Program-made: the position numbers and the translations under genes | NCBI GenBank assembly: GCA_016183985.1 | Contig: JACPDN010000005.1 | Location: 312,901 to 376,900 of the forward strand | DNA length: 64,000 nucleotides | Direction of reading: 5' to 3' | Source: Pseudomonadota bacterium | GTDB lineage: Bacteria; Pseudomonadota; Alphaproteobacteria; Dongiales; Dongiaceae | Notes under the pieces: generated by a model | Database searches by the model: none | The model's input: the letters and a program-made list of their open reading frames with translations, nothing else | Told to the model about the DNA's origin: nothing | Shown: positions 1-64,000 of the stretch, in pieces | How positions within the stretch are numbered: position 1 is the first letter of the stretch | Layout of the letters: the number at the start of each line of letters is the position of its first letter

Positions 1-262
1 TCAGCCTTGGCCATGGGGCCCTTTAACCTTTCCGGTATCGGATGGGAGAATCAAGATAACTGCATGATATCTTTAACTTTGCTGCACTCGCAATATTAAA
101 TGTTCATTCAGTGAACTTGCCATTTGCTGAATCACATGATAGATTTTTTATACAAACATTCAATGACCGGACGGCGACGAAGTGCTGATTTTGGCACATT
201 CGAGCACCCAACCGGAGCGCGGGGCAACACCCGCATCACTTTGAGAGCACGGAGATTTTCAA

Positions 263-1636
263 ATGACGACGATTAAAACCGAGCGTCGCAAAATGGATAA
301 GAATCGCGCCCACTTCAAAGAGGCGATCAAGCATCTGCCGCTGGGTGTCAGCTCCAACTTCCGCTATTGGGGCGACGACAACACGATCTTCGTGAAGAAG
401 GGCAAGGGCGCCCGCCTCTGGGATTTGGACGGCAACGAATATATCGATTACCGCCTTGGCTACGGCCCGGCCATCCTGGGCCATTGCAACGACATCGTCG
501 ATGCCGCGGCGCGCGATGCGCAGTCGATCGGCACCGTCTATGCGCTGGGCACCGAAAAGGAAGTCACCGTCGCCAAGCTCATCAAGGAGATGATGCCGGC
601 GGCCGAGCTCGTTCGCTTTTCGAACTCCGGCACCGAAGCCGTGATGGCCGCCTTGCGCCTGGCGCGCGGCTATACCGGCAAGGACAATTACGTCACCTTC
701 GAAGGCTCCTATCACGGCCTCTTCGACGCCAGCATGTGGACGGCTGATCCCGAGGACATGAAGGACCAGACCAAGCAACCCAAGGTCATCCCTTATGGCC
801 AGGGCATCCCGCAACTCGTCCGCCAGCTCTTCTGGCAGGTGCCGTATAACGATGCGCAGCGCCTCGAAGACGTGCTGAAGAAGAACCACGACACCATCGC
901 CGCCGTGCTGATCGAGCCGATCCTCGGCAATTGCTGCGGCATTCCCTCGAAGCCGGAATTCATCAAAGCCGTCCGCGAGCTGTGCACCAAATACGGCGTG
1001 CTGATGATCGTTGACGAAGTGAAGACCGGCTTCCGCGTCGCCAAGGGCGGCGCCCAGGAGCTCTATGGCATCGAGGCCGACATCTTCACGGTCGCCAAGG
1101 CGGTCGCCAATGGCTATCCGATCTCGGCAATCGGCGGCAAGGAAGAGATTCTGCGCAAATACGGCAAGGGCGTTGCCCATGGCGGCACCTACACCGCGCA
1201 GGCGATGAGCCTCGCGGCAGCCGAAGCGACGCTGACGATCCTCAAGGATACCGACGCCCTGAAGAACATCGCCGATTACGGTCAGGCGATGCAGGACGGC
1301 ATGCACAAGGTGCTGGCCAAGCGGGGCGTCCCGCACAGCTTCACCGGTCACCAGTCGATGTCCGGCCTCTTCTTCAGCGCTGAAGCACCGACGACCTACC
1401 GCAACTGGAAGCTCTCGGACTACACCTTCTACGACACCATGGCCGGTATCCTCATCGACATGGGCGTGATGTGCGAGCCGGACAGCCGCGAACCCTGGTT
1501 CATCTCCTCGGCGCACGATCAGAAGTGCCTCGAAGAGACGCTGGGCAAGTTCGAGGAAGCTGTCGATCTCACTCTGACCGAGCTCTCCAAGGGCCGTCAG
1601 AACGAGAACAAGCTGATGCCGGGCATCAGCGGCTAA
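263..1636 (+). CDS. Class III PLP aminotransferase, glutamate-1-semialdehyde aminomutase-like
   Basis: LPLGVSSNFR, GARLWDLDGNEYIDY, RFSNSGTEA, FEGSYHG, IVDEVKTGFR, PLP lysine in DIFTVAKAVANGYP; GGAG RBS upstream. Confidence 0.9.
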   Translation: MTTIKTERRKMDKNRAHFKEAIKHLPLGVSSNFRYWGDDNTIFVKKGKGARLWDLDGNEYIDYRLGYGPAILGHCNDIVDAAARDAQSIGTVYALGTEKEVTVAKLIKEMMPAAELVRFSNSGTEAVMAALRLARGYTGKDNYVTFEGSYHGLFDASMWTADPEDMKDQTKQPKVIPYGQGIPQLVRQLFWQVPYNDAQRLEDVLKKNHDTIAAVLIEPILGNCCGIPSKPEFIKAVRELCTKYGVLMIVDEVKTGFRVAKGGAQELYGIEADIFTVAKAVANGYPISAIGGKEEILRKYGKGVAHGGTYTAQAMSLAAAEATLTILKDTDALKNIADYGQAMQDGMHKVLAKRGVPHSFTGHQSMSGLFFSAEAPTTYRNWKLSDYTFYDTMAGILIDMGVMCEPDSREPWFISSAHDQKCLEETLGKFEEAVDLTLTELSKGRQNENKLMPGISG

Positions 1637-1659
1637 AGACCTACCGACCTGAATATGCG

Positions 1660-1690
1660 AACGGCGCCGTGGCAACACGGCGCCGTTTTC
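1660..1690 (+). terminator. Intrinsic terminator after the aminotransferase
   Basis: AACGGCGCCGTG / CACGGCGCCGTT stem followed by a short T run. Confidence 0.7.
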
Positions 1691-1811
1691 ATTAGGACCA
1701 TTTCCTTACGTCGCCGCGACACTGGCCTTTTCCCGCTGATCCGCGCTATGACCATCCTCGGGCCACGGAGACGACGGCCAGGGAGACGATGACCAAGGGA
1801 AGGGGATCATC

Positions 1812-2324
1812 TTGGGCTTCGAGCAATTTGCGGCACGCATCGAATCGCCGGCCTTGTGCGACGTGGCGCAGCATTGGCACCAGGCACGTGGCGCCCGTCG
1901 CATGCCGGGCTGGAGCCAGATCGATCCCACCGAGATTGCCCGGCATCTGCCAATAATCTGGTCGTGGCGATTCGACGTAAGAACTGGCAGCTTCACCGGC
2001 CGCCTCTCGGGCGAAGACATCAACAACGCCTTCGGCAAGTCCGTGCGCGGCGCCCGCATGGAAGAGTTCTTCGCGCCCGATCAATACGACCACATCTATG
2101 CCCGCCACCGCCAAGTCGTGACCGAGCCGTGCTTCGCCCATGGCATCGGCGCGGTCTTCATTCATGCCGACCGCTATGGTGAAGGCGAACGCATCATTTT
2201 GCCGTTGGCGGAAGATGGCTTGATTGGCGATGGCATTATCGGCGCCACCTACTACCGCTTCGTCGACAATCCGCCCGTCGGCAGCCGCATGCTAGAAGAA
2301 ACGGTGAGCTACTTCTCGCTCTGA
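1812..2324 (+). CDS. Stand-alone PAS-domain (PAS_5-like) protein
   Basis: HWHQARGARRMPGWSQIDPTEI, FTGRLSGEDI, GERIILPLAEDG are typical of small alphaproteobacterial PAS proteins; TTG start with AGGGG RBS. Confidence 0.7.
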   Translation: MGFEQFAARIESPALCDVAQHWHQARGARRMPGWSQIDPTEIARHLPIIWSWRFDVRTGSFTGRLSGEDINNAFGKSVRGARMEEFFAPDQYDHIYARHRQVVTEPCFAHGIGAVFIHADRYGEGERIILPLAEDGLIGDGIIGATYYRFVDNPPVGSRMLEETVSYFSL

Positions 2325-3130
2325 TCCAACGTCCCTGGAAACAGCTTCCACGCCCCGACTGCATCGAGATAGGGCAGCGAGGGATAATCCGTGATGGTGA
2401 GCCCGCCATCCACCGTCAGCACGGTGCCGGTAACAAAACTCGCCTCGTCCGACGCCAGGAACAGCACCGCGCGCGCAATCTCGTCCGGTGTACCCATGCG
2501 CTGCAGCAGCGAGGCACTCTTCTCCCAATCCTCCACGGCGCCGCTGCCGCCTGTGGTTTCCGTCTTGATCCAGCCCGGAGATACCGCATTGGCGCGGATG
2601 CCGTGCGGCGCACCTTCAGTCGCCAGAGATCGGGTCAGCGATTCCAGCGCCGCCTTGGCCATGCCATAGGAACCCCAATTGCCGTGCAGCGTCGCGGTCG
2701 AGGAAATATTGACGATGGCGCCCTTACCGGCCGCCTTCAATGCCGGCAGCGCATAGGCGGAGACGAAATAGGCCGAATGGAGATTAGCCGACATGATCTT
2801 GGCCAGCCGCTCGCCCGGCGTATCGTTCTTCTCCACACCCGAACGCCGCGCGCCAGCCCCGGCATTGTTGACGACAACATCCAGTCGCCCGAAATGCGCC
2901 GTGACATCAGCAATCAGCTTCTTGGCATTCTCCTCAACGCCGATATCGGCAGCAAAGGAAGCAACTATTGCACCGTCAGCCCGCAGCTTCTGAGCAGCCA
3001 CTGTGGCCTTTGCCGCATCCCGACCGACAATCGCAACCTGTGCCCCTTCAGCTGCGGCCCGCTTGGCAATGCCATAGCCGATCCCGATCGTACCGCCGGT
3101 CACCAGAACAACCTTCCCCGCAAACCGCAT
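2309..3130 (-). CDS. Short-chain dehydrogenase/reductase (FabG-like)
   Basis: TGGTIGIG, NNAG, YGMAK (YxxxK), NAVSPG; start moved to MRFAGKV (ATG 3130, GGGGAG RBS). Confidence 0.92.
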   Translation of the reverse strand: MRFAGKVVLVTGGTIGIGYGIAKRAAAEGAQVAIVGRDAAKATVAAQKLRADGAIVASFAADIGVEENAKKLIADVTAHFGRLDVVVNNAGAGARRSGVEKNDTPGERLAKIMSANLHSAYFVSAYALPALKAAGKGAIVNISSTATLHGNWGSYGMAKAALESLTRSLATEGAPHGIRANAVSPGWIKTETTGGSGAVEDWEKSASLLQRMGTPDEIARAVLFLASDEASFVTGTVLTVDGGLTITDYPSLPYLDAVGAWKLFPGTLDQSEK

Positions 3131-3153
3131 GCGTCTCTCCCCCATATCTCGGG

Positions 3154-3816
3154 TTAGGAATCGGTCTTTTTCTTCTCTGCCGCTGCCAGCTTTTCGCTTT
3201 GTTCGTAATAGAGGTCGAGCAATTTGACAAAGGCCATGCACGAGCGCACGGCATCTTTCGCCTTGAAAGCCTTCGGATAGAGCAGCGCCTGCAGCCAGAA
3301 ACCGTCGATCATGGCCGAGAGAGCCGCTGCCACGCGCACGGCCACCAGCTTGGCCTGCTTGGCCCCGGACGGACGCGCGATGCAGATGTTGTAGATCTGG
3401 TGTTCCAGCTCCTTCACATATCGGCGCTCGACCGCAGTCGCTGCGTCACGGAACTTGTCGCGCAGCTGCGGGTCCGACCAAAAGGCAAACCAGACGGCGA
3501 GCTTCACGCCCGTGAATACATCGCGGTCGAAATAGGCCTGGACCATTGCCTCAAGCCGAGCCCAAGGCTCGGCAGGCGCCGCATGCACGCGCGTCACCCA
3601 CACTTCCAGATATTCGGCGGCGAGATGCTTGAAGACCTCCTCGAACAGCTTGTCCTTGCTCTCGAAGTGAAAGTTCATCAGGCCGACCGATACATCGGCC
3701 GATTTCGCCACCCGGCTCACGGTCGTGCCGTGATAGCCGACCGCAGCGATCACCTGGATCGTCGCCTCGATGATCTCTTTTTTGCGGTTATTGCGGATGC
3801 CGGGGTTGCGGGCCAT
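3154..3816 (-). CDS. TetR-family regulator with BetI-like C-terminal domain
   Basis: HTH IIEATIQVIAAVGYHGTTVSRVAKSADVSVGLMNFHFESK; C-terminal WFAFW and AMIDGFWLQ as in BetI-type proteins. Confidence 0.88.
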   Translation of the reverse strand: MARNPGIRNNRKKEIIEATIQVIAAVGYHGTTVSRVAKSADVSVGLMNFHFESKDKLFEEVFKHLAAEYLEVWVTRVHAAPAEPWARLEAMVQAYFDRDVFTGVKLAVWFAFWSDPQLRDKFRDAATAVERRYVKELEHQIYNICIARPSGAKQAKLVAVRVAAALSAMIDGFWLQALLYPKAFKAKDAVRSCMAFVKLLDLYYEQSEKLAAAEKKKTDS

Positions 3817-3840
3817 GGCGGTCCTACCGTCCTGCGCCAG

Positions 3841-3912
3841 TGGATTGCCTGGTCAAGTCCGGCAATGACGGCAAAAGTAGAACGTCATGCCCGGGCTTGA
3901 CCCGGGCATCCA
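3841..3912. repeat. Pair of alphaproteobacterial REP-like palindromes (GTCATGCCCGGGCTTGACCCGGGCATCCA type)
   Basis: 3841-3870 reverse-complements to CGTCATTGCCGGACTTGACCAGGCAATCCA; 3883-3912 reads CGTCATGCCCGGGCTTGACCCGGGCATCCA; back-to-back inverted copies. Confidence 0.8.
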
Positions 3913-3936
3913 CTGTCGACAGGTAACACGATTGCC

Positions 3937-5127
3937 TCACACAATCTCCTTCTTGCGCGGTGGATCGAAGAACATGCGGTTCCGCATCCAGCATTTGACC
4001 ATGCTGCGCTCGATCTTCTTTTCTTTGGGATACCATATCTCGATCCACATTTGCGTACCCGGCTTCGTATAGGCTGGCGGAATCTGCGCGAAAGCGATGT
4101 TCTTTTTCAAGAGCGGCGACCACATGGCGGATGTGGTGAGGCCCAGTTCCTTGGTGCCCTTCTCGTCGGCATAGAGGAACGCACCAGGCGCGGGCTTCCG
4201 CCCCTCGATCTCAATGCCGCTGAGAATGAAGCGGGACGACCCGTCCGCCCTCTCCTTCTGCAGCGCCCGCTTGCCGACAAAATAGGCGTCCTTCTTCAGG
4301 GCGACCGCCCAGCCGATCCCAGCCTCCATCGGTGAAACGCGCTGCGTCGGCCGGATGGCATGGTGCGAACCGATGTAATCCACATCAACCAGAATAAAGC
4401 CGGCTTCTATGCGCGTCATTTCCAGGGCATGCCCGCCCATGGGTGCAATCTTCAAGGGGTCGCCGGTCCGGAACAGGCTCTCCCACAGCCACAGCGCATC
4501 CTGCGGCTTCACCCAGATCTCATAGCCAAGATCGCCGGTAAAACCAGCTCGGTCGATGCGCAGCCAATGGCCATCGACGGCAGTTTCCATGATGCCGAAA
4601 TGCGGCAGCTTGCCAATGCCCTGCACGCCGAACGTTTCCAGGATCACCCGCGCATTCGGCCCCTGCAGTGACAGGCCGGCGAGCGTGTCCGAGACCTCCT
4701 CGATCTCGACCGAGAAGCCATAGGCGCTTTCATTGAGCCAATGCAGCTGATGCAAAGCCGCGTTGAGCAGGAACTCGTTCTCGCCCAGACGGAAGATCGT
4801 GCCTTCCTCGATCATGCGGCCGTCATCGTCGCACCAGGCCGTATAGGCGGCGTTCATCGGCTTGATCTTGGTCAGATCGCGCGTCACCAGATAGTTCGCG
4901 AACTTCGCTGCATCTTTGCCCTTGATCGCATATTTGATCAGCGGCGAAACGTCATAGACCGTGGCCCCGTTGCGGCATGCCATGTATTCCGACTGCGTCG
5001 AATCATAGAAGGCCGGCGAGTAAAAGCCCTGCCACCGAATCCAGCCCGCCCCATGCATCATGGCCGACATCGGCTCATGGAACGGCGTCTTCTTGAGGAA
5101 CGGCTTCAGATGCTGAACATGGGTCAT
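3937..5127 (-). CDS. Aminomethyltransferase family (GcvT-like, THF-binding) protein
   Basis: KKTPFH, YDVSPLIK, DDDGRMIEEG, LSLQGPNA, RAGFTGDLGYEIW, MTRIEAGF. Confidence 0.9.
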   Translation of the reverse strand: MTHVQHLKPFLKKTPFHEPMSAMMHGAGWIRWQGFYSPAFYDSTQSEYMACRNGATVYDVSPLIKYAIKGKDAAKFANYLVTRDLTKIKPMNAAYTAWCDDDGRMIEEGTIFRLGENEFLLNAALHQLHWLNESAYGFSVEIEEVSDTLAGLSLQGPNARVILETFGVQGIGKLPHFGIMETAVDGHWLRIDRAGFTGDLGYEIWVKPQDALWLWESLFRTGDPLKIAPMGGHALEMTRIEAGFILVDVDYIGSHHAIRPTQRVSPMEAGIGWAVALKKDAYFVGKRALQKERADGSSRFILSGIEIEGRKPAPGAFLYADEKGTKELGLTTSAMWSPLLKKNIAFAQIPPAYTKPGTQMWIEIWYPKEKKIERSMVKCWMRNRMFFDPPRKKEIV

Positions 5128-5160
5128 GCAATGACTCCGTCATTGATCAGTTGCAAGCAG

Positions 5161-5275
5161 TACCCCCCTCCCCGGCCCTCCCCCTCAAGGGGGGAGGGCG
5201 AAGTGAGGCACTGCCTAACAACGAGTTGGGTGCTGTCCTCTCCTCCCTTGAGGGAGAGAGCTGGAGAGGGGGGTA
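5161..5275. repeat. Inverted pair of CCCCCC-N-CCTCCCCCTCAAGGGGGGAGGG-type palindromic repeats (REP/RPE-like)
   Basis: 5161-5198 TACCCCCCTCCCCGGCCCTCCCCCTCAAGGGGGGAGGG and the inverted copy at 5236-5275; intergenic. Confidence 0.75.
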
Positions 5276-5292
5276 GCAACTGCGCCATCGCA

Positions 5293-6891
5293 TCACGCCA
5301 CATGACCACGCCTCCCCTTCACATCCTTCAAAATCTCGCGTGCCGCATTGGCGCCGGCCGCACCCGAGACGTTGCCGCCCGGATGAGCGCCCGCCCCGCA
5401 CAGCCACAGGCCCGGCAGCGGCATCTTGTATTGCTGGAACGAGGCGGCCGGCCGCAGAAAGAAGACCTGGTCCAGAGTCACTTCACCGTGATGCCATTGC
5501 CCACCCGAAAGGTTGAATTGGCTCTCCATATCCTGCGGTGTCAGCACTTCGGACGCCGTCACTTGGGCTTTCACCCCCGGCGCAATCTGCTCCAGCACGT
5601 TTAGCGTCCGCTCCAGCACCTGCGTCCGCGCTTCATCTGCTGTGGTGGTGCGCAATTTGTAGGGCGCGTATTGGCTCAGGATCGACATGACATGCTTGCC
5701 GCTGGGTGCCAGGCTCGGATCGGTCAGCGTCGGCACCACGATTTCGAGCGCCGGGTTGTCGGCCACGCGACCGTATTTCGCACAATCGAAGGCATGTTCG
5801 ACGTAATTCGTCGACGGCGCGAAGATCATCCGGCCCTGCGCATTGCGGAACACGTCGGGCAGGCCATCCAATGCCAGATGCACCTTCGCCACACAGCCAT
5901 TCATGCGAAGGTGCCGCATGCGTCGCAGGAACTCGGTGTCAAGATTGCCGGGCTCCACAAGATGCAACAATGTCCGCTGCGGATCGGCGCTTGACGCGAT
6001 AATTGGTGCGCGGATTTCCTCCCCACTCGCCAGGACCACACCGACGGCTTGATCCTTTTCAATGAGGATGCGACCGACCGGCGCTTGCGTGCGGATAGCG
6101 ACGCCGGCTGCCTTCGCCGCCTGCGCCAGCGCATCGACAACGGCGCCCATCCCGCCCTGTGGCAGGAAGTGACCGCCCTGCCCGTGCTTCGTGTCCATCG
6201 ACGCCAGGCGGTAAAGCAGGTTGAAGACGGTGTTGGGCGAGCGCGGCCCCAGATAGACGCCGAGCGTCGCCTCGAGGCCCAGCAATCCTTTGAGGATATC
6301 GCTCTCAAAGAAATCGTTAGCGAGGTCCGCCACATTGATGGTGAGGATGCGGGAAAGCTCCAGCATGTCCTTCTTGCCCATCATGCGCAGCTTCAGCGCA
6401 AACATGCCGAGCGCGAGTTTGGTCTGGAAATCGTTCGAACTCGGCGATGGGCTCGGCGGCGTGCGCAACAGGAAGCTACCCAAGGCACCCGCCAGTCGCA
6501 CCAGTCGCTCCATGCGCGGGTGATAGGCCAGCGAATCCGCCTGGCTGAATTTGGCGATGGCCGCCTGCGTCGCCACCTTGTCGGAGGTGATGTCGAGCCG
6601 CGCGCCACCGGGCAGCATGGCCGAGGTGCCGATCGCCTTGTCCGCGATCTTCAGCCCGTGCTGCATCAAATCGAGATCGGCGATGATCTTGGGATGCAAT
6701 GCATGCAACAGATGGGCCACAGCCGAAACTCGGTAGCCTTTGGCGAATTCCCGCGTCCGGGCGGCACCGCCCGGCTGCTCACCCGCTTCCAGCACCAGCA
6801 CTTTCTGCCCGGCTTTCGCCAGATAAGTCGATGTCACAAGGCCGTTATGCCCGGCGCCAATGACGATGACGTCGTAATTGTTGGCGGCCAT
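5293..6891 (-). CDS. Phytoene dehydrogenase-like FAD-dependent oxidoreductase (paralog B)
   Basis: YDVIVIGAGHNGL Rossmann motif, LPQGGMGAV, GGQWHHGE, LWLCGAGAHPGGNVSGAAGANAA; start at ATG 6891, immediately after the upstream stop. Confidence 0.88.
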   Translation of the reverse strand: MAANNYDVIVIGAGHNGLVTSTYLAKAGQKVLVLEAGEQPGGAARTREFAKGYRVSAVAHLLHALHPKIIADLDLMQHGLKIADKAIGTSAMLPGGARLDITSDKVATQAAIAKFSQADSLAYHPRMERLVRLAGALGSFLLRTPPSPSPSSNDFQTKLALGMFALKLRMMGKKDMLELSRILTINVADLANDFFESDILKGLLGLEATLGVYLGPRSPNTVFNLLYRLASMDTKHGQGGHFLPQGGMGAVVDALAQAAKAAGVAIRTQAPVGRILIEKDQAVGVVLASGEEIRAPIIASSADPQRTLLHLVEPGNLDTEFLRRMRHLRMNGCVAKVHLALDGLPDVFRNAQGRMIFAPSTNYVEHAFDCAKYGRVADNPALEIVVPTLTDPSLAPSGKHVMSILSQYAPYKLRTTTADEARTQVLERTLNVLEQIAPGVKAQVTASEVLTPQDMESQFNLSGGQWHHGEVTLDQVFFLRPAASFQQYKMPLPGLWLCGAGAHPGGNVSGAAGANAAREILKDVKGRRGHVA

Positions 6892-6892
6892 G

Positions 6893-8548
6893 TCACACCA
6901 CCCCGTGCTTGAAGTCTCTGAGCATTTCGCGCGCCGCATTGGCGCCGGGCGCACCCATCACGCCGCCGCCCGGATGCGTGCCCGATCCGCACATATAGAA
7001 ATTGTCGAACGGACCGCGATATTGGCCGAGGCCCGGGAACGGCCGGTTGAACAGCATCTGGTCGAGCGTCAACTCACCTTGGAAGATATTGCCTTCGGTG
7101 AGGCCGACTTCATTCTCGATGTCCCAGGGTGTGCGCGTCTGGCAATGCAGGATCAGCTTTTTGAAGCCGGGCGCGTTCATCTCGATCGTATCGAGCACGT
7201 CATTTTCAAACGCCGCTTTCATCTCCGGCGTCCAGGGTTGCTCGCCAAGCTTGTAGGGCACGTATTGCACGAAGACCGACATGAAATGCTTGCCCGGCGG
7301 TGACATGGTGGGATCGACCGTCGTCGGTATGACAATGTCGAGGAACGGCCGCTTCGACCACGAGCCGTATTTGTAATCGTCATAGGCGCGCTCGATGTAA
7401 TCGAAGTCGCCACCGATATCGATCGTACCCCAGGCCGATTCCTTCGGCAGGCCGGCAAATTGCGGCAATCCGTCGAGAGCAATGTTGAGCTTGCCCGAGC
7501 TGCCGCGGATCTTGAAGTTCTTGGCGTAGGTATGGATGTCGGGATCTATTGCATCGAGATCCGATTTCTCAATGAGTTTCAGATAGGTGCGCTTCGGATC
7601 GGCATTGGAGACGACCGTGCGCGCATAGATCTCTTCGCCATTCTTCAACGCAACACCGACCGCCTTGCCATTGCGCACGATGATCTTGTCCACCTCTGCA
7701 TTGGTGCGAATCTCGACGCCGGCCTCAGTCGCAGCCGACGCGATCGCCTTCGAGACCGACCCCATGCCACCGCGCGCAAAGCCCCAGGCGCCGATCTGCC
7801 CATCGACTTCGCCCATATAATGGTGCAGCAGCACATAGGCCGTACCCGGTGAATACGGGCCCAGCGCCGTGCCGATGATCGACGAGGCGGCAGAGAAGCC
7901 TTTCCAGCGTGGCGTCTCGAAATACTCGTCGAGAAAATCGCCGATCGACATGGTCCAGAAGCGGATGATCTCATACATCTGCTTCTCGCCCATGCGCCCG
8001 AACTCGCGCGCGATCTTCAGCAACCCTTCCAGATCGTTGCGCTTGCCCCAGGGGTTGATCTTGTTCTGCGCAAACGGGTTGATTTGTGTGGGGTCGGGCG
8101 GCGTCACCATCAGCAGCGGCTTGATGAAGCGGCACTGCCGGCTGATCTCCGCCGCATAATGATCGTAAGCCTCTGCATCCTTGATCGAATGCCGGCGCAG
8201 CGATTCACGCGTGCGGTCATGATCCGAATAGGTGACGATCCCCTCGCCTTCCGGATTGGGCGACGAGTTGATCTCATAGGGGATGACTTGCAACCCGTGT
8301 CGCGGCAGATCGAGGAAGCGGAATATCTCCGGCCTCAGCAGCGAGCACACATAGGAGCAGGTCGAATAGGTGAAGCCGGGATAGATCTCCTCCGACATCG
8401 CCGCGCCACCCACCTTGTGATAGCGTTCCAGCACCAACACCTTGAGCTTGTTCTTGCCGTCCTTCTCGCCCCCTTTGGCGAGATAGGCTGCCGTCACCAA
8501 CCCGTTATGACCGCCGCCGATCACAATGGCATCGTATTTGGTCGCCAT
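6893..8548 (-). CDS. Phytoene dehydrogenase-like FAD-dependent oxidoreductase (paralog A)
   Basis: YDAIVIGGGHNGL, GGAAMSEEIYPGF, GAWGFARGGMG, GNIFQGELTLDQM, CGSGTHPGGGVMGAPG. Confidence 0.9.
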   Translation of the reverse strand: MATKYDAIVIGGGHNGLVTAAYLAKGGEKDGKNKLKVLVLERYHKVGGAAMSEEIYPGFTYSTCSYVCSLLRPEIFRFLDLPRHGLQVIPYEINSSPNPEGEGIVTYSDHDRTRESLRRHSIKDAEAYDHYAAEISRQCRFIKPLLMVTPPDPTQINPFAQNKINPWGKRNDLEGLLKIAREFGRMGEKQMYEIIRFWTMSIGDFLDEYFETPRWKGFSAASSIIGTALGPYSPGTAYVLLHHYMGEVDGQIGAWGFARGGMGSVSKAIASAATEAGVEIRTNAEVDKIIVRNGKAVGVALKNGEEIYARTVVSNADPKRTYLKLIEKSDLDAIDPDIHTYAKNFKIRGSSGKLNIALDGLPQFAGLPKESAWGTIDIGGDFDYIERAYDDYKYGSWSKRPFLDIVIPTTVDPTMSPPGKHFMSVFVQYVPYKLGEQPWTPEMKAAFENDVLDTIEMNAPGFKKLILHCQTRTPWDIENEVGLTEGNIFQGELTLDQMLFNRPFPGLGQYRGPFDNFYMCGSGTHPGGGVMGAPGANAAREMLRDFKHGVV

Positions 8549-8564
8549 CGCTCCCCCTTGAAGC

Positions 8565-8597
8565 TGAATGCTTATTCAATTCTTGAATGCTTATTCA
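8565..8597. promoter_or_regulatory. Tandem operator, two identical TGAATGCTTATTCA quasi-palindromes
   Basis: Exact 14-mer at 8565-8578 and 8584-8597 (19-bp period), 17 bp upstream of the operon start. Confidence 0.7.
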
Positions 8598-8688
8598 GTT
8601 TCATGGGCCCTGTCCAGACCCCATTGACGCTTGCGCCCCACGCCTTTACCAAGACCCTCAGGGACGCTGAAAAAATCTAGGATTTTCA

Positions 8689-9756
8689 ATGAAGATTAAG
8701 ATCGGCTTGGCCGGCGCCGCCCTGCTCGCCCTCGCCCTCATCGGCCCGGCTGCCGCCAAGACCAAGAATCCGCTGCAGCCCCCGCCACCGGCCGTGCCGG
8801 TCGGTGATGTCGATGCTCAGCCCCTCGAAGCTCTCACGCCGCCGACGCTCGAAGGCACCGGTCAGGCCATTGATGGCGATGAGATCGCGATCGGCGATGT
8901 GATCTTCCAGCTCGATGGCATTGCTGCCCCGCTTATGACTGCGCCGATGGGTCCGGAAGCGCGTGTCGCCTTGCAGGCACTCATCGACGGTCAGCGCCTC
9001 ACTTGCAACGTGCTCGATCGCGGCGAGGATGCGAAGCATCTATCCGGCGTTTGCAAGATCGGCGATGACGATGTCGCCGAAGCCTTGCTGGCCGGTGGCA
9101 TGGCGGCAGTCTATCGGCAGACGACCTCGCCGAATGCCGAAGAGCGCGAGCGCGCGGCGCGTTATGACGCTGCCGAAACCGAGGCCCGCGGCCGCAATCT
9201 GGGTCTTTGGACAAGGCCGGCATCGGAAGAGGCGAAGATCGAGCAGGCCCCGCCTACACAAGAGCCGGCGATGGACCGCGATCTCTTGCGCGGCTGGCTT
9301 ATTCAGATTCCGATCGTTGCCTTCCTCGCCCTTGCGGGGCTTGTTGCGCTTGTCGTGAACAGCTATCGGAACCGAGCGGAGGACAAGGCGGTCGAAGCGG
9401 AAAGCCAGGCACTTCTTGCCATCCTGCTGGGCGAAGTGCTGGCCGTGCGCGCGGCGGCACAGGCGGCGGTCGACGGCACCGCCAACCTCATCCAGGATTT
9501 ACCGATTCCAACAGCACAACTGGCGAGCCTCGCCTTGCCACCAATGACAGTGTTCGAGGCCAATGCCGACAAGCTTGCCTCGCTGCCGCGCGAGGTGTCG
9601 GTGGATATGGTGCAGTTCCATGCCCGACACAAGATCGTCGCCAAAGTTCTGTCGCAGGCGTCGACCTTGCGCTGCGAGCAGCTGCGGGCGGCCTTCGAGG
9701 CCCTGGTCCAGGCCGCGGACGAACCGATGCAACGGGCGGAAAAGCTGCTTGGCTAG
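8689..9756 (+). CDS. Secreted/membrane thermonuclease (SNase-like) domain protein with TM helix and helical C-terminal domain
   Basis: Signal peptide; AIDGDEI, LDGIAAP, ALLAGGMA, AETEARGRNLGLW match the SNase fold; TM WLIQIPIVAFLALAGLVALVV. Confidence 0.75.
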   Translation: MKIKIGLAGAALLALALIGPAAAKTKNPLQPPPPAVPVGDVDAQPLEALTPPTLEGTGQAIDGDEIAIGDVIFQLDGIAAPLMTAPMGPEARVALQALIDGQRLTCNVLDRGEDAKHLSGVCKIGDDDVAEALLAGGMAAVYRQTTSPNAEERERAARYDAAETEARGRNLGLWTRPASEEAKIEQAPPTQEPAMDRDLLRGWLIQIPIVAFLALAGLVALVVNSYRNRAEDKAVEAESQALLAILLGEVLAVRAAAQAAVDGTANLIQDLPIPTAQLASLALPPMTVFEANADKLASLPREVSVDMVQFHARHKIVAKVLSQASTLRCEQLRAAFEALVQAADEPMQRAEKLLG

Positions 9757-10637
9757 GTGTGCTGCGGATAGCGGCGCTCGAGGTAACGCGCGAGCGCCGT
9801 GAGCAGGATCAGGATCGCCATGTATTCGAGCGCCAGGAAGGTATAGATCTCCATCGGATGGAGAATTTGGGTCTGGGATAGCATCGCCCGCCGCGTGATC
9901 TCCATGACGCCGATGGCACCTCCGAGTGACGAATCCTTGACGACCGAGATGAACTGGCTGGTCATCGGCGGCAGCATGCGCCGGACGGCCTGGGGCAGGA
10001 TGATCCGGCGCATCAGCAGCGGCCGCGACATGCCGAAAGCAAAGCCCGCGTCGATCTGTTGCTTCGAGACGCTTTCAATGCCAGCGCGGAAAATCTCGAC
10101 CAGAAAGGCGCCGGCGTTGAGCGAGAGGCCAATGCAGGCCGCCGTGAAAGGCGTCATCTGGCTGAGCATGTCGAGTCCCGGCAGGGAACGCAGATTGTCC
10201 GGCAGTTCACTGATCGCGATCGGCAGCGCGTAATACATCCAGAGCAGCAGGACAAAGAGCGGCACCATGCGGAAGCCTTCCACATAGAGCCAGACCGCGC
10301 GCTGCACCGAACGGTGCCTGCTGCGCGAGAGGATTGCCCCCAGCAGTCCGATGACCGAGCCGCAGGCGATCGCATAAAGCGAGAGCAGCAAGGTGAACTG
10401 AAAACCCGCCGTCAGGAACCAGAAATACTTGTCGCCGGTCGGAGTGCCTGGCGTAAGCGGCGTCCAGTCGCCGCAGCCGGTCAGCAGGAGCGCCAAGAGC
10501 GTTGCGGCAGCGGGACTTGCCGCACGGCGTACGGCCGCAGAGGACCGGCCCGGCCCCAACTGGCCAAGATGCGTCGACGATAAGCCCAAGGAATGGTTCC
10601 CGCAAAGAAGGCGCCCAATGGCGCATCGTGGTGTCAT
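9753..10637 (-). CDS. Polar amino acid ABC transporter permease
   Basis: YVEGFRMVPLFV, GLSLNAGAFLVEIFRAGIESV (EAA-like loop), RRIILPQAVRR, SVVKDSSL; start uncertain. Confidence 0.88.
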   Translation of the reverse strand: MTPRCAIGRLLCGNHSLGLSSTHLGQLGPGRSSAAVRRAASPAAATLLALLLTGCGDWTPLTPGTPTGDKYFWFLTAGFQFTLLLSLYAIACGSVIGLLGAILSRSRHRSVQRAVWLYVEGFRMVPLFVLLLWMYYALPIAISELPDNLRSLPGLDMLSQMTPFTAACIGLSLNAGAFLVEIFRAGIESVSKQQIDAGFAFGMSRPLLMRRIILPQAVRRMLPPMTSQFISVVKDSSLGGAIGVMEITRRAMLSQTQILHPMEIYTFLALEYMAILILLTALARYLERRYPQHT

Positions 10638-10793
10638 AGCAGTACACGCCGGGAATTCAACCTACCTATACGTGCGTATTGTTAACACTTTCCCGTTTTG
10701 AGATTGTCACTTTTACTTGTACACTCCGAGTATTCTCTACCTTCCATAACATATCGATCTGCGCGAACGCAGACTCATGACGGGGAGGATCGC

Positions 10794-12605
10794 ATGGCAT
10801 CACAGCCAGAATTGCGTCGCACTTGGCGTTTGCTCATTTGCACCACAGCTTTGATCAGCTTGTACGGCTGCGGCTTGCCGCTCTATCTCCACAAGGATTC
10901 ATACGAGAAAGAAACGGCGGAAGTGAAGAAGACCGTCGACGATCTCGAAGTCGAGGCCGGCTACAAAAACCTGATCGCCGACGCGAAGGAAATTGCGGGG
11001 CTGGAGGACAGCGCCGTCACCGATGCCACGATCGCAAGACGCAATGCCGAGTTGGTCAGGTTGATCGAGCCCTTTCCAGGCGACGCAGGCGCGGCTTCGC
11101 AAAAAAATGGGGCCGCCACCTTATTCTACTCAGCACTTGAAGCCGATATTGCGACCCTTGTCAGCGGCAAGACAACGCTCGTCGACGAAGATACCGACAA
11201 AATCAGCGCGGCCCAGTTGGAGCGGGTTTTTGCCAGCGCGAACGATCGGGAAGCCGACGTCGCCCAATTCATTCAAGGATTGCGTTCGATCTATGCGATC
11301 AAGACCGCCCACCAGGGCGAGATCGAGGTTCCGGCTTGGACCTGTGAAAGTCCGGAGATCGCAAAGGCCGATCCGGCATCGATACAGCCACCGCTGAACC
11401 CCGTCCCTCCCGAGGCGGCTGCCGACCGCGACACCGAGACCGTAGAGATGTTTCAGGCCCGCCTCGCGCGAAACAAGGCCGGTCTCAATCTGAGGTGTCA
11501 GAACCGGAGCGATGCTTGGAACGCCCGGGCCACCTTCCTTAAGATGCTTGGAGCGGAAGACAAGTTGCCTGAGACGGTGGGCAATGTCCCCAAAACAGCC
11601 GCAGATCTTTATGCAAAACTAGCGCAGCGGCAGTGGTTCATCCGAGATGCCGAGAAGTTGCGCGCCGATCTCGAAAAACTGCTGGGGAAAGTGTTCAAGA
11701 AGGACGACAAATCCGCCATTCTGTCCGCCATCGAGAACGTGAAGAAGATTCTGCCGGAGGCGAACGCCTTGGCGCAGGCCGCTGGCTGGAAAACGTTACT
11801 GACCTATACGCAATGCGGCCTGGCTGCCGAATTGCTCGCGCTCAGTGCGAGCGACGAAACGGGCAGCGATGCGGCAGGCGACAGCAAAGCGCGCGAAAGT
11901 GTCGCGAATTCCATCGCAGGCACGGAGAAATCCGTCGATGGCGCAGACAAGAGCAAGGAGACGACCATTGCTTGCGAAGCGGGAAAGTCGGGCATCCAGG
12001 TCGGCAAGGATGGCGAAGCCAATCCGTTGATCCTGGATGTCGCACATGTAATTCTCGGTGTCGAGCATGACACCAAGACGCTCAAGATGCTGGAGCGCCT
12101 GAACGCCGAAATCATGGCGATTGCAGAACTGCGCCAGCAAGCCGAGGTTGCTGACGCTCAGGCTCGCTTCGGCGGCGTCAATATCCAATTGCAGAAGGCA
12201 CGACTCCACGCATTGTTGGAGCAACTACGCCTGGTCAAGGCGTCGAGGACGGCATTGAAGGCACTTACGTCCGTCCAGAAGCCTGGATCGCAAACAGATA
12301 AGGCATCGCTGACGGATTTCAAGGCGAATGCCCAAGACTACTATCATGTCGCTGCCGCGCTCACTGACTATGCTCAGTCTTGGGACAGCGGCCGCATTCC
12401 GGTTGCGTTGCTGAACTATCGTGTGCTTCAAGCCAGGCGCAATCATGACATCGAACTCGCCACCATTACGGCGAAAAACTACAAGGAACTGCTAAAGCCA
12501 ATCGTCGATGCCTTGGCCGCCTATGGTGCCGGGGGAATTCCGGCCGAGTTGCTGGGCCAGCTCCTGGGCAACGCAGCAATCATTGCAGGTATTGGTACGC
12601 TTTGA
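10794..12605 (+). CDS. Hypothetical alpha-helical lipoprotein (~600 aa)
   Basis: GGGGAGG RBS before ATG 10794; lipobox LYGC; Ala/Leu-rich helical pattern; hydrophobic Gly-rich C-terminus; no family recognised. Confidence 0.7.
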   Translation: MASQPELRRTWRLLICTTALISLYGCGLPLYLHKDSYEKETAEVKKTVDDLEVEAGYKNLIADAKEIAGLEDSAVTDATIARRNAELVRLIEPFPGDAGAASQKNGAATLFYSALEADIATLVSGKTTLVDEDTDKISAAQLERVFASANDREADVAQFIQGLRSIYAIKTAHQGEIEVPAWTCESPEIAKADPASIQPPLNPVPPEAAADRDTETVEMFQARLARNKAGLNLRCQNRSDAWNARATFLKMLGAEDKLPETVGNVPKTAADLYAKLAQRQWFIRDAEKLRADLEKLLGKVFKKDDKSAILSAIENVKKILPEANALAQAAGWKTLLTYTQCGLAAELLALSASDETGSDAAGDSKARESVANSIAGTEKSVDGADKSKETTIACEAGKSGIQVGKDGEANPLILDVAHVILGVEHDTKTLKMLERLNAEIMAIAELRQQAEVADAQARFGGVNIQLQKARLHALLEQLRLVKASRTALKALTSVQKPGSQTDKASLTDFKANAQDYYHVAAALTDYAQSWDSGRIPVALLNYRVLQARRNHDIELATITAKNYKELLKPIVDALAAYGAGGIPAELLGQLLGNAAIIAGIGTL

Positions 12606-12617
12606 CAGGAGACCGCT

Positions 12618-13484
12618 ATGACCAAGACGACATTGTATTCCCCTGCCTTGCTGTTGGCCGTCATGCTGTATGGTTGCGCCGGCGAGGACGATGCCCAACG
12701 CTTGGCTGCGAAGGCCTCGACGAGCGTCACTGATCTGAAGCTCCATGTCGACCGAACGATGGGCGACTATCAATTTGCGCGGACCGAAGATTATGATCGG
12801 TTGTCGGCCCTCAAAGCCTTGGCCGTTGATACCGACAGTCAGACTAATGCTAGAGCGACGACCTGGGATGTCGTCGGCGACAAGGTAAAATCGGACCTGC
12901 TCAAGACCTATAAGACAATGACGCCCAAATCCGCACTAAGCGCGTCGGCAGCGTCCATCTTGATTGAACCGGTTCCACCTTTCAAACCGACGTCGCTGGA
13001 CGAGAAGGCCATGAATAGCTTGGTTGCCAAGCTTGGCAGTCTGGCAAAGGATCCTACGCTCGTAAGCCGTCTGGTCGGCGCGACCGATTACTTCCTGAAG
13101 GTTCAGGCGGCATACAATAAGACGGTGGAAAATTCTCAAAATAAGCCCGCCGGATCGACAAAGATCGGCAGCACCAAATCCGGCGCAGGTAATGCACTTG
13201 CCGTCACGATGGCCGAGGCGACACCGGACAAGGGCGCGGATAGCGCTGACCTGACAAGCTATCTGGAGGCCTCTTCGGTCGAAGAAGCAACCTTCCGGAC
13301 AATGGCAGACAAAGCAGCGGCAACCAAAGAGTCGAAGCCGATCGATCCGACACAATTATCCTTCATGGCCGCAGCACCCAAGCCACCCGCCAAACCGGCC
13401 GCACCACCATTGGACTTGTCGGGCGAGCGCAGCAGTGCATCGGTGACCGACCAGTTGATTCAAGACCTCTTTCCGGCACCATGA
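12618..13484 (+). CDS. Hypothetical lipoprotein (288 aa)
   Basis: CAGGAG RBS; lipobox MLYGC; Pro/Ala-rich C-terminus; stop overlaps the next start (ATGA). Confidence 0.7.
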   Translation: MTKTTLYSPALLLAVMLYGCAGEDDAQRLAAKASTSVTDLKLHVDRTMGDYQFARTEDYDRLSALKALAVDTDSQTNARATTWDVVGDKVKSDLLKTYKTMTPKSALSASAASILIEPVPPFKPTSLDEKAMNSLVAKLGSLAKDPTLVSRLVGATDYFLKVQAAYNKTVENSQNKPAGSTKIGSTKSGAGNALAVTMAEATPDKGADSADLTSYLEASSVEEATFRTMADKAAATKESKPIDPTQLSFMAAAPKPPAKPAAPPLDLSGERSSASVTDQLIQDLFPAP

Positions 13485-15160
13485 CGGTCCGCTGCGCGGC
13501 CATGCCAAACCGGCGACGCTTTTTGAGCGGCGGCGCTTCGTTGCTGGCGACATCCTATGCGGGAGCGTGCCAGCTCCGACTGCCACAGGTGCCGCCAGAA
13601 TTGGCTGAGATGATCGATGTCCATGCGCATATGTTCAATGCCAGCGACTTGCCGGTAGAGAGATTCATCCGCCTGGTCTTTCTGAAGCTGGATTTGCCGT
13701 CCGATGGCAATGACGCAAAGAAGCTGCGCAACGAGGACTATGTCGATGCGCTCATCCGGTTACTGATCAAGTTGCTTGGCGCCGAGCGGGCGCCGACCGC
13801 CGTTGCGGAAATTCGCGTGTTGGAGGGCCTCGCGAAGCCAGCGACCGAAAGCAGCGAAAACGAGATTGAGAGGACATTTGTTCGGAGGCTGGCGACTTAT
13901 CTGGAGGACAACGCCGCCATCCAAGACATGGAGAGTCCGGCCGGTAATGGCGACAAGGCAGTGCGGGACGATCTCATGGAAGCCGGAGGAACATCGCCGG
14001 CGACCGATGAGGCGGCCAGTACAATGCGGTTGGGCGGGTTTCGCGCCATCGCCGCAAATGCATTCCTGTCCAACACCTTCGTCGGGCGTGCACTACGCTG
14101 GTTCGCCCTCTTCAAGATGTATCGGCATGCCTTGGTCGATCGCTGGATCCGGGACCAACGCGCATTAGGCGCCAAGCCGCTGCTGGTGGCGCCCGCCACC
14201 ATCGACTTTTCCTGCTGGCTGCAGCAGAAGGTCGATTCCAAGCTTTCCGATCAGGCACGGGTCATGGGCCTGATCGCCGCCCAACGCAAGGACGTTGCCG
14301 TCCACGGCTACATCGCTTTCGACCCGTTGCGCGCCGCCTATTTCAGGCACAACCTGCCCGAAGCTGAGTTCGATCCGCTCTCTGTCGTGCGCGAATCGCT
14401 GACTCATCATGGCTTTCTGGGTGTAAAGCTCTATCCGCCGATGGGGTTCAAACCGTGGAACAACAGCAGCAGCGGGCAGGCAGATTTCCCACCCCATGTT
14501 CGCCAACGGCTCAGCAATATCGGCGCCGAGCTCGACCAGTCGTTGCAGGCTCTCTACGAATTGTGCGAGGAGCTGGACGCTCCAATTCTGGCACATGCGA
14601 CAGACTCGAACAGTTCGCATGAAGGCTATGAGATGCGGGCCGATCCATATTATTGGCGATCGGTCTTCGACAATTGCCAGCGCTTACGCGTGTGTCTCGG
14701 ACATTTCGGCCGCTTCAGGGCGAAGTCTGCCGGGTCAAATGTGACGACGATGCCCGCGGCAAGCTGGGAGTGGAATCTGGGGGCATATCTCCTGGAACAT
14801 GGCGAGGCGCCGATCTATGCCGATCTCAGCTTCTGGTCGGAGGCACTAGCAGAAAACGGCACTGCCCGGCGCGAACTCGCCAAGAATCTGACGGATTTCA
14901 TTCATGCCTTCGACCCGGACTTGCGCCACCTGATGTTTGGGACGGACTGGATCATGGTCGGCATCATCAAGGACTACCAGGCCTATGCGCAGTCGATCAT
15001 TCGCTTCCTGCGAGAAGATTGCGCGCTTGGCGACGCTGAGGTGTACGCGATCATGGTCGGCAATGCACGGCGTTTCCTGGGGTTGAGTGAAGGCAGCGGC
15101 GCCTATCGCCGCCTGCAGGCCTTCCATGCCATCAACGGCCGCGACATGCCGTCTCTATAA
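13481..15160 (+). CDS. Amidohydrolase_2-family metallohydrolase with Tat signal and lipobox
   Basis: NRRRFL Tat motif then YAGAC lipobox; IDVHAH, GFLGVKLYPPMGF, PILAHA, CLGHFG, MFGTDW metal-centre motifs. Confidence 0.82.
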   Translation: MTVRCAAMPNRRRFLSGGASLLATSYAGACQLRLPQVPPELAEMIDVHAHMFNASDLPVERFIRLVFLKLDLPSDGNDAKKLRNEDYVDALIRLLIKLLGAERAPTAVAEIRVLEGLAKPATESSENEIERTFVRRLATYLEDNAAIQDMESPAGNGDKAVRDDLMEAGGTSPATDEAASTMRLGGFRAIAANAFLSNTFVGRALRWFALFKMYRHALVDRWIRDQRALGAKPLLVAPATIDFSCWLQQKVDSKLSDQARVMGLIAAQRKDVAVHGYIAFDPLRAAYFRHNLPEAEFDPLSVVRESLTHHGFLGVKLYPPMGFKPWNNSSSGQADFPPHVRQRLSNIGAELDQSLQALYELCEELDAPILAHATDSNSSHEGYEMRADPYYWRSVFDNCQRLRVCLGHFGRFRAKSAGSNVTTMPAASWEWNLGAYLLEHGEAPIYADLSFWSEALAENGTARRELAKNLTDFIHAFDPDLRHLMFGTDWIMVGIIKDYQAYAQSIIRFLREDCALGDAEVYAIMVGNARRFLGLSEGSGAYRRLQAFHAINGRDMPSL

Positions 15161-15165
15161 AACAA

Positions 15166-15195
15166 ACCGGCCCAGTTCATGCGAGCTGGGCCGGT
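15166..15195. terminator. Stem-loop between convergent genes (T-tract on the minus strand)
   Basis: ACCGGCCCAG / CTGGGCCGGT; the minus strand continues TTGTTTT. Confidence 0.7.
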
Positions 15196-15221
15196 CTTGC
15201 TACGCCGCAAATGGTAAACGC

Positions 15222-16022
15222 TCAGCTGCCCGCGATCCATTTGGCAAAGAGGGCATCGAAGAACCCAGACTGAACCTTCATGGTGACCCAGGTGTCGAGC
15301 CAGTTGCGCCAGATGTAGTCGCCACGGACCGTCATCATCGCATTGGGCTGGCCTTCGATGGCGTGGGTCGGATCGACCGCGACGAGCTTATCGGAATACT
15401 GCGCCAGCGCCTTCTTGATGAAGACGGTGTCGGTGATGGCGGCATCGACCTTGCCGGCGAGCAGTTCCTGATAGTCGAGGGCCGGCGCCACGATCGGCAC
15501 GATCTCGGCTTTGGTGAAGTTCTTCTTGGCCGATTCCTCGGCCGACGTGCCGGACTGGACTGCGATGCGGATGCCTTCCTTGTCGAGGTCGCGCCAGGCC
15601 GCGTATTTCGCGCCGTCCTTGGTCTGAACCAGCGGCACCAGCGGTGAATCGAGATATGGTGCCGAGAAGCCGATGCTCTTCAGGCGGTCCAGGGTCAGCG
15701 TGATGCCGGACGCAGCCACGTCATACTTCCCAGCCTGGATGCCGGCGGCCAGTGTTTCCCAGGTAGTCGGAACGAATTCGACCTTCACACCGAGATCGGC
15801 CGCGAGCTGGGTAACGACGTCGATCTCGTAGCCCTTATAGGCGTTGCTGCTGGTGTCGAGTTCGGAATACGGCGGGTAGTCTCCCGTGGTGCCGACCCGC
15901 AGCGTGCCACGCTCGAGAATCTGGTCCAAAAGGGACTTCGCTTCGTCAGCCTTGGCCTGGATCGGCAGGGCCACGGCAATCGCCATGAGCCCGGCGGCCA
16001 AGCCGCTCAGAAATTTCCACAT
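15222..16022 (-). CDS. Amino acid ABC substrate-binding protein (SBP family 3, PheC/cyclohexadienyl dehydratase-like clade)
   Basis: Signal peptide; LDQILERGTLRVGTTGDYPPYS, VEFVPTTW, KYDVAASGITLTLDR. Confidence 0.85.
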   Translation of the reverse strand: MWKFLSGLAAGLMAIAVALPIQAKADEAKSLLDQILERGTLRVGTTGDYPPYSELDTSSNAYKGYEIDVVTQLAADLGVKVEFVPTTWETLAAGIQAGKYDVAASGITLTLDRLKSIGFSAPYLDSPLVPLVQTKDGAKYAAWRDLDKEGIRIAVQSGTSAEESAKKNFTKAEIVPIVAPALDYQELLAGKVDAAITDTVFIKKALAQYSDKLVAVDPTHAIEGQPNAMMTVRGDYIWRNWLDTWVTMKVQSGFFDALFAKWIAGS

Positions 16023-16267
16023 TTATGTCTCCCTGGAGAATGGTTTCGTCCATGGATAGCGCGACAGAGGCCGCGTGCCAAGGAAAAGACCTACAGAAAT
16101 TCTCGTCTTTTCCGCGAATCTGAGACTATATTCTTACAAAAAAACCACACCCTTTGCGGTCGGGTTTCACAGCTTGTTAACGGCAAGACCCCGAGTATTG
16201 CGGCGAGCAAGCTAGCTAATACGTCCAACTTTATAATCTAGTCCGTGAGACAATCAGGATTGGGACC

Positions 16268-17989
16268 ATGGCCGTTCCTTTGACCGAACGATTGCGCGAG
16301 GAACGAGACCGCTTTGTCGGCTTCGCCTTTTCCAATGCCGATGTGCTGGTGGAAATGGACGAAACCAGCAAGATCCTATGGGCCGGCGGCGCCATTAAAT
16401 CGATCTTGGGGATCGAGACCGCCGACATTACGGGCAAACCGCTTTCCGACCTTCTGGCAACGCCGGATGCCATCCTGCTCAAAAGCGCTTTGCGCAACCT
16501 GATGCCAGGACAGCGCCGCCGCGACCTCAATCTGGTACTGGCCGATGCCGCTCATCCCCCATGCGGCGGCGACGATGGCGAGAAGCGCCTGACGATCTCG
16601 ACCTGCATCAACCGATCGCTGAAGAAGGACCAGCCTCATTATTTCCTGAGTATCAGCAACGCGGCGCTGAACGCGCTGCCTCATAGCGGCGCGCGCCGCC
16701 GGGACCGTGTCACGGGCCTCACCGAAGCCGTCGAGTTTACCTATGCCGCCTCGCGTGCTGTGCAGGAGGCCCGTAAATCGGGCAAGTCCGCCTGCCTGAC
16801 GCTGCTTGAAATCTGCGAGATCGACGCGTTGAACAAGGTCATGGGGCCGCAACGCGCGGAATCTCTCATGGCCGAGATTGGCGCGCAGTTGAAGCTGCAC
16901 GCATTGGACCCGAATTCCGCCACCAAACTTGGTGATGGCAAATTCGGCGTGACCCATCTGGAAAGTACCGACCCGAACCTCATCGTCGCTGCCATCAACC
17001 GCGTGGGCGATGCCTACGATCTGGCCCCCGAGACGATGCATGCCGCGGGGAAGACCATTTCATTCCAGGGCAGTTCGCTGGCAGAAGACGACGTCGAAAG
17101 CATCCTCTCCTACGTCGTCGGAAAGTTCTCCAGCGAAGGCATCAACAATTTCGATGCCAGCGCGGCAGATCAATACTTCAAACGCATGACGGCGGAGGTG
17201 CTGAGCCGCGTCGTCGCCATGCGCGACCTTATCCACCAGCACCGCATCAACCTGCATTTCCAGCCCATCGTCCGTTTGCAGGATCGCACGCCCCATCATT
17301 ATGAAGTCCTGTTGCGCTTCGAGGACGGCAGGTCACCCTTTGCCGACGTCATGTTCGCGGAAGAGATCAACATTGTTCACGAGCTGGATCTGGCGGTCGC
17401 CTATGGTGCGATCAACCGCATCTCCCAATCCGCCGCCAAGGATGTGGATTTGCGCCTGGCCGTCAACATGTCGGCGCGGTCGCTGCTCAACGACAACTTC
17501 CTCAGCATGTTCGATGAATTGGCCGGGAAACTGGGGCAGCAACGTAGCAACCTCATCGTCGAGGTAACGGAATCAGCAAAGCTCGACGATCTGCCGAAAG
17601 CCGCCATTGCCGTCAACCGCCTGCGCGACGCAGGGCATTTGGTATGTCTCGACGATTTCGGTGCGGGTGCATCGTCCCTGCCCTATCTGCAGCAATTGCA
17701 GGTGGATTTCGTCAAGATCGACGGTGCCTATATCAAAAGCATTACGGAATCGCTGCGTGAGCGGGCCATCGTGCAAGGCGTGCTGACCACCTGCCGCTGC
17801 CTCAACATCAAGACCGTAGCCGAAATGATCGAGAATGAAGATCAACACAAATGCCTGCTGGATCTCGGCACCGATCTGGGCCAGGGCTGGCTGTACGGCC
17901 GACCATCTCCGGACATTCCTGTGCCGGATGCGAGTGGTGGTGCAGCACGTCTTGGCAAACGCCGCGGCGCCAAGGATCAGTGGGGCTAG
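16268..17989 (+). CDS. PAS-like + degenerate GGDEF + EAL domain protein (probable c-di-GMP phosphodiesterase)
   Basis: HFQPIV, YEVLLR, LAVNMS, EVTES, LDDFGAG, KIDG, VAEMIE, GQGWLYGRP; GGDEF replaced by LGDGKF. Confidence 0.88.
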   Translation: MAVPLTERLREERDRFVGFAFSNADVLVEMDETSKILWAGGAIKSILGIETADITGKPLSDLLATPDAILLKSALRNLMPGQRRRDLNLVLADAAHPPCGGDDGEKRLTISTCINRSLKKDQPHYFLSISNAALNALPHSGARRRDRVTGLTEAVEFTYAASRAVQEARKSGKSACLTLLEICEIDALNKVMGPQRAESLMAEIGAQLKLHALDPNSATKLGDGKFGVTHLESTDPNLIVAAINRVGDAYDLAPETMHAAGKTISFQGSSLAEDDVESILSYVVGKFSSEGINNFDASAADQYFKRMTAEVLSRVVAMRDLIHQHRINLHFQPIVRLQDRTPHHYEVLLRFEDGRSPFADVMFAEEINIVHELDLAVAYGAINRISQSAAKDVDLRLAVNMSARSLLNDNFLSMFDELAGKLGQQRSNLIVEVTESAKLDDLPKAAIAVNRLRDAGHLVCLDDFGAGASSLPYLQQLQVDFVKIDGAYIKSITESLRERAIVQGVLTTCRCLNIKTVAEMIENEDQHKCLLDLGTDLGQGWLYGRPSPDIPVPDASGGAARLGKRRGAKDQWG

Positions 17990-17999
17990 GCGAGAGCCT

Positions 18000-18962
18000 T
18001 TAGCGCACCCCTGGCGCCAGCAATTGCAATGCAGCCGCGTCGGCTTTTTCAACGAAGCTCGGCCCCGTCGCAAAGAGCCCATCCGTCACGACCGGGCGCA
18101 GCTTGTATCGCTTCAGCAGATCGAACATCGCTACCGGCACATAGCCCATCAGATAAGGTTGTGCGTCGATGGTCCACAGCATGCGGCCATCGGCAACCGC
18201 CGCCAGCACTTTTGACGAAATGTCGAAGGCGGCAATCTTGGGTCGCCGATCGCTCGGCATCTTGCCGACCACATCGATAGCGGCCTCGGCGGCCACCGTG
18301 CCTAAGCTCAAGATGAAGTCCGTATCGGGATGGGCTGCGAGATAGGCATCCAGGTCGCGCTCGACCGCGCCCGGCTGCAATGTCGTCCGCATGACCGGCA
18401 CATTGCTGCCAAGGCCACTGCTGAAGCCATGACAGCGGGCCTCGAGACTGACATTGCCGACCTCATGATCGACACAGACCGCGTGCTGGACATTGAGTTC
18501 GCGCGCCCGATGTCCGGCCTCAATGCCGGCACCGAACTCGGACTGGCCCATGAAGAAAAGCGCGCCGAGTTTCTTGGCAAGCGACGGGCTGCCTGAATCG
18601 ATGATGATGACCGGCATCTTGGCGGCGGCTGCCTTGATCGATAATCCCAGCGCTTTCTCGTCCGGCACGGAGACAACCAGACCATCGGGATGCGACGCCG
18701 CGGCCTCGTCGATGAGCTTCTTCATTTCCGCGAGATCGAAGCTTGCCGGCGCACGATATTCGACCGAGATGCCGAGCTTCGCCGCCGCGTCGTTCATGCC
18801 GTTCTTGATGATCGTCCAATAGGGGTCGGCCGGCTGGCCATGGGTCACGAAGACCACGCGTATGCCGGGGCCGGCCTGCGCTGCGGTGACCAACGGGAAC
18901 AACAGCGACAATGAAACGAGAAGCTTGATCAACCAACGGCGACACATCAGTCGCAACCCCAT
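18000..18962 (-). CDS. Sugar ABC transporter periplasmic binding protein (orphan)
   Basis: VVFVTHGQPADPYWTIIKNG, HPDGLVVSVPD, PVIIIDSG, AAFDIS, DAQPYLMGY. Confidence 0.85.
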   Translation of the reverse strand: MGLRLMCRRWLIKLLVSLSLLFPLVTAAQAGPGIRVVFVTHGQPADPYWTIIKNGMNDAAAKLGISVEYRAPASFDLAEMKKLIDEAAASHPDGLVVSVPDEKALGLSIKAAAAKMPVIIIDSGSPSLAKKLGALFFMGQSEFGAGIEAGHRARELNVQHAVCVDHEVGNVSLEARCHGFSSGLGSNVPVMRTTLQPGAVERDLDAYLAAHPDTDFILSLGTVAAEAAIDVVGKMPSDRRPKIAAFDISSKVLAAVADGRMLWTIDAQPYLMGYVPVAMFDLLKRYKLRPVVTDGLFATGPSFVEKADAAALQLLAPGVR

Positions 18963-19179
18963 ATGCCAATATCACCCCGCCAAATTATATCGGCGGCTTT
19001 GTTAACAACATGTGGGCACATTAAGGCGATTCGGATGTGAATCTCCGGTATCGGCGACCTATTTCGGCGTCATCCATCGCCGGAAGAGGACAATGATCCT
19101 TTCGTTGGTCAGCTGCGCCCGCGGAAGTCGTCAATCCCAGTTCTGTTCGCAACCCGCTGCGGCGAAGTGGAAACGTCGA

Positions 19180-19557
19180 TCAGGCGAGGCTTGAACGCAT
19201 GATGGCAAGGCCCAGAAAGACAGCGCCGATCGAGAGCAGGACGGAAGCCAGTACATAAAAGGCAACGGGGCCGACGGCGCCGCGCTCATAAAGCATCGCC
19301 GTGTCGAGCGAGAAGGCCGAGAAGGTCGTGAAGCCGCCGAGAATGCCGGTGGTGAGAAAAAGCCGCCATGACTGGCTCGCCTCCCCCTTAAAGGCGAAGT
19401 ATCCGGCGACAAGGCCCATCGTCAGTGATCCCAGCACATTGATGACCAACGTCCACCAAGGAAAATCGGGACCGAGGACACGCAACGTGGCCGAGTTGAC
19501 GCCATGGCGGATGGCGCCGCCAATGCCCGCCCCGATAAAGACGATGAGATAGTTCAT
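19180..19557 (-). CDS. crcB: Fluoride efflux channel CrcB/FluC
   Basis: GAGIGGAIRH, WTLVINVLGS, TTGILGGFTTFSAFS; start at MNYLIVF with GAGGGGG RBS. Confidence 0.95.
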   Translation of the reverse strand: MNYLIVFIGAGIGGAIRHGVNSATLRVLGPDFPWWTLVINVLGSLTMGLVAGYFAFKGEASQSWRLFLTTGILGGFTTFSAFSLDTAMLYERGAVGPVAFYVLASVLLSIGAVFLGLAIMRSSLA

Positions 19558-19709
19558 GATCGATAGCCCCCTCTTCGTGCCGGCAGAATAGTGATCGACG
19601 ACACGACCGCGGCGCAAGTGGCCACACATCCTGCCTACATGCAGCCGATATGGAAGGCAATGCGGCGGGTGCAAAGCTAATTGCGTTGACGGTAAGGCGC
19701 GACCGGGCC

Positions 19710-20111
19710 CTACACCGCCGATTCAGCACCCCGACCGCGTTGGCGTTGGGCGAGGTATTTGGTGTTGGTGATACGCAGTTCGGTCGCCGTCGTTTCGACC
19801 AGATGATCGATGAGGCGCGTTTCCTCCGGCTTGCCTGCCGCGAACTTTCTCGCGCGGATATCGGCGGCAAGCTGGCGGCGCAGGGCGGCAAGATCGTCGC
19901 CGACATCGCGGCCGTAAAGACGCGCAAAGCTCTGCAACTCGCTGCGGCGCGATTCAGCGGCGCCTTCGAGATCCTGCTTGGCCACCGAAATGGCGCGCGC
20001 AATCATCGCGGCCTGGAATTTCTGGCGGCCGTTCAAGGTCGGCAGCAGATCTTCCTGCAATGTCGTCAGAGCCGCCTCGAGTAGCGCATCGGCGCCCGGT
20101 CGCTGCTTCAT
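19710..20111 (-). CDS. DUF6285/LvaB-like small protein
   Basis: RPGADALLEAALTTLQEDLLP, KFQAAMIARA, ELRITNTKY; overlaps the stop of the APH kinase gene. Confidence 0.65.
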   Translation of the reverse strand: MKQRPGADALLEAALTTLQEDLLPTLNGRQKFQAAMIARAISVAKQDLEGAAESRRSELQSFARLYGRDVGDDLAALRRQLAADIRARKFAAGKPEETRLIDHLVETTATELRITNTKYLAQRQRGRGAESAV

Positions 20112-21187
20112 GCGGCATCTCCTTCTTCATTGCGCTTCTTCGGCACAGGCTTGAAGCCCGGCAGGCGCAGATCGATCAGCAGGTCGTATTCCATTTCCAG
20201 CGAGACCAAGCCAGTCAGCGCCAGCTCCATCGATCGTTCGCGCCCCGAGAGATGCCGCTCTGCCTGCTCCAGCGACATGATGGCCCAGCGCAGCGCAGCC
20301 ATCTGTTCCCAGAAGCGCACCTTGCCATCGTCGACCGGTGCACCACCAGCCGCTTCGTAGCCGGCATAGAAGGCGTCGCGCCGGCCGATGCCGCCGGCCT
20401 CGGCGCTATACATGCCGAAGCGCCAGCAACGGGCGCAGAACCAGCCGAGATCCTCGTAAGGGTCCGACCAGCCGGCGAATTCGAAATCCAGCACGCCGGT
20501 AAGGCCGGCATTCTCGACGAGGTAATTGCCGGTGCGGAAATCGCGGTGACAGAACCGGATGACATCACCGCCGCGTGCATAAGCAGGTGCCTCGTCTTCC
20601 AGGCGGTTGACCGCCCATTCCAGCACCGGCTGCGCTTCAGGCAATGCGTCGAGGCGGCGGCGAAATTCGGCAAGCCGCGCTGCCACCAGATCGGCGGCCG
20701 GTGCCGGCAGGAAGGCGAGATCCGCCTGTGCCGCAGCCGGTGCAATGCGATGAAGCTTGGCAAGTTCGGCGCCAAGCTCTTGTGCCAGGGCATCGCCCTC
20801 CTCTTCCTCCAGCGCCCGCACAAGCTTCCTGGGATCGGCGGAACCGGAAAGGCGCTGCGTCAGGTGAAAGGGCTGGCCGATGACGGATCCTGTTTCCTCC
20901 AGCCACAGAGGCTGCGGCGCCTTGACCCCAGCGGCATGCACCACTTTGAGCAGGGCGAACTCCTGCGCCTTGCCCCAGCTTTCGTCGATACCGGATGGGG
21001 CGTCGGCGCGCAGGATCGCGGCAATGGTCTTGCCATCGATCGCGAGATCGACCGCCCAGTTCTCCTGAATGGCGCCGCCGCCCAGGCGACCGACGAGTTT
21101 GACGGCGACCTCCTTGGCGCCGGTCGCGCGGCGCAGGAATGCCTCGATGGCAGCGATATTATTGGCGAGCATGACGCTCAACCCCAT
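20108..21187 (-). CDS. APH/choline kinase-family phosphotransferase (LvaA-like)
   Basis: GGGAIQENW, AQEFALLK, FCHRDFRTGNY, GVLDFEFAGWSDPYEDLGW; start may be at 21172. Confidence 0.88.
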   Translation of the reverse strand: MGLSVMLANNIAAIEAFLRRATGAKEVAVKLVGRLGGGAIQENWAVDLAIDGKTIAAILRADAPSGIDESWGKAQEFALLKVVHAAGVKAPQPLWLEETGSVIGQPFHLTQRLSGSADPRKLVRALEEEEGDALAQELGAELAKLHRIAPAAAQADLAFLPAPAADLVAARLAEFRRRLDALPEAQPVLEWAVNRLEDEAPAYARGGDVIRFCHRDFRTGNYLVENAGLTGVLDFEFAGWSDPYEDLGWFCARCWRFGMYSAEAGGIGRRDAFYAGYEAAGGAPVDDGKVRFWEQMAALRWAIMSLEQAERHLSGRERSMELALTGLVSLEMEYDLLIDLRLPGFKPVPKKRNEEGDAA

Positions 21188-22377
21188 TTCCAGAAATCGG
21201 CGCCTTCAGCAGCCAAATGCTGCGCCAGGACCATCTTATGCACTTCCGACGCGCCATCGACGAGGCGCGCTTGCCTTGCATAGCGATAAATCCATTCAAG
21301 AATCGTGTCCTTGGAATAGCCCTTGGCACCCAAAAGCTGGATGGCGGTGTCCACGGCCTTGTGCAGGCAGTCAGCCACGGCGACCTTGGCCATCGACACT
21401 TCTTTGCGCGCGCGATGACCGAGATCGAGCTGATAGGCGGCATTGAAGGTGAGCAGCCGGCCCATCTGCACCTGCATCGCGGCTTCGCCCAGCATCCATT
21501 GCACGCCTTCATGTTCCATCAGCTTGGTGCCAAAGGCTTCGCGCGCGCCGACATGCTGGACGGCAATGTCGAGGCAGCGCTTGGAAAGGCCCAGCCAGCG
21601 CATGCAATGCGTCAGCCGTGCAATGCCGAGGCGGATCTGCACAGCCTTCAACCCCTCGCCCACACCCATCAGGCGGTCGGCATCGTCTATCTCGAGCCCG
21701 TCGAATATGAGCTCGCAATGGCCGCCATGCTCTTCCGGCCCCATGATCGGGATGCGGCGTTCGATACGCCAGCCGGGCTGACTGCGGTCGAACAGAAAGG
21801 CCGTGAGGCCGCGGCGTGGATCGTCGGCGGTGCGCGCCAGCAGGATGAAATGCTCGGCCGCTTCACCGCCGGTGATGAACCATTTGTGGCCGCGGATGAT
21901 CCATTTGTTGCCGCGCTTCTCGGCAGTCGTCTTCATCATGCCAGCGGGGTCGGAGCCAGAGCCGGGTGCCGGTTCCGTCATGACGATGGCAGAGCGCACC
22001 TCGCCATGGACGATCGGCATCAACCAGCGCTGCTGCTGCTCGGGAGTTGCCACGCGCGCGAGTAGATGGATGTTGCCGTCATCGGGTGCGGCGATGTTGA
22101 AACAGACGGGACCGAAGATGGAGCGGCCGGCAGCCTCGTAGATCGGGACCAGCTCGGTGAATTTGAGGCCCTTGCCGCCGAGATGTTCGGGCAGCTGGAA
22201 GTTCCACAAGCCGGCCGCCAGCGCCTTGGCGTGAAGCTGCTGCAGCAGTTCCTCACGGATATTCTCGCCGGCGTCGAAACTGGCGCGCTCACGCTCCAGC
22301 GGGATGACGTGTTCGTCGAGGAAGGAATCGATGCGGCGGACGTAGTCGGCAGCGCGCGGGCTGATCGAGAAATCCAT
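21178..22377 (-). CDS. Acyl-CoA dehydrogenase (LvaC-like)
   Basis: FNIAAPDDGN, SAIVMTEP, RGHKWFITG, QIRLGIARLTHCMR, ARLVDGASEVH. Confidence 0.93.
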   Translation of the reverse strand: MDFSISPRAADYVRRIDSFLDEHVIPLERERASFDAGENIREELLQQLHAKALAAGLWNFQLPEHLGGKGLKFTELVPIYEAAGRSIFGPVCFNIAAPDDGNIHLLARVATPEQQQRWLMPIVHGEVRSAIVMTEPAPGSGSDPAGMMKTTAEKRGNKWIIRGHKWFITGGEAAEHFILLARTADDPRRGLTAFLFDRSQPGWRIERRIPIMGPEEHGGHCELIFDGLEIDDADRLMGVGEGLKAVQIRLGIARLTHCMRWLGLSKRCLDIAVQHVGAREAFGTKLMEHEGVQWMLGEAAMQVQMGRLLTFNAAYQLDLGHRARKEVSMAKVAVADCLHKAVDTAIQLLGAKGYSKDTILEWIYRYARQARLVDGASEVHKMVLAQHLAAEGADFWKWG

Positions 22378-22389
22378 GGGTAGGGCTTT

Positions 22390-23154
22390 CTAAAGGCTGG
22401 AATTGAGGTGGCCGCCGTCGACGGTGAGCACGGCGCCGGTCATGTAGCGCGAGGCATCGCCGGCCAAAAGCAGCAGCGGGCCGTCGAGATCCTGCGGGTT
22501 GCCCAAACGCCGTTGCGGGATGCGTTTGACGAGCGCGGCGCCGGCTTCGGTATTGAAGAATGCGTCGTTGAGAGCGGTCCGGATATAGCCCGGGGCCAGC
22601 GCATTGACGCGAATATTGTGTCGCGCCCATTCCAGGGACAGGGCCTTGGTCATCTGGATCATCCCGGCCTTGGAGACGGCATAGGGCAGCGTTTGGGCGG
22701 CGACGCGCTGGCCGAGGATCGAGGCGATATTGATGATGTTGCCCGGGCGCTTTGCCGCCACCCAGCGGCGGGCCGCTTCCTGAGCCGCCAGCCACGCGCC
22801 TTTGAGATTGGTGTCGATGACCTGATCCCAATCGCTGTCGGGGAGTTCCAACGACGGCGTGGTAAGCGAGACTCCGGCATTGTTGATGAGGAGTGAGATC
22901 GGCCCCAGCTCGTTCTCGGCGGCGGCAAAAGCGGCGTTAAGCCCCTTGGCCAGCGTGATGTCGCCAGTGACGGACACAGCCTTCAATCCCCGCGCGCGGA
23001 GCTTCTCAGCCTCGGCAGCGACGACGTCGCCGCGTCGGGCCATCAGGGCCACCGCCGCGCCGGCTTCCGCGAGGACGGATGCGAAATGCCGCCCCAGATC
23101 GCCGGATGCACCGGTCACCAGGGCTACCTGCCCGGAAAGATCGAACGCCGCCAT
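22390..23154 (-). CDS. SDR oxidoreductase (LvaD/FabG-like)
   Basis: TGASGDLG, NNAG, YAVSK, RVNALAPG; start moved to MAAFDLSG. Confidence 0.92.
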   Translation of the reverse strand: MAAFDLSGQVALVTGASGDLGRHFASVLAEAGAAVALMARRGDVVAAEAEKLRARGLKAVSVTGDITLAKGLNAAFAAAENELGPISLLINNAGVSLTTPSLELPDSDWDQVIDTNLKGAWLAAQEAARRWVAAKRPGNIINIASILGQRVAAQTLPYAVSKAGMIQMTKALSLEWARHNIRVNALAPGYIRTALNDAFFNTEAGAALVKRIPQRRLGNPQDLDGPLLLLAGDASRYMTGAVLTVDGGHLNSSL

Positions 23155-23233
23155 CCTCGCCCCTGATCTTCTTATCTTCACGCCGGATGGCACTATGCCC
23201 GGGGGCGACGATGAAGGGAAAGGCTTCGACGTC

Positions 23234-23273
23234 AAAAAATGAAACCCGCCGCGGCCTCGGCCCGGCGGGTTTC
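23234..23273 (-). terminator. Intrinsic terminator closing the intergenic transcript
   Basis: Minus strand GAAACCCGCCG-loop-CGGCGGGTTTC then ATTTTTT. Confidence 0.85.
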
Positions 23274-23592
23274 GCTTTGTCTTTATGTCGCAGGGATCTA
23301 ACTGGGCGGATCGGGATTGAGGAGAACCCACGTTTCACCGCCGCCCTTAGGCCCATGACTGCTGCCCAGAACAGGCAGCATGAGAAAGGCCCCTCGGTAT
23401 CCCTGGTTCTCACATCAGAGATTTCAATCTGCTGTGGTAGCCAGATTGTGGTGTCTTATCGCCGGTGGAGTCATGTTTCTTAGGCACCCTCCTTGGCTTG
23501 GTTGCGGGAAGCACTTCCGCAAAGCCAGCTTGGACCCCCGTCTCCTGGAAGGGGGAAGCGGCGCTGGAAGATCCAGAAATCGCGCGCTTCCC
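23234..23592 (-). ncRNA. Candidate ~350-nt structured non-coding RNA, family not recognised
   Basis: Between a sigma70-like promoter and an intrinsic terminator; no credible ORF; at least 7 local stems and 2 long-range pairings (see findings). Confidence 0.5.
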
Positions 23593-23620
23593 ATCTTGCA
23601 CAGGGGCGCCTAGAAGTCAA
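23593..23620 (-). promoter_or_regulatory. Sigma70-like promoter TTGACT-N16-CAAGAT
   Basis: -35 TTGACT at 23620-23615, -10 CAAGAT at 23598-23593, AT-rich upstream tract. Confidence 0.55.
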
Positions 23621-23672
23621 GAATTACGCAATAAATATGCGCGTATTGCGCAGCATTTATTCCGAATATTAC

Positions 23673-24200
23673 TTACTTCTTGCCGGCCTCGATCGACTTG
23701 CGGATGAGATCAACCGCCTCTTCCGGCTCGGCCCAACGCGAGAACTTCACCCACTTCCCCTTCTCCAGATCCTTGTAATGGCTGAAGAAATGGCGGACCT
23801 GCTCGCGCAGGACTTCCGGCAGGTCGCGATACGAGCTGACGTTCGAATAGAAGGGATGCAGCTTGTCGACCGGCACCGCGATAATCTTTTCATCGCCGCC
23901 GGCCTCGTCTTCCATCATCAGGCAACCGACAGGGCGCGAACGCACGACGGCGCCGGGAACGACGGGGGTGGGCCCCAGGACGATGATGTCCAAGGGATCG
24001 CCGTCGCCACCCAGGGTATGCGGGATGAAGCCATAATTGCCGGGGTAGAACATTGCCGTGTAGAGGAAGCGGTCGACGAACATCGCGCCCGAATCCTTGT
24101 CGAGCTCGTATTTCACCGGCGTGCCGCCGAGCGGAATCTCGATGATCGCGTTGAGGTCGTAAGGCGGGTTCTCGCCGATCTTGATCTTGCTGATATCCAT
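23673..24200 (-). CDS. ppa: Inorganic pyrophosphatase (family I)
   Basis: IIEIP, KYELDK, VDRFLYTAMFYPGNYGFIPHTLGGDGDPLD, DEAGGDEK, HYKDLEKGKW; start at MDISKIK. Confidence 0.97.
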   Translation of the reverse strand: MDISKIKIGENPPYDLNAIIEIPLGGTPVKYELDKDSGAMFVDRFLYTAMFYPGNYGFIPHTLGGDGDPLDIIVLGPTPVVPGAVVRSRPVGCLMMEDEAGGDEKIIAVPVDKLHPFYSNVSSYRDLPEVLREQVRHFFSHYKDLEKGKWVKFSRWAEPEEAVDLIRKSIEAGKK

Positions 24201-24315
24201 GATGGTCTCTTTTTCGGGGCTGCGGCCTGCCAGGCGGCGGGCCTTTGCTGCACTGCAAATAAAGACCAATCCCCCGCCTCTGCAAGAAAAAAGCACGGGG
24301 AAACCGGATGGTCAC

Positions 24316-24356
24316 AAAAAAACCCCGCCGCGGCCAAGACCGCGACGGGGTTTTCT
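24316..24356 (-). terminator. Intrinsic terminator after the glycine-zipper genes
   Basis: AAAACCCCGTCGCGG / CCGCGGCGGGGTTTTTTT on the minus strand. Confidence 0.8.
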
Positions 24357-24371
24357 TGAAAAATCTGGGGC

Positions 24372-24752
24372 TTAGTTCAGGACGTTATAGCCGCGGCCCG
24401 CCATGCAGCGACGATAAACGTCGCGCTGATTCTGGACACCGGTGACCGCGCCACCGCCAAGGCCCAGGGCACCGCCCGAGGCTGCACCGAAGGCAGCGCC
24501 TTCGCCAGCACTGACACCGCCTACGAGGGCACCCGTGATGGCACCGAGGGCAGCACCGGCCGCGGCGCCACCAACGGCGCCCACAGCCGCATCGCCGACC
24601 GGGCTGACCTGGTTGGCGTACTGCTCGCACTCATAATTGTCCTGGGAGTAGCGCGATTGATCGACCCCCTTGGTGTCGACCATCGGCTGGCTGTAGCTGG
24701 AACAAGCCCCCAGCATCGATGCCGTCATCACGGCCGCCACAATACGCTTCAT
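24372..24752 (-). CDS. Glycine-zipper lipoprotein
   Basis: Lipobox LGAC; GAVGGAAAGAALGAITG zipper; C-terminal CMAGRGY. Confidence 0.8.
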   Translation of the reverse strand: MKRIVAAVMTASMLGACSSYSQPMVDTKGVDQSRYSQDNYECEQYANQVSPVGDAAVGAVGGAAAGAALGAITGALVGGVSAGEGAAFGAASGGALGLGGGAVTGVQNQRDVYRRCMAGRGYNVLN

Positions 24753-24923
24753 CTTAGGTGTCCTTTCTTGCTTCTCGTCCCGACGCCGGCCCCCTAGGGT
24801 CCGAAACGCCAGATAGCGCTAAATCACACGCATTATAAAGCGGTTCCCTGCCACCCCGCACACTCAAATTTTAGTGAGCGGGGCACCGCCAAATGCCCCG
24901 AGAGGGGCGGGATTCCAACGATT

Positions 24924-25301
24924 TCAGTAATAGGTGCTGTAGCCGCGGCCGCGCATGCAGTTGTTCAGCACCTGCTTCTGGTTCTGGGTGCCGGTATAAG
25001 CACCGCCAGCCAGCCCCAGGATGCCGCCGGCAGCAGCACCCACCGCGGCACCCTCGCCGACCGAAACGCCCTTGAAGAGCGCGCCGGAGATGGCGCCCAA
25101 GGCGGCACCACCGGCAGCGCCACCCACGGCACCGACCGCGGCATCCTGCACCGGGCTCACTTGGTTGGCATAAGCCTGGCACTCGGCCAGATCCTGATTG
25201 TAGGTATTGGCACCCGCCTGCTGGTAGTAAGGCTGATAGGTCTGCGCGAAAGCGGCCTGGCTTACCAATGAGAAGGCGGCAATAAGAAAAATGTGTTTCA
25301 T
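24924..25301 (-). CDS. Glycine-zipper secreted protein, paralog of the 24372 gene
   Basis: Signal peptide MKHIFLIAAF; shares CxxYANQVSPVxDAAVGAVGGAAxGAALGA and CMxGRGY. Confidence 0.8.
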   Translation of the reverse strand: MKHIFLIAAFSLVSQAAFAQTYQPYYQQAGANTYNQDLAECQAYANQVSPVQDAAVGAVGGAAGGAALGAISGALFKGVSVGEGAAVGAAAGGILGLAGGAYTGTQNQKQVLNNCMRGRGYSTYY

Positions 25302-25461
25302 GGTCTGATCCCTTTCCCAACCGAGTGGAGCCTCGTTGCCCCGTTGCCTTGATAAGTAGCGGGATCGTGGGATTCCGGCAGTGACCGGGAGCACAGGTTC
25401 GGCGTGATACCGCGCACAGATTCAGGGCAAAACGGGCTTTTGCGACCCTAAAGGGGCTGTT

Positions 25462-25926
25462 TCAGTCCCAATGCGGGGTCAGGACGACCATGAGCTGGTC
25501 TACTTCGGCGCCGCTTGAGGATTGCGGCAGCACCACGAATTCGTAGCGGATGATGCGACCGGCATAAGGCACGTTGCGCTGGAAGTATTGCGGCCGCCCT
25601 TCTTCGACGGTGCGACCATAGCTCTCGGCCACCAGGGCATAATAGTCCGGTGGGAAACACTCATCGAGATAACGCTGGGAACAATCGACGCCGAAAAGCT
25701 CGACCTGCCTTGTGCCGTCGAGCCGACACCAGTACCGGCGCGGGCTATCCTCGACATCGTAAAGGCTGATGTCGCCCAGCGCGTATTTCATCTCTATAGG
25801 ATCGAAATCCGAGCGGCGCGGCCAGTTGCGCCCGGCGCGCTTCTCATCCCACAACGCGATGACGCGCTTGAGCACAGGGTGTTCGGCTGCGGCAAGAATG
25901 CCGGCAACGTGCTGGTCCATGTCCAA
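25462..25926 (-). CDS. Stand-alone PAS-domain (PAS_5-like) protein
   Basis: ALWDEKRAGRNWPRRSDFDPIE, RYWCRLDGT, YEFVVLPQSSSG. Confidence 0.75.
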   Translation of the reverse strand: MDMDQHVAGILAAAEHPVLKRVIALWDEKRAGRNWPRRSDFDPIEMKYALGDISLYDVEDSPRRYWCRLDGTRQVELFGVDCSQRYLDECFPPDYYALVAESYGRTVEEGRPQYFQRNVPYAGRIIRYEFVVLPQSSSGAEVDQLMVVLTPHWD

Positions 25927-26052
25927 GCTATCCGCCCCAAGAGTTGGCCAAGTATGGCCAGCTTTTTCCCGGAATCCAGTACCGAAAAGAGCGCAAGCGG
26001 CGCAAAGCTATATACAGCTCTATTGACAGGCCCACCCGGCACGATAGAGAGG

Positions 26053-26823
26053 ATGGAACACAGATTGCGAGGTCCGAACTCCATCATGCGCAAGAGCGGC
26101 AGCACCAAGAAGGCGGTTACACGGGCCAGGAAGACCGCCCCGACAGCGACCGGCGGACGCAACGGGGTTTCCCCCGCACAGATCTACGAGCAATTGCGGC
26201 AGCGGATCGCCACCCGTCTCTACCCGCCGGGAATGCGCCTCAGCGAATCAGAGCTCGCTACCGAATTCGGCCTGAGCCGGACGCCCGTGCGCCAAGCCCT
26301 GCAGCGCCTGTCCACCGATGGCCTTGTCAGCATCAAGAACGGTGTCGGCGTCACCGTGACGGATCTCGACCGCATCGAGATCGACCAGGCCTATTACCTG
26401 CGCTGCCAACTGGCGGCGATGATCGGGCATACCAACCCGCGCCCACTCTCCAGTACCGATATGGCAGCGTTGCAGGACATCGTGGTGCGCGTCAAGGCGA
26501 TGCTGGCCAAGCGCGGAGCAATACCGCTCGGTGACTTTTCCGAGTTGTGCGAGCGCTTCCACAACGTCGTCAACAATGCGATCGGTTCGCGCATGCTGCG
26601 CGACTTCATCGAGATCCTCTATCACCAGACCGATCGTTTCTGGTTCGGCTGGATGAGTGAAGCCGACATGCGCAACGAAGTAACGCAGTTTCTGCATGAG
26701 GTGGAAGAGACGCAGCGCGCCCTGGGGATCAATGATTTCGAGGCTGTCGGCTATATCCGTCGCAACCATATCACCATGATGCTGGCGCGCATGGCGGCCT
26801 TCCGCGATTCCGTGAAGGCCTAA
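26053..26823 (+). CDS. GntR-family (FCD) transcriptional regulator
   Basis: IYEQLRQRIATRLYPPGMRLSESELATEFGLSRTPVRQALQRL; FHNVV in the FCD domain; start at 26053 or 26086. Confidence 0.9.
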   Translation: MEHRLRGPNSIMRKSGSTKKAVTRARKTAPTATGGRNGVSPAQIYEQLRQRIATRLYPPGMRLSESELATEFGLSRTPVRQALQRLSTDGLVSIKNGVGVTVTDLDRIEIDQAYYLRCQLAAMIGHTNPRPLSSTDMAALQDIVVRVKAMLAKRGAIPLGDFSELCERFHNVVNNAIGSRMLRDFIEILYHQTDRFWFGWMSEADMRNEVTQFLHEVEETQRALGINDFEAVGYIRRNHITMMLARMAAFRDSVKA

Positions 26824-27329
26824 GCTTCGATCGCATAGAGGCCGCATTCCTCGCCGGGGAGATTGAGTTTGCGCTCGAAGCGCAAGCCGGCGGCTTGCGC
26901 CGTACGGATCGATGCTTCATTCGCCGGATGAATGAGTGCGATGAGGCGCTGAAGACCCAGCACCTCAAACCCGTGGCGCACCAGGCCGCGCGCGATCTCA
27001 GCCCCAAGCCCCCTGCCCCAACGCGATTTGGCGAGAAGATAAGCGATCTCGATTTCGTTCGCCCCGTCGATCGCCCAGGGGATAAGGCCGCTGCGGCCGA
27101 CGAAGTCGCCGCTTTCTCTCTCAATCGTCGCCCATAGGCCGAGATGCGGATGCGCGGGATCACCGCCATTCACGAACCAATCAAGCTCGGCCTGCGTTTC
27201 GTCACGCGTCAATGTGCCTTCGGGGAAGTAGCGGCGGATTTCCGGATCGCGATAGAGTGCAAAGAGCGGCTCGAGATCGCCCGGCCGCAGGCGGCGCAGG
27301 ATGACTCGTTCTGTTTCCAGCACGGGCAT
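26820..27329 (-). CDS. RimJ/RimL-type GNAT N-acetyltransferase
   Basis: LETERVILRRL, EIEIAYLL, WGRGLGAE, HPANEASIR. Confidence 0.88.
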   Translation of the reverse strand: MPVLETERVILRRLRPGDLEPLFALYRDPEIRRYFPEGTLTRDETQAELDWFVNGGDPAHPHLGLWATIERESGDFVGRSGLIPWAIDGANEIEIAYLLAKSRWGRGLGAEIARGLVRHGFEVLGLQRLIALIHPANEASIRTAQAAGLRFERKLNLPGEECGLYAIEA

Positions 27330-27336
27330 GGCGGCC

Positions 27337-28413
27337 TCAGCCACGCACCAGCGACAGGTGGTTGTCCCACTGCAAGGGATCGAGGCGCAGGGCCTCCGGC
27401 CTGGCCACGATGCCTTCCACGCTGTCGACATGGATGGGCAAGCGCGCCCCATGGCCGGAACTCAGCAGGAAACCATATGGCTCCGGCCCACCGGCAACAC
27501 CACAGGTATCCGGCAGATCAATCGCGTCCACATACTCGCCCTCGGCAGTCCAGACGACAGCGAGGCCACCGCGCGGCGAGGTCGCGCAGATATAGGAGCC
27601 GCTGGGATCGGCAGCAATACTGCCGACATATCCCATCATGCGGCGATGAATATCTTGGGGCAGGTCGAGGAACGCAACCGAGCCTGACATATCGGCGATG
27701 AGCGCCAGAGGGCGCAGATCGGTTGCAAAATCCTGGTCCTGTACCCCACAGACGATGCGGCCGTCGGTGAGGCGCACTAAGTGACGCAGGGAGAGTGTTT
27801 CGTTGTCTTCGTCGAGCGCAACCTTGCCCTTCAGGGTACCGGTCGCGGCGTCAAGCCAGACGAGGCTGGATTCAATCGGGTCCGTGGCGTTGCGGTCGAG
27901 GATGCCGCCATTGCCGACGACCAGCGTCGCGGCGTCAGCCCAGAGCAATTCATGGGGTTCGATGCCTTGGCTCGTCCAGGTGGCGCTGACAGCGCCTGTC
28001 ATCACGTCATAGACGGCGACATGGCCGATCTGCGCCTTGCCCTCGCTTTGCGTGGTGTAGAGCCGCGCGCCGTCGCTTGAAAAAACGGCGTGGCCGTCAA
28101 AAGTACAGTTCGGTAATGGCGCCAAGCTCTGCCGCTGTGCGCCGGTTTCGAGATCGCAGATCAACGCGGCCGGCCCCGGCTTGCGACCGATAATGGCGCT
28201 GGCGTTGCGCGCCGCATCGGCAATCACATCATGCGCGCGCCAGTCGAGATCGCGGCGCCACAACTGCCGGCCGCTGTCACTGACCGCCATGGCGGCAAAC
28301 GCAACCTTGCCGCCCGCATTGTCGCCACAAGCAAGGAGATGCGCTGGGGTGACGCCTGGAAGATCCAACGCTCGCGCTCGGCGATTCAGGAAACGATCAA
28401 GAGCCATCGCCAT
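27337..28413 (-). CDS. DUF1513 domain beta-propeller protein
   Basis: FDGHAVFSSDGARLYTT, GIEPHELL, SLRHL, YVGSIAAD, ATSPRGG, WDNHL; start at 28413 or 28407. Confidence 0.82.
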   Translation of the reverse strand: MAMALDRFLNRRARALDLPGVTPAHLLACGDNAGGKVAFAAMAVSDSGRQLWRRDLDWRAHDVIADAARNASAIIGRKPGPAALICDLETGAQRQSLAPLPNCTFDGHAVFSSDGARLYTTQSEGKAQIGHVAVYDVMTGAVSATWTSQGIEPHELLWADAATLVVGNGGILDRNATDPIESSLVWLDAATGTLKGKVALDEDNETLSLRHLVRLTDGRIVCGVQDQDFATDLRPLALIADMSGSVAFLDLPQDIHRRMMGYVGSIAADPSGSYICATSPRGGLAVVWTAEGEYVDAIDLPDTCGVAGGPEPYGFLLSSGHGARLPIHVDSVEGIVARPEALRLDPLQWDNHLSLVRG

Positions 28414-29512
28414 CGAGCTCGTTGAAGCCGAGGGTGATGCCAACGGCCGGCGGTACCTGCTGGCGCAGGAGGTCGCGCAGCTGATTGACCTTTACGAGGA
28501 GACCGGTCACGGCCTTGCGCTTATCCTGATGGGTGATGTCGTCAGCGAAGTTGTCGCCCACGGCCTTTGCTGCCGCAATCGGCTCATCGAAAGCCTTCTC
28601 AAGATCGCCGCGGAGGCCGGCATGATCGGCCGGCAGTAGATCTGCATAGCCCCCGGATGCCAGCACGGAGCCCTTCGCTGTTTCAAGGTTGAGGGTGATA
28701 TTGCGGACCGAGCGACCGGAGCGCCATTGCTCGGCGGCCTTGGGCTTGGCGTTGGCGGCGTCGGCGCCACCCAGCGGCACGCCGAGCTTTTGCTCGGCCA
28801 CGATCTGGGTGATGGTCAGGAGATTGGTGTAGGACTGGGCCGTGCCTTCGGCCGGGCTAGCGGCGAAGGAATTGGCGGCCTTCGTGGGATCCTTGAGATT
28901 ATCGGCCCAGGTCGCCTGAGCTTCGACAGCGATCGTATGCAAATTCGCCGCAAGGGCGGAAACAATGGCGCGGCGGCGCTCCGCGCTGTCACCTTGCAAC
29001 AGCTCGGCGCCCTTATCCTCGCCATACAGGATGCGCTCCAGCGCCGGCAGCCCTTGCACGGCGACGCTGGCATGAGCGATCTGATCGAGCGCGAGCCCTT
29101 CCTTGCTTTTGCCGGCGAGCAATGCGCGGTACTGCTTGTCGACGACGTTGCGTCGCTCCGGCCAATAGGCGAAGCGTTCGGAACGCTGGCCTTGCGCCAG
29201 CGCGCCGATGCGGAATTGCTGGGCAGAGGCCCAGGCATCGGCGACGCCATGGAAGCCCTGCTTGACCGCATCGAGGCCGGCGGCGTCAGGCCGCGTCGCA
29301 AAGGCATCCGCCGTCTTGGCGAACGCATCCGTCACGGTGACGAGCTTATCGAAAGCGGGCAACACGATCTTGGCGCCGAAAGCGGCATTGAAGGCGCCGA
29401 AATCTGGGCCGGCGGCGCTCGCCGGACGCGCTGCCGCCGATACCATGCTGGCCGCGATCAAAGCGGCCAAGGTCTGTCGGCGGGAGATTTTGTCGTTGGG
29501 CTGGTCTGTCAT
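28397..29512 (-). CDS. Imelysin-like protein with Tat signal
   Basis: SRRQTL Tat motif; ERFAYWPERRN, VAVQGLPALERILY, AEQWRSGRS, LGFNELDGD. Confidence 0.85.
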   Translation of the reverse strand: MTDQPNDKISRRQTLAALIAASMVSAAARPASAAGPDFGAFNAAFGAKIVLPAFDKLVTVTDAFAKTADAFATRPDAAGLDAVKQGFHGVADAWASAQQFRIGALAQGQRSERFAYWPERRNVVDKQYRALLAGKSKEGLALDQIAHASVAVQGLPALERILYGEDKGAELLQGDSAERRRAIVSALAANLHTIAVEAQATWADNLKDPTKAANSFAASPAEGTAQSYTNLLTITQIVAEQKLGVPLGGADAANAKPKAAEQWRSGRSVRNITLNLETAKGSVLASGGYADLLPADHAGLRGDLEKAFDEPIAAAKAVGDNFADDITHQDKRKAVTGLLVKVNQLRDLLRQQVPPAVGITLGFNELDGDGS

Positions 29513-29523
29513 GGAACGCACTT

Positions 29524-31026
29524 TCACAGACTGGAGAGAAATGAAATCAGCGCCTGCCGGTCGTTCGCCGACAGATTGGCAACATGATCGCGCGCCGGCA
29601 AGGCTTCACCACCATGCCACAGGATAGCTTCAAGGATATTGCGCGCACGGCCATCATGCAGCAGGGCGCCCTGGCCTTGATGATCGACAGCCCAACGCAA
29701 GCCCCAGAGCGGTGCCGTGCGCCATTCACGACCCTCTGCCTGATCTTCAATGAGGTCTTCGGCAAGACCATCGCCCATGTCATGAAGCAGCAGGTCCGTA
29801 TAGGGTGAAATATGCCGTTTCATTGCAGCGCCCTTCGGCCATTCGATGTCATAGCCGGGGTGGTGGCAGGCCTGGCATCCCGCAGCGGCAAAGACGGCGC
29901 GGCCTTTTTCGAGTGTCGCGGCATCCGCCAGCGGCTTGGGGCCGGCCGGCAAAACAGCCTCTGCCACGAAACGGTCGAGAACCTTGACCAGAGTGCTGGT
30001 CACTTCCAGATCCTCGAATTGCGGCGAGGCACCGCTGGGCGCTGCGCGGCAGGCAGTCTGGCGCGCCGTGCATTCGCCATAGGCATCCGGGAAAAGTGGT
30101 GTGGAGAGTCCCATGTCGGCAAAGAAGGCGTGCGAATTCTGCGCCTCGAGGCTCGGCATGATGGCCTTCCAGCCAAAGCGGCCGAAGGTTTTTTGCTCGG
30201 CATCCAGCCAATGGACGCGGCCGGAAACACCATCACCATCCTTGTCGTCCGGATCGGCCAGGGCCATGATCGCCTTTGCCGGAATACTGTCGAGCGGTCC
30301 CATGCCATGGATCGCGGGCGCAAGCCTAAGCCCCGTGACAGTATCGGGTGCCAAGGGGCCAGCAGCCATATCGTGGAGCGTCACCGTCGGCCGACGCAGC
30401 GTGACGATGGTGCCGTCAGCGAGCTTGGTTTGGGAGAGCGCATCGTCGAGCGTAAACCCGCCTTCACGCGGAACACCGCGCGCGGCTTCAGTCTGCAACT
30501 GTCGGCCATAGACAGGATCTGCAGCGCCGTCTTTTCGAGCGCCCAGGCGCACAAGCAGCGAAGGGCTGAGCGAGCCATCCTTATTGACCAGCGTGCCATG
30601 TGCGCCGCCGGGGTGACAGGCAGCACAAGAGCGTGCATTGAACATCGGCCCCAGACCATCGGCCGCCTCGGTCGAAGACGGTGCCGACACCCAGATGCGC
30701 TCGAAGATCGACTGGCCGATGACATTCTCCATCCGTGCTACGGCGTCGTCGCCGAGCGCCGGATCGCGGAGGACTTTCACGACGCGGCGCGGCTTGGTTG
30801 CCTCGTCGGCGGGTGCCAGAAGCGCTCCGGCAGTAAGGACAGTGAAAAAGATGGCAGAGCCGAGGATGACAGCCCCCCACCCCGAAGGCGAACGCCGATC
30901 TTCGTTGGCGGGCCTCCCCCTGAAGAGAGAGGGTTTAGGACGAGATGGACGGTGCATGAAAACCCCTCGCCCTTCAGGGGGAGGAGTTGTGGTGGGGGGT
31001 GGTGCCGTATCAGGGTTAGGCGACAC
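29524..31026 (-). CDS. Di-haem oxidoreductase (DHOR-family) c-type cytochrome
   Basis: DGLGPMFNARSCAACH, DPDDKDGDGVSGR, GRFGWKA, GCQACH, YTDLLLHDMG, WRTAPLWG, LLHDGRAR; start GTG 31026 or ATG 30957. Confidence 0.9.
   Translation of the reverse strand: MSPNPDTAPPPTTTPPPEGRGVFMHRPSRPKPSLFRGRPANEDRRSPSGWGAVILGSAIFFTVLTAGALLAPADEATKPRRVVKVLRDPALGDDAVARMENVIGQSIFERIWVSAPSSTEAADGLGPMFNARSCAACHPGGAHGTLVNKDGSLSPSLLVRLGARKDGAADPVYGRQLQTEAARGVPREGGFTLDDALSQTKLADGTIVTLRRPTVTLHDMAAGPLAPDTVTGLRLAPAIHGMGPLDSIPAKAIMALADPDDKDGDGVSGRVHWLDAEQKTFGRFGWKAIMPSLEAQNSHAFFADMGLSTPLFPDAYGECTARQTACRAAPSGASPQFEDLEVTSTLVKVLDRFVAEAVLPAGPKPLADAATLEKGRAVFAAAGCQACHHPGYDIEWPKGAAMKRHISPYTDLLLHDMGDGLAEDLIEDQAEGREWRTAPLWGLRWAVDHQGQGALLHDGRARNILEAILWHGGEALPARDHVANLSANDRQALISFLSSL
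30912..31005. repeat. Inverted pair of CCTCCCCCTGAAG-type palindromic repeats inside the 5' end of the DHOR ORF
   Basis: Minus CCCCCCACCACAACTCCTCCCCCTGAAGGGCGAGGGG (~31000-30964) and plus CCTCCCCCTGAAGAGAGAGGG (30913-30933); same family as 5161-5275. Confidence 0.65.
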
Positions 31027-32515
31027 GATAGATTCCCATCATGCCGGTTTCCTGGTGTTCGATGATATGGCAGTGGATCATCCAGTCGCCGGGATTGTCC
31101 GCCACAAAGGCCACCTTCACGCGCTCCTTCGGGGCGACAATCGTCGTATCGGCCCAATGCGGCACGACATCGCCCTTGCTGGAGCCGATCACCTTGAATG
31201 TATGGCCGTGAAGATGCATCGGGTGGATGTGCGGTGTTTGGTTGATGATCTCGACGATATAGGTCTTGCCCCGCTGAAACGTGACGAGCGGTGGCGGCAG
31301 CACTTCATGAGACGCGCTCGGCCAGGGCTGGCCGTTGAGGGCCCAGAACGTTTTCGGCGTCAGGCACAAGGCATCGGCATAGCGCAAGGTCGAGCCATCC
31401 GGCAGGACAAGATCGGGTGGCAGATCGGCCGGTACTGAGCTTGCACTGAGACGCAACTGAAATGTCTCGGCATTTTCGATCTGCGGTTCGGGAATGCGCG
31501 CCGGCTTCAATGCTGCCGGAACGAAATCCGGTCTATCGAGTGCAGCGCCGTCGGCCTCCAGTTCCGCCATGACGATCGGTTGTGCGGAATAGTAATTGAC
31601 GAGCTGGACGCGGGTGCCCGCCATCTTCGGCATGCGCAATGTGAGGTCAGCGCGCATAGCCGGGCCGAGGCGCCATGATTTCAGTTTTTGCGGCGGCAAT
31701 GGATTGCCGTCTGTGGCGATCACCCAGGCGTCGGCACCGGTGACACCGAGATCGACCACCCGCGACATGTCGACATTCAGGAAGCGCACGCGGATATCGC
31801 CACCTGCTGGTACTTTGAAGACCGGCTGCACTTCATCGTTGATGGTACGATGATCGCCGAATGTCCCGGCCTTGCTGGCACCGGCATCGGTCGTCAATAG
31901 CTGATATTTGCCCGCGACGTCGATGCGCCAGTCGCGATAGACGCAGACAAGATCATGATCATGCGGCCGCACTTCATCGCCCTCGACAATGAGAATGCCG
32001 GCAAGACCGTGACCCAGCTGTTCGACCGTGTTGCAATGGGGATGAAAGAAGAACGTGCCGGTGTCGGGTGGCTGAAGGCGATAGGTGAAGCTTTCCCCCG
32101 GCATCACCGGCGGTTGGGTCAGATATGGAACACCATCCATCGCATTGGGCACGCGGATGCCATGCCAGTGAATCGTCGTGTGCTCCTGAAGGCGATTGGC
32201 AAGTGTCGCCTCCAGCCATTCGCCTTGCTGAAGGCGAATGATGGCCGGTCCCTCGGTATAGCCGAGCGTATCGGTCGGCGGTGCCGGCGGTGCCGCGAGT
32301 TGCCGCGATTGCCGGATGGCCGTCAAATTCGCCTTGTGCACTTTTGCATCCGAAGGTATGGCCGGCGCCGGCGGATAGCTTTGGCCAGCACCCTTTCCCG
32401 CCTGCGCAAACGCATTGCCGCCAGCATAGCCAAAGCCGGCGCTCAGAACGACGCCGCCGAGCGAGAGGATCACTCGGCGGCGGTTGATTGGGCCTTGGCC
32501 CGGAAATCCTGACAT
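31016..32515 (-). CDS. Multicopper oxidase with Tat signal
   Basis: NRRRVIL; HWHG, FFHPH, HPMHLHGH, WMIHCHIIEHQETGMM copper motifs all intact. Confidence 0.93.
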   Translation of the reverse strand: MSGFPGQGPINRRRVILSLGGVVLSAGFGYAGGNAFAQAGKGAGQSYPPAPAIPSDAKVHKANLTAIRQSRQLAAPPAPPTDTLGYTEGPAIIRLQQGEWLEATLANRLQEHTTIHWHGIRVPNAMDGVPYLTQPPVMPGESFTYRLQPPDTGTFFFHPHCNTVEQLGHGLAGILIVEGDEVRPHDHDLVCVYRDWRIDVAGKYQLLTTDAGASKAGTFGDHRTINDEVQPVFKVPAGGDIRVRFLNVDMSRVVDLGVTGADAWVIATDGNPLPPQKLKSWRLGPAMRADLTLRMPKMAGTRVQLVNYYSAQPIVMAELEADGAALDRPDFVPAALKPARIPEPQIENAETFQLRLSASSVPADLPPDLVLPDGSTLRYADALCLTPKTFWALNGQPWPSASHEVLPPPLVTFQRGKTYIVEIINQTPHIHPMHLHGHTFKVIGSSKGDVVPHWADTTIVAPKERVKVAFVADNPGDWMIHCHIIEHQETGMMGIYRVA

Positions 32516-32594
32516 CAGTCGCAAGATCCCATCCTGCGATCGTCCTCGGGCGTTATGCTCAGTTGGGCACCCAGATGGGCGATCTATCGCCTTA

Positions 32595-33878
32595 TTACTG
32601 GCCCACGGCCGAAGGATTGTCGAGGCTGTCCGAACCCTCGACGGTGATCTTGAGACCAAGTGCCGTAACGGCGGCCTCGACCGCATGGGCCTGTGCCACG
32701 AGCGTCGTCACCACGTTGTCGACAATTTTGTTTCCCTCCGGATTGTCCGCGCCGATCATCTGATCATAAGATTCCTTGCCGCTGTCGGCACGCTTCTTCA
32801 TGGCGGTCATGGCGACGCTGGTGTCTTTCAGCGCGCCTTCGACGCGCTTGCTGACCTTCTTGTCCTTCGCAGCGACCAGATCCTTCACGCTGGCACCCTT
32901 CACGACCGTGCCATCGAGGCGCTTATAGGTACCGTGATAGATATCGACCATGCCTTCCTGGTCGTAGTAGTGCGAGTTGTGCGTGTTGTCGCTGAAGCAA
33001 TCATGTTCCTCTTCCGGATCATGGAGCATGAGGCCGAGCTTGGTGCGCTCGCCGGCAAGCTCACCATAGGACAGGCTGCCAAGGCCGGTGAGGATACCGG
33101 TGATACCTTCATTGGCATCACCTTTCAGCAGGCGCTGACGTGCGGCGCCGTCCTGGGTCCAGATGGCATGCATCTGGCCGAGGTCTTCGATGAGGAGATC
33201 GGTCGCGGCCTTCAGATAAGCGGCGCGGCGATCGCAATTGCCGTTGCTGCAGTTCTTGGTGTCGTAATCGGTCGCCGGACGGTTGCCAGCGCCCGGACCC
33301 GTCCCGTTGAGATCCTGGCCCCAGAGCAGGAACTCGATGGCGTGATAGCCGATCGCGACATTGGCTTCGTTCTCGCCCACTTCCTGCAGAGATTGCAGCA
33401 GCTTCTTGTCGATGACGGAGGCGTCGACCTTATCGGCACCGATCTGGATCTCTTTATTCGCGATCACGTTCAGCGCGTAGAACGGGTTGCTGTCGGAGGT
33501 CTCGCCATAGGACGACTTGTCGACGTAATCGATGAGGCCTTCGTCGAGCGGCCAGGCGTTGACGAGACCTTCAAGGTCGTCGACTTCAGGATTGCCAAAG
33601 CGGAAGCCTTCGGTGCGCATATAGGCTGGGCGGGAGTCAATCCAGGCCTTGCGCGCCGCCTTGAGGTTCGCATCGGTCGGTTCGGCAATCAGCTTGTCGA
33701 CGGCCTTCTGCAAGTCACCCGCGGAGGCGATCGCATCCCCATACATCGCTTCGGCAATATCGGCGTAGTTGGTGAGCACGGCCTTGGCGTCCGGCGCCTT
33801 GGCGTCAGCCATACCCGCGAATGCGCTGAGCCCCATGATCACGGCGGAGCCCGCCAGAATTTTGCGACCTTTGGTCAT
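32595..33878 (-). CDS. Imelysin-family iron-regulated protein (IrpA-like)
   Basis: Signal peptide; NAWPLDEGLIDYV, GYHAIEFLLWGQDL, GELAGER, EEHDCFSDNTH. Confidence 0.9.
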   Translation of the reverse strand: MTKGRKILAGSAVIMGLSAFAGMADAKAPDAKAVLTNYADIAEAMYGDAIASAGDLQKAVDKLIAEPTDANLKAARKAWIDSRPAYMRTEGFRFGNPEVDDLEGLVNAWPLDEGLIDYVDKSSYGETSDSNPFYALNVIANKEIQIGADKVDASVIDKKLLQSLQEVGENEANVAIGYHAIEFLLWGQDLNGTGPGAGNRPATDYDTKNCSNGNCDRRAAYLKAATDLLIEDLGQMHAIWTQDGAARQRLLKGDANEGITGILTGLGSLSYGELAGERTKLGLMLHDPEEEHDCFSDNTHNSHYYDQEGMVDIYHGTYKRLDGTVVKGASVKDLVAAKDKKVSKRVEGALKDTSVAMTAMKKRADSGKESYDQMIGADNPEGNKIVDNVVTTLVAQAHAVEAAVTALGLKITVEGSDSLDNPSAVGQ

Positions 33879-33946
33879 TTGCCCCTCTTTAGAATGCGAA
33901 TGGAAATGCGAAGCATGTGCAGCTTCTAGCCCATGCCGTCGCACTT

Positions 33947-33961
33947 TGCAACTAATTCGCA
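33947..33961. promoter_or_regulatory. Fur-like 7-1-7 palindrome upstream of the imelysin operon
   Basis: TGCAACTAATTCGCA; further ATGCGAA repeats at ~33894-33912. Confidence 0.5.
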
Positions 33962-33999
33962 TTTACATAAGATTGGGTTTCCTGAGGCCGGTAGAACCC

Positions 34000-34560
34000 T
34001 TAAGCGGCCTTGGCTTCCTTGGCCTGGAGGCTGGTCATGCGCTCGATCTCCGACCAGGACGCACGAACGGCCTGATCCGCCTCCGGGCTGCTCTCTTTGC
34101 GCATGTATTCTCGCAAGCCCCGGTGGAAACTGCGGATGTGCTTGTCGACCTCGAGCTTGTGGCGGCGCAGGAAGTCACGACGGAACAGGATGCGCTTGAT
34201 GAGATCGAGGGACATATCCTCGTCCTGCACGGAACTGACAATCGCAAACGCCGCGCTCACCAGCGCAAAACGTTGTGCGGCCTCGTTCTGCATCTCGTAG
34301 AGCGCATCGAGGTTGTGGGCCTCCTGCTTGCCCTCCTTCTCGGCGATCAGCTCGGCCATCATGTGAGCTGAGGTCTGGTGCATGCGCTCGTTGTATTCGA
34401 ACTCCAGGGCCATCACGGCCTGCTCGGCGCGCTTCACTTCCTCATAGGCGAGATCGAGCTCGACCTTTGCTTCCTCGATGAGATGATGCCGCCTGATCGC
34501 CAACCGGAACTGCTCCTCGCTCGGGACGGCCGTATCTGGGGCCGAAGCCAGGAGCAGCAT
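34000..34560 (-). CDS. Hypothetical coiled-coil protein (186 aa)
   Basis: Glu/Arg/Ala-rich helical protein with genome-typical codons; no family recognised. Confidence 0.7.
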   Translation of the reverse strand: MLLLASAPDTAVPSEEQFRLAIRRHHLIEEAKVELDLAYEEVKRAEQAVMALEFEYNERMHQTSAHMMAELIAEKEGKQEAHNLDALYEMQNEAAQRFALVSAAFAIVSSVQDEDMSLDLIKRILFRRDFLRRHKLEVDKHIRSFHRGLREYMRKESSPEADQAVRASWSEIERMTSLQAKEAKAA

Positions 34561-34572
34561 GCCAGCAGGCTG

Positions 34573-34587
34573 TTAAAGCGAAGTTAA
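34573..34587. promoter_or_regulatory. CtrA-type box TTAA-N7-TTAA
   Basis: TTAA AGCGAAG TTAA, 13 bp upstream of the 34560 start. Confidence 0.6.
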
Positions 34588-34615
34588 GTACCGCCTGCTA
34601 AGCCCCTGAGCAGGA

Positions 34616-35548
34616 TCAATATCCTTTTCGGACATCCACTTGGTTGACGAGCGGCCTGCCGGCCATGGCGCGGCGGTAATTTTCCAGAATGTCATCGGCA
34701 CCCGTGCCGGCCCGTGTGATCGCAGCAACATGCGGTGTGAGCGTGATCTGTGGGTGGCGCCAGAAAGGATGCGGTTCCGGCAGGGGCTCCTCCCGAAAAA
34801 CATCAAGAATTGCGCGGCGAATGCGCCCACTGGCCAGCGCCGCCAGCAAATCCCCCTCATTGAGCTGAGCACCACGGCCGACATTGATCAGGACAGCACC
34901 ATCCGGCAGATGCCCGAAGAGCTTGGCATCGAGAATATTCTCCGTCTCGGCGGTGAGCGGCAGTAGGCAGATCAGAATATCGAGGTCGCCGAGAAAGGCC
35001 GGCAAGTTCTCCGCACCGCCAAAGCTCCGGATCCCCCCGCCGGCCTCTTTCATCGACCGGCTCCATCCACGGACGGAAAAGTCGAGACCATCGAGCTTAC
35101 GCGCGATATCGGTGCCAAGCGTCCCCAGGCCTAAAATACCAACACGGCAATCCTTGGCGAGGCGCGGCATTGTCTCGAGCCAGCAGGCGTCACGTTGGGC
35201 TTTGCGCAGTTCCGCTCCGCGCCGCCATTCATCGAGCACCTGGTAGACGACGAACTCCGTCATGCTGCCGGTGAGCCCCCGATCGACCATGCGTGCGATC
35301 GGCACACCCTGCGGCAGCCCCTGCGAGCGGAGCAAGTGATTGACCCCCGCCCAGGTGGACTGGATCGCCTTAAGTTTGGGAAAAACCGATAAGTCTCCCG
35401 GCGAACGGCCGCCGACGATGACGAAATCGACCGTCGCCGGGTCGCCCCAATCCGGCCAGAAGCGAATATCGAGCGACGGGTCGAGCACACGCAGAGAATC
35501 CGTCCATTGCGCCGCTTCGTCGGCCTCCGCCGCATAGAGAATAGTCAT
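34616..35548 (-). CDS. ghrA: Glyoxylate/hydroxypyruvate reductase A-like 2-hydroxyacid dehydrogenase
   Basis: WAGVNHL, GILGLGTLG, VRGWSRS, LLPLTAET, INVGRG, LDVFREEPL, TPHVAA; start at MTILY. Confidence 0.88.
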   Translation of the reverse strand: MTILYAAEADEAAQWTDSLRVLDPSLDIRFWPDWGDPATVDFVIVGGRSPGDLSVFPKLKAIQSTWAGVNHLLRSQGLPQGVPIARMVDRGLTGSMTEFVVYQVLDEWRRGAELRKAQRDACWLETMPRLAKDCRVGILGLGTLGTDIARKLDGLDFSVRGWSRSMKEAGGGIRSFGGAENLPAFLGDLDILICLLPLTAETENILDAKLFGHLPDGAVLINVGRGAQLNEGDLLAALASGRIRRAILDVFREEPLPEPHPFWRHPQITLTPHVAAITRAGTGADDILENYRRAMAGRPLVNQVDVRKGY

Positions 35549-35628
35549 CTTATTTCCCGCCCGCCCCTTGACTCGCAGTCTGCCCGCTTGGCATGACCGG
35601 ATGGCATAGCAGCCAAAGGGAGCAGTGA

Positions 35629-36996
35629 ATGTCAACCGCGGCAAAGCGCGACAAGGTAATGGACTGGGAACCGGGCAAGCTGCCCAAGGTCGATTACGGC
35701 CAAGGCTGCTATATCATCGACACCGATGGCCGCCGCTATCTGGATGGTTCGGCTGGTCCGGCCGTCTATGCCCTGGGCCACGCGCATCCGGAGGTCAATG
35801 AGGCGATCAAGAAGCAGCTCGACCGCATCGCCCATGGCTATCGCTATACCTTCACCAGTGACTCGCTGGAGGAACTGACGGCCATCGTCGCCGAACGTTG
35901 CGGCGGCGGCCTCAAGAACATGACCTTCAACAGCAGCGGCTCCGAGGCCATCGAATCCGCAATCAAGATCGCGCTGCAATACCAGACGGCAATCGGGCAA
36001 AAGAGCCGGCGCCTGTTCATCAGCCGTGAGCGTTCGTGGCATGGCAATACCATGGGTGCCACGTCGATCTCAGGCTTTGCCGCCCGGCGCGCAGCTTTTG
36101 AAGGCGCGCTGATGCCCTCCAATCTCCTTTCCCCTGCCAATACCTATCGCCCGCCCTCTGGCTATCTCGCCAAAAACGCCGGGAAGATCGACCCGATCGA
36201 GGTTGGCCGCTATTGCGCCCAGGAATTGGAAGACAAGATCCTGGAGCTGGGTGCCGACCGCGTCGCCGCCTTCGTTTTCGAGCCGGTCGTCGGCGCTGCA
36301 GGTGGATGCGTCCCGGCCCCGCCGGGCTATGCCAAGCTGGTGCGCGATATCTGCGACAAATACGGCGTGCTGCTGATCGCCGACGAAGTGATGTGCGGGT
36401 CCGGCCGGACCGGCACCTGGCGTGCCCTCGCCCATGACGGTGTCGAGCCCGACATCATGACAGTCGCCAAAGGCCTCGGCGCCGGCTATGTGCCGCTGGG
36501 CGGTACGATTTATCACGACCGCCTCAAGAAGCCGATGTTCGCCAAGGATGGCGGGCTGTTAACCGGCCATACCTTTACGGGCCATACGCTGGCCTGCGCC
36601 GCAGCCGTCGCAGTACAGAAAGTTATCAGCCGCGACAGGTTGGTCGAAAAGGTGCATGACGACGGGATCCATTTCGAGCAGTTGTTGCGCAATGCCTTCG
36701 ACAAAAATGACAATGTCGGCGACGTGCGCGGTCGCGGCTTCTTCTGGGCGATCGAGATCGTGAAGGATCGCGGCAGCAAGATGCCGTTCGACCCTGCCCT
36801 TGCGGTCTATCAGCGTTTTCGTGACCGGTGCTTTGGCAATGGCCTCATCTGCTACCCTGTCGGCGGTAATGTAGACGGCAAAGCAGGAGACATTGCGATC
36901 TTCTCTCCGCCTTATATTGCGACGCGGGATGAACTCGCCACGATCGTCGATATCGCCAAGGCGAGCCTTGACCAAGTTCTGGCCGATATCGCGTGA
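35629..36996 (+). CDS. Class III aminotransferase (omega-amino acid/BioA-like family)
   Basis: RYLDGSAG, SSGSEAIE, SWHGNT, FEPVVGAAGG, IADEVMCGSGRTG, MTVAKGLGAGY, HTFTGH. Confidence 0.9.
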   Translation: MSTAAKRDKVMDWEPGKLPKVDYGQGCYIIDTDGRRYLDGSAGPAVYALGHAHPEVNEAIKKQLDRIAHGYRYTFTSDSLEELTAIVAERCGGGLKNMTFNSSGSEAIESAIKIALQYQTAIGQKSRRLFISRERSWHGNTMGATSISGFAARRAAFEGALMPSNLLSPANTYRPPSGYLAKNAGKIDPIEVGRYCAQELEDKILELGADRVAAFVFEPVVGAAGGCVPAPPGYAKLVRDICDKYGVLLIADEVMCGSGRTGTWRALAHDGVEPDIMTVAKGLGAGYVPLGGTIYHDRLKKPMFAKDGGLLTGHTFTGHTLACAAAVAVQKVISRDRLVEKVHDDGIHFEQLLRNAFDKNDNVGDVRGRGFFWAIEIVKDRGSKMPFDPALAVYQRFRDRCFGNGLICYPVGGNVDGKAGDIAIFSPPYIATRDELATIVDIAKASLDQVLADIA

Positions 36997-37089
36997 GAAA
37001 GTGGGCAGACAAACCGTTTCCGCGCATTTGTACACACGATGATGGAATGGCGGTCATCCTTTTTCAAGAAATCGCCTGTTATAGTAGTG

Positions 37090-37195
37090 GCGTGGCGGTT
37101 CTGGATATCCTTCCTGCAACCACCAGATGATTCCACGGACCATCTCGACCCCCTAGAGCAACTCGCCGGCATCCCCCGATGCCGGCGTTTCCTTT
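37090..37195 (+). ncRNA. Candidate ~100-nt small RNA or attenuator leader
   Basis: TATAGT -10 at 37080-37085; hairpin GGCGGTT/AACCACC with a TCCTTCC loop; terminator CGCCGGCATC/GATGCCGGCG + TTTCCTTTT. Confidence 0.35.
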
Positions 37196-37222
37196 TGCTG
37201 AGGGAAGGGTCATGATGACTGC

Positions 37223-37765
37223 ATGCAAGCCGACCAGGACAGGCCTATAGCCAGCATACGCCTCGCCCATGCCGAGGACGCGGCAGGCATCGCCGATATC
37301 CATGTCGAAAGCTGGCGTGACGCCTATGCAGGCCTACTCCCCGACAGCTATCTCGCCCATCTCGACCACCAGCGCCACACCATTGCCTGGACGCGCTCGC
37401 TGGCCGGCCCTGAAGAAAGGCGGCACACGCTGGTCGCGGTGATCGATGACGAAGTCGTCGGTTTTGCCACGTTCGGCCCGAGCCGCGACGGGTCGCCGGC
37501 CAGCGAGGGCGAGATCTATATGCTCTATGTCGCCACCGATTGGCGCGAGATGGGAATCGGCCGCCAGTTGGTCCAGGCCGCCTTCGTGGCACTGTGGGAA
37601 TATGATAAGCGGACCGCGAGCATCTGGTGCCTGGCCGAGAATGCCGCTGCCGTCGGCTTCTACGAGCGCATGGGCGGCAAGCGCATCGCCGCACCGCGCG
37701 AGGAACGCGTCGGGGGCGCATGTTTCGAGGTACTCGGCTTCAGATGGACAATCGGCCGGTCCTAG
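37223..37765 (+). CDS. GNAT N-acetyltransferase
   Basis: IHVESWRDAYAGLLP, GEIYMLYV, MGIGRQL, ENAAAVGFYERMGG. Confidence 0.88.
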   Translation: MQADQDRPIASIRLAHAEDAAGIADIHVESWRDAYAGLLPDSYLAHLDHQRHTIAWTRSLAGPEERRHTLVAVIDDEVVGFATFGPSRDGSPASEGEIYMLYVATDWREMGIGRQLVQAAFVALWEYDKRTASIWCLAENAAAVGFYERMGGKRIAAPREERVGGACFEVLGFRWTIGRS

Positions 37766-37784
37766 GCCAACTGACCGCAACAGG

Positions 37785-38114
37785 TCACTCGGATATTTCG
37801 AGCTGCAAATTCATGCCCGGATGAAAGCGGCAATAGACGGCGACCATACCTGCATGCGCGAGAACGACGCTGGCCTCTGCATTGGGCGGTAGATCGACAT
37901 CAAAGGAGAAATCGCGCGCGGTCGCCGTATGGCGAAAGAGATCGCGATTGATCCAGACGATTGTGTCGCCGACCTGCAGGCCCTTCGGTGCAGGGCCAAA
38001 CGTCATTCTGGCCAGGATGATTTCCTGCCGACGACCGGCAGCCCATGCGAGCGGCGGCGGCAGGATCGCCACCGCCGCCCCAGCCAATATGTCGCGCCGG
38101 GAGAAAGGCTGCAT
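37785..38114 (-). CDS. Cupredoxin (amicyanin/plastocyanin-like) with Tat-like signal
   Basis: SRRDIL; GDTIVWIN, HTATA and YCRFHPGM type-1 copper ligands. Confidence 0.88.
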   Translation of the reverse strand: MQPFSRRDILAGAAVAILPPPLAWAAGRRQEIILARMTFGPAPKGLQVGDTIVWINRDLFRHTATARDFSFDVDLPPNAEASVVLAHAGMVAVYCRFHPGMNLQLEISE

Positions 38115-38116
38115 GG

Positions 38117-38650
38117 TTACTTCACCATATCGGCCAGATGCTCCGCATGGGCTTGATGCTCCTGGAACAAGGTCAGACCGGTCTCCAGCAGCGCCTTGAG
38201 CTCGGCATTATGCGCGCCGGGGATCAGCGCATTCCGCAAGGCATCGTTGACGCTGCGATGATAGCCGACTTCGTTCTCGACATAGGCATGGTCGAATTCA
38301 GCACCGGACAACGCTTCAAGCCGTGCCGTGGTTTCTGTGGCCTGCTTGGCCAGTGCCGCGCTGGTGTCATTCTCCTCCGGCGTGACATTGAGACGTTTGA
38401 CCAAAGCGAGCGCCTGATCGTTCACCGCGGCGTGATCGCGTGCCATCAATTCGGCGAATGCGCGCACATCGGCATTCCCGGTTTTCTTTAGCGCCAATTG
38501 TGCCGCCTCAATGTCGATTTGCCCCGCCGTGTAAGCGATATGAGCAATCTGCGGGTCGGTAAGCGCGGCATCCTGGGCCAACGCCGGACATGCCGCAACT
38601 GCGGACGCCATGGCAGCGACGATGCCGACAATGAGTGTATTTCTAAGCAT
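38117..38650 (-). CDS. DUF4142 (ferritin-like fold) secreted protein
   Basis: LTDPQIAHIAYTAGQIDIEAA, FAELMARDH, FDHAYVENEVGYH; start at MLRNT with GAGGAG RBS. Confidence 0.85.
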   Translation of the reverse strand: MLRNTLIVGIVAAMASAVAACPALAQDAALTDPQIAHIAYTAGQIDIEAAQLALKKTGNADVRAFAELMARDHAAVNDQALALVKRLNVTPEENDTSAALAKQATETTARLEALSGAEFDHAYVENEVGYHRSVNDALRNALIPGAHNAELKALLETGLTLFQEHQAHAEHLADMVK

Positions 38651-38698
38651 GATGCTCCTCCACATGAAGGGGGCCGTTTGCGGCCCCGTGACATGGGA

Positions 38699-38727
38699 TT
38701 GGATGGTATCGGCCCACAAAAGGTTCC
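38699..38727 (-). promoter_or_regulatory. ECF promoter GGAACC-N16-CATCCAA driving DUF4142-cupredoxin
   Basis: Minus strand GGAACC TTTTGTGGGCCGATAC CATCCAA. Confidence 0.7.
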
Positions 38728-38753
38728 CGGCCGATATAGCGATAAAATCGTCC

Positions 38754-38781
38754 GGAACCTTTTGCCGGCCCTGGCATCCAA
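38754..38781 (+). promoter_or_regulatory. ECF promoter GGAACC-N15-CATCCAA driving the sigma gene
   Basis: GGAACC TTTTGCCGGCCCTGG CATCCAA; twin of the divergent copy. Confidence 0.7.
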
Positions 38782-38805
38782 TGTTCGTTTGCAGGAGAAT
38801 GCGCC

Positions 38806-39507
38806 ATGGCGGAAATGGACAGCAGGCAGGCGAACGATTTCGCGGCGATGACTGAGGCAGAGCTGGTTACCCAGGCGCGACAAGGCCGGCGTGAGGCCTT
38901 TCGCGCCATCATGCAGGGAAATAATCAGCGCCTGTTCCGCGTCGCACGAGGGATCGTTACAGACGACAGCGAGGCTGAGGACGTCGTGCAGGAATCCTAT
39001 CTGCGGGCCTTTGCCGCCCTGGAATCATTCCGCGGCGAATCCAGCCTGCTGACCTGGCTGACGCGGATCACCATCAACGAAGCGCGGGGGCGTCTCAGGC
39101 GCCGTCGACCAATGGTCGACCTCGACGCCATAGAAGCCGCGCAGTCGGCGGAAGGATTGGTGGTCGCCTTTCCGAACGGGCAACCGATGGAAAACCCTGA
39201 GGCCGCGTTGGCGCGCGTTCAGATTCGCCTGCTTATTGAGCAAGCTATCGATACTTTGCCCGAAGCCTTTCGCTTGGTTTTCATTCTGCGCGAAGTGCAG
39301 GATTGTTCGGTTCAAGAAACGGCCGAGTTGTTGGGTATCAAGGAAGAGACCGTCAAGACGCGGCACCATCGCGCCCGCAGGCAACTACGCGCGGCACTGG
39401 ACGAAAGTCTTGCCAACGCAATGCAAGGCACTTTCCCGTTTCTTGGCAGCCGCTGCGAGCGCATCACCGCAACGGTTCTCGACCGGCTGTATCCCTACGC
39501 CGGCTAA
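38806..39507 (+). CDS. ECF sigma factor with C-terminal FPFxGxRCE extension
   Basis: AEDVVQESYLRAF, TWLTRITINEA, region 4 LPEAFRLVFILRE...TVKTRHHRARRQL; FPFLGSRCERIT. Confidence 0.92.
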   Translation: MAEMDSRQANDFAAMTEAELVTQARQGRREAFRAIMQGNNQRLFRVARGIVTDDSEAEDVVQESYLRAFAALESFRGESSLLTWLTRITINEARGRLRRRRPMVDLDAIEAAQSAEGLVVAFPNGQPMENPEAALARVQIRLLIEQAIDTLPEAFRLVFILREVQDCSVQETAELLGIKEETVKTRHHRARRQLRAALDESLANAMQGTFPFLGSRCERITATVLDRLYPYAG

Positions 39508-39532
39508 ATCTGCATGCAAGGTAGATAGGAAA

Positions 39533-39608
39533 TGGTGGGCGATGACGGACTCGAACCGCCGACATTCTCGGTGTAAACGAGACGCTCTACCAACTGAGCT
39601 AATCGCCC
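39533..39608 (-). tRNA. tRNA-Val(TAC)
   Basis: GGGCGATTAGCTCAGTTGGTAGAGCGTCTCGTTTACACCGAGAATGTCGGCGGTTCGAGTCCGTCATCGCCCACCA; 76 nt with encoded CCA. Confidence 0.97.
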
Positions 39609-39655
39609 CCAGGCCGCAGACTCTTCTGAAGAGTCTGCTCCGGTAGGTCTGGAAC

Positions 39656-39928
39656 TTAATTAATAGCGTCTTTGAGACCTTTGCCAGCCTTAAACTTCGG
39701 CTGCTTGGACGCAGGGATCTGAATCTCTTCGCCCGTGCGCGGGTTGCGGCCGACACTGGCCTCGCGCTTGGCGACATGGAAGTTGCCGAAGCCAACCAAA
39801 CGCACTTCCTGTTCGGCCTTCAGCGAGCGCGTAATAGCGTCGAACACAGAATCGACGGCCTTGGCGGCATCAGCCTTGGAGAGGCCGGTCTCCTGCGAGA
39901 CTTCGGCGATGAGATCATTCTTATTCAC
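39656..39928 (-). CDS. hupB: HU DNA-binding protein
   Basis: MNKNDLI, VRLVGFGNF, GRNPRTGEEIQIPA. Confidence 0.97.
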   Translation of the reverse strand: MNKNDLIAEVSQETGLSKADAAKAVDSVFDAITRSLKAEQEVRLVGFGNFHVAKREASVGRNPRTGEEIQIPASKQPKFKAGKGLKDAIN

Positions 39929-40021
39929 GGGAAACCCCTTTTCTTACTGGATCGGTCAAACCTGCTCGCCCATCCCCGCAAGAAGGCGCGCGGATATTAG
40001 AACCGGGTCGATCCAAAAATC

Positions 40022-40061
40022 AATCGCGGCGCCAGGAGTTTTTCATCCCGGCGCCGCGATT
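40022..40061 (-). terminator. Stem-loop terminator after lon
   Basis: AATCGCGGCGCC / GGCGCCGCGATT followed by GATTTTT on the minus strand. Confidence 0.7.
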
Positions 40062-40085
40062 TAATTGAGATAAATCAGCGTTGGA

Positions 40086-42497
40086 TCAATGGGTCACTAT
40101 GCCGCCGACCTCATCCTCCCCGTCCTTTTTGACGGTGTGGTCGACTTCGGGCGGCTCAACCCACTCGATCGGCGTCAAGGGATTGACGAGGGCGTTCTTC
40201 AGCACTTCGTCCACCGCCTGTACCGGAATGATTTTGAGGCCCTTCTTTACATTCTCCGGAATGTCGGCCAGATCCTTTTCATTCTCGTTCGGGATCAGCA
40301 CCGTCTTGATTCCGGCGCGAAGCGCCGCCAGCAGCTTTTCCTTCAAGCCGCCGATCGGCAGTACACGGCCGCGCAAAGTAACCTCGCCCGTCATCGCCAC
40401 ATCGCGGCGCACCGGATTGCCGGTCAGCACCGAGACGATCGTGGTGACCATGGCGATGCCGGCTGACGGACCGTCCTTGGGCGTCGCGCCTTCCGGCACG
40501 TGCACATGGATGTCCTTACGGTTGAAGAGCGTCGGCTTGATGCCGAATTCAACCGCACGGGACTTCACGAAAGATTCCGCGGCCTGCACCGATTCCTTCA
40601 TCACGTCGCCGAGCTTACCGGTCGCGATCACACGACCCTTGCCGGGCACAGTCACAGCCTCGATGGTGAGAATCTCACCGCCGACTTCGGTCCAGGCGAG
40701 ACCGGTCGTGACGCCAACCATATCGGTTGTTTCCGCTTCACCGTAGCGGAACTTGCGCACGCCAGCATACTTACCGAGGTTGCGACGGCTGATCGACACT
40801 TTTTTGAGATCCTTCATCAAGATCTCTTTGATCGACTTGCGTGCCAGATTGGCAATCTCGCGCTCAAGGTTGCGCACACCGGCTTCGCGCGTGTAGTAGC
40901 GCACGAGGTCGCGAATGGCGTCTTCCGAAAGGAGCCACTCGCCTTTCTTCAGACCATGGTCCTTGACCTGCTTGGGCACCAGATGGCGCATCGCGATCTC
41001 GACCTTTTCATCCTCGGTGTAGCCGGGGATGCGGATGATCTCCATGCGGTCCAGAAGCGGCTGCGCCATGCGCAGGCTGTTGGCCGTGGTAATGAACATG
41101 ACATCCGACAGGTCGTAATCAACTTCGAGGTAGTGATCGTTGAAGTTGACGTTCTGCTCGGGGTCCAGAACCTCAAGCAGCGCCGCCGACGGATCGCCAC
41201 GATAATCCGAGCCCATCTTGTCGATTTCGTCCAAGAGGAACAGCGGGTTCGATGACTTCGCCTTCTTCATCGCCTGAACGATCTTGCCCGGCATGGAGCC
41301 GATATAGGTCCGGCGGTGACCGCGGATTTCGGCTTCGTCGCGCACGCCGCCAAGGCTGATACGCGAGAAGGTACGACCCGTCGCACGCGCAATCGATTTG
41401 CCAAGCGAGGTCTTGCCGACACCCGGAGGGCCGACCAAGCACAGGATCGGGCCCTTGATCTTCTTCTGGCGCTGCTGCACGGCCAAGTATTCAAGGATGC
41501 GTTCCTTGACCTTCTCAAGACCGTAATGGTCTTCGTTCAGCACCTTCTCGGCGAGCTTGATGTCGCGCTTGATCTTGGTCGGCTTGTTCCATGGAATGGA
41601 AAGCAGCCAGTCGAGATAATTGCGCACGACCGTTGCTTCAGCCGACATGGGGCTCATGGTGCGAAGCTTCTTCACCTCGGCCATCGCCTTTTCAGCGGCT
41701 TCCTTGGAGAACTTGGTCTTCTTGATCTTGTCTTCGATTTCGGCCACTTCGTCGCGGCCTTCCTCGCCCTCGCCGAGTTCCTTCTGAATGGCCTTCATCT
41801 GCTCATTCAAATAGTACTCGCGCTGGGTCTTCTCCATCTGACGCTTGACGCGGCTGCGGATGCGCTTTTCGACTTGGAGCACGCCGATCTCGCCTTCCAT
41901 GAAGGCATAGACCTTTTCCAGGCGCTCAGCGACTGTCGCGCATTCCAGGATTTCCTGCTTCTCTGGAATCTTGAGGGCGAGATGCGATGCCACCGTATCG
42001 GCAAGCTTCGCCGCGTCTTCGATCTGGTTGATCGAGACCAAGACCTCCGGCGGAATCTTCTTGTTGAGTTTGATGTATTGCTCGAATTGGGAAACGACCG
42101 AACGCGCGAGCGCCTCAATCTCCTTCCCTTCGGCCTGGGCGTCGACGACGAGCGCCGCTTCCGCAATGAAGAAGGTTTCGTTATCGACAAACTTCGTGAT
42201 ACGGGCGCGCTGGCCACCTTCGACCAGCACCTTCACCGTGCCGTCGGGGAGCTTCAGGAGCTGTAGAACGGTACCGACGGTGCCGACCTCGTAGATGTCG
42301 CCGGCGCCAGGGTCATCCTGCGCGGCGTTCTTCTGGGTGGCCAAGAGGATCTGCTTGTCCTCCTTCATCACGTCTTCGAGGGCGCGGACAGATTTCTCGC
42401 GGCCAACGAAGAGCGGCACGATCATGTGTGGGAACACGACGATGTCGCGCAAGGGGAGGACTGGGTAGTTCTGGGTCTTCGGCGTTGTGTCAGACAT
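40086..42497 (-). CDS. lon: ATP-dependent protease La
   Basis: PVLPLRDIVVFP, GPPGVGKTS, LLDEIDK, PKDGPSAG, IGGLKEKLLAA. Confidence 0.98.
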   Translation of the reverse strand: MSDTTPKTQNYPVLPLRDIVVFPHMIVPLFVGREKSVRALEDVMKEDKQILLATQKNAAQDDPGAGDIYEVGTVGTVLQLLKLPDGTVKVLVEGGQRARITKFVDNETFFIAEAALVVDAQAEGKEIEALARSVVSQFEQYIKLNKKIPPEVLVSINQIEDAAKLADTVASHLALKIPEKQEILECATVAERLEKVYAFMEGEIGVLQVEKRIRSRVKRQMEKTQREYYLNEQMKAIQKELGEGEEGRDEVAEIEDKIKKTKFSKEAAEKAMAEVKKLRTMSPMSAEATVVRNYLDWLLSIPWNKPTKIKRDIKLAEKVLNEDHYGLEKVKERILEYLAVQQRQKKIKGPILCLVGPPGVGKTSLGKSIARATGRTFSRISLGGVRDEAEIRGHRRTYIGSMPGKIVQAMKKAKSSNPLFLLDEIDKMGSDYRGDPSAALLEVLDPEQNVNFNDHYLEVDYDLSDVMFITTANSLRMAQPLLDRMEIIRIPGYTEDEKVEIAMRHLVPKQVKDHGLKKGEWLLSEDAIRDLVRYYTREAGVRNLEREIANLARKSIKEILMKDLKKVSISRRNLGKYAGVRKFRYGEAETTDMVGVTTGLAWTEVGGEILTIEAVTVPGKGRVIATGKLGDVMKESVQAAESFVKSRAVEFGIKPTLFNRKDIHVHVPEGATPKDGPSAGIAMVTTIVSVLTGNPVRRDVAMTGEVTLRGRVLPIGGLKEKLLAALRAGIKTVLIPNENEKDLADIPENVKKGLKIIPVQAVDEVLKNALVNPLTPIEWVEPPEVDHTVKKDGEDEVGGIVTH

Positions 42498-42655
42498 GAT
42501 AGGTTTTTGCGCCTTTCTCGATAAGCAGCAGACTAGCCCCTGGGACCTGCGACCCGCAACCGCGCAACCGCTAGCCTCACTCGTTCAAGCACGGAACAAT
42601 CAGGCGCACCGTGACCTCGAACTCTCGGGAAGAAAGTACCGCCCTTCCGTTAACA

Positions 42656-42684
42656 ATCTGGTCAATCCTTAACGTGCATTCAAG
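42656..42684 (-). promoter_or_regulatory. Candidate RpoH promoter for lon, CTTGAA-N17-CCAGAT
   Basis: Resembles the alphaproteobacterial sigma32 consensus; ~160 bp upstream of lon. Confidence 0.4.
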
Positions 42685-42859
42685 GGGCACGCTGTCGATA
42701 GCCCAGTGCATTGGAATCACGGTCTATTTTGCCAAGCAATTTGCGGGCCGCGGAGATCAAACCCGACGACTCCGATGGCAAAGCGCGCAGTACTATCCTT
42801 CAAACAGAAGGCGTAAGCGGGAGCTATTTCACTGTAACGCGCAGTTAATTCGGGGGATT

Positions 42860-43312
42860 TTACCGAACACTCGGCCCATAGAGCTGCCGCGCACGACTCT
42901 CGAATGCCGCCACCATGCGCTTCACCGCTTCATGAAACAGCACGCCGATCAGCTTTTGCAGCATGGCGGATTTGAATTCGAACTCGAGATAAAAGCCGAC
43001 CCGGCACTGGCCGTTCCCGATATCGACGAAGGTCCAGTGATTCTTCAGATAGCGAAATGGCCCATCGACGAACTCCACATCGATCCGCTTTTCCTGTCGG
43101 TTGAGCCAGACCTTGCTGGTGAACTTCTCGCGCACCATTTTGAAGCCGATCATCAGATCGGCCAGCACCATATCGGGGCGCTGCTCGCGAATACGGGCGC
43201 CCGTGCACCAGGGCAGAAACTCGGGGTACTTCCCGACATCCGCGACCAGATCGAAAATCTGGTCGGCGCTATAAGGAAAAAGCCGATCTTCGGTATGGAT
43301 ACGCGCGGTCAT
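42860..43312 (-). CDS. ratA: RatA/Coq10 START-domain (polyketide cyclase-like) protein
   Basis: YSADQIFDLVADVGKYPEFLPWC, GPFRYLKNHW, LEFEFKS; follows lipA as usual in Alphaproteobacteria. Confidence 0.9.
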   Translation of the reverse strand: MTARIHTEDRLFPYSADQIFDLVADVGKYPEFLPWCTGARIREQRPDMVLADLMIGFKMVREKFTSKVWLNRQEKRIDVEFVDGPFRYLKNHWTFVDIGNGQCRVGFYLEFEFKSAMLQKLIGVLFHEAVKRMVAAFESRARQLYGPSVR

Positions 43313-43325
43313 GCCAAAAGCGATA

Positions 43326-44270
43326 TCAGCTTGCCGCCGCCAATTGTGCTTCACGCGCGGCACGCAAGCGCTCGAAATCCTCGCCGGCATGATGCGACGA
43401 CCGCGTCAGCGGCGACGACGCCACGAGCAGGAAGCCCTTGCCCTGCCCCATCCGCTTCATCTGGCCGAACTCGGCGGGGGTGACAAACCGATCGACATGG
43501 TGATGCTTGCGGGTCGGCTGCAGATATTGGCCGATGGTCATGAAATCGACCTCGGCCGCACGCAGGTCGTCCATTACCTGTCCCACTTCCTCCAGTGTCT
43601 CGCCCAGTCCCACCATGATGCCGGACTTGGTGAAGAGCGACGGATTGATCTCCTTGGCACGGTTCAAGAGGCGCAGCGAATTGTAGTAGCGCGCACCCGG
43701 TCGCACATTGCGATAGAGCCGCGGAACGGTTTCGAGATTGTGATTGAAGACGTCGGGTGCGGCGTTAGCAACGATCTCGATCGAGCCTGGCTTACGCAAA
43801 AAGTCCGGCGTCAGTACCTCGATCGTGGTCGAGGGCGTCAACGCACGGATGCGCTTGATGGTCTCGGCGAAATGGGCAGCGCCGCCGTCCTCAAGGTCGT
43901 CACGATCGACCGAGGTGATGACGATGTGCTTGAGCCCCATTCCCGCACAGGCCTCGGCAACATGAGCCGGCTCATGGGGATCGAGCTTGTCTGGCCGGCC
44001 CGTTGCGACATTGCAGAAAGCGCAGGCCCGCGTGCAGACCGACCCCAGAATCATCACGGTCGCATGTTTCTGCGACCAGCATTCGCCAATGTTCGGACAT
44101 GCGGCCTCCTCGCACACGGTGTTGAGGCCGAGCTTACGCATCAAGTTGCGGGTGTTGTTGTATTCCTCGCCGCCCGGTGCCTTGACGCGGATCCAATCCG
44201 GCTTGCGCAGGACAGGCGTATCCGGCCGTTTGGCCTTTTCGGGATGGCGGAGTTCCGGTGTCGCCGTCAC
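43326..44270 (-). CDS. lipA: Lipoyl synthase
   Basis: [40 protein letters not shown]; GTG start with AAGGAAG RBS. Confidence 0.97.
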
Positions 44271-44289
44271 GGTGCTTCTTCCTTTGCCG

Positions 44290-45690
44290 CTAGATATGGA
44301 TCGCCCGGCCATAGGCCGCAAGGACGCTCTCATGCATCATCTCAGAGAGGGTCGGATGCGGGAAGACCGTGTGCATGAGTTCGGCCTCGGTCGTCTCAAG
44401 GGTCCGGGCGACCGTGTAGCCCTGGATGAGCTCGGTCACTTCGGCGCCGATCATATGGGCGCCGAGGAGTTCGCCGGTCTTGGCATCGAAGACCGTCTTA
44501 ACCAGACCTTCAGGTTCGCCCAGGGCAATGGCCTTGCCGTTACCGATGAAGGGGAATCGGCCGACCTTGACCTCGTAGCCCTTATCCTTGGCGGCCTGCT
44601 CGGTGAGGCCCACCGAGGCCACCTGTGGCATGCAATAGGTGCAGCCGGGGATGTTCCGGGTGTCGAGCGGGTGCACGTCTTTGACGCCGGCGATTTTCTC
44701 GACGCAGATGACGCCTTCATGGCTGGCCTTATGCGCCAGCCACGGCGCACCGGTGAGATCGCCGATCGCATAGACGCCCGGCTCGCCGGTGGCGCCGTAG
44801 CCGTCGGTAACGATGTGGGTCTTTTCGACCTTCACCTTGGTCCCTTCGAGGCCCAGATTCTCGACATTGCCGACGATGCCGACCGCGAGGATGACGCGAT
44901 CGAAGGTCTGGTCCTCAGCCTTGCCGCCAACCTCGATCGTCGCGGTCACATTGTCGGCGCCCTTCTTGAAGGCCTTCACATTGGCGCCGGTCATGATCTT
45001 CATGCCCTGCTTCTCGAAGGACTTCTGGGCGAAGGCCGAAATTTCGGAATCCTCAACGGGCAAGATGCGCGGCATCACCTCGACCACCGTCACCTTGGCG
45101 CCCAGATTGTGATAGAAGCTCGCAAACTCGATGCCAATGGCGCCGGAACCGACCACCAGCAGCGATTTCGGCATGACGGTCGGCACCATCGCTTCCTTAT
45201 AGGTCCAGATGAGCTTGCCGTCGGGCTCAAGCCCGGGGAAGACGCGCGCTCGCGCGCCAGTCGCGAGAATGATGTTCTTGGCCGCGAGATCTGCAACCGC
45301 CTTGCCATCCTTCTCGACCTTCACTTTGCCGGTGCCAGCAAGCTTGCCCTGGCCATCGAAAACCGTGACCTTGTTCTTCTTCAGCAGGTGCTTGACGCCG
45401 TTCGACAGCTGGCTTGCTACCTTGCGTGAGCGGTCGACGATCTTGGCAAGATCGAAGGTCACATTGCTCGCCGAGAAACCATAGGCGTCGGCGTGTTTAA
45501 GGAGATGACCGACCTCGGCCGAGCGCAGCAATGCCTTGGTCGGAATGCAGCCCCAATTAAGACAGATGCCGCCCAGATGTTCGCGCTCAACGACCGCGGT
45601 CTTCAACCCCAGCTGTGCCGCGCGAATGGCGGCCACATAACCACCCGGGCCACCACCGATTACGACGACATCGAAAGACGTATCCGACAT
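44290..45690 (-). CDS. lpdA: Dihydrolipoyl dehydrogenase (E3)
   Basis: [26 protein letters not shown]. Confidence 0.97.
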
Positions 45691-45703
45691 TGCGAGCTTC
45701 CCT

Positions 45704-46057
45704 CTATTGGGCCGTCAATTCCTTGATGCAGGCGAGTTCCGCCGCATCGCTCTGTTCTTCACTCACGTCGCTCGGCTTCAGCTTGCCGTCGACGGAATAG
45801 GTATCGATCACGCGGTTTACGGCGCAGGTACAGGCCTGATCCATCTGTGCCGGCTGCAAGGCGGTTGTGGTTTGCGCCTTCTTCAGCACCTCCGGCATGC
45901 GCACCTTGCAACCGAGGACCATTGCTTCCATCTGCTGCGCCCGCGCCTCGGGCGTCGATACGTCGATAGTGCGCTGCATGCCCCAGACGAAAACCAACGC
46001 CGCCAGCACGATCACAGCGACCACCGCAATCAGCACGATTCGAGCAAAGATCTTCAT
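45704..46057 (-). CDS. Hypothetical membrane-anchored protein with C..CxC..C pattern
   Basis: N-terminal TM helix; LGCKV, ACTCAVNRV, ELACIKE. Confidence 0.65.
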   Translation of the reverse strand: MKIFARIVLIAVVAVIVLAALVFVWGMQRTIDVSTPEARAQQMEAMVLGCKVRMPEVLKKAQTTTALQPAQMDQACTCAVNRVIDTYSVDGKLKPSDVSEEQSDAAELACIKELTAQ

Positions 46058-46071
46058 CGCCTAACCGGCCC

Positions 46072-46410
46072 CTATTTGCCCTGACACTGAGCGAAATAGG
46101 GCTTCATCTTCGACGCCCCCGGCTCACTTTCCGGGTTATTCGCAAAGGCGATGATCTCGCCCGCACTCAGGTGACTGACCACCGCCTGCGACGTGCATGC
46201 ACAGTATTTCTCGATGCTTTCGCCGAGACCGCCTTGGTCCAGCTTCTTGCCGCGAGACTGAGCCTGGGTTTCGAGGGCACTTTCGCATTGGCCGGCAAAA
46301 TACTCGAAAAACTGCTTCTCGAGCGGCGGCCGCAACTCGTCGGCTCGCGCTGGCAGAATGGCCGCCGCCAAGACGGCAACACTCACTATCAAACCAATAC
46401 GCATCGTCAC
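46072..46410 (-). CDS. Hypothetical secreted protein with C..CxC..C pattern
   Basis: Signal peptide; GQCES, YCACTSQAV, AQCQGK; GTGA overlap with the pdhC stop. Confidence 0.65.
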   Translation of the reverse strand: MTMRIGLIVSVAVLAAAILPARADELRPPLEKQFFEYFAGQCESALETQAQSRGKKLDQGGLGESIEKYCACTSQAVVSHLSAGEIIAFANNPESEPGASKMKPYFAQCQGK

Positions 46411-47699
46411 ACCAGCATCGCCAGCGGCTGTTCAATGAGGCGCTTGAACGCCGCCAGGAATTCGGCACCGATGGCGCCATCAACCGCACGGTGATCGACC
46501 GAGAGTGTGCAACTCATGACATTGGCAACCGTGAGCTGACCGTTCTTCACCACCGCACGCTCTTCGCCGGCACCGACAGCCAGGATGCAGGCCTGCGGCG
46601 GGTTGATCACGGCGCTGAACGACTTGATGCCGAACATGCCGAGATTTGAAACCGAGAAACTGCCGCCTGTGTAATCCTCCGGCTTCAATTTGCCCTGCTT
46701 GGCACGGCCGGCGAGATCCTTCATCTCGACCGAGAGCTCGGTGATGCGCTTCCTATCGGCATGGCGCAAGATCGGCGTAATGAGACCGCCTGGAATGGCG
46801 ACCGCCACAGAGATGTCCGCCGATTTGTACATCTTCACGCCGTCATCCGACCACGAGGCATTGGCAGCCGGCACCTGTTTGAGGGCAACCGCGGAAGCCT
46901 TCACGACGAAATCGTTGACCGAGACCTTGTAGGCACCGGGGCCATCCTTCGGCGAAGCGGCGTTCACTTCTTCACGCAGCTTGAGCAATTTGTCGATCTC
47001 GCAATCTACCGTGAGATAGAAATGCGGCACGAACTGCTTCGATTCCTGCAGGCGGCGCGCGATGGTCTTGCGCATCGAGGTGTGCGGGATGAGTTCGAAT
47101 TCCGGCTCGCCGAACTGGGCAGCACCAGGGATTGCCGGTGCGGCACTCGGTGCCTTCGCAGCGGCAGCAGCCGGCGCGGGCTTCGCGCCACCCTTCGGTG
47201 CCCCTTCAAGATCGGCTTTCACGATACGGCCGTTGGGACCGCTCCCTTTGATCGACGAAAGATCGATGCTCTGCTGTTCGGCGATGCGCTTGGCGAGCGG
47301 GCTCGCAATGACGCGGCCACCGGCGGCAGCCGGCGTCGCGGCAGGCTTGGCTGCCGGAGCGGCTTCGGCCTTCGCTGGAGGAGCGGCAGGTGCCGCGGTG
47401 GGTGCAGGTGCAGTCTTGGTCGTGGGCGCAGCACTGATCGCGCTGGCGTCCTCACCCTCTTCGATCAGCACGGCGATGACGTCGTTGACCTTCACGCCCT
47501 GAGCGCCGCCGGGAACCAGGATCTTGGCCAGCGTGCCTTCATCGACGGCTTCGACTTCCATCGTCGCCTTGTCGGTTTCGATCTCCGCCAGCACGTCGCC
47601 AGCCTTGACCGCATCGCCTTCTTTCTTCAACCACTTCGCCAGATTGCCTTCCGTCATGGTCGGCGACAGGGCGGGCATCAGGATATTGATCGGCATCAA
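46407..47699 (-). CDS. pdhC: Pyruvate dehydrogenase E2, dihydrolipoamide acetyltransferase
   Basis: Lipoyl domain EIETDKA, ASPLAKRIA, SNLGMFG, DHRAVDG. Confidence 0.97.
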   Translation of the reverse strand: MMPINILMPALSPTMTEGNLAKWLKKEGDAVKAGDVLAEIETDKATMEVEAVDEGTLAKILVPGGAQGVKVNDVIAVLIEEGEDASAISAAPTTKTAPAPTAAPAAPPAKAEAAPAAKPAATPAAAGGRVIASPLAKRIAEQQSIDLSSIKGSGPNGRIVKADLEGAPKGGAKPAPAAAAAKAPSAAPAIPGAAQFGEPEFELIPHTSMRKTIARRLQESKQFVPHFYLTVDCEIDKLLKLREEVNAASPKDGPGAYKVSVNDFVVKASAVALKQVPAANASWSDDGVKMYKSADISVAVAIPGGLITPILRHADRKRITELSVEMKDLAGRAKQGKLKPEDYTGGSFSVSNLGMFGIKSFSAVINPPQACILAVGAGEERAVVKNGQLTVANVMSCTLSVDHRAVDGAIGAEFLAAFKRLIEQPLAMLV

Positions 47700-47711
47700 G
47701 CCCTCCCTGGA

Positions 47712-49073
47712 TTAGCGATAGCAGACGCGCTTGGCAGCATCGACAACCCATTCGGGTTGCGGCAGCGCCAGCTTCTCAAGATTGGCGGCATAGGGCAGCG
47801 GCACATCTGCGCCGCTGACACGCAGCACGGGAGCGTCGAGGTCGTCGAACGCCTGCTCCATCATCACCGAGGCGATTTCCGAACCGATGCCGGAGAATGC
47901 CCAGCCCTCTTCCACTGTGACCAAGCGGTTGGTCTTTTTGACCGAACCAATGATGGTCGCCGTATCGAGCGGCCGAATTGTACGCAGATCGATGACTTCG
48001 GCCTCAATACCGTCTTTGGCGAGAATGTCGGCCGCCGCCAGCGCCACGGCGACCATCTTGGAGAAAGCAGTGATAGTAACGTGCTTGCCGGGGCGCACGA
48101 CGCGCGCCTTGCCGATCGGGACGATGAATTCGGGATCGGTCGGAACCTCGAACGACTGGCCATAGAGGATTTCGTTCTCGAGGAAGATGACTGGGTTGGG
48201 ATCGCGAATGGCCGATTTCATCAGGCCCTTCGCATCGGCCGCCGAATAGGGCGAGACGACTTTGAGGCCCGGTACATGGGCGTACCAGCTGGCATAACAT
48301 TGCGAATGCTGTGCGGCGACACGCGACGCGGCACCATTGGGGCCGCGGAAGACGATCGGGCAGCCCATCTGACCACCGGACATGTAGAGCGTCTTAGCCG
48401 CCGAGTTGATGATATGATCGATCGCCTGCATGGCGAAGTTGAAGGTCATGAACTCGACGATCGGACGCAGGCCGCCGAAAGCCGCACCGACGGCAAGGCC
48501 GGCAAAGCCATGCTCGGTGATCGGCGTATCGATGACGCGCTTGGGGCCGAATTCTTCCAGCAGACCCTGGCTCACCTTATAGGCGCCCTGATACTCGGCG
48601 ACTTCCTCTCCCATCAGGAAGACCTTCGGGTCGCGGCGCATTTCCTCGGCCATCGCATCACGCAAGGCTTCGCGGACCGTATGCGTCGCGGTGGGGCCGG
48701 TATATTCCGGTTCGGCTGCGAGCTGTTGTTGCACGATCGTGGGCGCCTGCGGCACTGCGGCAGGCGTGTCCGCCTTGGGCGCTTCAGCTTTCGGCGCGGC
48801 GCTCTTGGCAGGTGCGGCGCCGGCGGCTTCATCCTCGCCGCGCAGGATCGCGATCGGCGCATTCACCGCGACATTCTCAGTACCTGCCTCGACCAGGATC
48901 TTATCGAGGATGCCTTCGTCGACGGCCTCGACTTCCATCGTCGCCTTGTCGGTTTCAATCTCGGCCAGAATATCGCCGGCTTTTACTGCGTCACCGGCAT
49001 TCTTCAGCCATTTTGCCAGCTTGCCTTCGGTCATCGTCGGCGACAGAGCGGGCATCAAAATTTCGGTCGGCAT
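47712..49073 (-). CDS. pdhB: Pyruvate dehydrogenase E1 beta with N-terminal lipoyl domain
   Basis: EIETDKA; [25 protein letters not shown]. Confidence 0.97.
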
Positions 49074-49088
49074 GTCTGCTCCCTCCCC

Positions 49089-50096
49089 TTACGCGTCTAC
49101 CAGAACATCGGTCCACAGTTCCGACGGATCCGGTTCGGGTGAGGATTGAGCAAATTCGGTGGCCATTGAGACAATATCCTTGATCTCGCGGTCAAGGTTC
49201 TTGAGGCCCGCTTCATCGATCACCTTCTCGGCCAGCAGGCGCTCGCGCAGACGGTCGATCGGGTCGTGTTCCTGGCGCATCTTGGCCACTTCTTCCTTGG
49301 TCCGGTATTTTGCGGGGTCGGACATCGAATGGCCGCGATAGCGATAGGTGTTCATCTCGAGAATGAAGGGGCCCTCACCGGAGCGGGCATGCGCCAGCGC
49401 CAGCGCCGCCGCTTCCTTCACCTTCACCACGTCCATGCCGTCGACCTGTTGGCCGGGGATGCCGTAGGCGGCACCGCGGTCGCAGAGTTTCAGGCCGGCA
49501 GCCGAGCGTGCAACGGAGGTACCCATGGCATATTGGTTGTTTTCAATCACATAGACCACCGGCAGCTTCCAAAGCGCTGCCATGTTGAAGCTTTCGTAGA
49601 CTTGGCCCTGGTTCAGCGCGCCATCGCCGAAATAGGCCATGTTGACGCCGTTATCCTCACTGTATTTGTGCGCGAAGCCGAGACCAGTGCCGATCGGCAC
49701 CTGGGCTGCGACGATACCGTGACCGCCGTAGAATTTCTTCTCGCGGCTGAACATATGCATCGAGCCGCCCTTGCCCTTGGAATAGCCGCCACGGCGTCCG
49801 GTGAGCTCGGCCATGACGCCCTTGGGGTCCATGCCGCAAGCCAGCATATGGCCGTGATCGCGATAAGAGGTGATGACGCTGTCCTGCACTTCCGCCGCGG
49901 CCTGCATGCCCACCACCACAGCCTCCTGGCCGATGTAGAGGTGGCAGAAGCCGCCGATGAGACCCATGCCATAAAGCTGACCGGCCTTCTCTTCGAAGCG
50001 CCTGATCAGCAACATGTCGCGATAGTATTGGATGAGCTCTTGCGGAGTAACTTGCGCGCCGGCTTTGGATGCCGTGCGGGACGCTGACTTGGCCAT
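49089..50096 (-). CDS. pdhA: Pyruvate dehydrogenase E1 alpha
   Basis: GFCHLYIGQE, KGKGGSMH, FGDGALNQG, YRGHSMSDP. Confidence 0.97.
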   Translation of the reverse strand: MAKSASRTASKAGAQVTPQELIQYYRDMLLIRRFEEKAGQLYGMGLIGGFCHLYIGQEAVVVGMQAAAEVQDSVITSYRDHGHMLACGMDPKGVMAELTGRRGGYSKGKGGSMHMFSREKKFYGGHGIVAAQVPIGTGLGFAHKYSEDNGVNMAYFGDGALNQGQVYESFNMAALWKLPVVYVIENNQYAMGTSVARSAAGLKLCDRGAAYGIPGQQVDGMDVVKVKEAAALALAHARSGEGPFILEMNTYRYRGHSMSDPAKYRTKEEVAKMRQEHDPIDRLRERLLAEKVIDEAGLKNLDREIKDIVSMATEFAQSSPEPDPSELWTDVLVDA

Positions 50097-50365
50097 TAGA
50101 CCCCCCTGACTGGGTTTTGGCGTTTACTATAGGCCGCTTAGACGGACTGTCGACCGCCGGTACGGGCTGCGATTAATAAGCGGATTATCGTGGTTAAGAT
50201 TGCGCAAATCAACCATGACTAATATATTGATATAACTATGTAAATTTATAATTAACCGAAGATAAGTTAATTTCCTACTTAGGGCGCTCGGCAAGGGTGC
50301 GCCGCAGCATAGGAAAACGCGCCGAAAGTCAGCGTCGAGATGGGTTCAAAAGCGGGCTTTTTGAA

Positions 50366-50722
50366 TTAGTTGACGGTGGAAATGCCGGTCGCCGGAGAAG
50401 CGTCGGTTTGCCCGTTCAAGAAGATGACCAGATCGTCAGGATGAGCATAATTCAGCATCACCCGGGCCCTCTCCTCAAGCATGTCGAGATCGAGGGAGTT
50501 ATTGGAGAGCAACGTTACCCGCCGCTCCATAGCAGCTCGCTCATCAGCAGCCTGCACGGCTTCGGCGGTCGCGGCCTTTAGCTCTTGATTAAGGCGCAGC
50601 CAAGCCAGGATGCCACGATCACCGTGGATCGCATGGAAGACGAAATAGGCAGAGAGGCACGCCCCCAAGAGAGGTAGTGCAACCTGGCGCAGACGGCGCC
50701 TTATTTCGCGGCCAATTTCCAT
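50366..50722 (-). CDS. ftsB: Septum formation initiator FtsB/DivIC
   Basis: YFVFHAIHGDRGILAW, LDLDMLEERAR; adjacent to eno. Confidence 0.9.
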   Translation of the reverse strand: MEIGREIRRRLRQVALPLLGACLSAYFVFHAIHGDRGILAWLRLNQELKAATAEAVQAADERAAMERRVTLLSNNSLDLDMLEERARVMLNYAHPDDLVIFLNGQTDASPATGISTVN

Positions 50723-50831
50723 GTGCCTAGCGAATCACACTCCGATTCCCACCGTCAATAGAAAATCGATTCAAGACGTTAGAAACGGTGGTTTGAGTCG
50801 AAAATGAGAGTCGCGCGGGTATATGCAGGCC

Positions 50832-52148
<1,317 letters not shown>

Positions 52149-52207
52149 TTATCTGCCGAGTTATAGGGGGCCGGAACGTCGCTATAAAGGGAAAATACCG
52201 TGGCGTT

Positions 52208-53494
52208 TCAAATTGCGTCGATGCTCTTGAGCGCCGATGCCACAGTCTCATTGAGCGCCGCCTTCTCCGTCTCGGCGATACGCTGCATGAGCGGGTCGAT
52301 CAAGGGGACCACCTCCTCCACCGCCTCGCCCAAGGCAATGCCCAGATGATGGCAAACGTCATGAATCGTAAAGGTGTTGAGATCGCGGGCGAGCATCCAG
52401 CGACCATTGTCAGCCTTGGCGATGAGTCGATGCGATTTTAACGCCTCCAGCAGCCAGACCAGTCGTCCGGGATCGGCCGCCAGGCTGTGCACCAGCTGTT
52501 CGGTCCGGATGCCGGCGCCATGGGCCTGGGCCTTGGCGAGCTCAGCAAATGTCCCAAGCGACAGGCTGAGTAGATCACCACGCCGCAAGGTCTCACCCAC
52601 TTGGCGACGGCCCGAACGCCATTCGGGCAAAGCAGCCGCAATCTCCGCGCCGATCAGCACCGTGACCCAGACGAGATACATCCAGATCAGAAAGATCGGC
52701 ACTGTGGCCAAGGCGCCGTAAACCACCTGATAGGATCCGAAGAATTGCAGGTAAAGGCCGAAGCCACGCTTCAAAACCTCGAACAGCACTGCAGCGGAAA
52801 TCGCGCCGATGCCGGCATCCATGAGCCGCACCGGCCGGGTTGGAATCAGGCGATAGAACAAAGTGAAGCCCGCCGTTTCGAGGAGAAACGGCAGGATCGC
52901 TGTGAGAATCTTCAGGCCAGCCGAAAGTCCGTAGAACTCGCCGCTGTTGGCGAGCGAGAAGACATAGGTCGAGATGGAGAGCGAAGCACCGAAGAGCAGC
53001 GGCCCCAGGGTAATGATCGCCCAATAGACCGGGAAGCGGTGCAGCTTGTTTCGCGCGTTTGTGACGCCCCAGATCTTGTCGAATGCCGTCTGAATGGTGT
53101 TGATCAGCAGAATCGCCGTTAGCCCGATACCGATGACGCCGGCCACCGACGTACCACCGGCATTGCTGATGAAGGTCCCGAGATAGTCCCTGACCACATT
53201 GGCAAGGTCGGGTGCCAAATTCTGCGCCAGGATGATGATGAAATCGTCGCGTAGATCGGAGAGCGGTGGAAAGGCCGCAAACATCGCCAGGCCGATTGCG
53301 AGTGTTGGCACAATCGCCAGGAGCGACGTGTAGCTGAGGCCGGCAGCGACCCCGGTGCAGCCATCTGCCTGAAAGCGCCGCCAGACATAGGGAAGGAAGC
53401 TCATCGTGGCGCCCTTCGCCCGTGCGGCCATTGCCTTGGCGCGTTCGCTCGCTGGCGGCGCATCACCCTGCAATTGCTCCGACGATCCTTCCAT
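52208..53494 (-). CDS. YihY/BrkB-family inner membrane protein with C-terminal HTH-like extension
   Basis: AAGLSYTSLLAIVP, FDKIWGV, YQVVYGALATVPIFLIWMYLVW, LIGAEI. Confidence 0.88.
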   Translation of the reverse strand: MEGSSEQLQGDAPPASERAKAMAARAKGATMSFLPYVWRRFQADGCTGVAAGLSYTSLLAIVPTLAIGLAMFAAFPPLSDLRDDFIIILAQNLAPDLANVVRDYLGTFISNAGGTSVAGVIGIGLTAILLINTIQTAFDKIWGVTNARNKLHRFPVYWAIITLGPLLFGASLSISTYVFSLANSGEFYGLSAGLKILTAILPFLLETAGFTLFYRLIPTRPVRLMDAGIGAISAAVLFEVLKRGFGLYLQFFGSYQVVYGALATVPIFLIWMYLVWVTVLIGAEIAAALPEWRSGRRQVGETLRRGDLLSLSLGTFAELAKAQAHGAGIRTEQLVHSLAADPGRLVWLLEALKSHRLIAKADNGRWMLARDLNTFTIHDVCHHLGIALGEAVEEVVPLIDPLMQRIAETEKAALNETVASALKSIDAI

Positions 53495-53698
53495 GGCGCG
53501 CCTTTCGGGGTGAATCATTCCTAACAACTTATAGCATGCAATCCGCCCTTACCGCGAATGTACGGAATTCGACTTTTTCGGGGGATGGAGTCCGGGCAAC
53601 AAAAGATGAGGAATATCAACCTGCTTCCAAGCATAGCAATCATTTCTTTACTAGTTACGCTCAGTGTAAAGGCGGTCCCAATTGATTTGAGAGCCGCC

Positions 53699-54493
53699 AT
53701 GTTTCAACCGCTTCGTTTCGGCGCTGTCGCCATCGCGGCATCTGTGCTGACAGTCTCCGGGTTGCCTGGTTCTTTCGCGCAAGATACGACCACGACGACG
53801 ACCACTGCACCTGCGGCCGTGGAACCTGCCGCGCCGGCAGCTCCGCCACCTGCCGCGACGGCGGCTCCGGCACCTGCCGCGACGGCGGCTCCGGCACCTG
53901 CCGCGCCAGCAGCTGCGGCACCTGCCGCGCCAGCAGCGGTAGAGCAGGCTGCCTCAGCGGCCACGCCAATTCCTGCGAGCATCATTACGCCGGACATCAT
54001 CAAGGATATGCGCGAGCGCATCCTGCAGCCGGTCGCCATCATGTCGATCCTGGCTGCCAGCAAGAAGCATGAGGGCGTCGACCAGGCCGCCATCGACAAG
54101 ATGGATGAGGCCTGGAAGACGGAAGCCAAATCCGACGATCAGCCGTTCATCGCCGAAATCCTCAGCAGCCCGCTGTCTAATTACCTTCTCTATATCCAGG
54201 CGAGCTCGGCCGGGCTTTTCACCGAGATATTCGTGATGGACAAGTTCGGTCTCAATGTGGGGCAAAGTTCAGTCACCTCCGACTATTGGCAAGGTGATGA
54301 GGACAAGTACAAAAAGACTTTCGCCGTCGGCCCCGATGCGGTGTTCGTCGATGAACCGGAGTTCGATGACAAGACGAAGACCTGGCGTACGCAGGTGAAC
54401 TTCACAGCTGTCGATCCGGCAACCAAGGCAGCGATCGGCGCCGTGACGGTCGAATTCAATCTTACCGAATTGCAGCGCCGGCTACAGAGCTGA
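53699..54493 (+). CDS. Secreted stand-alone Cache/PDC-like sensor protein with Pro/Ala linker
   Basis: Signal peptide, AAPAP linker, [41 protein letters not shown]. Confidence 0.65.
53805..53940 (+). repeat. In-frame 24-bp-period GCACCTGCCGCG tandem repeat encoding the Pro/Ala linker
   Basis: GCACCTGCCGCGACGGCGGCTCCG and variants repeated. Confidence 0.8.
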
Positions 54494-54510
54494 CAGGGAC
54501 GGAGATAAAA

Positions 54511-56193
54511 ATGAACTTCGCCAACCTTTCCGTTGCCAAGAAACTCATCATCGCCTTTTCGCTGCTCGGCCTGGTCATCATCATTTCTGGCGCCATTTCG
54601 ATCATGCTGACGGCCCGCATTAGTGAGGCGAACTCTGTCAACGATGCCGCCGAGCGCCAGGCCAGCTCGATCAATGCGACATTGGCTGAAGCCTCCAAGA
54701 TGCAAACAGCTATCCGCGGCCTTCTCGTCACGGGCAGCTCCGATTACACCAAGAGCTATCAGGCCTTCAGTGCCAATTTCGATCAGTTGCTGCAAGAGGC
54801 GGTCGCCAATGCGGCGGGTGATCAAAATCTGCTGACCCCGCTCGATAAAATCAGCGCTGCCGTCAAGGATTGGCGGGACGGCCCGGTTACAAAGCAGTTG
54901 AAGCTGATGCGGCACCCTTCGACCGTCAACGAAGCGCGCGCAATCGAAGTGACCGGCGCTGGTGAGGAACTGACTGAAAAGCTTGAGGCTGCCGGCAAGG
55001 AAGTGGCTGAAGCTATCAAGGCGAACTCGGCAGAGGCCAATGCGCAAATCTCCTCGGCTCTTGCCTGGACGCTGCGCACGGTCATCACCAGCGCCATTGT
55101 GATGCTGGTTGCCGCCGTGCTGTTCTTCTTCGTCCTTTCACGCCAGATCGGTGCACCGATCCGCATGATCACCGGTACGATGAAGGAATTGGCGGCAGGA
55201 AACACGGCGGTGAATATTCCCTATGCGGAGCGCGCCGACGAGGTTGGCAACATGGCGGGTGCCGTTGCGGTTTTTGCCGACAACATGCGCAAGAACGAGG
55301 TTCTGCAAGCGGAAGCCGCCCAGCAGCAGCAGGCGCGCGAGAAGCGGGCGGCACAGATGACGGATCTTGCCCGTGGCTTCGACCAAGAAGTCGAGGCAAT
55401 CCTGCAGGCGCTCGTCAAGTCAGCTGATGAACTGGATCAGACCGCGGAATCGCTTAACAAGCTCTCAAGTGAATCGCTCGAACAGGTGCAGAAGGTGGCC
55501 GCAGCCGCCACCGAGGCGAGTGCCAATGTACAAACCGTTGCCGCCGCCACGGAAGAGCTCTCCAGCTCGATCATGGAAATCAGCCGGCAGGTAGCCAGCC
55601 AGGCGGAAATCGCGGCAACGTCAACCCATTCAATCGAAGACACGACGGAACGCGTGACGCTCCTCACCGCCGCGTCGACCAAGATCGGCGACGTCGTCCG
55701 GCTGATCACGGAGATCTCGAATCAGACCAACCTGCTTGCCCTTAACGCCACCATCGAAGCGGCGCGTGCGGGCGAAGCTGGCAAGGGCTTTGCGGTTGTC
55801 GCCAATGAGGTGAAGAGTCTTGCCAACCAAACGGCACGAGCCACGGAGGACATTGCCGTGCAGGTGCAATCGATCCAGACGTCGACCCAATCGACGGCGG
55901 ATTCGATCCGGTCGGTTGGCGATCAGATTCGCCAAATGAAAGATATCTCCAGCGGTGTCGCGGCGGCGGTCGAAGAGCAGAACGCGGCGACGAAGGAAAT
56001 CGCGCGCAATATTCAGGAAGCCTCGGCCGGCAACCAGGAAGTATCCGAGAAAGTCGTTTTCGTGGCGCAAGCCGCCGGCCAAACGCAGAATGCTACCGCG
56101 ACGGTGCTGTCGGCGGCACGGCTATTGGGCCAGAATACGGCCCATATCCGCAGCACCATCGAACGGTTCATCCACGACGTGCGCGCACTCTGA
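54511..56193 (+). CDS. Methyl-accepting chemotaxis protein (CHASE3-like sensor, HAMP)
   Basis: Two TM helices, [49 protein letters not shown]. Confidence 0.95.
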
Positions 56194-56210
56194 TACCTGC
56201 CATCAAAGAG

Positions 56211-56250
56211 AAGGCCGGGCGATCCTGCTCAATCGCCCGGCCTTTTTCTT
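56211..56250. terminator. Bidirectional intrinsic terminator
   Basis: AAGGCCGGGCGAT / ATCGCCCGGCCTTTTTCTT. Confidence 0.8.
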
Positions 56251-56272
56251 TTGGCATATCCGGATGCAGCTT

Positions 56273-57010
56273 TTAGGCCGCGGCATCCTTCAGGAACCGA
56301 CGGTAAAAGTATCCCGTCGACGCCCCCAACGCGGCCCAGAACAGTAGGCCGGTGATGGTCGCCGCCACGATGAAGCGATGCTCCAGCGCCTCGGGTGCGA
56401 CACTCGCGTATTCCGCTGGCTGTGGTGCCCCGTAGGCATGCGGCAAGATGATGAGAACGAGGCCCAGAACGGCTAGCAACGATCGCTTGCCAAAGAAGAT
56501 GAGCGCCAGGCCACCGGCGGTAAGGATTGCTGTTGCCGCCCACCAGACCTGCCGATCGAGAAGCGGCGCCGCTTCTGTTCCCGGCACTTCCGGCGGCAGC
56601 CCCAGATTGGGCGACAGTACAATCGCCACAAAGCCGGCAAAACCCCAGTAAAGGCCGCTGCGCCAGTTCATCTGGCCACCCCAGATGCGGTAGGCCGCTA
56701 CCAACAGCAACGCATAAGCGATGCCGATGAGGACGTCAGCCATGGCGGTGTAGAGAATGCGCTCTGCACCATCTTCCGGCGCCCAGGCCGCCGCTCCATG
56801 GTCATGTGCCGAATGGTCATGACCTTCGGTGGCCTCCGAAACGGCCGCCCCAGCGGTAGCCGATTCAGCAGCAGGCTCAGCTGCATTCTCGAACACCTCC
56901 GCCGCAAGGATAATCCGCGACGTGCTCACTTGATGGACAACGGTGATGAAACCGCCGCTGATCAGTCCAGCCAACGCCGCGACGATGAACAATCGCCGAA
57001 ACGTATCCAT
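56273..57010 (-). CDS. cbtA: Cobalt transporter subunit CbtA
   Basis: AEVFE, His-rich loop HDHSAHDH, WAPEDGAER, PNLGLPPEVPG, RQVWW, PHAYGAP. Confidence 0.9.
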   Translation of the reverse strand: MDTFRRLFIVAALAGLISGGFITVVHQVSTSRIILAAEVFENAAEPAAESATAGAAVSEATEGHDHSAHDHGAAAWAPEDGAERILYTAMADVLIGIAYALLLVAAYRIWGGQMNWRSGLYWGFAGFVAIVLSPNLGLPPEVPGTEAAPLLDRQVWWAATAILTAGGLALIFFGKRSLLAVLGLVLIILPHAYGAPQPAEYASVAPEALEHRFIVAATITGLLFWAALGASTGYFYRRFLKDAAA

Positions 57011-57020
57011 GTGGGAGACC

Positions 57021-57215
57021 TTAGTGGCAGGGGAATGCGTTGGCGTGACGCGTATCGTGGGCGGCGTTGTGAACGGCTTCGATATGCGAGAAGCCAACGC
57101 CCCAAACCATGACGAGGCCAAGGAACGCGGCCATGACGGCGCCGGTCAGCGCTTCGGCGCGCTTGCTGGTCTTGGTGGAAAGGGCGGTCGACGAAAGCTG
57201 ATTAATGGTCTGCAT
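57021..57215 (-). CDS. cbtB: Cobalt transporter subunit CbtB
   Basis: C-terminal HNAAHDTRHANAFPCH signature. Confidence 0.93.
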   Translation of the reverse strand: MQTINQLSSTALSTKTSKRAEALTGAVMAAFLGLVMVWGVGFSHIEAVHNAAHDTRHANAFPCH

Positions 57216-57337
57216 AATAAATCCCCTTACTGTCATTCACGCCGGATGGGGATATCGCATCTTGATCGGCCGGCATCTTTCGACGTCACCTCGATCACAC
57301 CGCGCGGACACCCCGTCCGGAATACGGATTCGCTTCG

Positions 57338-57555
57338 CCGCTGGCAGGTCTCCTGGCTCACGAGTGACTGGCGGCGCCACCTTCCCAACCGATCTCGGCA
57401 CTTTTGCGTACCGTTTCTCGGCCAGTGGTTACTTCGGCGTCCGCCCCTCGCTTACAGTTGCGGGGGCAGTCACGGCTTTGGCCCCTATTTGGGTCGTCCG
57501 CACCGTGTTCCCTATTAATCCCCTGGAATCTATCCATTGGGGAACCATCGACATC
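57338..57555 (-). ncRNA. Cobalamin (AdoCbl) riboswitch
   Basis: GGTTC, AATAGGGAACACGGTG, GACTGCCCCCGCAACTGTAA, CCACTG, TGGGAAGG, GAGCCAGGAGACCTGCC; upstream of cbtB. Confidence 0.95.
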
Positions 57556-57629
57556 CGATCATTCGCCGAGCCGTCACGCGGCGTCAAGGAATTTGTCCAA
57601 TCCCCGACGGCCAGACATCTGCTTTTCTC

Positions 57630-58673
57630 TCAAAGCGACACCTGTTGCAGGGCAAGCGACGGCCGGGAGCCCCAGGCCCGAGCGCGCGATAGGCAGGCGC
57701 GGTAGTCTTCAACCGCCGAGCAGGTCGAAAGGCCGCGCAAAGACACGGCAGCCGTGGCATGGGCCATTTCCAAGGCAGCGGAGACCGGCCATCCCTCATG
57801 AAGGCCGTAAAGCAATCCCGAGGCAAAGGCGTCGCCGGCGCCATTGGCACTGACGATCTCACTTTGCGGGATATTGAACGAAGGAGCCGAAACCACCTCC
57901 CCGTCCCTGGCCAGCGCAATGGCCCCGGCCGGAAAGTGCACCACAACCAGGCGCATGGCTCCCTGCTCCATGACGACCTTGGCGGCGCGGATGCAGGCAC
58001 CGATCTCAGTTAGGCCGTCCGATGAGGTCTGCAGGTTGGCGAGAGCCCCGATCTCGAAGTCGTTCACGACCAGATAATCGAGATGCGGCAGGCAGGGCGA
58101 GACCAAGGCTCTGATGCGTTCCGGCGCGATGCTGAAAAGCTCGAGATTGGTCAGAAGCCCCTCGGCCCGCGCAGCGCGCAACACTGTAACCCAGCCGTTG
58201 GGATCGTTACCCCATTTCTGATCCATGAGCTTATGAGCGCCAGGAAGCCCCAGGTGCAAAATACGGGCATCAATGCCTCTGAAGCTGAAATGGTCGGGCG
58301 TTAGCAGGGCGCCGGTGCCCTGGAAGAAGATATGCGTACGGCGTCCGCTGCGCTGCGAAACATAAGCATCCGTGAATTGCGTCGCCGCAGCGCTAGTCAA
58401 CGCCATGCGGATCCGATCGATGCCATGTGCATCCGCTTGGCCAAGCAGGAAACGACCATCAGCGTCATCGCCAATCAGGCCGATCGTTGTGACAGGAAAG
58501 GCCGGATCGAGCTTTTTGATATCAATGGCGAGATTGCAGCCTGACCCGCCGCCATAAAGTTCCGTCGCCAGAATCTCGGCGACACCGTCTTCATGCGGCC
58601 ACGCGTCGATCGCGCGATTGCGATCAACGCACCAAGTACCCCCCGTCACGATGCCGCGGCAAGACGTCGTCAT
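57630..58673 (-). CDS. PfkB-family carbohydrate kinase
   Basis: GGSGCNLA, IGLIGDDADG, VNDFE, SANGAGDAFASG. Confidence 0.9.
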   Translation of the reverse strand: MTTSCRGIVTGGTWCVDRNRAIDAWPHEDGVAEILATELYGGGSGCNLAIDIKKLDPAFPVTTIGLIGDDADGRFLLGQADAHGIDRIRMALTSAAATQFTDAYVSQRSGRRTHIFFQGTGALLTPDHFSFRGIDARILHLGLPGAHKLMDQKWGNDPNGWVTVLRAARAEGLLTNLELFSIAPERIRALVSPCLPHLDYLVVNDFEIGALANLQTSSDGLTEIGACIRAAKVVMEQGAMRLVVVHFPAGAIALARDGEVVSAPSFNIPQSEIVSANGAGDAFASGLLYGLHEGWPVSAALEMAHATAAVSLRGLSTCSAVEDYRACLSRARAWGSRPSLALQQVSL

Positions 58674-58730
58674 GCCCTCATCTCTACAATCGGTCGGGAC
58701 GGGAATCCAGTGGCTTGGTGCTCTGCTGCC

Positions 58731-59759
58731 TCAGGCCGCCTGCTTCAATACCGTCTCGGAAATGGCCGCGTCATCATCGGCAGCCCTAGCAGGGGCAATG
58801 CCTTTCTTTGCCAGAATGCCATGATAGGCACGGACAGCCTCCAGCGGCTTTACCGATCCGTCCGCAACATTGCGCATCATTTCGATCATGGCGAGCGGGT
58901 CTTCGGCCAAATTGATCTTGCGCCCGAAAAGGGCGACCCTGGCGCCATATCGTTCGGCCTGGGCCAACAATTCAAAGCAGTCGCGTGTCGTCCCTGCTCC
59001 ACCACCCAGAACACCCACAATCATACCCGCGTCATAACTGGCCAATTCTTCCAGTGCCTTCGGCCCGTTATAAGCAATTTTCAGGAATTGTGGTCGGTCT
59101 GCCTTGCTGACTCCAGCCAGGCAGCGAACGATCGAGTCATTGACGAAATGCGGGATGATGTCCGGCGCCAAATCGCGGCCTGCATTCGGGTTGAAGACTT
59201 CGAGAAAGTATTTGAAGCCATGCTGAGCCGCCTCGGCGCGGAAAGCTGAGAACGCCTCGAGAGAGCGGTGATCCGCATCGAGGTCGTTATTGAATGTGAT
59301 TGAGTAAAGGCCGAGGTCGGTGCCGATGATGCCTGCCCCTTCGCGCAAGCCCGCACCGCCGTGCAGCACACGCGACAGAGATGCCGAGCGGAACGGAAGT
59401 GACGGATATTTGTTGTATGTGCCGCCACGGACGATCCAGATATCGCTGGTATCGTTGGCGCGAATTGCCGGCTTCACCGGGCTATCGCGGAACAATCCTT
59501 CGCTCGCCAGCAGTTCCAGGTTGGATGCCGACATCAGCATGATGTCGACGATATCCTGAGCGACGATGGCGCGGATCTGATCCAGGAATTCGGCGCGCGT
59601 GCGGTAGCGCGACCAGCTGCCGTCCGGTTGACGATGCGGGCCCATTGCCGGAATGCTCGGTCCCATATCCGCATCCTTCGCGTCGGCGATAATGAAATCG
59701 CTGCGCTTGTACTGACCGGCGCGGATACGAATGAGTTTCTGCTCAAGACGCGTCGACAT
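58731..59759 (-). CDS. Hypothetical TIM-barrel, class I aldolase-like protein
   Basis: IADAKDADMG, YFLEVFNP, QFLKIAY (candidate Schiff-base Lys), VLGGG, ALFGRK; ATG overlaps the araB stop. Confidence 0.55.
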   Translation of the reverse strand: MSTRLEQKLIRIRAGQYKRSDFIIADAKDADMGPSIPAMGPHRQPDGSWSRYRTRAEFLDQIRAIVAQDIVDIMLMSASNLELLASEGLFRDSPVKPAIRANDTSDIWIVRGGTYNKYPSLPFRSASLSRVLHGGAGLREGAGIIGTDLGLYSITFNNDLDADHRSLEAFSAFRAEAAQHGFKYFLEVFNPNAGRDLAPDIIPHFVNDSIVRCLAGVSKADRPQFLKIAYNGPKALEELASYDAGMIVGVLGGGAGTTRDCFELLAQAERYGARVALFGRKINLAEDPLAMIEMMRNVADGSVKPLEAVRAYHGILAKKGIAPARAADDDAAISETVLKQAA

Positions 59760-61342
59760 CAGTGGGAACCTCCCTGGGCGATCTTCCGGAGTTCGGGCAG
59801 AGCGATACCGAGATTGGGCGCCGCCGCAACGCCGCCAAAACCAAGATAGAGCTCGCGGAACAACGGATAGAGGCGCTGATAAATGGCGTGAGCCACCGGG
59901 TCCGGCATGAAGGTGCGGAACGGCAGGCACATCGTTGCTTGGGCTGCCGCGACATCGGCGTGAATGCCGGCAGCCATGCTAGCGAAGATGCCGGCGCCAA
60001 AGCCGGTGGGGACACCGTCCGGAACGAGGACCGGCTTGCCCAGCACATTTGCATAAACTTGGTTGAGGACCGGGTTGTGCTGGGGAATTCCGCCGCCATT
60101 GATGATCCGTTCGATTGGCACGCCGCCTTCAGCCATGCGCTCCAGGATCAACCGGGTGTGGAAGGCCGTACCTTCGATGGCGGCAAAGAGCTCGTCCTGC
60201 GCCGTATGCAGGAGATTCCAGCCGAGCGTAATGCCGCCGAGATCCGGTCGCACCAACACGGTGCGGTCGCCGTTATCCCAGGTGAGACGCAGCAAGCCAG
60301 TCTGTCCGGCGCGATAATTTTCAAGGCCACGCGATAACTCGGCAATCCTGGTGTTGGCGCGCCTTGCAATGGCGTCAAAAATATCGCCGGTAGCAGAAAG
60401 ACCCGCCTCGATTCCCATCAAATGCGGAACGACACTGCCAGGCACGATGCCGCACAGGCCGGGAATAAGGCCCACATTTTCAGCGGTAGCGATGATGCAG
60501 GTCGAGGTACCGACGACATTGACAACGTCGCCGATCTTGCAGCCCGCGCCCAGCGCATCCCAATGCGCGTCGAAAGCACCGACCGGAATCGGAATGCCAG
60601 GTTTCAGCCCAAGCTTTTCAGCCCAGACGTCCGAAAGCCTGCCCGCAATCTTGTCGGACGTGCAAAAGGCACCGCCGATCTTGCCCCGAATGCCGTCAAG
60701 CAGTGGATCGACGCGTGAGAGAAAATCCTGCGCCGGCAAGCCACCCCAGCGCGGGTTCCACATCCATTTGTGACCCATCGCGCAAACGCTGCGTTTCACC
60801 ATTTTGGGGTCAGAGACACCTGTCAGCGTCGCCGCCACCATGTCGCAATGCTCGAGCGCGGTGACAAACTGTCCGCGCTTCTCAGGGTTATGCCGCAGCC
60901 AATGCAGGACTTTGGCAAAACCCCACTCGTGTGAATAGACACCGCCGCACCAGTCGATCGCCTCGATCCCGTCCCGATGCGCGATGGCAGTTATCTCTTG
61001 AGCTTCGGATTTTGCGCGGTGATCGCACCATAAGTAATAGTCCCCAAGTGGCTTCAGCCCTTCACCCACCATGATCACGCTGGAGCCAGTTGTATCGATG
61101 GCGAGCGCAACGACGTCTTCACTCTTGACGCCACTGCCTCCGAGCACCTTCTTGAACGCACTTGCCAGGGCCGACATCTGATCATCATGGGATTGCGTGG
61201 CGTAATCCGGATCTTCGCGCCGACGATGCAGCGGATATTCCGCACTGGCATGGCCAAGCGCCCTGCCCTCGCCGGAGAATAGCGTCACACGAACGCTGAG
61301 TGTTCCAAAGTCGACGCCGGCGACGACCGATGCCATGCTCAC
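59759..61342 (-). CDS. araB: Ribulokinase (FGGY family)
   Basis: GVDFGTLSVR, IDTTGSS, LWCDHRA, GHKWMW, FDAHWDALG, VGTSTC, WDNGDRT, GGIPQHNP. Confidence 0.88.
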   Translation of the reverse strand: MSMASVVAGVDFGTLSVRVTLFSGEGRALGHASAEYPLHRRREDPDYATQSHDDQMSALASAFKKVLGGSGVKSEDVVALAIDTTGSSVIMVGEGLKPLGDYYLWCDHRAKSEAQEITAIAHRDGIEAIDWCGGVYSHEWGFAKVLHWLRHNPEKRGQFVTALEHCDMVAATLTGVSDPKMVKRSVCAMGHKWMWNPRWGGLPAQDFLSRVDPLLDGIRGKIGGAFCTSDKIAGRLSDVWAEKLGLKPGIPIPVGAFDAHWDALGAGCKIGDVVNVVGTSTCIIATAENVGLIPGLCGIVPGSVVPHLMGIEAGLSATGDIFDAIARRANTRIAELSRGLENYRAGQTGLLRLTWDNGDRTVLVRPDLGGITLGWNLLHTAQDELFAAIEGTAFHTRLILERMAEGGVPIERIINGGGIPQHNPVLNQVYANVLGKPVLVPDGVPTGFGAGIFASMAAGIHADVAAAQATMCLPFRTFMPDPVAHAIYQRLYPLFRELYLGFGGVAAAPNLGIALPELRKIAQGGSH

Positions 61343-62046
61343 TGCGCCTTGCCTGATTGTGCCTGACCATATGTGGCTTTGGCGCCATGCTTACGGAAAT
61401 AGTGTCGGTCCAGCAAGGCCTGGGAAATACCGGCACCGTCCGGCCGCAGCGCCATAGTATGCACGGCCATGCGCGCTACGAATTCCAGCACGACCGCATT
61501 GTGCACGGCATCGCCGGCATCGCGCCCCCAACAGAACGGGCCGTGCCCGGCAACAAGGGTAGCCGGCATGGCCATCGGATCCTTGCTGCCGATCGCCTCG
61601 ACAATGATTGCTCCTGTATTGAGCACGTAATCGCCATGGATCTCAGCATCTGTGAGGGCGCGCGTTACCGGCACGGGGCCATGAAAATAGTCGGCATGGG
61701 TGGTACCGAGGGCCGGAATCGCACGAGCCGCCTGTGCCCATATGGTCGCATATTCCGAATGGGAATGAACGACACCGCCAATGTTCAAAAATGACTTGTA
61801 GAGCACAAGATGCGTGGCCAAATCCGAAGACGGCTGCAGATCGCCGAAGACCTTCTTGCCCTCGAGATCGGTGACGACAATGTCGGCAACCTTCATCTTA
61901 TCGTAGGGAACGCCGCTCGGCTTAATCGCGACCAGACCTTGAGAACGCTCGATCCCACTGACATTACCGAAGGTGTAGAGGACCAGGCCGCCTTTGGCCA
62001 AATCGAGGTTGGCCTCCAGCACTTGCTCGCGCAACAGCTTCAACAT
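61339..62046 (-). CDS. araD: L-ribulose-5-phosphate 4-epimerase
   Basis: TFGNVSG, IKPSGVPY, PSSDLATH, HSHS, GTTHADYFHG, HGPFCWG, RKHGAKATYGQ. Confidence 0.95.
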   Translation of the reverse strand: MLKLLREQVLEANLDLAKGGLVLYTFGNVSGIERSQGLVAIKPSGVPYDKMKVADIVVTDLEGKKVFGDLQPSSDLATHLVLYKSFLNIGGVVHSHSEYATIWAQAARAIPALGTTHADYFHGPVPVTRALTDAEIHGDYVLNTGAIIVEAIGSKDPMAMPATLVAGHGPFCWGRDAGDAVHNAVVLEFVARMAVHTMALRPDGAGISQALLDRHYFRKHGAKATYGQAQSGKAQ

Positions 62047-62068
62047 CGTCAGTCCTTGGAAAAAGAAA

Positions 62069-62101
62069 GGCCGACCGCGAGCCCATAGGTCGCGGTCGGC
62101 C
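62069..62101 (-). terminator. Stem-loop after the SBP gene (terminator or mRNA stabiliser)
   Basis: GGCCGACCGCGA / TCGCGGTCGGCC followed by TTTCTTTTT on the minus strand. Confidence 0.7.
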
Positions 62102-62110
62102 GGGCAACAA

Positions 62111-63043
62111 TTAGTGCGAGGTCCAGCCCTTGTAGGAGTCGAGGTTCTCGTTGGTGATCAGGACCGGATCCAACAGGATAACCTTCGGATCCGGCTTCTT
62201 GCCCTGCAGGATGCCGGCGGCGAGTTCAAGTGACTGGCCCGCCATGGTGTAGGGATCCTGCGACGATGACGCTTTGATCAGCGACGTACCGGTCTTGAGT
62301 TCTGCCTCGATATCCGGCGCACCGTCGACAGCGGTAATGATGAACTCATTCCGGCCGAGTTGCTTGGCAGCGAGGCTCGCCCCGATGCCAGTCGGATCGT
62401 TGATGGCGAAGATGCCGTCAACCTTCGGGAAGCGCGTGAGCAAGCTCTGCGTCACGGCAAAACCGCCATCGCGCGAACCCTTGGCATCCTGATCGTCGGA
62501 GAGGATCTTGATATCGGGATTCTTGGCGAAGACTTCCTTGCAGCCTTTGACGCGATCGGTCACCGACGTCACCTGCGGACCATTAACGATGAGCACGTCG
62601 CCTTTGCCTTTCAGATGATCGACAATGTACTGGCAGGCAAGCGCACCGGCCTTCACGTTGTCGGTCATGACCGTAACGTCCGCACCGTTGGCACCCACAT
62701 CGAACGCGGCCACGACAATACCAGCCGCCTGAGCCTTCTTGATGGCCGGTTCGATCGCGATCGGGTCAACGGCATTTAACATGATCACGTTGACGCCGGC
62801 GGCGATGAAATTATCGATCTGGGTAAATTGCTTGTTAAGGTCGTAATCGGATGAGACCGATGTCACTTCGACATTCGGATTGATCGCCTTGGCCTTATCT
62901 TCGATGCCCTTGATGGTGGCGACGAAGAACGGATTGCCGAGTGAACCGACTGAAATGCCCACTTTCTTCAGTTCCTGGGCGGCCGCGGGGGCCGCAAGGC
63001 CGACCGCAACCGCCAGCCCGAGGGCGAGACGCGAGAGCTTCAT
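62111..63043 (-). CDS. Sugar/polyol ABC substrate-binding protein (RbsB-like)
   Basis: Signal peptide MKLSRLA; LGNPFF, QIDNFI, AFDVG, TDNVKAG, FAINDP, VDGAP. Confidence 0.9.
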   Translation of the reverse strand: MKLSRLALGLAVAVGLAAPAAAQELKKVGISVGSLGNPFFVATIKGIEDKAKAINPNVEVTSVSSDYDLNKQFTQIDNFIAAGVNVIMLNAVDPIAIEPAIKKAQAAGIVVAAFDVGANGADVTVMTDNVKAGALACQYIVDHLKGKGDVLIVNGPQVTSVTDRVKGCKEVFAKNPDIKILSDDQDAKGSRDGGFAVTQSLLTRFPKVDGIFAINDPTGIGASLAAKQLGRNEFIITAVDGAPDIEAELKTGTSLIKASSSQDPYTMAGQSLELAAGILQGKKPDPKVILLDPVLITNENLDSYKGWTSH

Positions 63044-63140
63044 GTTTCCTCCTGTTGCATTTTCCGGACCCGGTTGGACCTCCACCCGGGCACGACTTTC
63101 TATCCAGCGACTTCTATGAGTGCCGGCCACCTTGGCCCCG

Positions 63141-64000
63141 TCATGTCCGCCCACCTCCCCGCAAGCGATAGCGGTCGAGTGCGACAGCACCGATGATGAC
63201 CAATCCTTTGATGATGTATTGCCAAATGTCCGAGATACCGAGCAAGATCAGGCCGTTCGACAACACAGCGATGATAAGCGCGCCAATCAGCGTGCCCCAG
63301 ATCGAGCCGATGCCGCCCGTGAAGCTGGTGCCTCCAAGAATGACCGCAGCGATAGCATCGAGCTCATAGCTCTGGCCGAGCTGCAAGCCATTGGCCGCAA
63401 AGAGGCGCGCTGCGGACATGGCGCCGCCGAGCCCTGATAACAGCCCAGCCATCGAATAGACAAAGAGCAGAATCTGCCAGACCTTGATGCCGGCAAGACG
63501 CGCTGCATCCGGGTTTCCACCCACGGCATAGATGCGATTGCCGAGCACCGTGCGTCGCAGGATCACCCAGGAGATGATGACAACGGCAAAGGCGATAACG
63601 ACCAACCAAGGAACCCCAAACAGCGTTCCATTGCCGATGAAGGCAAAGGGCAGTTCCGGATTGAAGACGGTCGTATCCTCACCAAGAAGGCGGGCGACGC
63701 CGCGTACGGCAGTCAGCGAGCCGAGCGTCACGATAAACGGCGGCAATCGCATCGCTGAAATGAGGATCCCGTTCAGCAGCCCAAAGATGAGACCGACCAG
63801 AAGTGCTGCCGGCACGCCAAGCAGCCCGTAATCGGGTATTTTCGAGCAGATGATCGCGATCATCGCGGACGCAGCGAGGATCGAACCCACCGAAAGATCG
63901 ATACCACCGGTCAGAATGACGAAGGTCATGCCAGCCGCCAGCACGATGTTAATTGCCGCCTGCTGCGCGACGATCGAAAGGTTCATCCAACTCATAAAGC
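63141..64000 (-). CDS. Sugar ABC permease (RbsC-like), 5' end beyond the window
   Basis: GMTFVILTGGIDLSVG, LPPFIVTLG, IYAVGGNPDAARLAGI, YELDAIAAVILGGTS. Confidence 0.93.
   Translation of the reverse strand, partial: FMSWMNLSIVAQQAAINIVLAAGMTFVILTGGIDLSVGSILAASAMIAIICSKIPDYGLLGVPAALLVGLIFGLLNGILISAMRLPPFIVTLGSLTAVRGVARLLGEDTTVFNPELPFAFIGNGTLFGVPWLVVIAFAVVIISWVILRRTVLGNRIYAVGGNPDAARLAGIKVWQILLFVYSMAGLLSGLGGAMSAARLFAANGLQLGQSYELDAIAAVILGGTSFTGGIGSIWGTLIGALIIAVLSNGLILLGISDIWQYIIKGLVIIGAVALDRYRLRGGGRT

Follow-up and report, generated by a model that had tools for sequence, protein, structure and literature searches.

What reaction is served by two neighbouring flavoproteins that resemble carotenoid desaturases and a free-standing GcvT-like protein, encoded side by side in a member of the Dongiaceae? 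A preliminary description of the 64,000-nucleotide stretch in which they lie (the window) had reported no carotenoid or glycine-cleavage genes nearby, which is borne out to a distance of about 14 kb, and had suggested a tetrahydrofolate (THF)-dependent demethylase acting on an N- or S-methyl compound. The features of the locus are as follows.

6893-8548, minus strand: FAD-A, 551 aa, PYROXD2-type flavoprotein, conserved, presumably the catalytic subunit
5293-6891, minus strand: FAD-B, 532 aa, paralogous flavoprotein, faster evolving, with its own active-site signature
5128-5292, no strand: GC-rich palindromic (REP-like) element inserted at the FAD-B/T junction
3937-5127, minus strand: T, stand-alone GcvT-family folate protein, 396 aa, presumed C1 trap
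3154-3816, minus strand: BetI-type TetR regulator (Pfam TetR_N and TetR_C_6)
2309-3130, minus strand: SDR oxidoreductase (adh_short_C2, 207 bits), 23 nt after the TetR gene
263-1636, plus strand: GntE/HemL-like class-III (omega) aminotransferase, recurrent fourth gene of the A-B-T module
8565-8597, minus strand: predicted tandem operator, two exact copies of TGAATAAGCATTCA 5 nt apart, 17-49 nt upstream of the FAD-A start
97-174, plus strand: conserved regulatory region of the aminotransferase, with boxes TAAATGTTCATTCA (97-110) and TATACAAACATTCAATGACCGGACGG (149-174)

The flavoproteins, the GcvT-like protein and their arrangement

FAD-A and FAD-B are, as judged by alignment, paralogues (38% identity, 549 columns, E = 5e-111), which upholds the earlier call of two paralogous FAD oxidoreductases, here of the Amino_oxidase/CrtI superfamily; the Pfam domains of FAD-A are Amino_oxidase, DAO and NAD_binding_8. 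The best NCBIfam match of both proteins is CrtO (NF045689; 262.5 bits for FAD-A and 266.2 bits for FAD-B), but the cut-off of 1000 is not reached, nor is that of crtI_fam (TIGR02734; 116.7 and 147.9 bits, respectively, cut-off 238), and against all carotenoid family models the two score well under the cut-offs. The soxB model is not met either (23 bits for the flavoprotein vs. a cut-off of 529). The AlphaFold model of FAD-A (pLDDT 88.5, pTM 0.90) has, by comparison with PDB structures, the three-domain FAD fold of the CrtI type, with CrtD 4REP (E = 2e-26, TM 0.74-0.83), 3KA7 and CrtI 4DGK as the top folds; identity to the carotenoid-enzyme structures is 17-18%, and the next neighbours after the carotenoid desaturases are the flavin amine oxidases and dehydrogenases NicA2, MAO and putrescine oxidase. 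It counts against an N-demethylase that carotenoid desaturases and ketolases, and not amine oxidases, provide the nearest solved folds and the best family models.

FAD-A carries the signature motif GNIFQGELTLDQ. FAD-B retains GxGxxG and the C-terminal FAD motif, has G(H/Q)WHHGE where FAD-A has GNIFQGE, and is less conserved among orthologues (mean identity of 42% vs. 60% for FAD-A). At E <= 1e-30, 2,116 clusters (50% identity) match FAD-A. FAD-A-like proteins are labelled 'phytoene dehydrogenase-like' or 'FAD-dependent oxidoreductase' in databases. A 904-aa protein (P0021), considered as an A-B fusion, was rejected, being a frameshifted read-through of adjoining A and B genes.

The stand-alone GcvT-like protein was likewise confirmed: the Pfam domains GCV_T (187 bits) and GCV_T_C (36 bits), the acidic residue and the TGxxGxE motif are all present, placing T in the GcvT superfamily. 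The acidic pair E107/E108 aligns with D95/D96 of the T. maritima protein, the catalytic acidic position is D or E in 11 of 11 orthologues, and the motif TG(D/E)LGYE is kept (FTGDLGYE in T). The catalytic Asp of T-protein is Glu in the Dongia T, a conservative exchange for which there are no functional data. The best NCBIfam match is the C-terminal half of trimethylamine N-oxide (TMAO) demethylase, Tdm (about 253 bits, cut-off 1100); T covers only positions 386-751 of the 763 in this profile, and the full-length Tdm architecture is not met. Neither are the GcvT equivalogs TIGR00528 (175.5 bits, cut-off 235.85) and NF001567 (211.5, cut-off 300), the SoxA model (166.6, cut-off 1164, C-terminal part only) or DmdA (NF009133; 133.6, cut-off 410), and the O-demethylases LigM and DesA give 53-54 bits. 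Among PDB structures, T matches Tdm 9q5a (E = 5e-52) and T-proteins (E = 1e-47). Overall, T is nearest to domains that trap formaldehyde equivalents from a partner domain, i.e. those of Tdm, DMGDH and SoxA. No crt, gcvH or gcvP gene was found among the ORFs scanned (1 to ~22.4 kb of the window), and gcvH and gcvP partners of T are also absent from all annotated related loci.

The start of FAD-B was placed at the ATG at 6891 because MAANNYDVIVIGAGHNG aligns with homologues, and the upstream GTG at 6954 was rejected. With this start, a single base lies between the TGA of FAD-A and the ATG of FAD-B, whereas FAD-B and T are 165 nt apart (16-22 nt in sister Dongia genomes), so that the genes are tightly packed, as originally described, only at the A-B junction. 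The FAD-B/T gap is wide because the GC-rich palindromic element occupies it; on folding, this element forms one long hairpin (-97.8 kcal/mol), it is not present in the sister genomes L001, L005 and L008, and the same junction in L004 and L016 holds other, different palindromic inserts. The TetR and SDR genes, both present as had been reported, lie on the same strand as A-B-T, outside coordinates 3937-8548. No ETF or cytochrome electron acceptor is encoded at the Dongia locus, a further point against an N-demethylase. Counts from a consensus promoter and terminator scan were no better than chance, and the sequencing runs containing the stretch are DNA metagenomes only (groundwater), with no RNA run among them.

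Conservation and genomic context of A-B-T

A-B-T is a strict conserved unit. Absence of co-conservation with GcvT had been set beforehand as a refuting test, and the co-conservation holds: every locus with enough flanking DNA to show T has it next to A (38/38 from genomes and 53/53 from metagenomes, 91 in all). Among these loci are some from Alpha- and Gammaproteobacteria in which A is merely 53-64% identical. The first scan of a genome collection returned nearly all Dongiaceae, its patterns falling in two Dongiaceae-specific insertions of FAD-A; the wider sampling comes from look-ups of distant homologues and an alignment-based metagenome scan. The genes run in the order A-B-T in 85 of these loci; 5 loci show a different layout, in which T is divergent from A and there is a second paralogue, A2. 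The A-B junctions, both here (1-nt gap) and in distant lineages (overlaps of 1-8 nt or gaps of <=9 nt), were counted as putative translational coupling. In Dongia deserti, the triad is surrounded by unrelated genes and is, therefore, self-contained. No published description of the module was found in the open-access full-text literature, to which the search was limited.

As far as gene content can tell, the recurrent neighbours indicate catabolism of N-methyl amines; they encode a Rieske oxygenase, a regulator of the BetI type, a transporter of the polyamine type and an omega-transaminase. The Rieske oxygenase, which is GbcA-like, is found in 20 of the 34 long loci and is absent at the Dongia locus; a SpuD/PotF-like binding protein matches PDB 3ttl (E = 2e-98); and in Porticoccaceae, a puu-like gamma-glutamylation set and a polyamine-type transporter lie beside the module. 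The aminotransferase (Aminotran_3, 244 bits; GntE model 475 bits vs. a cut-off of 525) is GSA-aminomutase/GntE-like, with no substrate-specific match; 29 of 65 metagenome loci, as well as L018, L034, L049 and L050, have an orthologue encoded directly upstream of A in the same orientation. Some lineages have acyl-CoA dehydrogenase (ACAD) and CoA ligase neighbours, the ACAD-like protein scoring ~160 bits against several unrelated equivalogs. The SDR is limited to loci of the Dongia mobilis group (L001, L005-L008) and is a lineage-specific accessory or passenger. Because neighbours such as ACAD, CoA ligase and SDR vary, the substrate may differ between lineages and cannot be read from them; the neighbouring genes narrow it to polyamine-like or omega-amino cations and no further. 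The proposed check of neighbourhood conservation thus came out with T constant (91/91), amine-type genes recurring and no carotenoid context.

The class-III aminotransferase had been left out of the preliminary description; it, and not the SDR, is the recurrent fourth gene. Genes of the GFA family were also considered as regular neighbours of the bacterial module and were rejected as such, since they occur only occasionally (L045/46, L051, L073).

The TetR protein exceeds the threshold of one NCBIfam BetI model (PRK00767/NF001978; 122.7 bits, cut-off 118) and falls short of that of the stricter equivalog TIGR03384 (125.5 bits, cut-off 201.3). It shares the type of C-terminal domain with BetI, but there is no betA or betB near its gene. 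Of the 34 long loci, 20 have a TetR_C_6 (BetI-type) regulator; such genes lie beside the module in Limibacillus and Porticoccaceae, among others. The predicted operator, an AT-rich TGAAT-N4-ATTCA palindrome, is a further likeness to BetI. It is retained upstream of A in Dongia loci with an adjacent TetR gene, is near-perfect in the Porticoccaceae locus L047 and in L051, and is missing from loci without TetR (L020, L022, L027 and L028). Both aminotransferase boxes are conserved upstream of that gene in seven Dongia loci and are recognisable in L018, L034 and L049; taken alone, the operator-like match at 97-110 is at chance level within the window.

Relationship to PYROXD2 and the proposed reaction

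FAD-A aligns with mouse PYROXD2 over its full length (38% identity, 563 columns, E = 3e-124), FAD-B is 35% identical to PYROXD2, and in the tree PYROXD2 clusters with A, not B (support 1.0). The motifs SY..SLLRP, GAWG..GGMG, GNIFHG..LDQ and CGSG.HPGGGVMGA of the A type are common to PYROXD2. In protists, at least 21 protein clusters combine a PYROXD2 homologue with an N-terminally fused glutathione-dependent formaldehyde-activating (GFA, PF04828) domain; the sources include Perkinsus olseni and EukProt/MMETSP transcripts, and for one fusion a single ORF without interruption was confirmed. Whether GFA itself activates formaldehyde has been questioned. Variation at the human PYROXD2 locus is linked to N6,N6-dimethyllysine, N2-acetyl-N6,N6-dimethyllysine and trimethylamine (PMC7878905, PMC13352909); these papers give metabolite associations only and assign no activity. 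The signal from rare variants does not stand independently of the common variants in this region, so that causality of PYROXD2 is not proven. The homology to PYROXD2, the metabolite genetics and the protist fusions all fit a reaction in which N-methyl groups are released as formaldehyde equivalents.

We consider it probable, if short of established, that FAD-A, FAD-B and T make up a three-part folate-coupled oxidative N-demethylase; its assembly into a complex, its chemistry, its electron acceptor and its substrate are all inferred. The likeliest substrate class, again by inference, is omega-N-methylated amines, such as methylated di- and polyamines, omega-(di)methylamino acids and N6-methyl-lysines. 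The flavin of FAD-A would accept a hydride from an N-methyl group on a secondary or tertiary amine, so that an iminium ion forms; T, with bound tetrahydrofolate, would intercept the iminium or carbinolamine, and the carbon would exit as 5,10-methylene-THF rather than as free formaldehyde. FAD-B could be the heterodimer partner of A, handle a second methylation state or transfer electrons onward. One or two rounds would yield a primary amine, which the GntE-like transaminase (263-1636) may turn into an aldehyde, and with a quaternary substrate, the first methyl might be removed, in other lineages, by the GbcA-like Rieske oxygenase encoded beside the module. The Dongia BetI-type TetR is predicted to repress both the A-B-T unit and the transaminase via TGAAT-N4-ATTCA operators, with the repression lifted by a choline-, betaine- or polyamine-like inducer. 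The original suggestion of a THF-coupled demethylase is, thus, supported by the 91/91 linkage, the amine context, PYROXD2 and the GFA fusions, although interaction of A, B and T remains inferred, as does the chemistry; of the two kinds of substrate suggested, N-methyl compounds are favoured, whereas S-methyl compounds look much less likely. This is the best reading in the absence of biochemical, genetic or expression evidence, and that absence is a caveat against it.

The proposed logic is that of SoxABDG, the fused dimethylglycine and sarcosine dehydrogenases and dimethylglycine oxidase, in which N-methyl oxidation by a flavin is coupled to capture of the C1 unit, as methylene-THF, by a folate domain of the GcvT type; the alignments of T fall on the GcvT-like regions of SoxA, DMGDH and DMGO. 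The split arrangement has a precedent in heterotetrameric sarcosine oxidase, where the flavin and folate functions reside in separate chains, SoxB and SoxA. However, SoxB belongs to the DAO family, whereas the flavoprotein of A-B-T falls within the amine-oxidase superfamily on its CrtI/PYROXD2 branch, and A-B-T, unlike SoxABDG, combines two paralogous flavoproteins with a free-standing T, SoxD and SoxG not being seen. The C-terminal GcvT-like domain of Tdm, which T resembles, traps formaldehyde from a separate catalytic domain, but the N-terminal catalytic half of Tdm (DUF1989, metal-dependent and not redox) is lacking in T. LSD1/KDM1A, MAO, polyamine oxidase and NicA2 belong, like FAD-A, to the Pfam Amino_oxidase superfamily. 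LSD1 demethylates N-methyl-lysine oxidatively via an iminium ion, releases formaldehyde and is a reported folate binder, and thus provides a precedent for N-demethylation on the amine-oxidase fold; however, its substrate is protein-bound lysine, the flavin amine oxidases are structurally remote from FAD-A (TM about 0.5, 14-15% identity), and no SWIRM or Tower domain was found in the Pfam scan. PYROXD2 is a mitochondrial orphan flavoprotein of animals and protists; in animals it is a single gene without a B paralogue or an operon T partner, whereas protist PYROXD2 is fused to GFA.

A broader proposal is offered only tentatively, and we regard it as possible rather than probable: A-B-T would be the prototype of an unrecognised enzyme class, the PYROXD2-family N-demethylases of free methylated amines, which release formaldehyde equivalents and are coupled to a GcvT-like trap in bacteria and to a fused GFA domain in protists, with human PYROXD2 being an N6-methyl-lysine oxidase or demethylase. 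On this proposal, the human protein would be the enzyme named 'epsilon-alkyllysinase' (EC 1.5.3.4), long an orphan.

Alternative explanations and implications

An alternative that we consider unlikely, though it cannot be set aside, is that A and B are an ordinary amine oxidase or dehydrogenase cutting a non-methyl C-N bond to give an amino-aldehyde, with T acting separately, as a DmdA-like redox-neutral methyltransferase or by taking up C1 units that other steps of the pathway produce, e.g. the Rieske reaction. Polyamine oxidase, NicA2 and putrescine oxidase cut such bonds, and NicA2, MAO and putrescine oxidase are among the fold neighbours; the modules of Porticoccaceae are flanked by polyamine-type transporters and puu-like genes; and the Rieske N-demethylase, which releases free formaldehyde and is a frequent neighbour, could be the true partner of T. 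However, T lies by A in 91/91 loci, whereas Rieske is found in 20/34 long loci and not at the Dongia locus, and among its relatives T scores lowest on DmdA (134 bits vs. 253 for Tdm). Moreover, demethylation fits better with the transaminase that directly precedes A in many operons and requires a primary amine, and the GFA fusions connect formaldehyde with the flavoprotein itself.

It is still less plausible, and in our estimate quite improbable, that the C1 or methyl unit is removed from a heteroatom other than nitrogen, i.e. from an S-methyl (DMSP, methylthio) or O-methyl group, or that an aminomethyl or N-carboxymethyl unit (opine, N-substituted glycine) is involved. S-demethylation (DmdA) and O-demethylation (LigM, DesA) do both occur within the GcvT family, several of the hosts come from DMSP-rich marine taxa (Porticoccaceae, Rhodovibrionaceae), and the ACAD and CoA ligase neighbours of some lineages recall the dmdBC pathway; against this, LigM and DesA are weak matches of T, DmdA is the weakest among the amine-type relatives, and the regulator, transporter, transaminase and PYROXD2 metabolite genetics indicate amines. 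We know of no case of flavin-dependent S-methyl or O-methyl oxidation in the CrtI/PYROXD2/amine-oxidase superfamily.

The notion that A and B act as genuine desaturases or ketolases of the CrtI/CrtO type on a carotenoid or other isoprenoid or lipid, with the linkage to T a coincidence, is close to refuted: FAD-A shares its fold and its best-scoring named family models with CrtI, CrtD and CrtO (CrtO at 262-266 bits; CrtD and CrtI as best PDB folds), but the scores are ~1/4 of the CrtO cut-off and below that of crtI_fam, the genomic context is entirely different, with crt genes absent from the window ORFs (1 to ~22.4 kb) and from 12 annotated distant loci and amine catabolism throughout, and coincidence is ruled out because T adjoins A in 91/91 loci across distant taxa.

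If the N-demethylase reading is true, a reaction would be assigned to a large unannotated family (the 2,116 clusters at 50% identity), and a third architecture for folate-coupled N-demethylation would stand beside the DAO-type fused dehydrogenases and sarcosine oxidase. PYROXD2, if an N6-methyl-lysine enzyme, would explain the methyl-lysine and trimethylamine associations, and the function of the human mitochondrial protein becomes a testable hypothesis through easily expressed bacterial proteins. For the bacteria themselves, A-B-T would account for a step in how methylated amines are degraded by soil and groundwater bacteria and by abundant marine ones such as Porticoccaceae.

Gene order and conservation of the module

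The genes for the paralogous flavoproteins FAD-A (A) and FAD-B (B) and for T, a stand-alone GcvT-family folate protein, lie on one strand of the Dongia locus, together with those for a TetR regulator and an SDR oxidoreductase.

Features of the Dongia locus (window positions, strand, description)
263–1636, +, class-III aminotransferase, beyond the small PAS_5 ORF
1812–2324, +, small PAS_5-domain ORF, between the aminotransferase and SDR
2309–3130, −, SDR
3154–3816, −, TetR, BetI-type
3937–5127, −, T, GcvT-family, 396 aa
5128–5292, palindromic GC-rich element, 165 nt, between FAD-B and T
5293–6891, −, FAD-B, 532 aa; start ATG at 6891, one base past the TGA of A
6893–8548, −, FAD-A, 551 aa
8689–9756, +, membrane-anchored SNase-domain protein, directly upstream of FAD-A
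9753–10637, −, orphan amino-acid-type ABC permease, upstream of FAD-A with the SNase-domain gene

The two flavoproteins, the GcvT-fold protein, TetR and SDR are those recognized in the preliminary description, and the absence of carotenoid or glycine-cleavage genes nearby, also noted there, holds for the ORFs scanned (window position 1 to ~22.4 kb). The flavoprotein genes had further been called tightly packed, which is correct for A and B, one base apart; B and T are not tightly packed in this genome, because a repeat has been inserted between them; in sister genomes, the B-T junction measures 16–22 nt instead of containing the 165-nt element. This element, located inside the operon, folds as one long hairpin (−97.8 kcal/mol), and other palindromic inserts occupy the same junction in two loci (L004 and L016). 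One arm of the element resembles a sequence at ~30963–31000 (38 nt, roughly 80% identity). T and TetR are 120 nt apart, and between them lies a perfect hairpin with a stem of 9 bp, ATGCCCGGG tcaa(g) CCCGGGCAT, at 3887–3909 (coordinates counted by hand from the printed sequence, not computed with a tool); it may be a terminator or a repeat, so that TetR and SDR possibly belong to a separate transcript. The window is from a species of Dongia (Dongiaceae, Alphaproteobacteria); the closest homologues and the 98%-identical loci come from Dongia MAGs and isolates. The position of the SNase-domain gene and the ABC permease upstream of A is kept in the Dongia mobilis group; these genes (8689–10637) have no evident tie to the module.

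B and T were found in the same order in all 38 genome-derived loci with at least 2.9 kb available downstream of A. Because the genome scan (48 loci in total) is biased to Dongiaceae, distant homologues of A, 58–64% identical, were looked up in Limibacillus, Porticoccaceae, Steroidobacteraceae, Rhodovibrionaceae and one metagenome contig; all have the order A-B-T, with overlaps or gaps of at most 9 nt. Scanning metagenomes with aligned A proteins yielded 80 further loci (A 53–85% identical), of which 53 had sufficient room. The order was A-B-T in 47 of these; in five, T lay upstream on the opposite strand and A was followed by a second paralogue; in one, T was again upstream on that strand, with A alone. 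Homologues not co-conserved with GcvT would have refuted the split THF-dependent demethylase put forward as a possibility in the preliminary description; T is adjacent to A in 91 of 91 loci (38 genome and 53 metagenome). In Dongia deserti, the triad stands alone amid sugar-transport, PPK2 and SerA genes and, thus, the three genes are the unit.

The architecture with T upstream on the opposite strand was seen in L098, L107, L116, L124, L126, L127, L129 and L130, where the second flavoprotein is nearer to A than to B and carries an intermediate motif, G(H/Q)I(F/Y)H(G/A)E. A Rhodovibrionaceae locus (L051) has a second, divergent GcvT-family gene (19065–20216, −) ~5 kb from the module, without the TGDLGYE motif and adjoining genes for a zinc alcohol dehydrogenase and a LysR regulator.

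Flavoproteins A and B and the folate protein T

A and B (38% identity, E = 5 × 10−111) both belong to the Amino_oxidase/CrtI superfamily (Pfam), and the GxGxxG at the N terminus and the FAD motif at the C terminus are preserved in each. A is the slower-evolving of the two, with a mean identity among orthologues of 60% vs. 42% for B. The segment beside the flavin reads G-N-I-F-(Q/H)-G-E in A as well as in PYROXD2, an orphan flavoprotein of animals and protists, vs. G-(H/Q)-W-H-(H/Q)-G-E in B, and this split is consistent in 219 ORFs from all loci. For the comparison with PYROXD2, a human query sequence retrieved database PYROXD2 entries (98% identity), and it is those entries that were used. 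Aligned over the full length, A shares 38% identity with mouse PYROXD2 (E = 3 × 10−124); B shares 35% with PYROXD2, which joins the A clade in the tree with a support of 1.0. Dongiaceae A proteins have two lineage-specific insertions, at residues of about 27–34 and 155–170. One, GEKDGKNK, falls within the first beta-alpha-beta unit; the other is a loop of 12 residues, of the QNKINPWGKRN type, modelled with low confidence (pLDDT 52–62).

T has GCV_T and GCV_T_C domains and falls below the cut-offs of GcvT, DmdA, SoxA and Tdm. Its best match is the domain with which TMAO demethylase traps formaldehyde, at the C-terminal end of that enzyme (E = 5 × 10−52), followed by T-proteins, DMGDH and SoxA. 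The position of the catalytic Asp of T-proteins, D96 in Thermotoga maritima, is occupied by Asp or Glu in 11 of 11 module T proteins (E107/E108 in Dongia T), and the TG(D/E)LGYE motif is retained. Two features of the module T proteins are missing from T-proteins and Tdm: an insertion of ~9 residues, around residues 247–264, and a conserved tail at the C terminus, F(F/Y)DPPRK. By inference, T may contact A and B at these sites.

Recurrent neighbours and putative regulation

In 29 of 65 loci, the gene immediately upstream of A, in the same orientation, encodes a GntE/HemL-like omega-transaminase; its orthologue in Dongia is the gene at 263–1636, with 62–72% identity to those of L049 and L050. 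Of the 34 long loci, 20 have a GbcA-like Rieske oxygenase and 20 have a TetR with a BetI-type domain, and the binding protein of a neighbouring ABC transporter matches SpuD/SpuE/PotF (E = 2 × 10−98). Some lineages add an ACAD-like protein, an ADP-forming CoA ligase, a DgcA-like FMN protein or a puu-like gamma-glutamylation set; SDR is found in the Dongia mobilis group only. The neighbour set, then, is one of methylated-amine or polyamine catabolism genes.

Just upstream of A, TGAATAAGCATTCA occurs in two exact copies 5 nt apart (8565–8597). The TGAAT-N4-ATTCA palindrome upstream of A is kept in Dongia loci that have an adjacent TetR, and it recurs in Porticoccaceae and Rhodovibrionaceae; where TetR is absent, another motif replaces it, (G/A)TACATTATT(T/C)(G/A)TTGAC, at ~9880–9920 in the TetR-less Dongiaceae loci L020, L022, L027 and L028, suggestive of a different regulator or promoter in these lineages. 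A related box (97–110) and a second box (149–174) upstream of the aminotransferase are conserved across Dongia and recognizable in L018, L034 and L049. These shared palindromes and boxes, taken as sequence evidence alone, support a putative single TetR regulon joining the flavoprotein-T unit and the aminotransferase.

Proposed activity and its alternatives

The scheme that we consider reasonably probable, in which complex formation, acceptor, substrate and the parts played by A and B are all inferred, is that A, probably as a heterodimer with B, would oxidize an N-methyl group to an iminium ion, which T with THF would convert to 5,10-methylene-THF. The GntE-like enzyme would transaminate the demethylated primary amine, a Rieske oxygenase would deal with a quaternary first step in the loci that have one, and the BetI-type TetR would control the whole set.

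AlphaFold modelled A with high confidence (pLDDT 88.5, pTM 0.90). In the PDB, the model matches CrtD (4REP) and CrtI (4DGK) best and NicA2, MAO and putrescine oxidase next; the CrtI-like fold initially assigned is therefore correct, with amine-oxidizing enzymes coming next among the relatives. A and B could instead be an ordinary amine oxidase that cleaves a C-N bond, while T acts on its own; this reading has the amine-oxidizing relatives on its side and the invariable adjacency of T against it, and we deem it unlikely. An S-, O- or other C1 donor as the substrate could also involve a folate protein, yet it sits poorly with the amine-related neighbours and is more doubtful still. A true carotenoid-type desaturase, for all the resemblance in fold, is hardly credible: the best NCBIfam model for A and B, CrtO ketolase, scores 262–266 bits against a cut-off of 1000, and neither protein meets the crtI_fam cut-off.

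The proposed N-demethylating module would work in the same way as sarcosine oxidase and dimethylglycine dehydrogenase. However, its flavoproteins come from a different branch of the superfamily and the enzyme is divided between two flavoproteins and a free T, so that it is not a member of either family. No description of the module was found in the open-access full text searched.

In humans, variants of PYROXD2 show associations with N6,N6-dimethyllysine and N2-acetyl-N6,N6-dimethyllysine, and there is also a link between this gene and the level of trimethylamine (PMC7878905, PMC13352909). A search of 1.84 billion representatives identified an 816-aa protein in which a glutathione-dependent formaldehyde-activating (GFA) domain is fused in front of a PYROXD2 homologue, encoded by one uninterrupted ORF on a eukaryote-like contig. 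At least 21 distinct clusters contain the fusion, among them Perkinsus olseni and EukProt/MMETSP transcripts.

Protist PYROXD2 homologues with an N-terminal GFA domain (PF04828)
Locus L132, 1437–3887
Retrieved proteins P0301, P0391–P0400, P0426 and others

The GcvT-like protein in bacteria and GFA in protists are two unrelated formaldehyde-handling partners of one flavoprotein family, which is what a flavoprotein releasing formaldehyde equivalents would predict.

Follow-up and report, generated by a model that had tools for sequence, protein, structure and literature searches.

Organization of the locus

The window, i.e. the whole stretch of 64,000 nucleotides that was analysed, carries on its forward strand three co-oriented genes, here called p1, p2 and p3 (Table 1). 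The list of open reading frames gives 10698 as well as 10794 as the start of p1, and a GGAGGA sequence lies about 7 nt upstream of the ATG at 10794. Between the stop codon of p1 (TGA, 12603-12605) and the ATG of p2 lie 12 nt, caggagaccgct, with an AGGAG among them; the stop of p2 and the start of p3 overlap in caccATGAcgg. All features that a preliminary description of this DNA had reported here, including the common orientation, the 12-nt gap and the ATGA overlap, were found where it had placed them.

The weak promoter match upstream of p1 is the only one in the region, where 1.8 would be expected from shuffled sequences, and it is therefore not significant on its own. The hairpin between p3 and the convergent gene of a binding protein is likely a bidirectional terminator. 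Since homologues of each of the three genes exist elsewhere and the structure predictions for p1 and p3 are confident, p1, p2 and p3 are real genes and not chance open reading frames, and they are predicted to be co-transcribed in Dongia-type bacteria.

Table 1. Features of the p1-p2-p3 locus (positions refer to the window)
Feature	Position	Strand	Basis
Weak sigma-70-like promoter match, TTGAGA-16-TACACT, 5' of p1	10698..10725	+	motif scan
p1, 603-aa helical lipoprotein of an undescribed family	10794..12605	+	ORF from ATG, homologues, AF2 model
p1 signal peptide and lipobox, ...ALISLYGC26G (Cys26, +2 residue Gly)	10794..10871	+	
p1 N-terminal motif LYLHKDSYEKET, immediately past the lipid anchor	10881..10916	+	
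p1 segment between near-invariant Cys184 and Cys235	11343..11498	+	both at least 90% conserved, 107 sequences
p1 C-terminal YGAGGI motif, then 21-residue hydrophobic Gly/Ala-rich tail	12522..12602	+	
p2, 288-aa lipoprotein, ...AVMLYGC20A (Cys20)	12618..13484	+	ORF, homologues
p2 C-terminal short motif SVTDQLIQDLFPAP, past a Pro/Ala-rich low-complexity linker	13440..13481	+	
p3, 559-aa Tat-signal lipoprotein, Amidohydro_2 (PF04909) superfamily, with helical insertion	13481..15160	+	
p3 twin-arginine signal RRRFL (residues 11-15) and lipobox Cys30	13481..13570	+	
p3 DxHxH metal-binding motif, D46-x-H48-x-H50, beta-strand 1	13616..13630	+	invariant
p3 helical insertion of ~170 residues between barrel strands 1 and 2	13655..14170	+	model
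p3 other invariant active-site candidates K316, H372, H408, D448, D489	14426..14947	+	
GC-rich hairpin ccggcccag...ctgggccgg, between convergent p3 and binding-protein gene	15168..15197	.	

The lipoproteins p1 and p2

The p1 family is rare (154 clusters at 50% identity), and p1 was not found in collections of plasmid, phage and viral sequences. The AF2 model of p1 is all-helical (pLDDT 84.4, pTM 0.83), in line with the helical protein of about 600 amino acids and hydrophobic tail described before, and its helices of up to 67 residues could span about 100 A. Cys26 is conserved in at least 90% of 107 family members, and a lipobox is present in 93 of the 113 full-length ones. His33 reaches the same degree of conservation (at least 90%), with a YLH-like motif after the lipobox in 79/113 family members. 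Cys184 and Cys235 probably form a periplasmic disulfide. The C-terminal end of p1 reads GGIPAELLGQLLGNAAIIAGIGTL; the YGAGGI motif occurs in 106 of the 154 family sequences, and in 67 of these 106 the tail is exactly 21 residues long (range 17-24). G581 is invariant in the family alignment, and the tail appears in the model as a terminal helix of low confidence.

The helical lipoprotein p2 is smaller than p1 and is its obligate partner; the p2 gene is always located immediately 3' of p1. Its homologues comprise 190-290 aa and share a conserved core, PxPxF...D.K. The C-terminal motif is kept in the closer branch (L001, L003, L084, L086 and L089) and is missing from the distant branch. No relatives of p1, by sequence or fold, or of p2 were found in Pfam, NCBIfam, PADLOC, PHROGs or the PDB. 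The earlier statement that two proteins with LYGC lipoboxes match no recognised family is thereby confirmed for the first four of these collections.

The preliminary description had also considered a channel role, for which the hydrophobic tail of p1 alone speaks. It is conceivable that p1, alone or together with p2, is a pore former of the ClyA/XaxAB/MakA type with an inserting C-terminal helix, and that adjacent hydrolases serve as activators or co-effectors. p1 shares with the ClyA-family toxins (ClyA, XaxAB, MakA, AhlB/SmhB) the long helical bundle, a conserved hydrophobic element (here the Gly/Ala-rich terminal helix) and the occurrence in binary or tripartite gene sets. Moreover, the proteases near p1-p2 at some loci recall bacterial gasdermins, which are protease-activated pore formers. 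However, the matches to XaxA (E 0.07) and to MakA, SmhB, AhlB and ClyA (E about 2, TM at most 0.21) are weak and not significant; their scores are at the noise level that proteins with long helices typically give. In p1, the hydrophobic element is a tail of 15-18 residues at the C-terminus, whereas that of the ClyA-family toxins is a central head hairpin. In addition, p1 and p2 are both lipoproteins of the producer's own envelope, and p1 is stably chromosomal and under purifying selection. We regard a pore former as very improbable.

The Tat-exported amidohydrolase p3

p3 matches PF04909 with an E-value of 4e-21 and 76 bits (cut-off 26 bits). This match spans residues 304-535 only, because the helical insertion comes after strand 1; in the model, which has the amidohydrolase fold (pLDDT 90.8), helices 59-228 are located between strands E43-49 and E232-239. 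Foldseek retrieved the amidohydrolase TIM barrels 2qpx and 4do7, decarboxylases and LigJ (E 4e-5 to 1e-3, probability 1.0). At the sequence level, a profile search against the PDB gave no match. In the N-terminus, MTVRCAAMPNRRRFLSGGASLLATSYAGAC30Q, R11 and R12 are at least 90% conserved (111 homologues), as is Cys30 (22). An RR-x-F/L-type motif occurs in 81 of 110 homologues, and the Tat-type signal is mostly followed by a lipobox cysteine. DxHxHxFN is found in 110/110 homologues, and D46, H48, H50, K316, H372, H408, D448 and D489 are invariant among 111; the last five are predicted to be positioned on or beside the barrel strands. The proposed Tat-exported metallo-amidohydrolase is therefore supported by signal, Pfam match, metal-ligand set and barrel fold alike, and export of all three proteins to the envelope agrees with their signals for export and lipidation, which each of the families conserves.

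Divergence of the three genes in Dongia

Dongia rigui and one further Dongia genome (L001, L003) have retained the 4-nt ATGA overlap between p2 and p3. Between Dongia genomes, p1, p2 and p3 share 64-75% amino acid identity vs 85-98% for the flanking genes, and dS amounts to 1.2-2.2 for the trio vs 0.42-0.86 for adjacent genes. In one genome, the flanks are 92-98% identical, but p1 is just 53% identical. GC3 of the trio is below that of its neighbours, and the raised dS may partly be due to weak codon bias rather than to cassette exchange. With dN/dS values of 0.08-0.18, the trio is under purifying and not positive selection. In Dongia, the three genes evolve as one fast-diverging, translationally coupled cassette.

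Distribution of p1-p2 and p3

The complete trio is limited to Dongia relatives, a single genus-level lineage, and the trio loci of Dongia are not independent observations because their entire neighbourhood is syntenic. p3 is a member of a large subfamily of Tat-exported amidohydrolases that is widespread without p1 and p2, for instance in Rhizobium, Mesorhizobium, Ensifer and Sphingomonas. Neither p1 nor p2 was detected by phmmer and family HMM near a p3 homologue in any of 80 other genomes. The p3 homologues often lack a co-oriented neighbour and are found in variable, mobile contexts beside EEP, PLD-like and S8 hydrolases. In all ten independent contexts outside Dongia, a p2-like lipoprotein gene directly follows the p1-like gene, and a p3 homologue is present in none of them (0/10). 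Universal co-occurrence holds for the p1-p2 pair only; p1-p2 and p3 are two units with independent distributions.

These data bear on the envelope complex of an enzyme with scaffold or channel partners that the preliminary description had proposed, a dedicated complex in which p1, p2 and p3 would all be obligate subunits. Linkage of the trio stands within Dongia, where a tight operon with conserved coupling, export of all three products to the envelope and a common evolutionary rate would fit such a complex. It does not stand elsewhere: the trio occurs in one genus-level lineage only, p1-p2 and p3 were never found together outside of it, and a conserved three-part system is not what the other genomes show. 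The distribution already largely refutes the obligate complex, which we consider improbable.

The third partners of p1-p2 differ from locus to locus, and some pairs are without such a partner. One pair is directly followed by a trypsin with a signal peptide and a membrane-anchored Peptidase_C14 (caspase), and another has a patatin lipoprotein directly upstream. CHAT proteases, which we did not count as exported, lie near p1-p2 in two contexts that also have an MmeI restriction system, an integrase or a transposase. In this small sample of 11 loci, an exported hydrolase immediately adjoins p1-p2 in only three of the 11 independent contexts; next to other pairs, metF, xthA or small unknown genes are found. 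The distant branch of p1-p2 has two further genes, d2 (small, without signal peptide) and d3 (a membrane protein). Neither occurs in Dongia, and therefore the p1-p2 module may operate differently between lineages.

Periplasmic lipoproteins are a known arrangement for immunity proteins, and p1 and p2 might be of this kind, protecting against p3 and the other hydrolases, which would then be antibacterial toxins destined for export. The mobile surroundings of p3 homologues and the rapid divergence of the Dongia cassette would be in agreement with this. However, most p1-p2 pairs have no adjoining candidate toxin, p1 and p2 are missing beside most p3 homologues, p1 is with about 600 aa far above the typical size of an immunity protein, and no secretion-system genes or toxin-delivery domains were found near the trio. 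A toxin-immunity set is the least probable of the explanations considered here.

It is also possible that the genes are unrelated neighbours, p3 being a self-sufficient periplasmic hydrolase with a catabolic or detoxifying role, as it appears to be in Rhizobium and the other genera named above, which landed 3' of a structural lipoprotein pair, so that the operon would be mechanistically meaningless. The 80 other p3 genomes, the frequent lack of co-oriented neighbours and the constant absence of p3 from p1-p2 loci outside Dongia are what one would expect in this case. In contrast, Dongia genomes whose protein sequences are about 30% apart still have the ATGA overlap, the excess divergence relative to the flanks is common to all three genes, and other exported hydrolases recur beside p1-p2. 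We regard mere neighbourhood as somewhat unlikely.

A proposed composite operon

Our preferred reading, held with moderate confidence, is that the operon is a composite, in which a new envelope lipoprotein module, p1-p2, teams up with interchangeable exported hydrolases. The first unit is the previously undescribed pair of Sec-exported lipoproteins, with p1 as an elongated, all-helical protein that has an N-terminal lipid tether, a cysteine pair and a hydrophobic C-terminal helix. The second unit is p3, a metal hydrolase exported by the twin-arginine route and anchored by a lipid. Both are joined into one cassette in the Dongia lineage, and elsewhere p1-p2 lies beside other exported hydrolases. 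The pair might form a periplasmic platform, anchored in the membrane, by which an exported hydrolase is held, positioned or controlled; in Dongia, this hydrolase would be the p3 amidohydrolase. Its role might be accessory, of the conflict type or in envelope remodelling, rather than in core metabolism.

Comparison with known systems

None of the characterised systems searched accounts for these genes, as the preliminary description had expected. p3 has the same barrel as the PF04909 hydrolases and decarboxylases (COG3618 lactonase 4do7, putative hydrolase 2qpx, ACMSD, IDCase, LigJ) and retains HxH on strand 1 and His/His/Asp on later strands, but identity is only 11-17%. It differs from these enzymes by the insertion, by the invariant Lys316 on a barrel strand and by the family-wide Tat signal, mostly with a lipobox; to our knowledge, characterised Amidohydro_2 members are cytoplasmic. 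p2 is a small helical lipoprotein like the Lpp/OprI alanine-zipper lipoproteins (NF040598). However, the match is weak, covers the signal peptide and first helix (E 0.088) and reaches 13 bits, far under the 43-bit cut-off, and the conserved core of p2 differs.

Some conflict systems combine a conserved core with exchangeable effectors, e.g. gasdermin-protease operons and CBASS (patatin, protease, nuclease). The p1-p2 core likewise stands beside variable hydrolases (amidohydrolase, trypsin plus caspase, patatin) and shares with such systems a patchy distribution, rapid divergence at a fixed locus and, in part, defence-island-like surroundings. In contrast to them, the core and its adjoining hydrolases are exported to the envelope and not cytoplasmic. 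PADLOC detected no defence-system relative of p1, p2 or p3, none of the components matching its models, and we know of no phage-related phenotype or sensor domain for p1-p2.

Envelope lipoprotein regulators of periplasmic hydrolases are known from NlpD/EnvC and the amidases, LpoA/LpoB and the PBPs, and NlpI and MepS. p1-p2 has no sequence or fold relationship to NlpD/EnvC, LpoA/LpoB or NlpI, its partner enzymes can be exchanged and are not related to those acting on peptidoglycan, and the pair is rare and patchy instead of housekeeping. The logic would nevertheless be the same, since these systems, too, use membrane-anchored lipoproteins, in some cases of elongated helical shape, to position or control a hydrolase that is exported.

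Organization of the operon and its surroundings

The three open reading frames of the preliminary description, together with their spacing, their overlap, the lipoboxes, the RRRFL signal and the amidohydrolase match, were all recovered by ORF calling and by comparison with Pfam (see table). Two predicted lipoproteins, p1 and p2, are followed on the same strand by p3, an amidohydrolase with a Tat signal. The start codon of p1 (ATG at 10794), which is also used by all close homologues, is preceded at a distance of about 7 nt by the ribosome-binding site GGAGGA, the spacer of 12 nt between p1 and p2 contains AGGAG, and the end of p2 and the start of p3 share the sequence ATGA. The three genes are genuine, since homologues of each of them were found elsewhere. 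A search for RNA data on the operon structure detected the sequence in DNA runs only, from a groundwater metagenome.

Coordinates of features in the window (window positions) and in homologous loci from other genomes or contigs (L-numbers, local positions)
Locus	Feature	Position	Strand	Remarks
Window	Gene for a conserved 355-aa protein	8689-9756	+	Just upstream of the permease gene; signal peptide, SNase (staphylococcal-nuclease) domain, C-terminal membrane segment
Window	BPD_transp_1 ABC-transporter permease gene	9753-10637	-	One side of the trio
Window	p1	10794-12605	+	ORF, 603 aa counted from ATG
Window	p2	12618-13484	+	ORF, 288 aa
Window	p3	13481-15160	+	ORF, 559 aa
Window	N-terminal region of p3	13481-13612		Affected by shortened automatic gene calls
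Window	GC-rich hairpin	15168-15197		End of the unit, facing the convergent downstream gene
Window	SBP_bac_3 periplasmic binding-protein gene	15222-16022	-	Other side of the trio
Window	Gene for a 573-aa EAL-domain protein	16268-17989	+	Cyclic-di-GMP phosphodiesterase type; downstream of the binding-protein gene, kept in Dongia loci
Window	tRNA-Val(TAC)	39533-39608	-	Unrelated to the trio
Window	Cobalamin riboswitch	57326-57564	-	107 bits; unrelated to the trio
L096	N-terminal region of p3 homologue	6001-6097		Affected by shortened automatic gene calls
L096	p3 homologue and adjoining cluster	6097-13401		Rhizobium etli CFN42 plasmid p42a
L098, L099	EEP/S8 neighbour observations	5471-8713		Rhizobium plasmids
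L008, L022	EEP/S8 neighbour observations
L075	Tandem p3-type paralogues	7920-9644 and 10001-11515		Ensifer MAG
L091	d2	9389-9742
L092	d2	9427-9879
L094	d2	9685-10122
L095	d2	9501-9851
L100	d2	9233-9565
L091	d3	937-3327		C-terminus of the encoded protein
L092	d3	9912-10565
L095	d3	9865-10929

The trio lies on the strand opposite to the flanking permease and binding-protein genes, neither of which has an ATPase gene beside it, and this arrangement is identical in all Dongia loci. Since permease and binding-protein genes are normally adjacent, the 4.5-kb cassette looks as if it had been inserted and had split a transporter operon. Repeats on both sides of the trio, as expected for a mobile insertion, were sought as well, and only repeats at chance level appeared.

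The trio in Dongia and its divergence

The nearest relatives of p1, p2 and p3 are encoded by Dongia rigui and by Dongia-like metagenome contigs (53-76% identity). There, the trio occupies the identical site between the permease gene and the binding-protein gene, and the junctions are kept, with 12 nt between p1 and p2 and 4 nt shared by p2 and p3. Because the entire neighbourhood of 17 kb is syntenic, the Dongia loci have to be counted as one evolutionary observation, which lends no independent support.

When the window is compared with three Dongia-type loci, the proteins of the flanks are 85-98% identical, as against 71-74% for p1, 64-69% for p2 and 72-75% for p3, and in one genome the flanks are 92-98% identical, yet p1 only 53%. 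The same holds true at the synonymous level, as dS amounts to 1.2-2.2 in the trio and to 0.42-0.86 in the immediately adjacent genes, a two- to four-fold difference, to which a weaker codon bias of the trio may contribute. GC3 is lower in the trio (0.65-0.72) than in its neighbours (0.73-0.82). Since protein divergence, synonymous divergence and GC3 all differ from the flanks, the three genes have one shared history that is unlike that of their surroundings. With dN/dS values of 0.08-0.18, the sequences indicate that the trio is under purifying selection. Overall, it behaves like a cassette whose locus is fixed and whose allelic divergence is deeper, which is compatible with recombinational exchange as well as with long-maintained alleles. 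Within Dongia, the three genes are translationally coupled and co-evolving.

p3 is a divergent, probably exported amidohydrolase

Residues 304-535 of p3 match Pfam family PF04909 (Amidohydro_2) with 76.4 bits at a cut-off of 26.4 (E 4.2e-21), which places the protein in this family. The AlphaFold2 model (pLDDT 90.8, pTM 0.90) is a TIM barrel in which about 170 helical residues are inserted behind strand 1, and the predicted (beta/alpha)8 fold carries HxH on strand 1 and His and Asp ligands on later strands. D46, H48, H50, K316, H372, H408, D448 and D489 are invariant among 111 sequences and are candidates for active-site residues. Foldseek returned only barrels of the amidohydrolase superfamily (probability 1.0, E 4e-5 to 1e-3, 11-17% identity), among them 2qpx, the COG3618 lactonase 4do7, the salicylate, IDCase and ACMSD decarboxylases, and LigJ, while a sequence profile of p3 found no solved structure among the PDB sequences.

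The N-terminus of p3 (...NRRRFL...YAGAC) contains the Tat motif NRRRFLSGGASLLATSYAGAC, which fits an S/T-R-R-x-F-L-K-like pattern and is accompanied by a mildly hydrophobic region. R11 and R12 are conserved in at least 90% of the family, and 81 of 110 homologues contain RR-x-[FLIVM]. Most members have a lipobox Cys after the Tat motif and a minority has an AxA-type cleavage site instead; the lipobox AGAC of p3 itself is less canonical than the LYGC of both p1 and p2, but its Cys is conserved within the family. Judged by the pattern [LVI][ASTVI][GAS]C after the signal peptide, all three proteins of the operon are predicted lipoproteins with a Cys conserved in the respective family, so that each carries putative export and lipidation signals that its family shares. 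Export of p3 through the Tat pathway is probable, and this route would suit an enzyme that has to fold round a metal before export. Taken together, the Tat and lipobox signals, the PF04909 match and the distant barrel similarity assign p3 to a known superfamily, of which it is a new, divergent and probably exported branch. A literature search for Tat-lipoprotein amidohydrolases found nothing relevant.

Automatic gene calls cut the N-termini of p3-family proteins. The database copy of p3 from the window (P0006) comprises 516 aa, that is 92% of the 559-aa ORF, and hence cannot contain the Tat signal and the lipobox, and the annotation of the R. etli homologue begins about 96 nt past the start of the tblastn match. 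Such shortened calls would hide the export signal from routine annotation.

The subfamily of p3 is large (359 search hits, proteins of about 560-580 aa). It occurs in Rhizobium, Mesorhizobium, Ensifer/Sinorhizobium, Agrobacterium, Phyllobacterium, Inquilinus, Pseudomonas and many metagenomes, and it is common on rhizobial plasmids. For the analysis of the gene neighbourhood, 80 loci from species-representative genomes were considered, with p3 homologues of up to 42% identity and with no Dongia genome among those returned. Neither a single-sequence search nor a family HMM detected a homologue of p1 or of p2 at a distance of up to 10 kb from any of these 80 genes. The lipoproteins encoded upstream of two of the p3 homologues (L083 and L014) were considered as relatives of p1 and proved to be unrelated to it.

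Frequently, the p3 homologues have no co-oriented neighbour at all, but some of them adjoin genes for other exported hydrolases. In Rhizobium, a gene of the EEP (endonuclease/exonuclease/phosphatase) family with a signal peptide is consistently found about 180 bp upstream, an S8 peptidase gene precedes the p3 homologue in four loci (Sphingomonas, Tahibacter, Rubrivivax and another proteobacterial MAG), a PLD-like gene follows it in Agrobacterium vitis, and an Ensifer MAG possesses tandem paralogues. On plasmid p42a of R. etli CFN42, the p3 homologue adjoins a ubiquitin-like cluster (DUF2604, metal-binding, MPN(JAB) and E2-fold proteins). This cluster is followed by genes for a TIR-domain protein and for a protein of the caspase family, and the stretch is defence-island-like.

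p1 and p2 form a pair of their own

The breadth of the p1 family depends on the search. A word-indexed search found five proteins, all of Dongia type, and a later search with a 39-sequence profile again only these five, its candidates having been preselected by shared words; a metagenome scan with a narrower alignment gave two loci only. In contrast, an exhaustive HMMER search with a profile of the five Dongia-type proteins revealed 154 cluster representatives, of which 71 reach E ≤1e-10. No relative of p1 turned up on the plasmids, phages and viral contigs searched.

Members of the family are mostly 480-630 aa long and best conserved in the C-terminal 170 residues or so. A lipobox is present in 93 of 113 full-length relatives, the predicted lipidated Cys is directly followed by LY(L/F)H..YE..T with a His33 conserved in at least 90%, and the near-invariant Cys184 and Cys235 might form a periplasmic disulfide. 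A (Y)G.GGI motif precedes the hydrophobic, Gly/Ala-rich tail, which in 67 of 106 proteins is exactly 21 residues long (range 17-24) and ends in p1 with GGIPAELLGQLLGNAAIIAGIGTL. We considered a GlyGly-CTERM or PEP-CTERM sorting signal for this tail and rejected it, since NCBIfam gave no match at E up to 1 and a basic cluster is lacking, the tails having no more than a single Lys or Arg at their end.

According to the AlphaFold2 model (107 sequences, pLDDT 84.4, pTM 0.83), p1 is all-helical, and two of its helices are 58 and 67 residues long. One could therefore think of a ClyA-like pore former. However, a comparison of the p1 profile with PDB sequences gave only coiled-coil noise, including the alpha-pore-forming toxin XaxA at E 0.07, and Foldseek matches to the ClyA family did not exceed a TM of 0.21 (E about 2), which makes this explanation highly improbable. 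Foldseek yielded a best E of 0.05 with TM below 0.2 for the PDB as a whole and nothing meaningful for the BFVD viral models, and Pfam matched none of 39 diverse family members.

Likewise, p2 has no relative in Pfam or the PDB, where a profile search again gave coiled-coil noise only, and its assignment to the Lpp/OprI alanine-zipper lipoproteins fails with 13.3 bits at a cut-off of 43 bits (NCBIfam NF040598). Searches of Pfam, NCBIfam, PADLOC and PHROGs gave no significant family assignment for p1 or p2, and none of the three proteins matched the anti-phage models of PADLOC-DB 2.0 at E up to 1. By any test run here, p1 and p2 fall outside every described family, and their families as well as the fold seem to be new.

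Outside Dongia, ten independent p1 contexts were analysed (L084, L085, L086, L087, L089, L091, L092, L094, L095 and L100). In all ten, as in two Dongia loci, a p2 homologue lies directly downstream of the p1-like gene. For these p2 homologues, pairwise BLAST gave E-values as low as 1e-20. Their alignment has the core motif P.P.F....D.K in common, and a clear lipobox is present in nine of the ten. A p3 homologue is present beside none of the ten pairs.

What does adjoin the pair varies. In the locus of the closest non-Dongia relative of p1 (L084, 33% identity), the next gene encodes a protein whose N-terminus resembles that of methylenetetrahydrofolate reductase, and in L086 the following gene is on the opposite strand. 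A trypsin with a signal peptide and a membrane-anchored Peptidase_C14 caspase are encoded immediately downstream of the pair in L089, and a patatin-like phospholipase, itself a predicted lipoprotein, immediately upstream in L100. A CHAT protease is encoded upstream in L091 and a CHAT/NB-ARC/TPR protein in the vicinity of the pair in L095, and an MmeI restriction system, a transposase or an integrase likewise occurs in these surroundings. Five distant loci share a small protein encoded after p2 (d2; 110-150 aa, without signal peptide, motif F/MP(S/T)...E(I/L)..L), which in two or three of them is accompanied by a membrane protein (d3). Neither d2 nor d3 matched Pfam or PHROGs, and no homologue of d2 was found in the window.

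Discussion

The operon is very probably a composite of two independently distributed units, the p1-p2 pair and a Tat-signal amidohydrolase. The preliminary description had proposed an undescribed, membrane-tethered complex of all three proteins. This does not agree with the distribution of the genes, as the trio is absent from the 80 p3-homologue loci and p3 from the ten non-Dongia contexts of p1-p2. An obligate three-part complex, although in line with the coupling of the genes in Dongia, is thus very unlikely, since the three-gene set does not hold outside one genus.

What the pair does can only be proposed with reserve. p1 and p2 might form a membrane-anchored periplasmic assembly, in which p1 would be a helical stalk of about 100 Å whose conserved tail would contact the membrane or a partner. 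This assembly might work together with an exported hydrolase, which would be the amidohydrolase in Dongia, whereas proteases or a phospholipase would take its place in other lineages. The pattern of exchanged hydrolases is suggestive, and a platform for interchangeable exported hydrolases is our tentative proposal for the mechanism, one that we regard as possible rather than probable. For the explanation as a whole, composite architecture and platform mechanism together, we see about even chances.

According to the main rival explanation, p3 and p1-p2 would be neighbours without any functional relation. This would agree with the separate distribution of the two units; on the other side stand the shared history of the three genes in Dongia and the hydrolases beside other pairs, and we consider it clearly less probable than the explanation as a whole. 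A toxin-immunity set, with the lipoproteins p1 and p2 as immunity proteins, can be given hardly any credence, since a toxin candidate is absent from most p1-p2 pairs.

The module has something of an accessory, conflict-type element, being rare and patchy in distribution and quickly diverging although its locus is fixed, and both of its units are occasionally found in defence-island surroundings. None of the known defence models matches, and the selection acting on the genes is purifying. That p1-p2 is the conserved core of an undescribed envelope conflict system, acting in anti-phage defence or antagonism, is judged unlikely. In such a system, p1 would sense or gate a periplasmic event and thereby release or activate a hydrolase; the core would be extended in some lineages by the small coiled-coil protein and the membrane protein, and the effectors would be the Tat-amidohydrolase in Dongia and the secreted trypsin with the caspase or the patatin lipoprotein elsewhere.

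Periplasmic lipoproteins by which exported hydrolases are organized or controlled have a central place in the biology of the envelope, but to our knowledge only few such families have been described. The platform reading would be of interest in this respect, since p1-p2 is a rare and fast-evolving pair, with a confidently folded model for p1, that recurs beside different exported hydrolases. Should this link be functional, p1-p2 would define an envelope module of a new kind, in which the enzymes can be exchanged, and would provide the first biological context for the large, uncharacterized subfamily of Tat-signal amidohydrolases. If it is not, two uncharacterized families share an operon by chance in one genus. 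In sequence and fold, p1-p2 has no likeness to the lipoprotein regulators of periplasmic hydrolases or to the conflict systems that combine a core with swappable effectors, but in its logic the pair resembles both.

Follow-up and report, generated by a model that had tools for sequence, protein, structure and literature searches.

Four consecutive minus-strand genes in the alphaproteobacterial DNA analysed here (the window, 64,000 nucleotides) encode, in this order, a short-chain dehydrogenase (SDR), an acyl-CoA dehydrogenase (ACAD), an APH-family kinase and a small DUF6285 protein, and occupy positions 19710-23154. Judged by sequence, they are true counterparts of Pseudomonas lvaD, lvaC, lvaA and lvaB. 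They probably make up one operon for the core of the Lva route, by which 4-oxo and 4-hydroxy acids would be brought into beta-oxidation via a phosphorylated intermediate. An earlier note on this DNA had described an SDR, an ACAD, an APH kinase and a small helical protein, tightly packed or overlapping; the open reading frame list, the sequence and Pfam confirmed this description, and its coordinates agreed with the list and the sequence. Transcription of all four genes as a single unit is predicted by analogy with characterised homologues. The features are listed in Table 1.

Table 1. Features of the lva-type gene cluster, with positions counted within the window.
Feature	Position	Strand	Length	Predicted role
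LvaD-like SDR	22390..23154	-	254 aa	probable 4-oxoacyl-CoA reductase
LvaC-like ACAD, ACAD10/11 type	21178..22377	-	399 aa	probable 4-phosphoacyl-CoA phosphate-eliminating enzyme
LvaA-like APH-family kinase	20108..21187	-	359 aa	probable 4-hydroxyacyl-CoA kinase
LvaB-like DUF6285 protein	19710..20111	-	133 aa	probable kinase small subunit
Intergenic stretch, upstream terminator to SDR start	23155..23240	-		probable operon promoter and 5' UTR (inferred)

The SDR and ACAD genes are separated by 12 nt. The ACAD and kinase genes overlap by 10 nt in different frames and are not fused, unlike in ACAD10/ACAD11, and the kinase stop and the start of the LvaB-like gene share a 4-nt ATGA overlap. The SDR gene starts with the ATG at 23154, which has a purine-rich stretch on its 5' side. 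A longer open reading frame for the SDR, starting with GTG and reaching 23331, runs into an intrinsic terminator (hairpin and T-run, 23241-23275) located upstream of the SDR gene. For the kinase, an ATG at 21171 is an alternative start.

As a reference we used the lva operon of the P. putida group, read from the P. aeruginosa plasmid p12939-PER and from P. guariconensis LMG 27394; these are relatives of the operon of strain KT2440 and not KT2440 itself. The LvaA of p12939-PER was 100% identical to that of P. guariconensis and 83-91% identical to those of other P. putida-group genomes. On the plasmid, a prpR-type regulator stands next to the series LvaA-LvaB-LvaC-LvaD-LvaE-DUF485-acetate symporter, and the small gene is named '4-hydroxypentanoyl-CoA kinase subunit LvaB' by PGAP. 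Over nearly their full length, the four proteins shared 44% (A), 39% (B), 43% (C) and 54% (D) identity with their P. putida-group counterparts. All four were reciprocal best hits of LvaA, LvaB, LvaC and LvaD with clear margins, between this genome on the one side and three Pseudomonas genomes on the other, and their best Pseudomonas matches were contiguous in the order A-B-C-D. The earlier note had named this very comparison as the one that could refute its reading, and the matches proved reciprocal in both directions for every protein. Together with the LvaC/ACAD11 signature residues of the ACAD described below, these reciprocal matches support its assignment of the four genes to the lva type.

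The SDR matched the Pfam family adh_short_C2 with 180 bits, and adh_short was matched as well. It was 54% identical over 251 aa to P. putida-group LvaD, the levulinyl-CoA reductase, and the alignment of the two showed a glycine-rich motif of the TGxxxGxG type and S...YxxxK. In a search of this genome with LvaD, the SDR scored 243 bits vs. 175 bits for the next match; in the reverse search against the three Pseudomonas genomes, LvaD scored 243-248 bits and other proteins at most 139 bits.

The kinase matched the Pfam family APH with 115 bits and LvaA with 44% identity over 325 aa. It was the sole match to LvaA in this genome, and LvaA was its top match in the three Pseudomonas genomes. The HRDxRTGN motif and the aspartate of LDxEF (H214, D216, N221, and D234) were invariant across 13 LvaA-type sequences. 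A profile of LvaA-type sequences matched the kinase domain of ACAD11 with an E-value of 1e-20, vs. 1e-4 and weaker for aminoglycoside kinases.

The ACAD contained the N, M, and C domains of Acyl-CoA_dh (Pfam; 44, 72, and 127 bits, respectively). Its best solved relatives were 4hr3 and mouse and human ACAD11, with E-values from 4e-62 to 1e-57. The match between the ACAD and LvaC scored 308 bits, with 202 bits for the runner-up in this genome, and 307-316 bits vs. 251 bits in Pseudomonas. Residues R249, H257, R260, and D374 aligned with R626, H634, R637, and D753 of ACAD11, where the Arg/His/Arg set and the catalytic aspartate are tied to recognition of the phosphoacyl-CoA and to catalysis (PMC12440821). 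The same pocket and aspartate were present in all lva-linked ACADs aligned, including LvaC, and the Arg/His/Arg pocket was absent from three other ACAD paralogues of this genome in the alignment. With these signature residues kept, the enzyme is probably of the phosphate-eliminating LvaC/ACAD10/ACAD11 type. It belongs to a distinct subtype, with 65-66% identity to the ACADs of other alphaproteobacterial clusters vs. 40-43% to Pseudomonas LvaC.

The small protein matched DUF6285 with 56.9 bits (cut-off 28.1) and the PGAP-named LvaB with 39% identity (E-value 2e-9); each was the single and best match of the other in both directions. No NCBIfam model matched it, a result that is uninformative because the PGAP-named LvaB was equally unmatched. 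Its AlphaFold2 model is an all-helical bundle (mean pLDDT 80.5), for which a Foldseek search of the PDB returned no match at E <= 0.001, so that the fold adds only the word helical. The protein ends with a 13-residue genus-specific C-terminal tail terminating in GAESAV. DUF6285 was named in no paper of the literature searched. The protein is probably the partner subunit of the kinase, in the manner of LvaB, whose size is about 12 kDa.

Of 18 genomes sampled in the genus, 17 encoded the kinase. The cluster lies between ppa and crcB, and all genomes of the genus whose flanks were examined (9/9) agree in its four genes and their order. D-C-A-B with no ligase gene also occurs on plasmid pAB510b of Azospirillum sp. 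B510 and on plasmid pD4M1C of Paroceanicella profunda; this, together with the identical order in the nine genomes of the genus, shows that the four genes do not stand side by side by chance. Other Alphaproteobacteria, namely Rhodovibrio and Kiloniellales MAGs, have the order E-D-C-A-B. The gene order does differ from the A-B-C-D of Pseudomonas, as claimed earlier, but it is not peculiar to this genome and represents a common alphaproteobacterial layout. By gene content and sequence, this ligase-free D-C-A-B layout is a version of the Lva route that recurs in Alphaproteobacteria and has an LvaC subtype of its own.

Upstream of the SDR gene, the block GGGCATAGTGC (23190-23200) was conserved in the six closest relatives within the genus. 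A consensus scan found no sigma-70 promoter in a region that includes 23155-23240, so that the operon promoter there is only presumed. Between ppa and the operon there is a conserved sRNA-like element. We weighed whether it serves the operon as a leader or attenuator, and rejected this role: in two relatives of the genus a FecR-domain gene separates the element from the SDR gene, and in other families it adjoins unrelated genes. A search ahead of crcB gave no fluoride riboswitch.

The operon has no ligase, transporter, or regulator gene in cis. No AMP-binding gene was present within several kb of the operon, and LvaE is thus not encoded beside it. A whole-genome tblastn search located the nearest LvaE relative on contig C14 (52.5% identity) among unrelated genes. 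In Pseudomonas, this ligase matched a paralogue of LvaE with 647 bits and LvaE itself with 590 bits. The suggestion that the ligase lies elsewhere is therefore plausible as far as an LvaE-family gene exists on C14, but that gene is slightly closer to the paralogue than to LvaE. The companion suggestion of a regulator elsewhere found no support: whole-genome tblastn yielded no counterpart of LvaR, only its residues ~300 to 650, the generic sigma-54 AAA+/HTH half, being matched. The same search gave no matches to LvaF or LvaG. A GntR gene about 3 kb away was considered as the regulator and set aside; it is syntenic in the genus, yet nothing ties it to the operon.

In the proposed pathway, an acyl-CoA ligase encoded elsewhere, for which the LvaE-family enzyme of contig C14 is the candidate, would form the CoA thioester. 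The LvaD-like SDR would then reduce the 4-oxoacyl-CoA to the 4-hydroxyacyl-CoA with NAD(P)H, and the LvaAB-like pair of APH kinase and DUF6285 partner would phosphorylate the 4-hydroxyl at the expense of ATP. Finally, the LvaC-like flavoenzyme of the ACAD10/11 type would eliminate the phosphate to give a 2-enoyl-CoA or 3-hydroxyacyl-CoA for ordinary beta-oxidation. We infer every step and every substrate from characterised homologues; levulinate, 4-hydroxyvalerate, acids derived from gamma-lactones, and 4-hydroxy acids derived from lipid peroxidation could all be substrates.

The same enzymes could have another role, the constitutive housekeeping salvage of 4-hydroxy- and 4-oxoacyl-CoAs from lactones or oxidised lipids with any available ligase, a reading we regard as the lesser possibility, though a serious one. 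It is consistent with a cluster that belongs to the core of the genus and keeps its place there between the housekeeping genes ppa and crcB, with the missing dedicated ligase, transporter, and sigma-54 regulator, and with the recurrence of the bare D-C-A-B set in Azospirillum and Paroceanicella. A dedicated ligase is dispensable, since P. putida lacking lvaE is reported to grow on levulinate all the same (PMC6692424). The retention of an LvaD-type reductase, however, suggests that 4-oxo acids such as levulinate do enter the route, and the missing in cis regulator does not prove constitutive expression.

It is improbable that the kinase-ACAD pair acts on some other hydroxyacyl thioester (with the hydroxyl at another position, branched, or aromatic) and resembles the Lva system only in its logic of phosphorylating and then eliminating. 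The distance of the ACAD subtype from the assayed LvaC (40-43% identity) and of the kinase from LvaA (44%) leaves room for such a substrate. Against it, each of the four proteins and its counterpart among LvaA-D are reciprocal best hits, the ACAD and LvaC agree in their phosphate-pocket residues and catalytic aspartate, and an LvaD-like reductase accompanies the pair, as it does in the canonical operon. In PMC11342911, 4-, 5-, and further hydroxy-hexanoates were tested on ACAD10 cells; we base no argument about specificity on that work. It is hardly credible that the four genes are neighbours with no function in common, the ACAD serving ordinary beta-oxidation, the SDR being a general one, and the kinase acting on an antibiotic or small molecule: NCBIfam matches for kinase, ACAD, and SDR were only generic and below cut-off, but the junctions overlap, other genera and classes have the same gene order, the signature residues distinguish the ACAD from this genome's ordinary ACADs, and the kinase profile favours the ACAD11 domain over aminoglycoside kinases.

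The core route remains our preferred reading, and the operon can be set beside four known systems. The P. putida operon is lvaR and lvaABCDEFG (Rand et al., 2017, in the summary given by PMC6692424), and the chemistry of LvaABCDE is described in PMC6692424; that of ACAD10/11 and the Burkholderia orthologues is covered in PMC11342911 and PMC12440821. Shared with the P. putida group are the LvaA, LvaB, LvaC, and LvaD core, the small-partner gene placed straight after the kinase gene and overlapping or abutting it, and identical LvaC signature residues. The present operon differs in its D-C-A-B order, in 39-54% identity with a separate ACAD subtype, in having no in cis LvaE, LvaF/G pair, or PrpR-type sigma-54 regulator, and in the 13-residue tail of its LvaB-like protein.

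The alphaproteobacterial clusters (Azospirillum, Paroceanicella, and MAGs), whose public annotation is generic, share the D-C-A-B order, an ACAD of 65-66% and a kinase of 45-48% identity, and the absence of an adjacent regulator. The Rhodovibrio and Kiloniellales MAGs differ by an LvaE-type ligase in front and the Azospirillum cluster by an extra histidine-phosphatase-family gene; these clusters are plasmid-borne or of unknown context, whereas the one described here is chromosomal and syntenic in the genus.

Mammalian ACAD10/ACAD11 have homologous kinase and ACAD domains with the same catalytic aspartate and Arg/His/Arg phosphate pocket, and the same logic of phosphorylating a 4-hydroxyacyl-CoA and eliminating the phosphate (PMC12440821, PMC11342911). 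In them, kinase and ACAD are fused and there is neither an LvaB-like subunit nor a dedicated reductase; here the two proteins are separate and accompanied by a DUF6285 partner. The unfused LvaA/LvaC orthologues of Burkholderia pseudomallei, compared here by their description in PMC11342911, are likewise a bacterial pair of separate kinase and ACAD; according to that paper they replace the ACAD10 domains in vitro and resemble ACAD10 more closely than the P. putida proteins do.

The operon adds one more ordinary member to a system that is known and widespread, and represents no new kind of biology. Earlier publications already cover the Lva pathway, what LvaB does in it, the link to ACAD10/11, and lvaABCD homologues in Alphaproteobacteria. 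The analysis gives a testable function to four genes publicly labelled 'phosphotransferase family protein', 'acyl-CoA dehydrogenase family protein', 'DUF6285', and 'SDR', and adds a compact four-gene variant for the valorisation of levulinate and gamma-valerolactone. We propose, quite tentatively, that the bare lvaDCAB set is a vertically inherited core module of the genus, with a distinct LvaC subtype and a tailed LvaB variant, serving to clear 4-hydroxy- and 4-oxoacyl-CoAs in general, as the bacterial equivalent of ACAD10/11 and not as a pathway for growth on levulinate. If this is true, the conserved C-terminal tail of the LvaB variant might alter the assembly or control of the kinase complex.

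The earlier note had claimed a tight array of genes for a short-chain dehydrogenase (SDR), an acyl-CoA dehydrogenase (ACAD), an APH kinase and a small helical protein, and all four were found at exactly the positions it assigned, on the minus strand. Open reading frames and sequence revealed a 12-nt spacer between the SDR and ACAD genes, a 10-nt overlap of the ACAD and kinase genes and a 4-nt ATGA overlap of the kinase and small-protein genes. NCBIfam matches for the cluster proteins were generic and below cut-off only. With 15 homologues as input, AlphaFold2 modelled the small protein as a helical bundle (mean pLDDT 80.5), which confirms the claimed helical character; model confidence was low at the C-terminal tail. 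This tail of ~13 residues (…QRQRGRGAESAV, encoded at window 19710-19751) was conserved in the genus and missing in LvaB proteins of Pseudomonas, Glaciimonas, Kiloniellales, and others.

Features of the window, with identities of the cluster proteins to canonical LvaA-D
Feature	Position	Strand	Description	Canonical counterpart
SDR (LvaD-like)	22390-23154	minus	254 aa; Pfam adh_short/adh_short_C2	LvaD, 54% over 251 aa
Acyl-CoA dehydrogenase (LvaC-like)	21178-22377	minus	399 aa; three ACAD domains in Pfam	LvaC, 43% over 388 aa
APH-family kinase (LvaA-like)	20108-21187	minus	359 aa; Pfam APH	LvaA, 44% over 325 aa
Small protein (LvaB-like)	19710-20111	minus	133 aa; Pfam DUF6285, 56.9 bits vs. cut-off 28.1	LvaB, 39% over 119 aa, E 2e-9
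Interval from LvaB-like gene to crcB	19555-19710			
Conserved, terminated, sRNA-like element	~23600 to 23235	minus	between ppa and SDR	
Strong intrinsic terminator	23241-23275			
Inorganic pyrophosphatase gene (ppa)	23673-24296		upstream flank	
tRNA gene	39536-39608	minus	Rfam scan, whole window	
Cobalamin riboswitch	57326-57564	minus	107 bits; Rfam scan, whole window	

The canonical operon used for comparison was that of the P. aeruginosa plasmid p12939-PER, reached by tblastn of the window kinase against plasmids. It is annotated as a divergent prpR-type regulator followed by phosphotransferase, lvaB ("4-hydroxypentanoyl-CoA kinase subunit LvaB"), ACAD, SDR, acyl-CoA synthetase, DUF485, and cation/acetate symporter genes, the same layout as lvaR|lvaABCDEFG reported for KT2440 (PMC6692424). 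P. guariconensis LMG 27394 encodes the very same LvaA (100% identity), other P. putida-group genomes encode LvaA proteins 83-91% identical to it, and the eight-gene order of the plasmid operon is shared by all of these genomes. In Stutzerimonas stutzeri, the counterpart of the small lvaB gene is annotated DUF6285, which identifies LvaB as a DUF6285 protein.

When canonical LvaA-D were searched against the whole genome that holds the window, the best match of each was the window gene. LvaA and LvaB had no other match there; LvaC scored 308 bits with the window ACAD vs. 202 with the next ACAD, and LvaD 243 bits with the window SDR vs. 175 with the next among 48 SDRs. In the reverse search, the best matches in each of three whole P. 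putida-group genomes were the contiguous lvaA, lvaB, lvaC, and lvaD. Best hits were reciprocal for all four proteins, so the lack of reciprocity that would speak against the claimed lvaDCAB-like operon was not found.

The catalytic residues point in the same direction. The mammalian kinase-ACAD enzymes ACAD10/11 and LvaC uniquely share a catalytic Asp (D753) together with an Arg/His/Arg cluster (R626, H634, R637), residues that have been tied to the handling of 4-phosphoacyl-CoA (PMC12440821). In a HMMER alignment with mouse ACAD11, R249, H257, R260, and D374 of the window ACAD fell on these positions once the numbering of the deposited chain was shifted by one residue. The block RLxxARLTHCMRW and the Asp were present in every lva-linked ACAD of a 16-sequence alignment; three further ACAD paralogues in this genome lacked the His and second Arg. 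The second-best match to LvaC in this genome (contig C11:75764-76906, 36% identity) had Asp where the catalytic base is expected (RIWDGTSEIQ) but no Arg/His/Arg pocket. Another ACAD, with 37% identity to the window ACAD, was likewise present in the Pseudomonas genomes searched. The kinase motifs HRDxRTGN and, further on, LDxEF were invariant in 13/13 LvaA-type sequences, and a profile of these sequences placed the ACAD11 kinase domain among the top three solved structures (E 1e-20), with aminoglycoside kinases far behind. The window cluster thus belongs to a known Lva-type system, and the Lva-type chemistry claimed for it is supported by homology, that is, by gene structure, orthology, and residue conservation.

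The claim of a different gene order stood as far as Pseudomonas is concerned (D-C-A-B vs. A-B-C-D), but this layout is not unusual. Two plasmids, pAB510b of Azospirillum sp. B510 and pD4M1C of Paroceanicella profunda, also carry SDR-ACAD-APH-DUF6285 without a ligase, and in MAGs of Rhodovibrio and Kiloniellales the same four genes follow a ligase gene. ACADs from these clusters were 65-66% identical to the window ACAD vs. only 40-43% to Pseudomonas LvaC, which indicates that the alphaproteobacterial clusters share one LvaC subtype; judging by the alignments, this subtype keeps the signature residues. According to PMC6692424, as it cites Rand et al., lvaABCD homologues are found in Alpha-, Beta-, and Gammaproteobacteria. 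Several lva-type clusters contain or adjoin a histidine-phosphatase-family gene (Azospirillum sp. B510 pAB510b, locus L115:6406-6729; S. stutzeri plasmid, L010:8364-9125), as does that of P. citronellolis (PMC6692424); it was absent from the window cluster.

Within the genus, the kinase was present in 17/18 sampled genomes, the sole genome without a match being 78% complete. The order ppa-SDR-ACAD-APH-DUF6285 was kept in all nine relatives for which flanks were fetched, with protein identities spanning about 45-90%, which argues for an old, vertically inherited cluster and not an island. Downstream, on the same strand, lies crcB, its distance from the cluster ranging among relatives from ~70 nt to ~1.9 kb; neither a terminator nor a fluoride riboswitch was detected in the interval ahead of it (window 19555-19710).

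Between ppa and the operon, the sRNA-like element had the core GGAGGGTG-N9-CATGACTCCACCGG, with a Shine-Dalgarno-like stretch and an AUG within a single invariant hairpin, in which GGAG of this stretch pairs with CUCC immediately 3' of the AUG. A second conserved hairpin, a covarying hairpin, and the terminator, which sets the operon apart from upstream DNA, follow. The mini-ORF (MTPPAI...TAD, 16 aa) differed in length among relatives; its first codons had zero synonymous change, pointing to constraint on RNA. The element was single-copy in the genome, present in 9/9 genus relatives, and matched no Rfam family. Its core pattern also occurred in five other alphaproteobacterial families beside unrelated genes (0 hits for the reversed pattern); carriers outside the genus included the unpublished genome G260, and one such genome had three copies, two in tandem. 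In two genus relatives (G001, G013), a FecR-domain gene (207 aa; locus L097:11608-12231, minus) lies between the element and the SDR gene, and the element was therefore rejected as a leader of the operon.

For the window cluster, we infer co-transcription, substrate, and chemistry. A ligase would form the CoA ester, the SDR would turn 4-oxoacyl-CoA into 4-hydroxyacyl-CoA, the kinase with its DUF6285 partner would yield 4-phosphoacyl-CoA, and the ACAD would remove the phosphate to give enoyl- or 3-hydroxyacyl-CoA. The earlier note had placed the ligase and regulator elsewhere. In a tblastn search of the whole genome with LvaR, LvaE, LvaF, and LvaG, one strong LvaE relative was found (contig C14:97038-98642; locus L091:9030-10808, minus; 52.5% identity over 537 aa). 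It stands alone among unrelated neighbors (TerB-DnaJ, ABC-F, copper chaperone, two-component system) and scored slightly better with a Pseudomonas LvaE paralogue (647 bits) than with LvaE (590 bits). This enzyme is a plausible candidate for catalyzing the activation but not, strictly, an LvaE orthologue. The P. putida lvaE mutant retained growth on levulinate, as PMC6692424 relates from Rand et al. The proposed regulator was not recovered, as LvaR matched only in its generic sigma-54 AAA+/HTH half, and the transport pair LvaF and LvaG had no counterpart. Since the module has no dedicated ligase, transporter, or regulator and is core in the genus, it may be a general salvage route for 4-hydroxy and 4-oxo acids rather than one for growth on levulinate.

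Follow-up and report, generated by a model that had tools for sequence, protein, structure and literature searches.

An independently transcribed, structured small RNA of a new family with a near-invariant Shine-Dalgarno/AUG hairpin in soil Alphaproteobacteria

The DNA analysed here, called the window in what follows, is a 64-kb stretch from a Dongiaceae genome. On its minus strand, positions 23234-23620 hold a promoter-like site, a structured RNA of about 350 nt and a U-tailed terminator, and the roughly 350 nt between promoter and terminator contain no long conserved ORF. This RNA gene is flanked by the terminator of ppa, whose stop codon lies at 23673 (minus strand), and by the separate promoter of an lva-like operon (SDR/ACAD/APH), whose SDR gene starts at an ATG at 23154, 80 nt past the U-tract of the RNA gene. 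The features of the locus are given below in the direction of transcription, each with the evidence on which it is based.

23630..23652, minus strand: intrinsic terminator of ppa, UGCGC-AAUAC-GCGCA followed by UAUUUAUU (terminator scan; kept in the closest homologues).
23593..23620, minus strand: promoter-like site, with a -35 TTGACT (23615-20), a 16-nt spacer, a -10 CAAGAT (23593-98) and TGTG before the -10 (sequence and recurrence).
23234..23586, minus strand: predicted primary transcript of about 350 nt (promoter and terminator positions, RNA contigs, fold z = -3.6).
23513..23572, minus strand: 5' domain, a long irregular hairpin of AUCUUCCAGC with GCGGAAG(A)U, with apical stem UCCCC/GGGGG (23552-56/23535-39) and loop CUUCCAGGAGAC (RNAalifold on alignment A2, pair counts).
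23494..23527, minus strand: alternative helix UGGCUU (23522-27)/AAGCCA (23494-99), just 5' of the Shine-Dalgarno (SD) sequence (by eye on the sequences; local minimum free energy (MFE) fold).
23467..23494, minus strand: near-invariant core, with SD AAGGAGG (23488-94), GGAG paired with CUCC, apical GUG(C)/(G)CAU, loop CUAAGAA and AUG (23472-74) (comparison, MFE).
23424..23474, minus strand: micro-ORF AUG ACU CCA CCG ... UGA, encoding MTPPAIRHHNLATTAD (comparison of 18 versions; translation predicted).
23425..23448, minus strand: hairpin CAAUCUG(GCU)...(AGC)CAGAUUG (kept in all ppa-linked homologues).
23409..23420, minus strand: small hairpin CUC(U/A)G...(C/U)GAG (helix 8 of alignment A2).
23289..23406, minus strand: 3' domain, closed by CCAGGGAU (23399-406)/AUCCCUGCG (23289-97) (helix 9, pair counts).
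23234..23272, minus strand: intrinsic terminator, with stem 23242-72 and U-tract 23234-41 (sequence and scan; compensatory changes in L019).
23152..23222, minus strand: promoter-like motif of the downstream operon, CUUUCCC (23216-22) and GGGCATAGTG (23191-200), with the SDR start codon at 23152-54 (similar motif before SDR in RNA-free loci; gene calls).

The ppa terminator (23630..23652) acts as a separator between ppa and the RNA gene; at the other end, the motif and SDR start at 23152..23222 lie outside the RNA gene and mark its limit.

A preliminary description of this DNA, made from the letters alone, had proposed a TTGACT-N16-CAAGAT promoter, a strong U-tailed terminator and an lva-like operon starting 80 nt after that terminator, and all three were recovered on the minus strand where it had placed them. 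The -35, written (C)TTGAC, occurs at the same place in the homologues (with the variant TTGAA in L019); together with a TGTGCRA motif, it recurs in L001, L005, L006, L007, L013 and L019, and a TGTGCRA/TATGCGA -10 region is common to the closest homologue group. A generic sigma-70 scan left this promoter below threshold, and hence unscored, because CAAGAT fits only 3 of 6 positions. Transcription would start near 23586. The terminator at 23242-23272, whose sequence is AAACCCGCCGG...CGGCGGGUUU, is followed by the U-tract at 23234-23241. The combination of its own promoter and a U-tailed intrinsic terminator, which is looked for in Hfq-type sRNAs, is thus present at this locus. On the opposite strand, the signal scan returned only terminator-like hairpins, with no promoter-like site.

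Pfam scans of the six longest frames that overlap this region, both strands included, gave no family, and single-nucleotide indels between homologues disrupt all the long frames. We then searched positions 23100-23750 with the covariance models of Rfam 15, including those of tmRNA, RNase P, SRP, 6S, riboswitches and the alphaproteobacterial ar7/9/14/15/35/45 RNAs, and no known family was matched at the gathering threshold; at E <= 10, the best matches reached 14-20 bits, against thresholds of 35-104 bits, and fell mostly on the terminator hairpin. The same models found nothing on the RNA in 12 homologous loci, and ARAGORN reported only a tRNA-Val in the window, with no tmRNA. In place of the tRNA-like domain and tag frame that define a tmRNA, the RNA carries a micro-ORF with an SD and an AUG, whose peptides end in ...TAD, ...LL or ...HC, unlike tmRNA tag peptides. 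The RNA resembles 6S, tmRNA, RNase P, raiA, HEARO and ROOL/GOLLD in being a discrete and abundant RNA of several helices that has transcription signals of its own; it differs from them in size and architecture and in lacking a tRNA-like domain, and their models match neither the window nor the homologues. The earlier view of a novel large ncRNA without the hallmarks of known RNAs is borne out by these searches, by conserved homologues with covarying helices and by RNA contigs in many metatranscriptomes. A type I toxin mRNA was also considered and rejected: the micro-ORF peptides are hydrophilic and 7-23 aa long, whereas such an mRNA would encode a hydrophobic membrane peptide of about 20-50 aa and be accompanied by an antisense RNA.

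Homologues were collected in two ways. Logan word matches showed that about 38 nt (23456-23493) are common to many metagenomes and metatranscriptomes, and an exact core pattern identified 10 metagenome loci and, among the GTDB species genomes, 8 loci that belong to Dongia spp., to a Stellaceae MAG and to uncultured Alphaproteobacteria. As most homologues were ascertained by a pattern that itself fixed part of the core, we took further loci via the neighbouring ppa protein and then scanned them with a covariance model of the core. This synteny route yields L019, L033/34 and L037-39, where GGAGGGUG and CAUGACUCCACCGGCG are kept exactly and variation is restricted to the apical loop (CUAAGAA, CUAAAAA, CUAACCA and one 1-nt deletion) and the closing pair. 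The family amounts to 18 distinct sequence versions, four of which come from synteny and not from the pattern; it is a previously uncatalogued RNA family of soil Alphaproteobacteria (Dongia/Dongiaceae, Stellaceae-like and other uncultured lineages).

The versions fall into four sets: a form of about 280-350 nt located after ppa in Dongia-like genomes, which includes that of the window; two more forms linked to ppa, whose 5' domains differ; a short form of about 155 nt between a quinone-oxidoreductase-like (QOR) gene and a convergent phasin gene; and one form divergent from zur-znuC. L033 and L037 are intermediates, which combine a hairpin of the window's 23425-48 type with the GCCCGG...CCGGGC hairpin of the short form. 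The terminators of the ppa-linked groups have U-tracts; the short group relies on a shared hairpin that is bidirectional and has a poor U-tract. The core covariance model (R1) found a single copy, and no second one, in the 64-kb window. Synteny via more distant QOR homologues (67-76% identity) added no members, the sites being empty or rearranged, and no match was obtained in an exact-pattern scan of viral contigs or in a BLASTN search of PLSDB plasmids with the window RNA and the short-group RNA. A literature full-text search returned nothing relevant for the core sequence strings or for Dongia or soil small RNAs.

All versions share a core of about 30 nt with the consensus (A)AGGAGG-G-UG(C/U)-loop-(N)CAUG-ACU-CCR-CCN, in which GGAGGGUG and CAUGACUCC are identical in 18 of the 18 versions, the apical loop and its closing base excepted; the closing pair is C-G in the short group and U-A in L033. 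This most conserved segment is purine-rich and partly paired. It folds into a hairpin with an apical stem of 3-4 bp and a purine-rich loop of 7-9 nt, which is present in the MFE structure of the whole RNA. At -5.6 to -10 kcal/mol, this hairpin is weak and does not exceed its shuffles in stability; therefore, it is the sequence, and not the stability, that is conserved. The CUCC paired to the SD lies in codons 2-3 of the micro-ORF, whose AUG stands 13 nt after GGAGG (12 in one version), a spacing longer than the optimum.

The micro-ORF begins with MTPP in every version and then runs to a total of 7, 12, 16 or 23 codons, the peptide beyond MTPP not being common between groups. Where the frame has 7 codons, it closes with UAG, UAA or UGA, always at the same position. 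Among all versions, the changes seen in codons 3-4 are confined to CCA/CCG/CCU, at wobble positions. The frames of L006 and L007 differ by three nucleotides, all of them synonymous; three non-synonymous changes separate the frame of the window from that of L013. Across the ppa-linked lineages, the third positions of ACU CCA CCG GCG are invariant, and such frozen wobble bases point to the RNA sequence, more than to the peptide, as what is constrained.

Three other roles were considered and rejected. The 3' strand of the core is complementary to E. coli 16S rRNA 939-952 at 13 of 14 positions, as mimicry or antisense pairing would demand, with a duplex energy of -21.3 kcal/mol vs -20.8 +/- 1.8 kcal/mol for shuffles. 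Mimicry of an anticodon loop by CUAAGAA does not fit a loop that varies in length (7-9 nt) and in sequence (CUAACCA, CUAAAAA, or GCGGAAA in a metatranscriptome variant). For a CsrA-type sponge, the five GGA motifs counted are about what chance would give.

The RNA as a whole is more stably folded than expected: a 362-nt sequence reaches -150.8 kcal/mol, against -131.4 +/- 5.4 for dinucleotide shuffles (z = -3.6; 0/100 as good). RNAalifold on six close homologues gives 83 pairs with 92% of cells paired, and pair counts on the same six yield 10 compensatory pairs vs 4.1 +/- 1.5 in column shuffles (0/500), with 1-7 in slid controls. The helices supported by comparison are the apical 5' stem, the core hairpin, the 23425-48 hairpin, GGGCGG/CCGCCC, the terminator and 23399-406/23289-297. 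Four of the pairings drawn in the preliminary description are among them: the stem 23535-39/23551-55 and the stem 23304-09/23341-46 both covary, the stem 23425-31/23442-48 is invariant apart from a U.G variant in L037, where it is also longer, and the distant pairing of 23399-406 with 23289-297 is an 8-bp helix, 100% paired, with an A-U to G-C swap. Three other elements of that drawing did not hold up. The proposed closing helix CAUGACU (23354-60/23469-75) has to be abandoned because its 3' arm sits in a lineage-specific insertion, absent or different in L007, L005 and L019; the hairpins inside 23354-23412 lie in this same insertion; and the 5'-most stem (23553-60/23585-92), part of which precedes the expected start, is conserved in neither L005 nor L007.

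In the 5' domain, helices 2-4 show compensatory changes in the apical stem, and comparative folding favours the pairing of AUCUUCC (23566-72) with GGAAG(A)U (23513-19). The alternative helix at 23494..23527, which competes with part of this long hairpin, has counterparts, read by eye, in UGGCAG/CUGCCA (L005) and CUGGUU/AACCAG (L019). In L033 and L037, a GCCCGG...CCGGGC hairpin takes the place of the small hairpin at 23409-20, as does the counterpart of that GC-rich hairpin in the short group. Inside helix 9, the 3' domain holds the conserved ACCGAGGGG (23390-98), a lineage-specific hairpin (23354-82) and GGGCGG/CCGCCC (23341-46/23304-09), and the length enclosed varies from about 24 nt in L007 to about 92 nt in the window; helix 11 of this domain covaries. 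For the short group, folding gives three hairpins followed by the terminator, and the first of these hairpins carries the core at its tip; taken alone, the covariation of this group is not significant because it offers too little variation. The family is modular, with variable 5' and 3' domains built around a near-invariant hairpin of about 30 nt.

Soil, rhizosphere and activated sludge are common habitats of Dongia-like Alphaproteobacteria. We found the core in 24 RNA runs from soil, rhizosphere, sludge and other sites, some of which comprise only 13-54 million bases. The family is widespread, and apparently abundant, in soil Alphaproteobacteria. The metatranscriptome contigs are 130-262 nt long, with several variants per run, and the longest extend from 23285 to about 23558; those of runs X5, X37 and X18 (207-262 nt) cover 23285-23538. 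Using Logan contig depth as a rough measure of expression, and keeping in mind that these contigs are strandless, a 6-kb stretch shows a depth of 6.6-10.8 on the RNA in these three runs and next to nothing on ppa, SDR and ACAD. In the larger run X8, conserved parts of the coding genes are covered too. The first 30 nt or so and the terminator are missing from the contigs, which could reflect processing or merely coverage; the abundant species may be about 270 nt long, for about 350 nt transcribed.

How such an RNA might work is a different matter. The reading we favour, although we would give it no better than an even chance, is that this stand-alone, independently transcribed RNA probably engages the ribosome through its SD/AUG hairpin. 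The RNA would then act in trans, at the ribosome, and not on the gene downstream: the weak core hairpin would gate 30S binding, and a ribosome that initiates on the micro-ORF and pauses at Pro-Pro would unfold the next hairpins downstream, with consequences for the fold, the stability or the activity of the RNA. The presence of SD, AUG and MTPP in 18/18 versions, the stop codon kept in the 7-codon group, the restriction of codon 3-4 changes to CCA/CCG/CCU, the synonymous differences between L006 and L007 and a core conserved in sequence rather than stability argue for ribosome engagement; the 12-13-nt spacer, the partial base-pairing of SD and AUG, the frozen wobble bases, the non-synonymous differences between the window and L013 and the variable sequence and length of the peptide argue against it.

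The closest analogue is rreB/rreR (Hahn et al. 2016, RNA Biol; PMC5711450), alphaproteobacterial small mRNAs of about 165 nt in which 16-17 contiguous nt, partly buried in a hairpin, are perfectly complementary to the 16S 3' end and extend into a GUG start. Their sORF has 14-18 codons; they combine strong 30S binding, weak translation and start-codon-dependent turnover, and 30S binding and ribosome-dependent turnover have been demonstrated for rreB (PMC5711450). Like them, the window RNA is a stand-alone alphaproteobacterial transcript with promoter and terminator of its own; in both, a conserved hairpin partly hides a strong SD-type site, after which comes a tiny ORF, both are better conserved as RNA than as peptide across clades, and the genomic context of both varies between orders. 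Several differences have to be kept in mind in this comparison, which was made by published description. Where rreB/rreR have at least 16 contiguous complementary nt, the window RNA has AAGGAGG (7 nt, plus UG after a bulged G), this being the longest contiguous match between the core CCAAGGAGGGUGCC and AGAAAGGAGGUGAUCC; where their GUG start adjoins the complementarity, the AUG of the window RNA lies 12-13 nt downstream; and the window RNA is about twice as long, with extra domains. The micro-ORFs of our family have 7, 12, 16 or 23 codons with only MTPP in common, on transcripts of about 155 to about 350 nt. A search of the window with the rre pattern found nothing with <=3 mismatches at the core site. 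As the defining 16S complementarity fails, we place the window RNA outside the rre family.

A looser analogue is provided by attenuator-derived sRNAs of the rnTrpL type. In two published accounts (PMC6614838, PMC7298713), rnTrpL/peTrpL of Sinorhizobium meliloti is reported to be a trans-acting sRNA derived from an attenuator, together with its leader peptide. Both it and the window RNA are short structured RNAs with a leader-type micro-ORF and a terminator, and RNA and peptide act in trans in the rnTrpL case. rnTrpL lies upstream of trpE(G) and has Trp regulatory codons and a classical terminator/antiterminator switch; for the window RNA, by contrast, there is no conserved downstream gene, no antiterminator was found, and the repeated codons are two Pro codons at positions 3-4.

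The main rival to ribosome engagement, which we regard as possible but rather less probable, is that this structured non-coding RNA is never a message: its invariant hairpin would bind a protein or another RNA (as scaffold, sponge or seed), and SD, AUG and MTPP would be by-products. This fits with an invariance that, throughout the ppa-linked lineages, extends to the wobble bases of ACU CCA CCG GCG, with a downstream peptide conserved neither in sequence nor in length, and with an SD and an AUG that lie inside helices and are separated by a long spacer. The weakness of the core hairpin, where sequence rather than stability is conserved, is also as expected, and the multi-domain fold and high abundance recall stable RNP RNAs. 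The price to pay is that the persistence of an SD, a fixed-distance AUG and an in-frame stop in 18/18 versions has to be a coincidence. Codon 3-4 substitutions are, moreover, confined to wobble positions; no candidate partner was found, and the complementarity to 16S 939-952 is no better than that of shuffles.

If ribosome engagement is the right reading, a more specific version of it, which we consider unlikely in its details, would make the RNA a translation-sensing riboregulator: the hairpin would be the dock for the ribosome, and the length of a Pro-Pro pause, sensitive to EF-P or prolyl-tRNA, would decide between an active and a degradable downstream fold. An abundant trans-acting RNA would then report the translational capacity of the cell.

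The preliminary description had also envisaged a long attenuator of the lva-like operon. In such a cis-acting leader, translation of the micro-ORF would decide between a stop at 23242-72 and readthrough into SDR/ACAD/APH, and the layout of the window invites this idea, as the RNA has the same orientation as the operon and a leader-like micro-ORF precedes a strong terminator placed 80 nt before the SDR start. The comparison of loci makes it very improbable. In Dongia soli and three other lineages, the arrangement ppa-SDR-ACAD-APH lacks the element and has a spacer of 115-163 nt (element-free orthologous loci L020, L021, L028 and L040-43), and in another lineage ppa directly adjoins the APH gene. 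In other lineages that have the element after ppa, what comes next is either a FecR-like gene or a GFA gene in convergent orientation, and the short homologues lie between convergent genes, with the RNA body inserted between the QOR stop codon and a hairpin that empty relatives use as the shared terminator of the convergent genes. Where an attenuator would have a co-oriented regulated gene downstream, this family thus has SDR, FecR, convergent GFA or convergent phasin. A motif CTTTCC...GGCA(T/A)(A/G)GTG, which in the window follows the terminator, precedes SDR whether or not a locus has the element; this suggests that the operon has its own promoter. Finally, RNAalifold detected no conserved alternative pairing with the 5' arm of the terminator, that is, no conserved antiterminator, the two competing helices both lying in the 5' domain. 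The RNA gene is independent of the neighbouring operon.

That the element is a decaying and functionless remnant kept by chance, be it from the 5' end of a gene since lost or from a small mobile insertion, is scarcely credible: its patchy presence, with filled and empty sites in related genomes, and its different neighbourhoods in different lineages would suit such an origin, but the core is near-invariant while the flanks have diverged, the helices covary, promoter and terminator are kept in each lineage, the RNA is found in many environments, the window holds no second copy, and no terminal repeats or target duplications were noticed on inspecting filled and empty sites.

The interest of the family lies in an RNA that shows up in metatranscriptomes far more readily than its neighbour genes and yet is absent from RNA catalogues. 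Beside the poorly understood rre class, its SD/AUG hairpin would offer a second, differently built example of RNAs that seemingly act on the ribosome or together with it; as a defined family whose core is open to tests, it could give a handle on ribosome-linked small RNAs, as well as improve the annotation of environmental transcriptomes. As for the rest of the 64-kb window, Rfam 15 matched a cobalamin riboswitch and a tRNA.

The short homologues, relatives of the RNA gene under study (23234-23620, minus strand) that measure about 155 nt and lie between a QOR-like gene and a convergent phasin gene, occupy a spacer that is "empty" in related genomes, where it spans only 84 nt (L045/L046 1919-2001, compared with L002 1042-1317). 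As the hairpin GAACCCCGCC...GGCGAGGTTC is still present in this empty spacer, the short RNA gene is placed before a bidirectional terminator that already existed at the site; filled and empty spacers could have arisen from one another either by insertion or by deletion.

Upstream of the short homologues, a palindrome, GTTTCAAG-N9-11-CTTGAAAC, is conserved (L002-L004, L009-L011, L016 and L017) and overlaps the motif CTTGAAA-N14-CTTACGT(G), which resembles a promoter of the sigma-32 or ECF type rather than a sigma-70 one; the short form may, therefore, be induced by stress. At L017, the stretch about 60-200 nt downstream of the homologue contains a sigma-70-like promoter (TTGACA-N17-GATATA) and, after it, a structured leader rich in GC, GGUUCCUCCGGUCGAGCUCGGGG...GGUGAAGGAG; Rfam returned no family at the gathering score in this stretch.

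For the window RNA, metatranscriptome contigs (runs X7, X8, X18, X28 and X37) end recurrently near 23285 and about 23552-23558, without the first ~30 nt past the predicted start and without the terminator hairpin. These ends may correspond to a processed species of about 270 nt or merely to coverage and assembly effects.

With a single bulge, the invariant segment CAUGACUCCACCG (23459-23475, minus strand) is complementary to E. coli 16S rRNA 939-952 (L044; CGGUGGAG-CAUG(U)) at 13 of 14 positions; we take this pairing as due to chance because its duplex energy is no improvement over that of shuffled sequences.

Rfam and ARAGORN, run over the whole window, gave no matches besides the first two RNAs listed here; the third belongs to a Dongia MAG locus, L001.

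57326-57564, minus strand, cobalamin riboswitch (window; 107 bits)
39533-39608, minus strand, tRNA-Val(TAC) (window)
L001 6578-6789, minus strand, manganese (yybP-ykoY) riboswitch (57 bits)

The genomic neighborhood varies. At L008 (about 2600-2800, minus strand; the same as L015), the homologue, whose micro-ORF encodes MTPPGCQ, is divergent to genes for a Fur-family (Zur-like) regulator and a znuC-like ABC ATPase. In the window, the SDR, acyl-CoA dehydrogenase (ACAD) and APH-type kinase genes 3' of the RNA gene form an lva-like cluster (about 20100-23154, minus strand; compared with loci L019-L021, L028, L030-32 and L040-43), whose linkage to the pyrophosphatase gene ppa is kept in Dongiaceae; in one lineage, APH and DUF6285 genes directly follow ppa, without SDR or ACAD.
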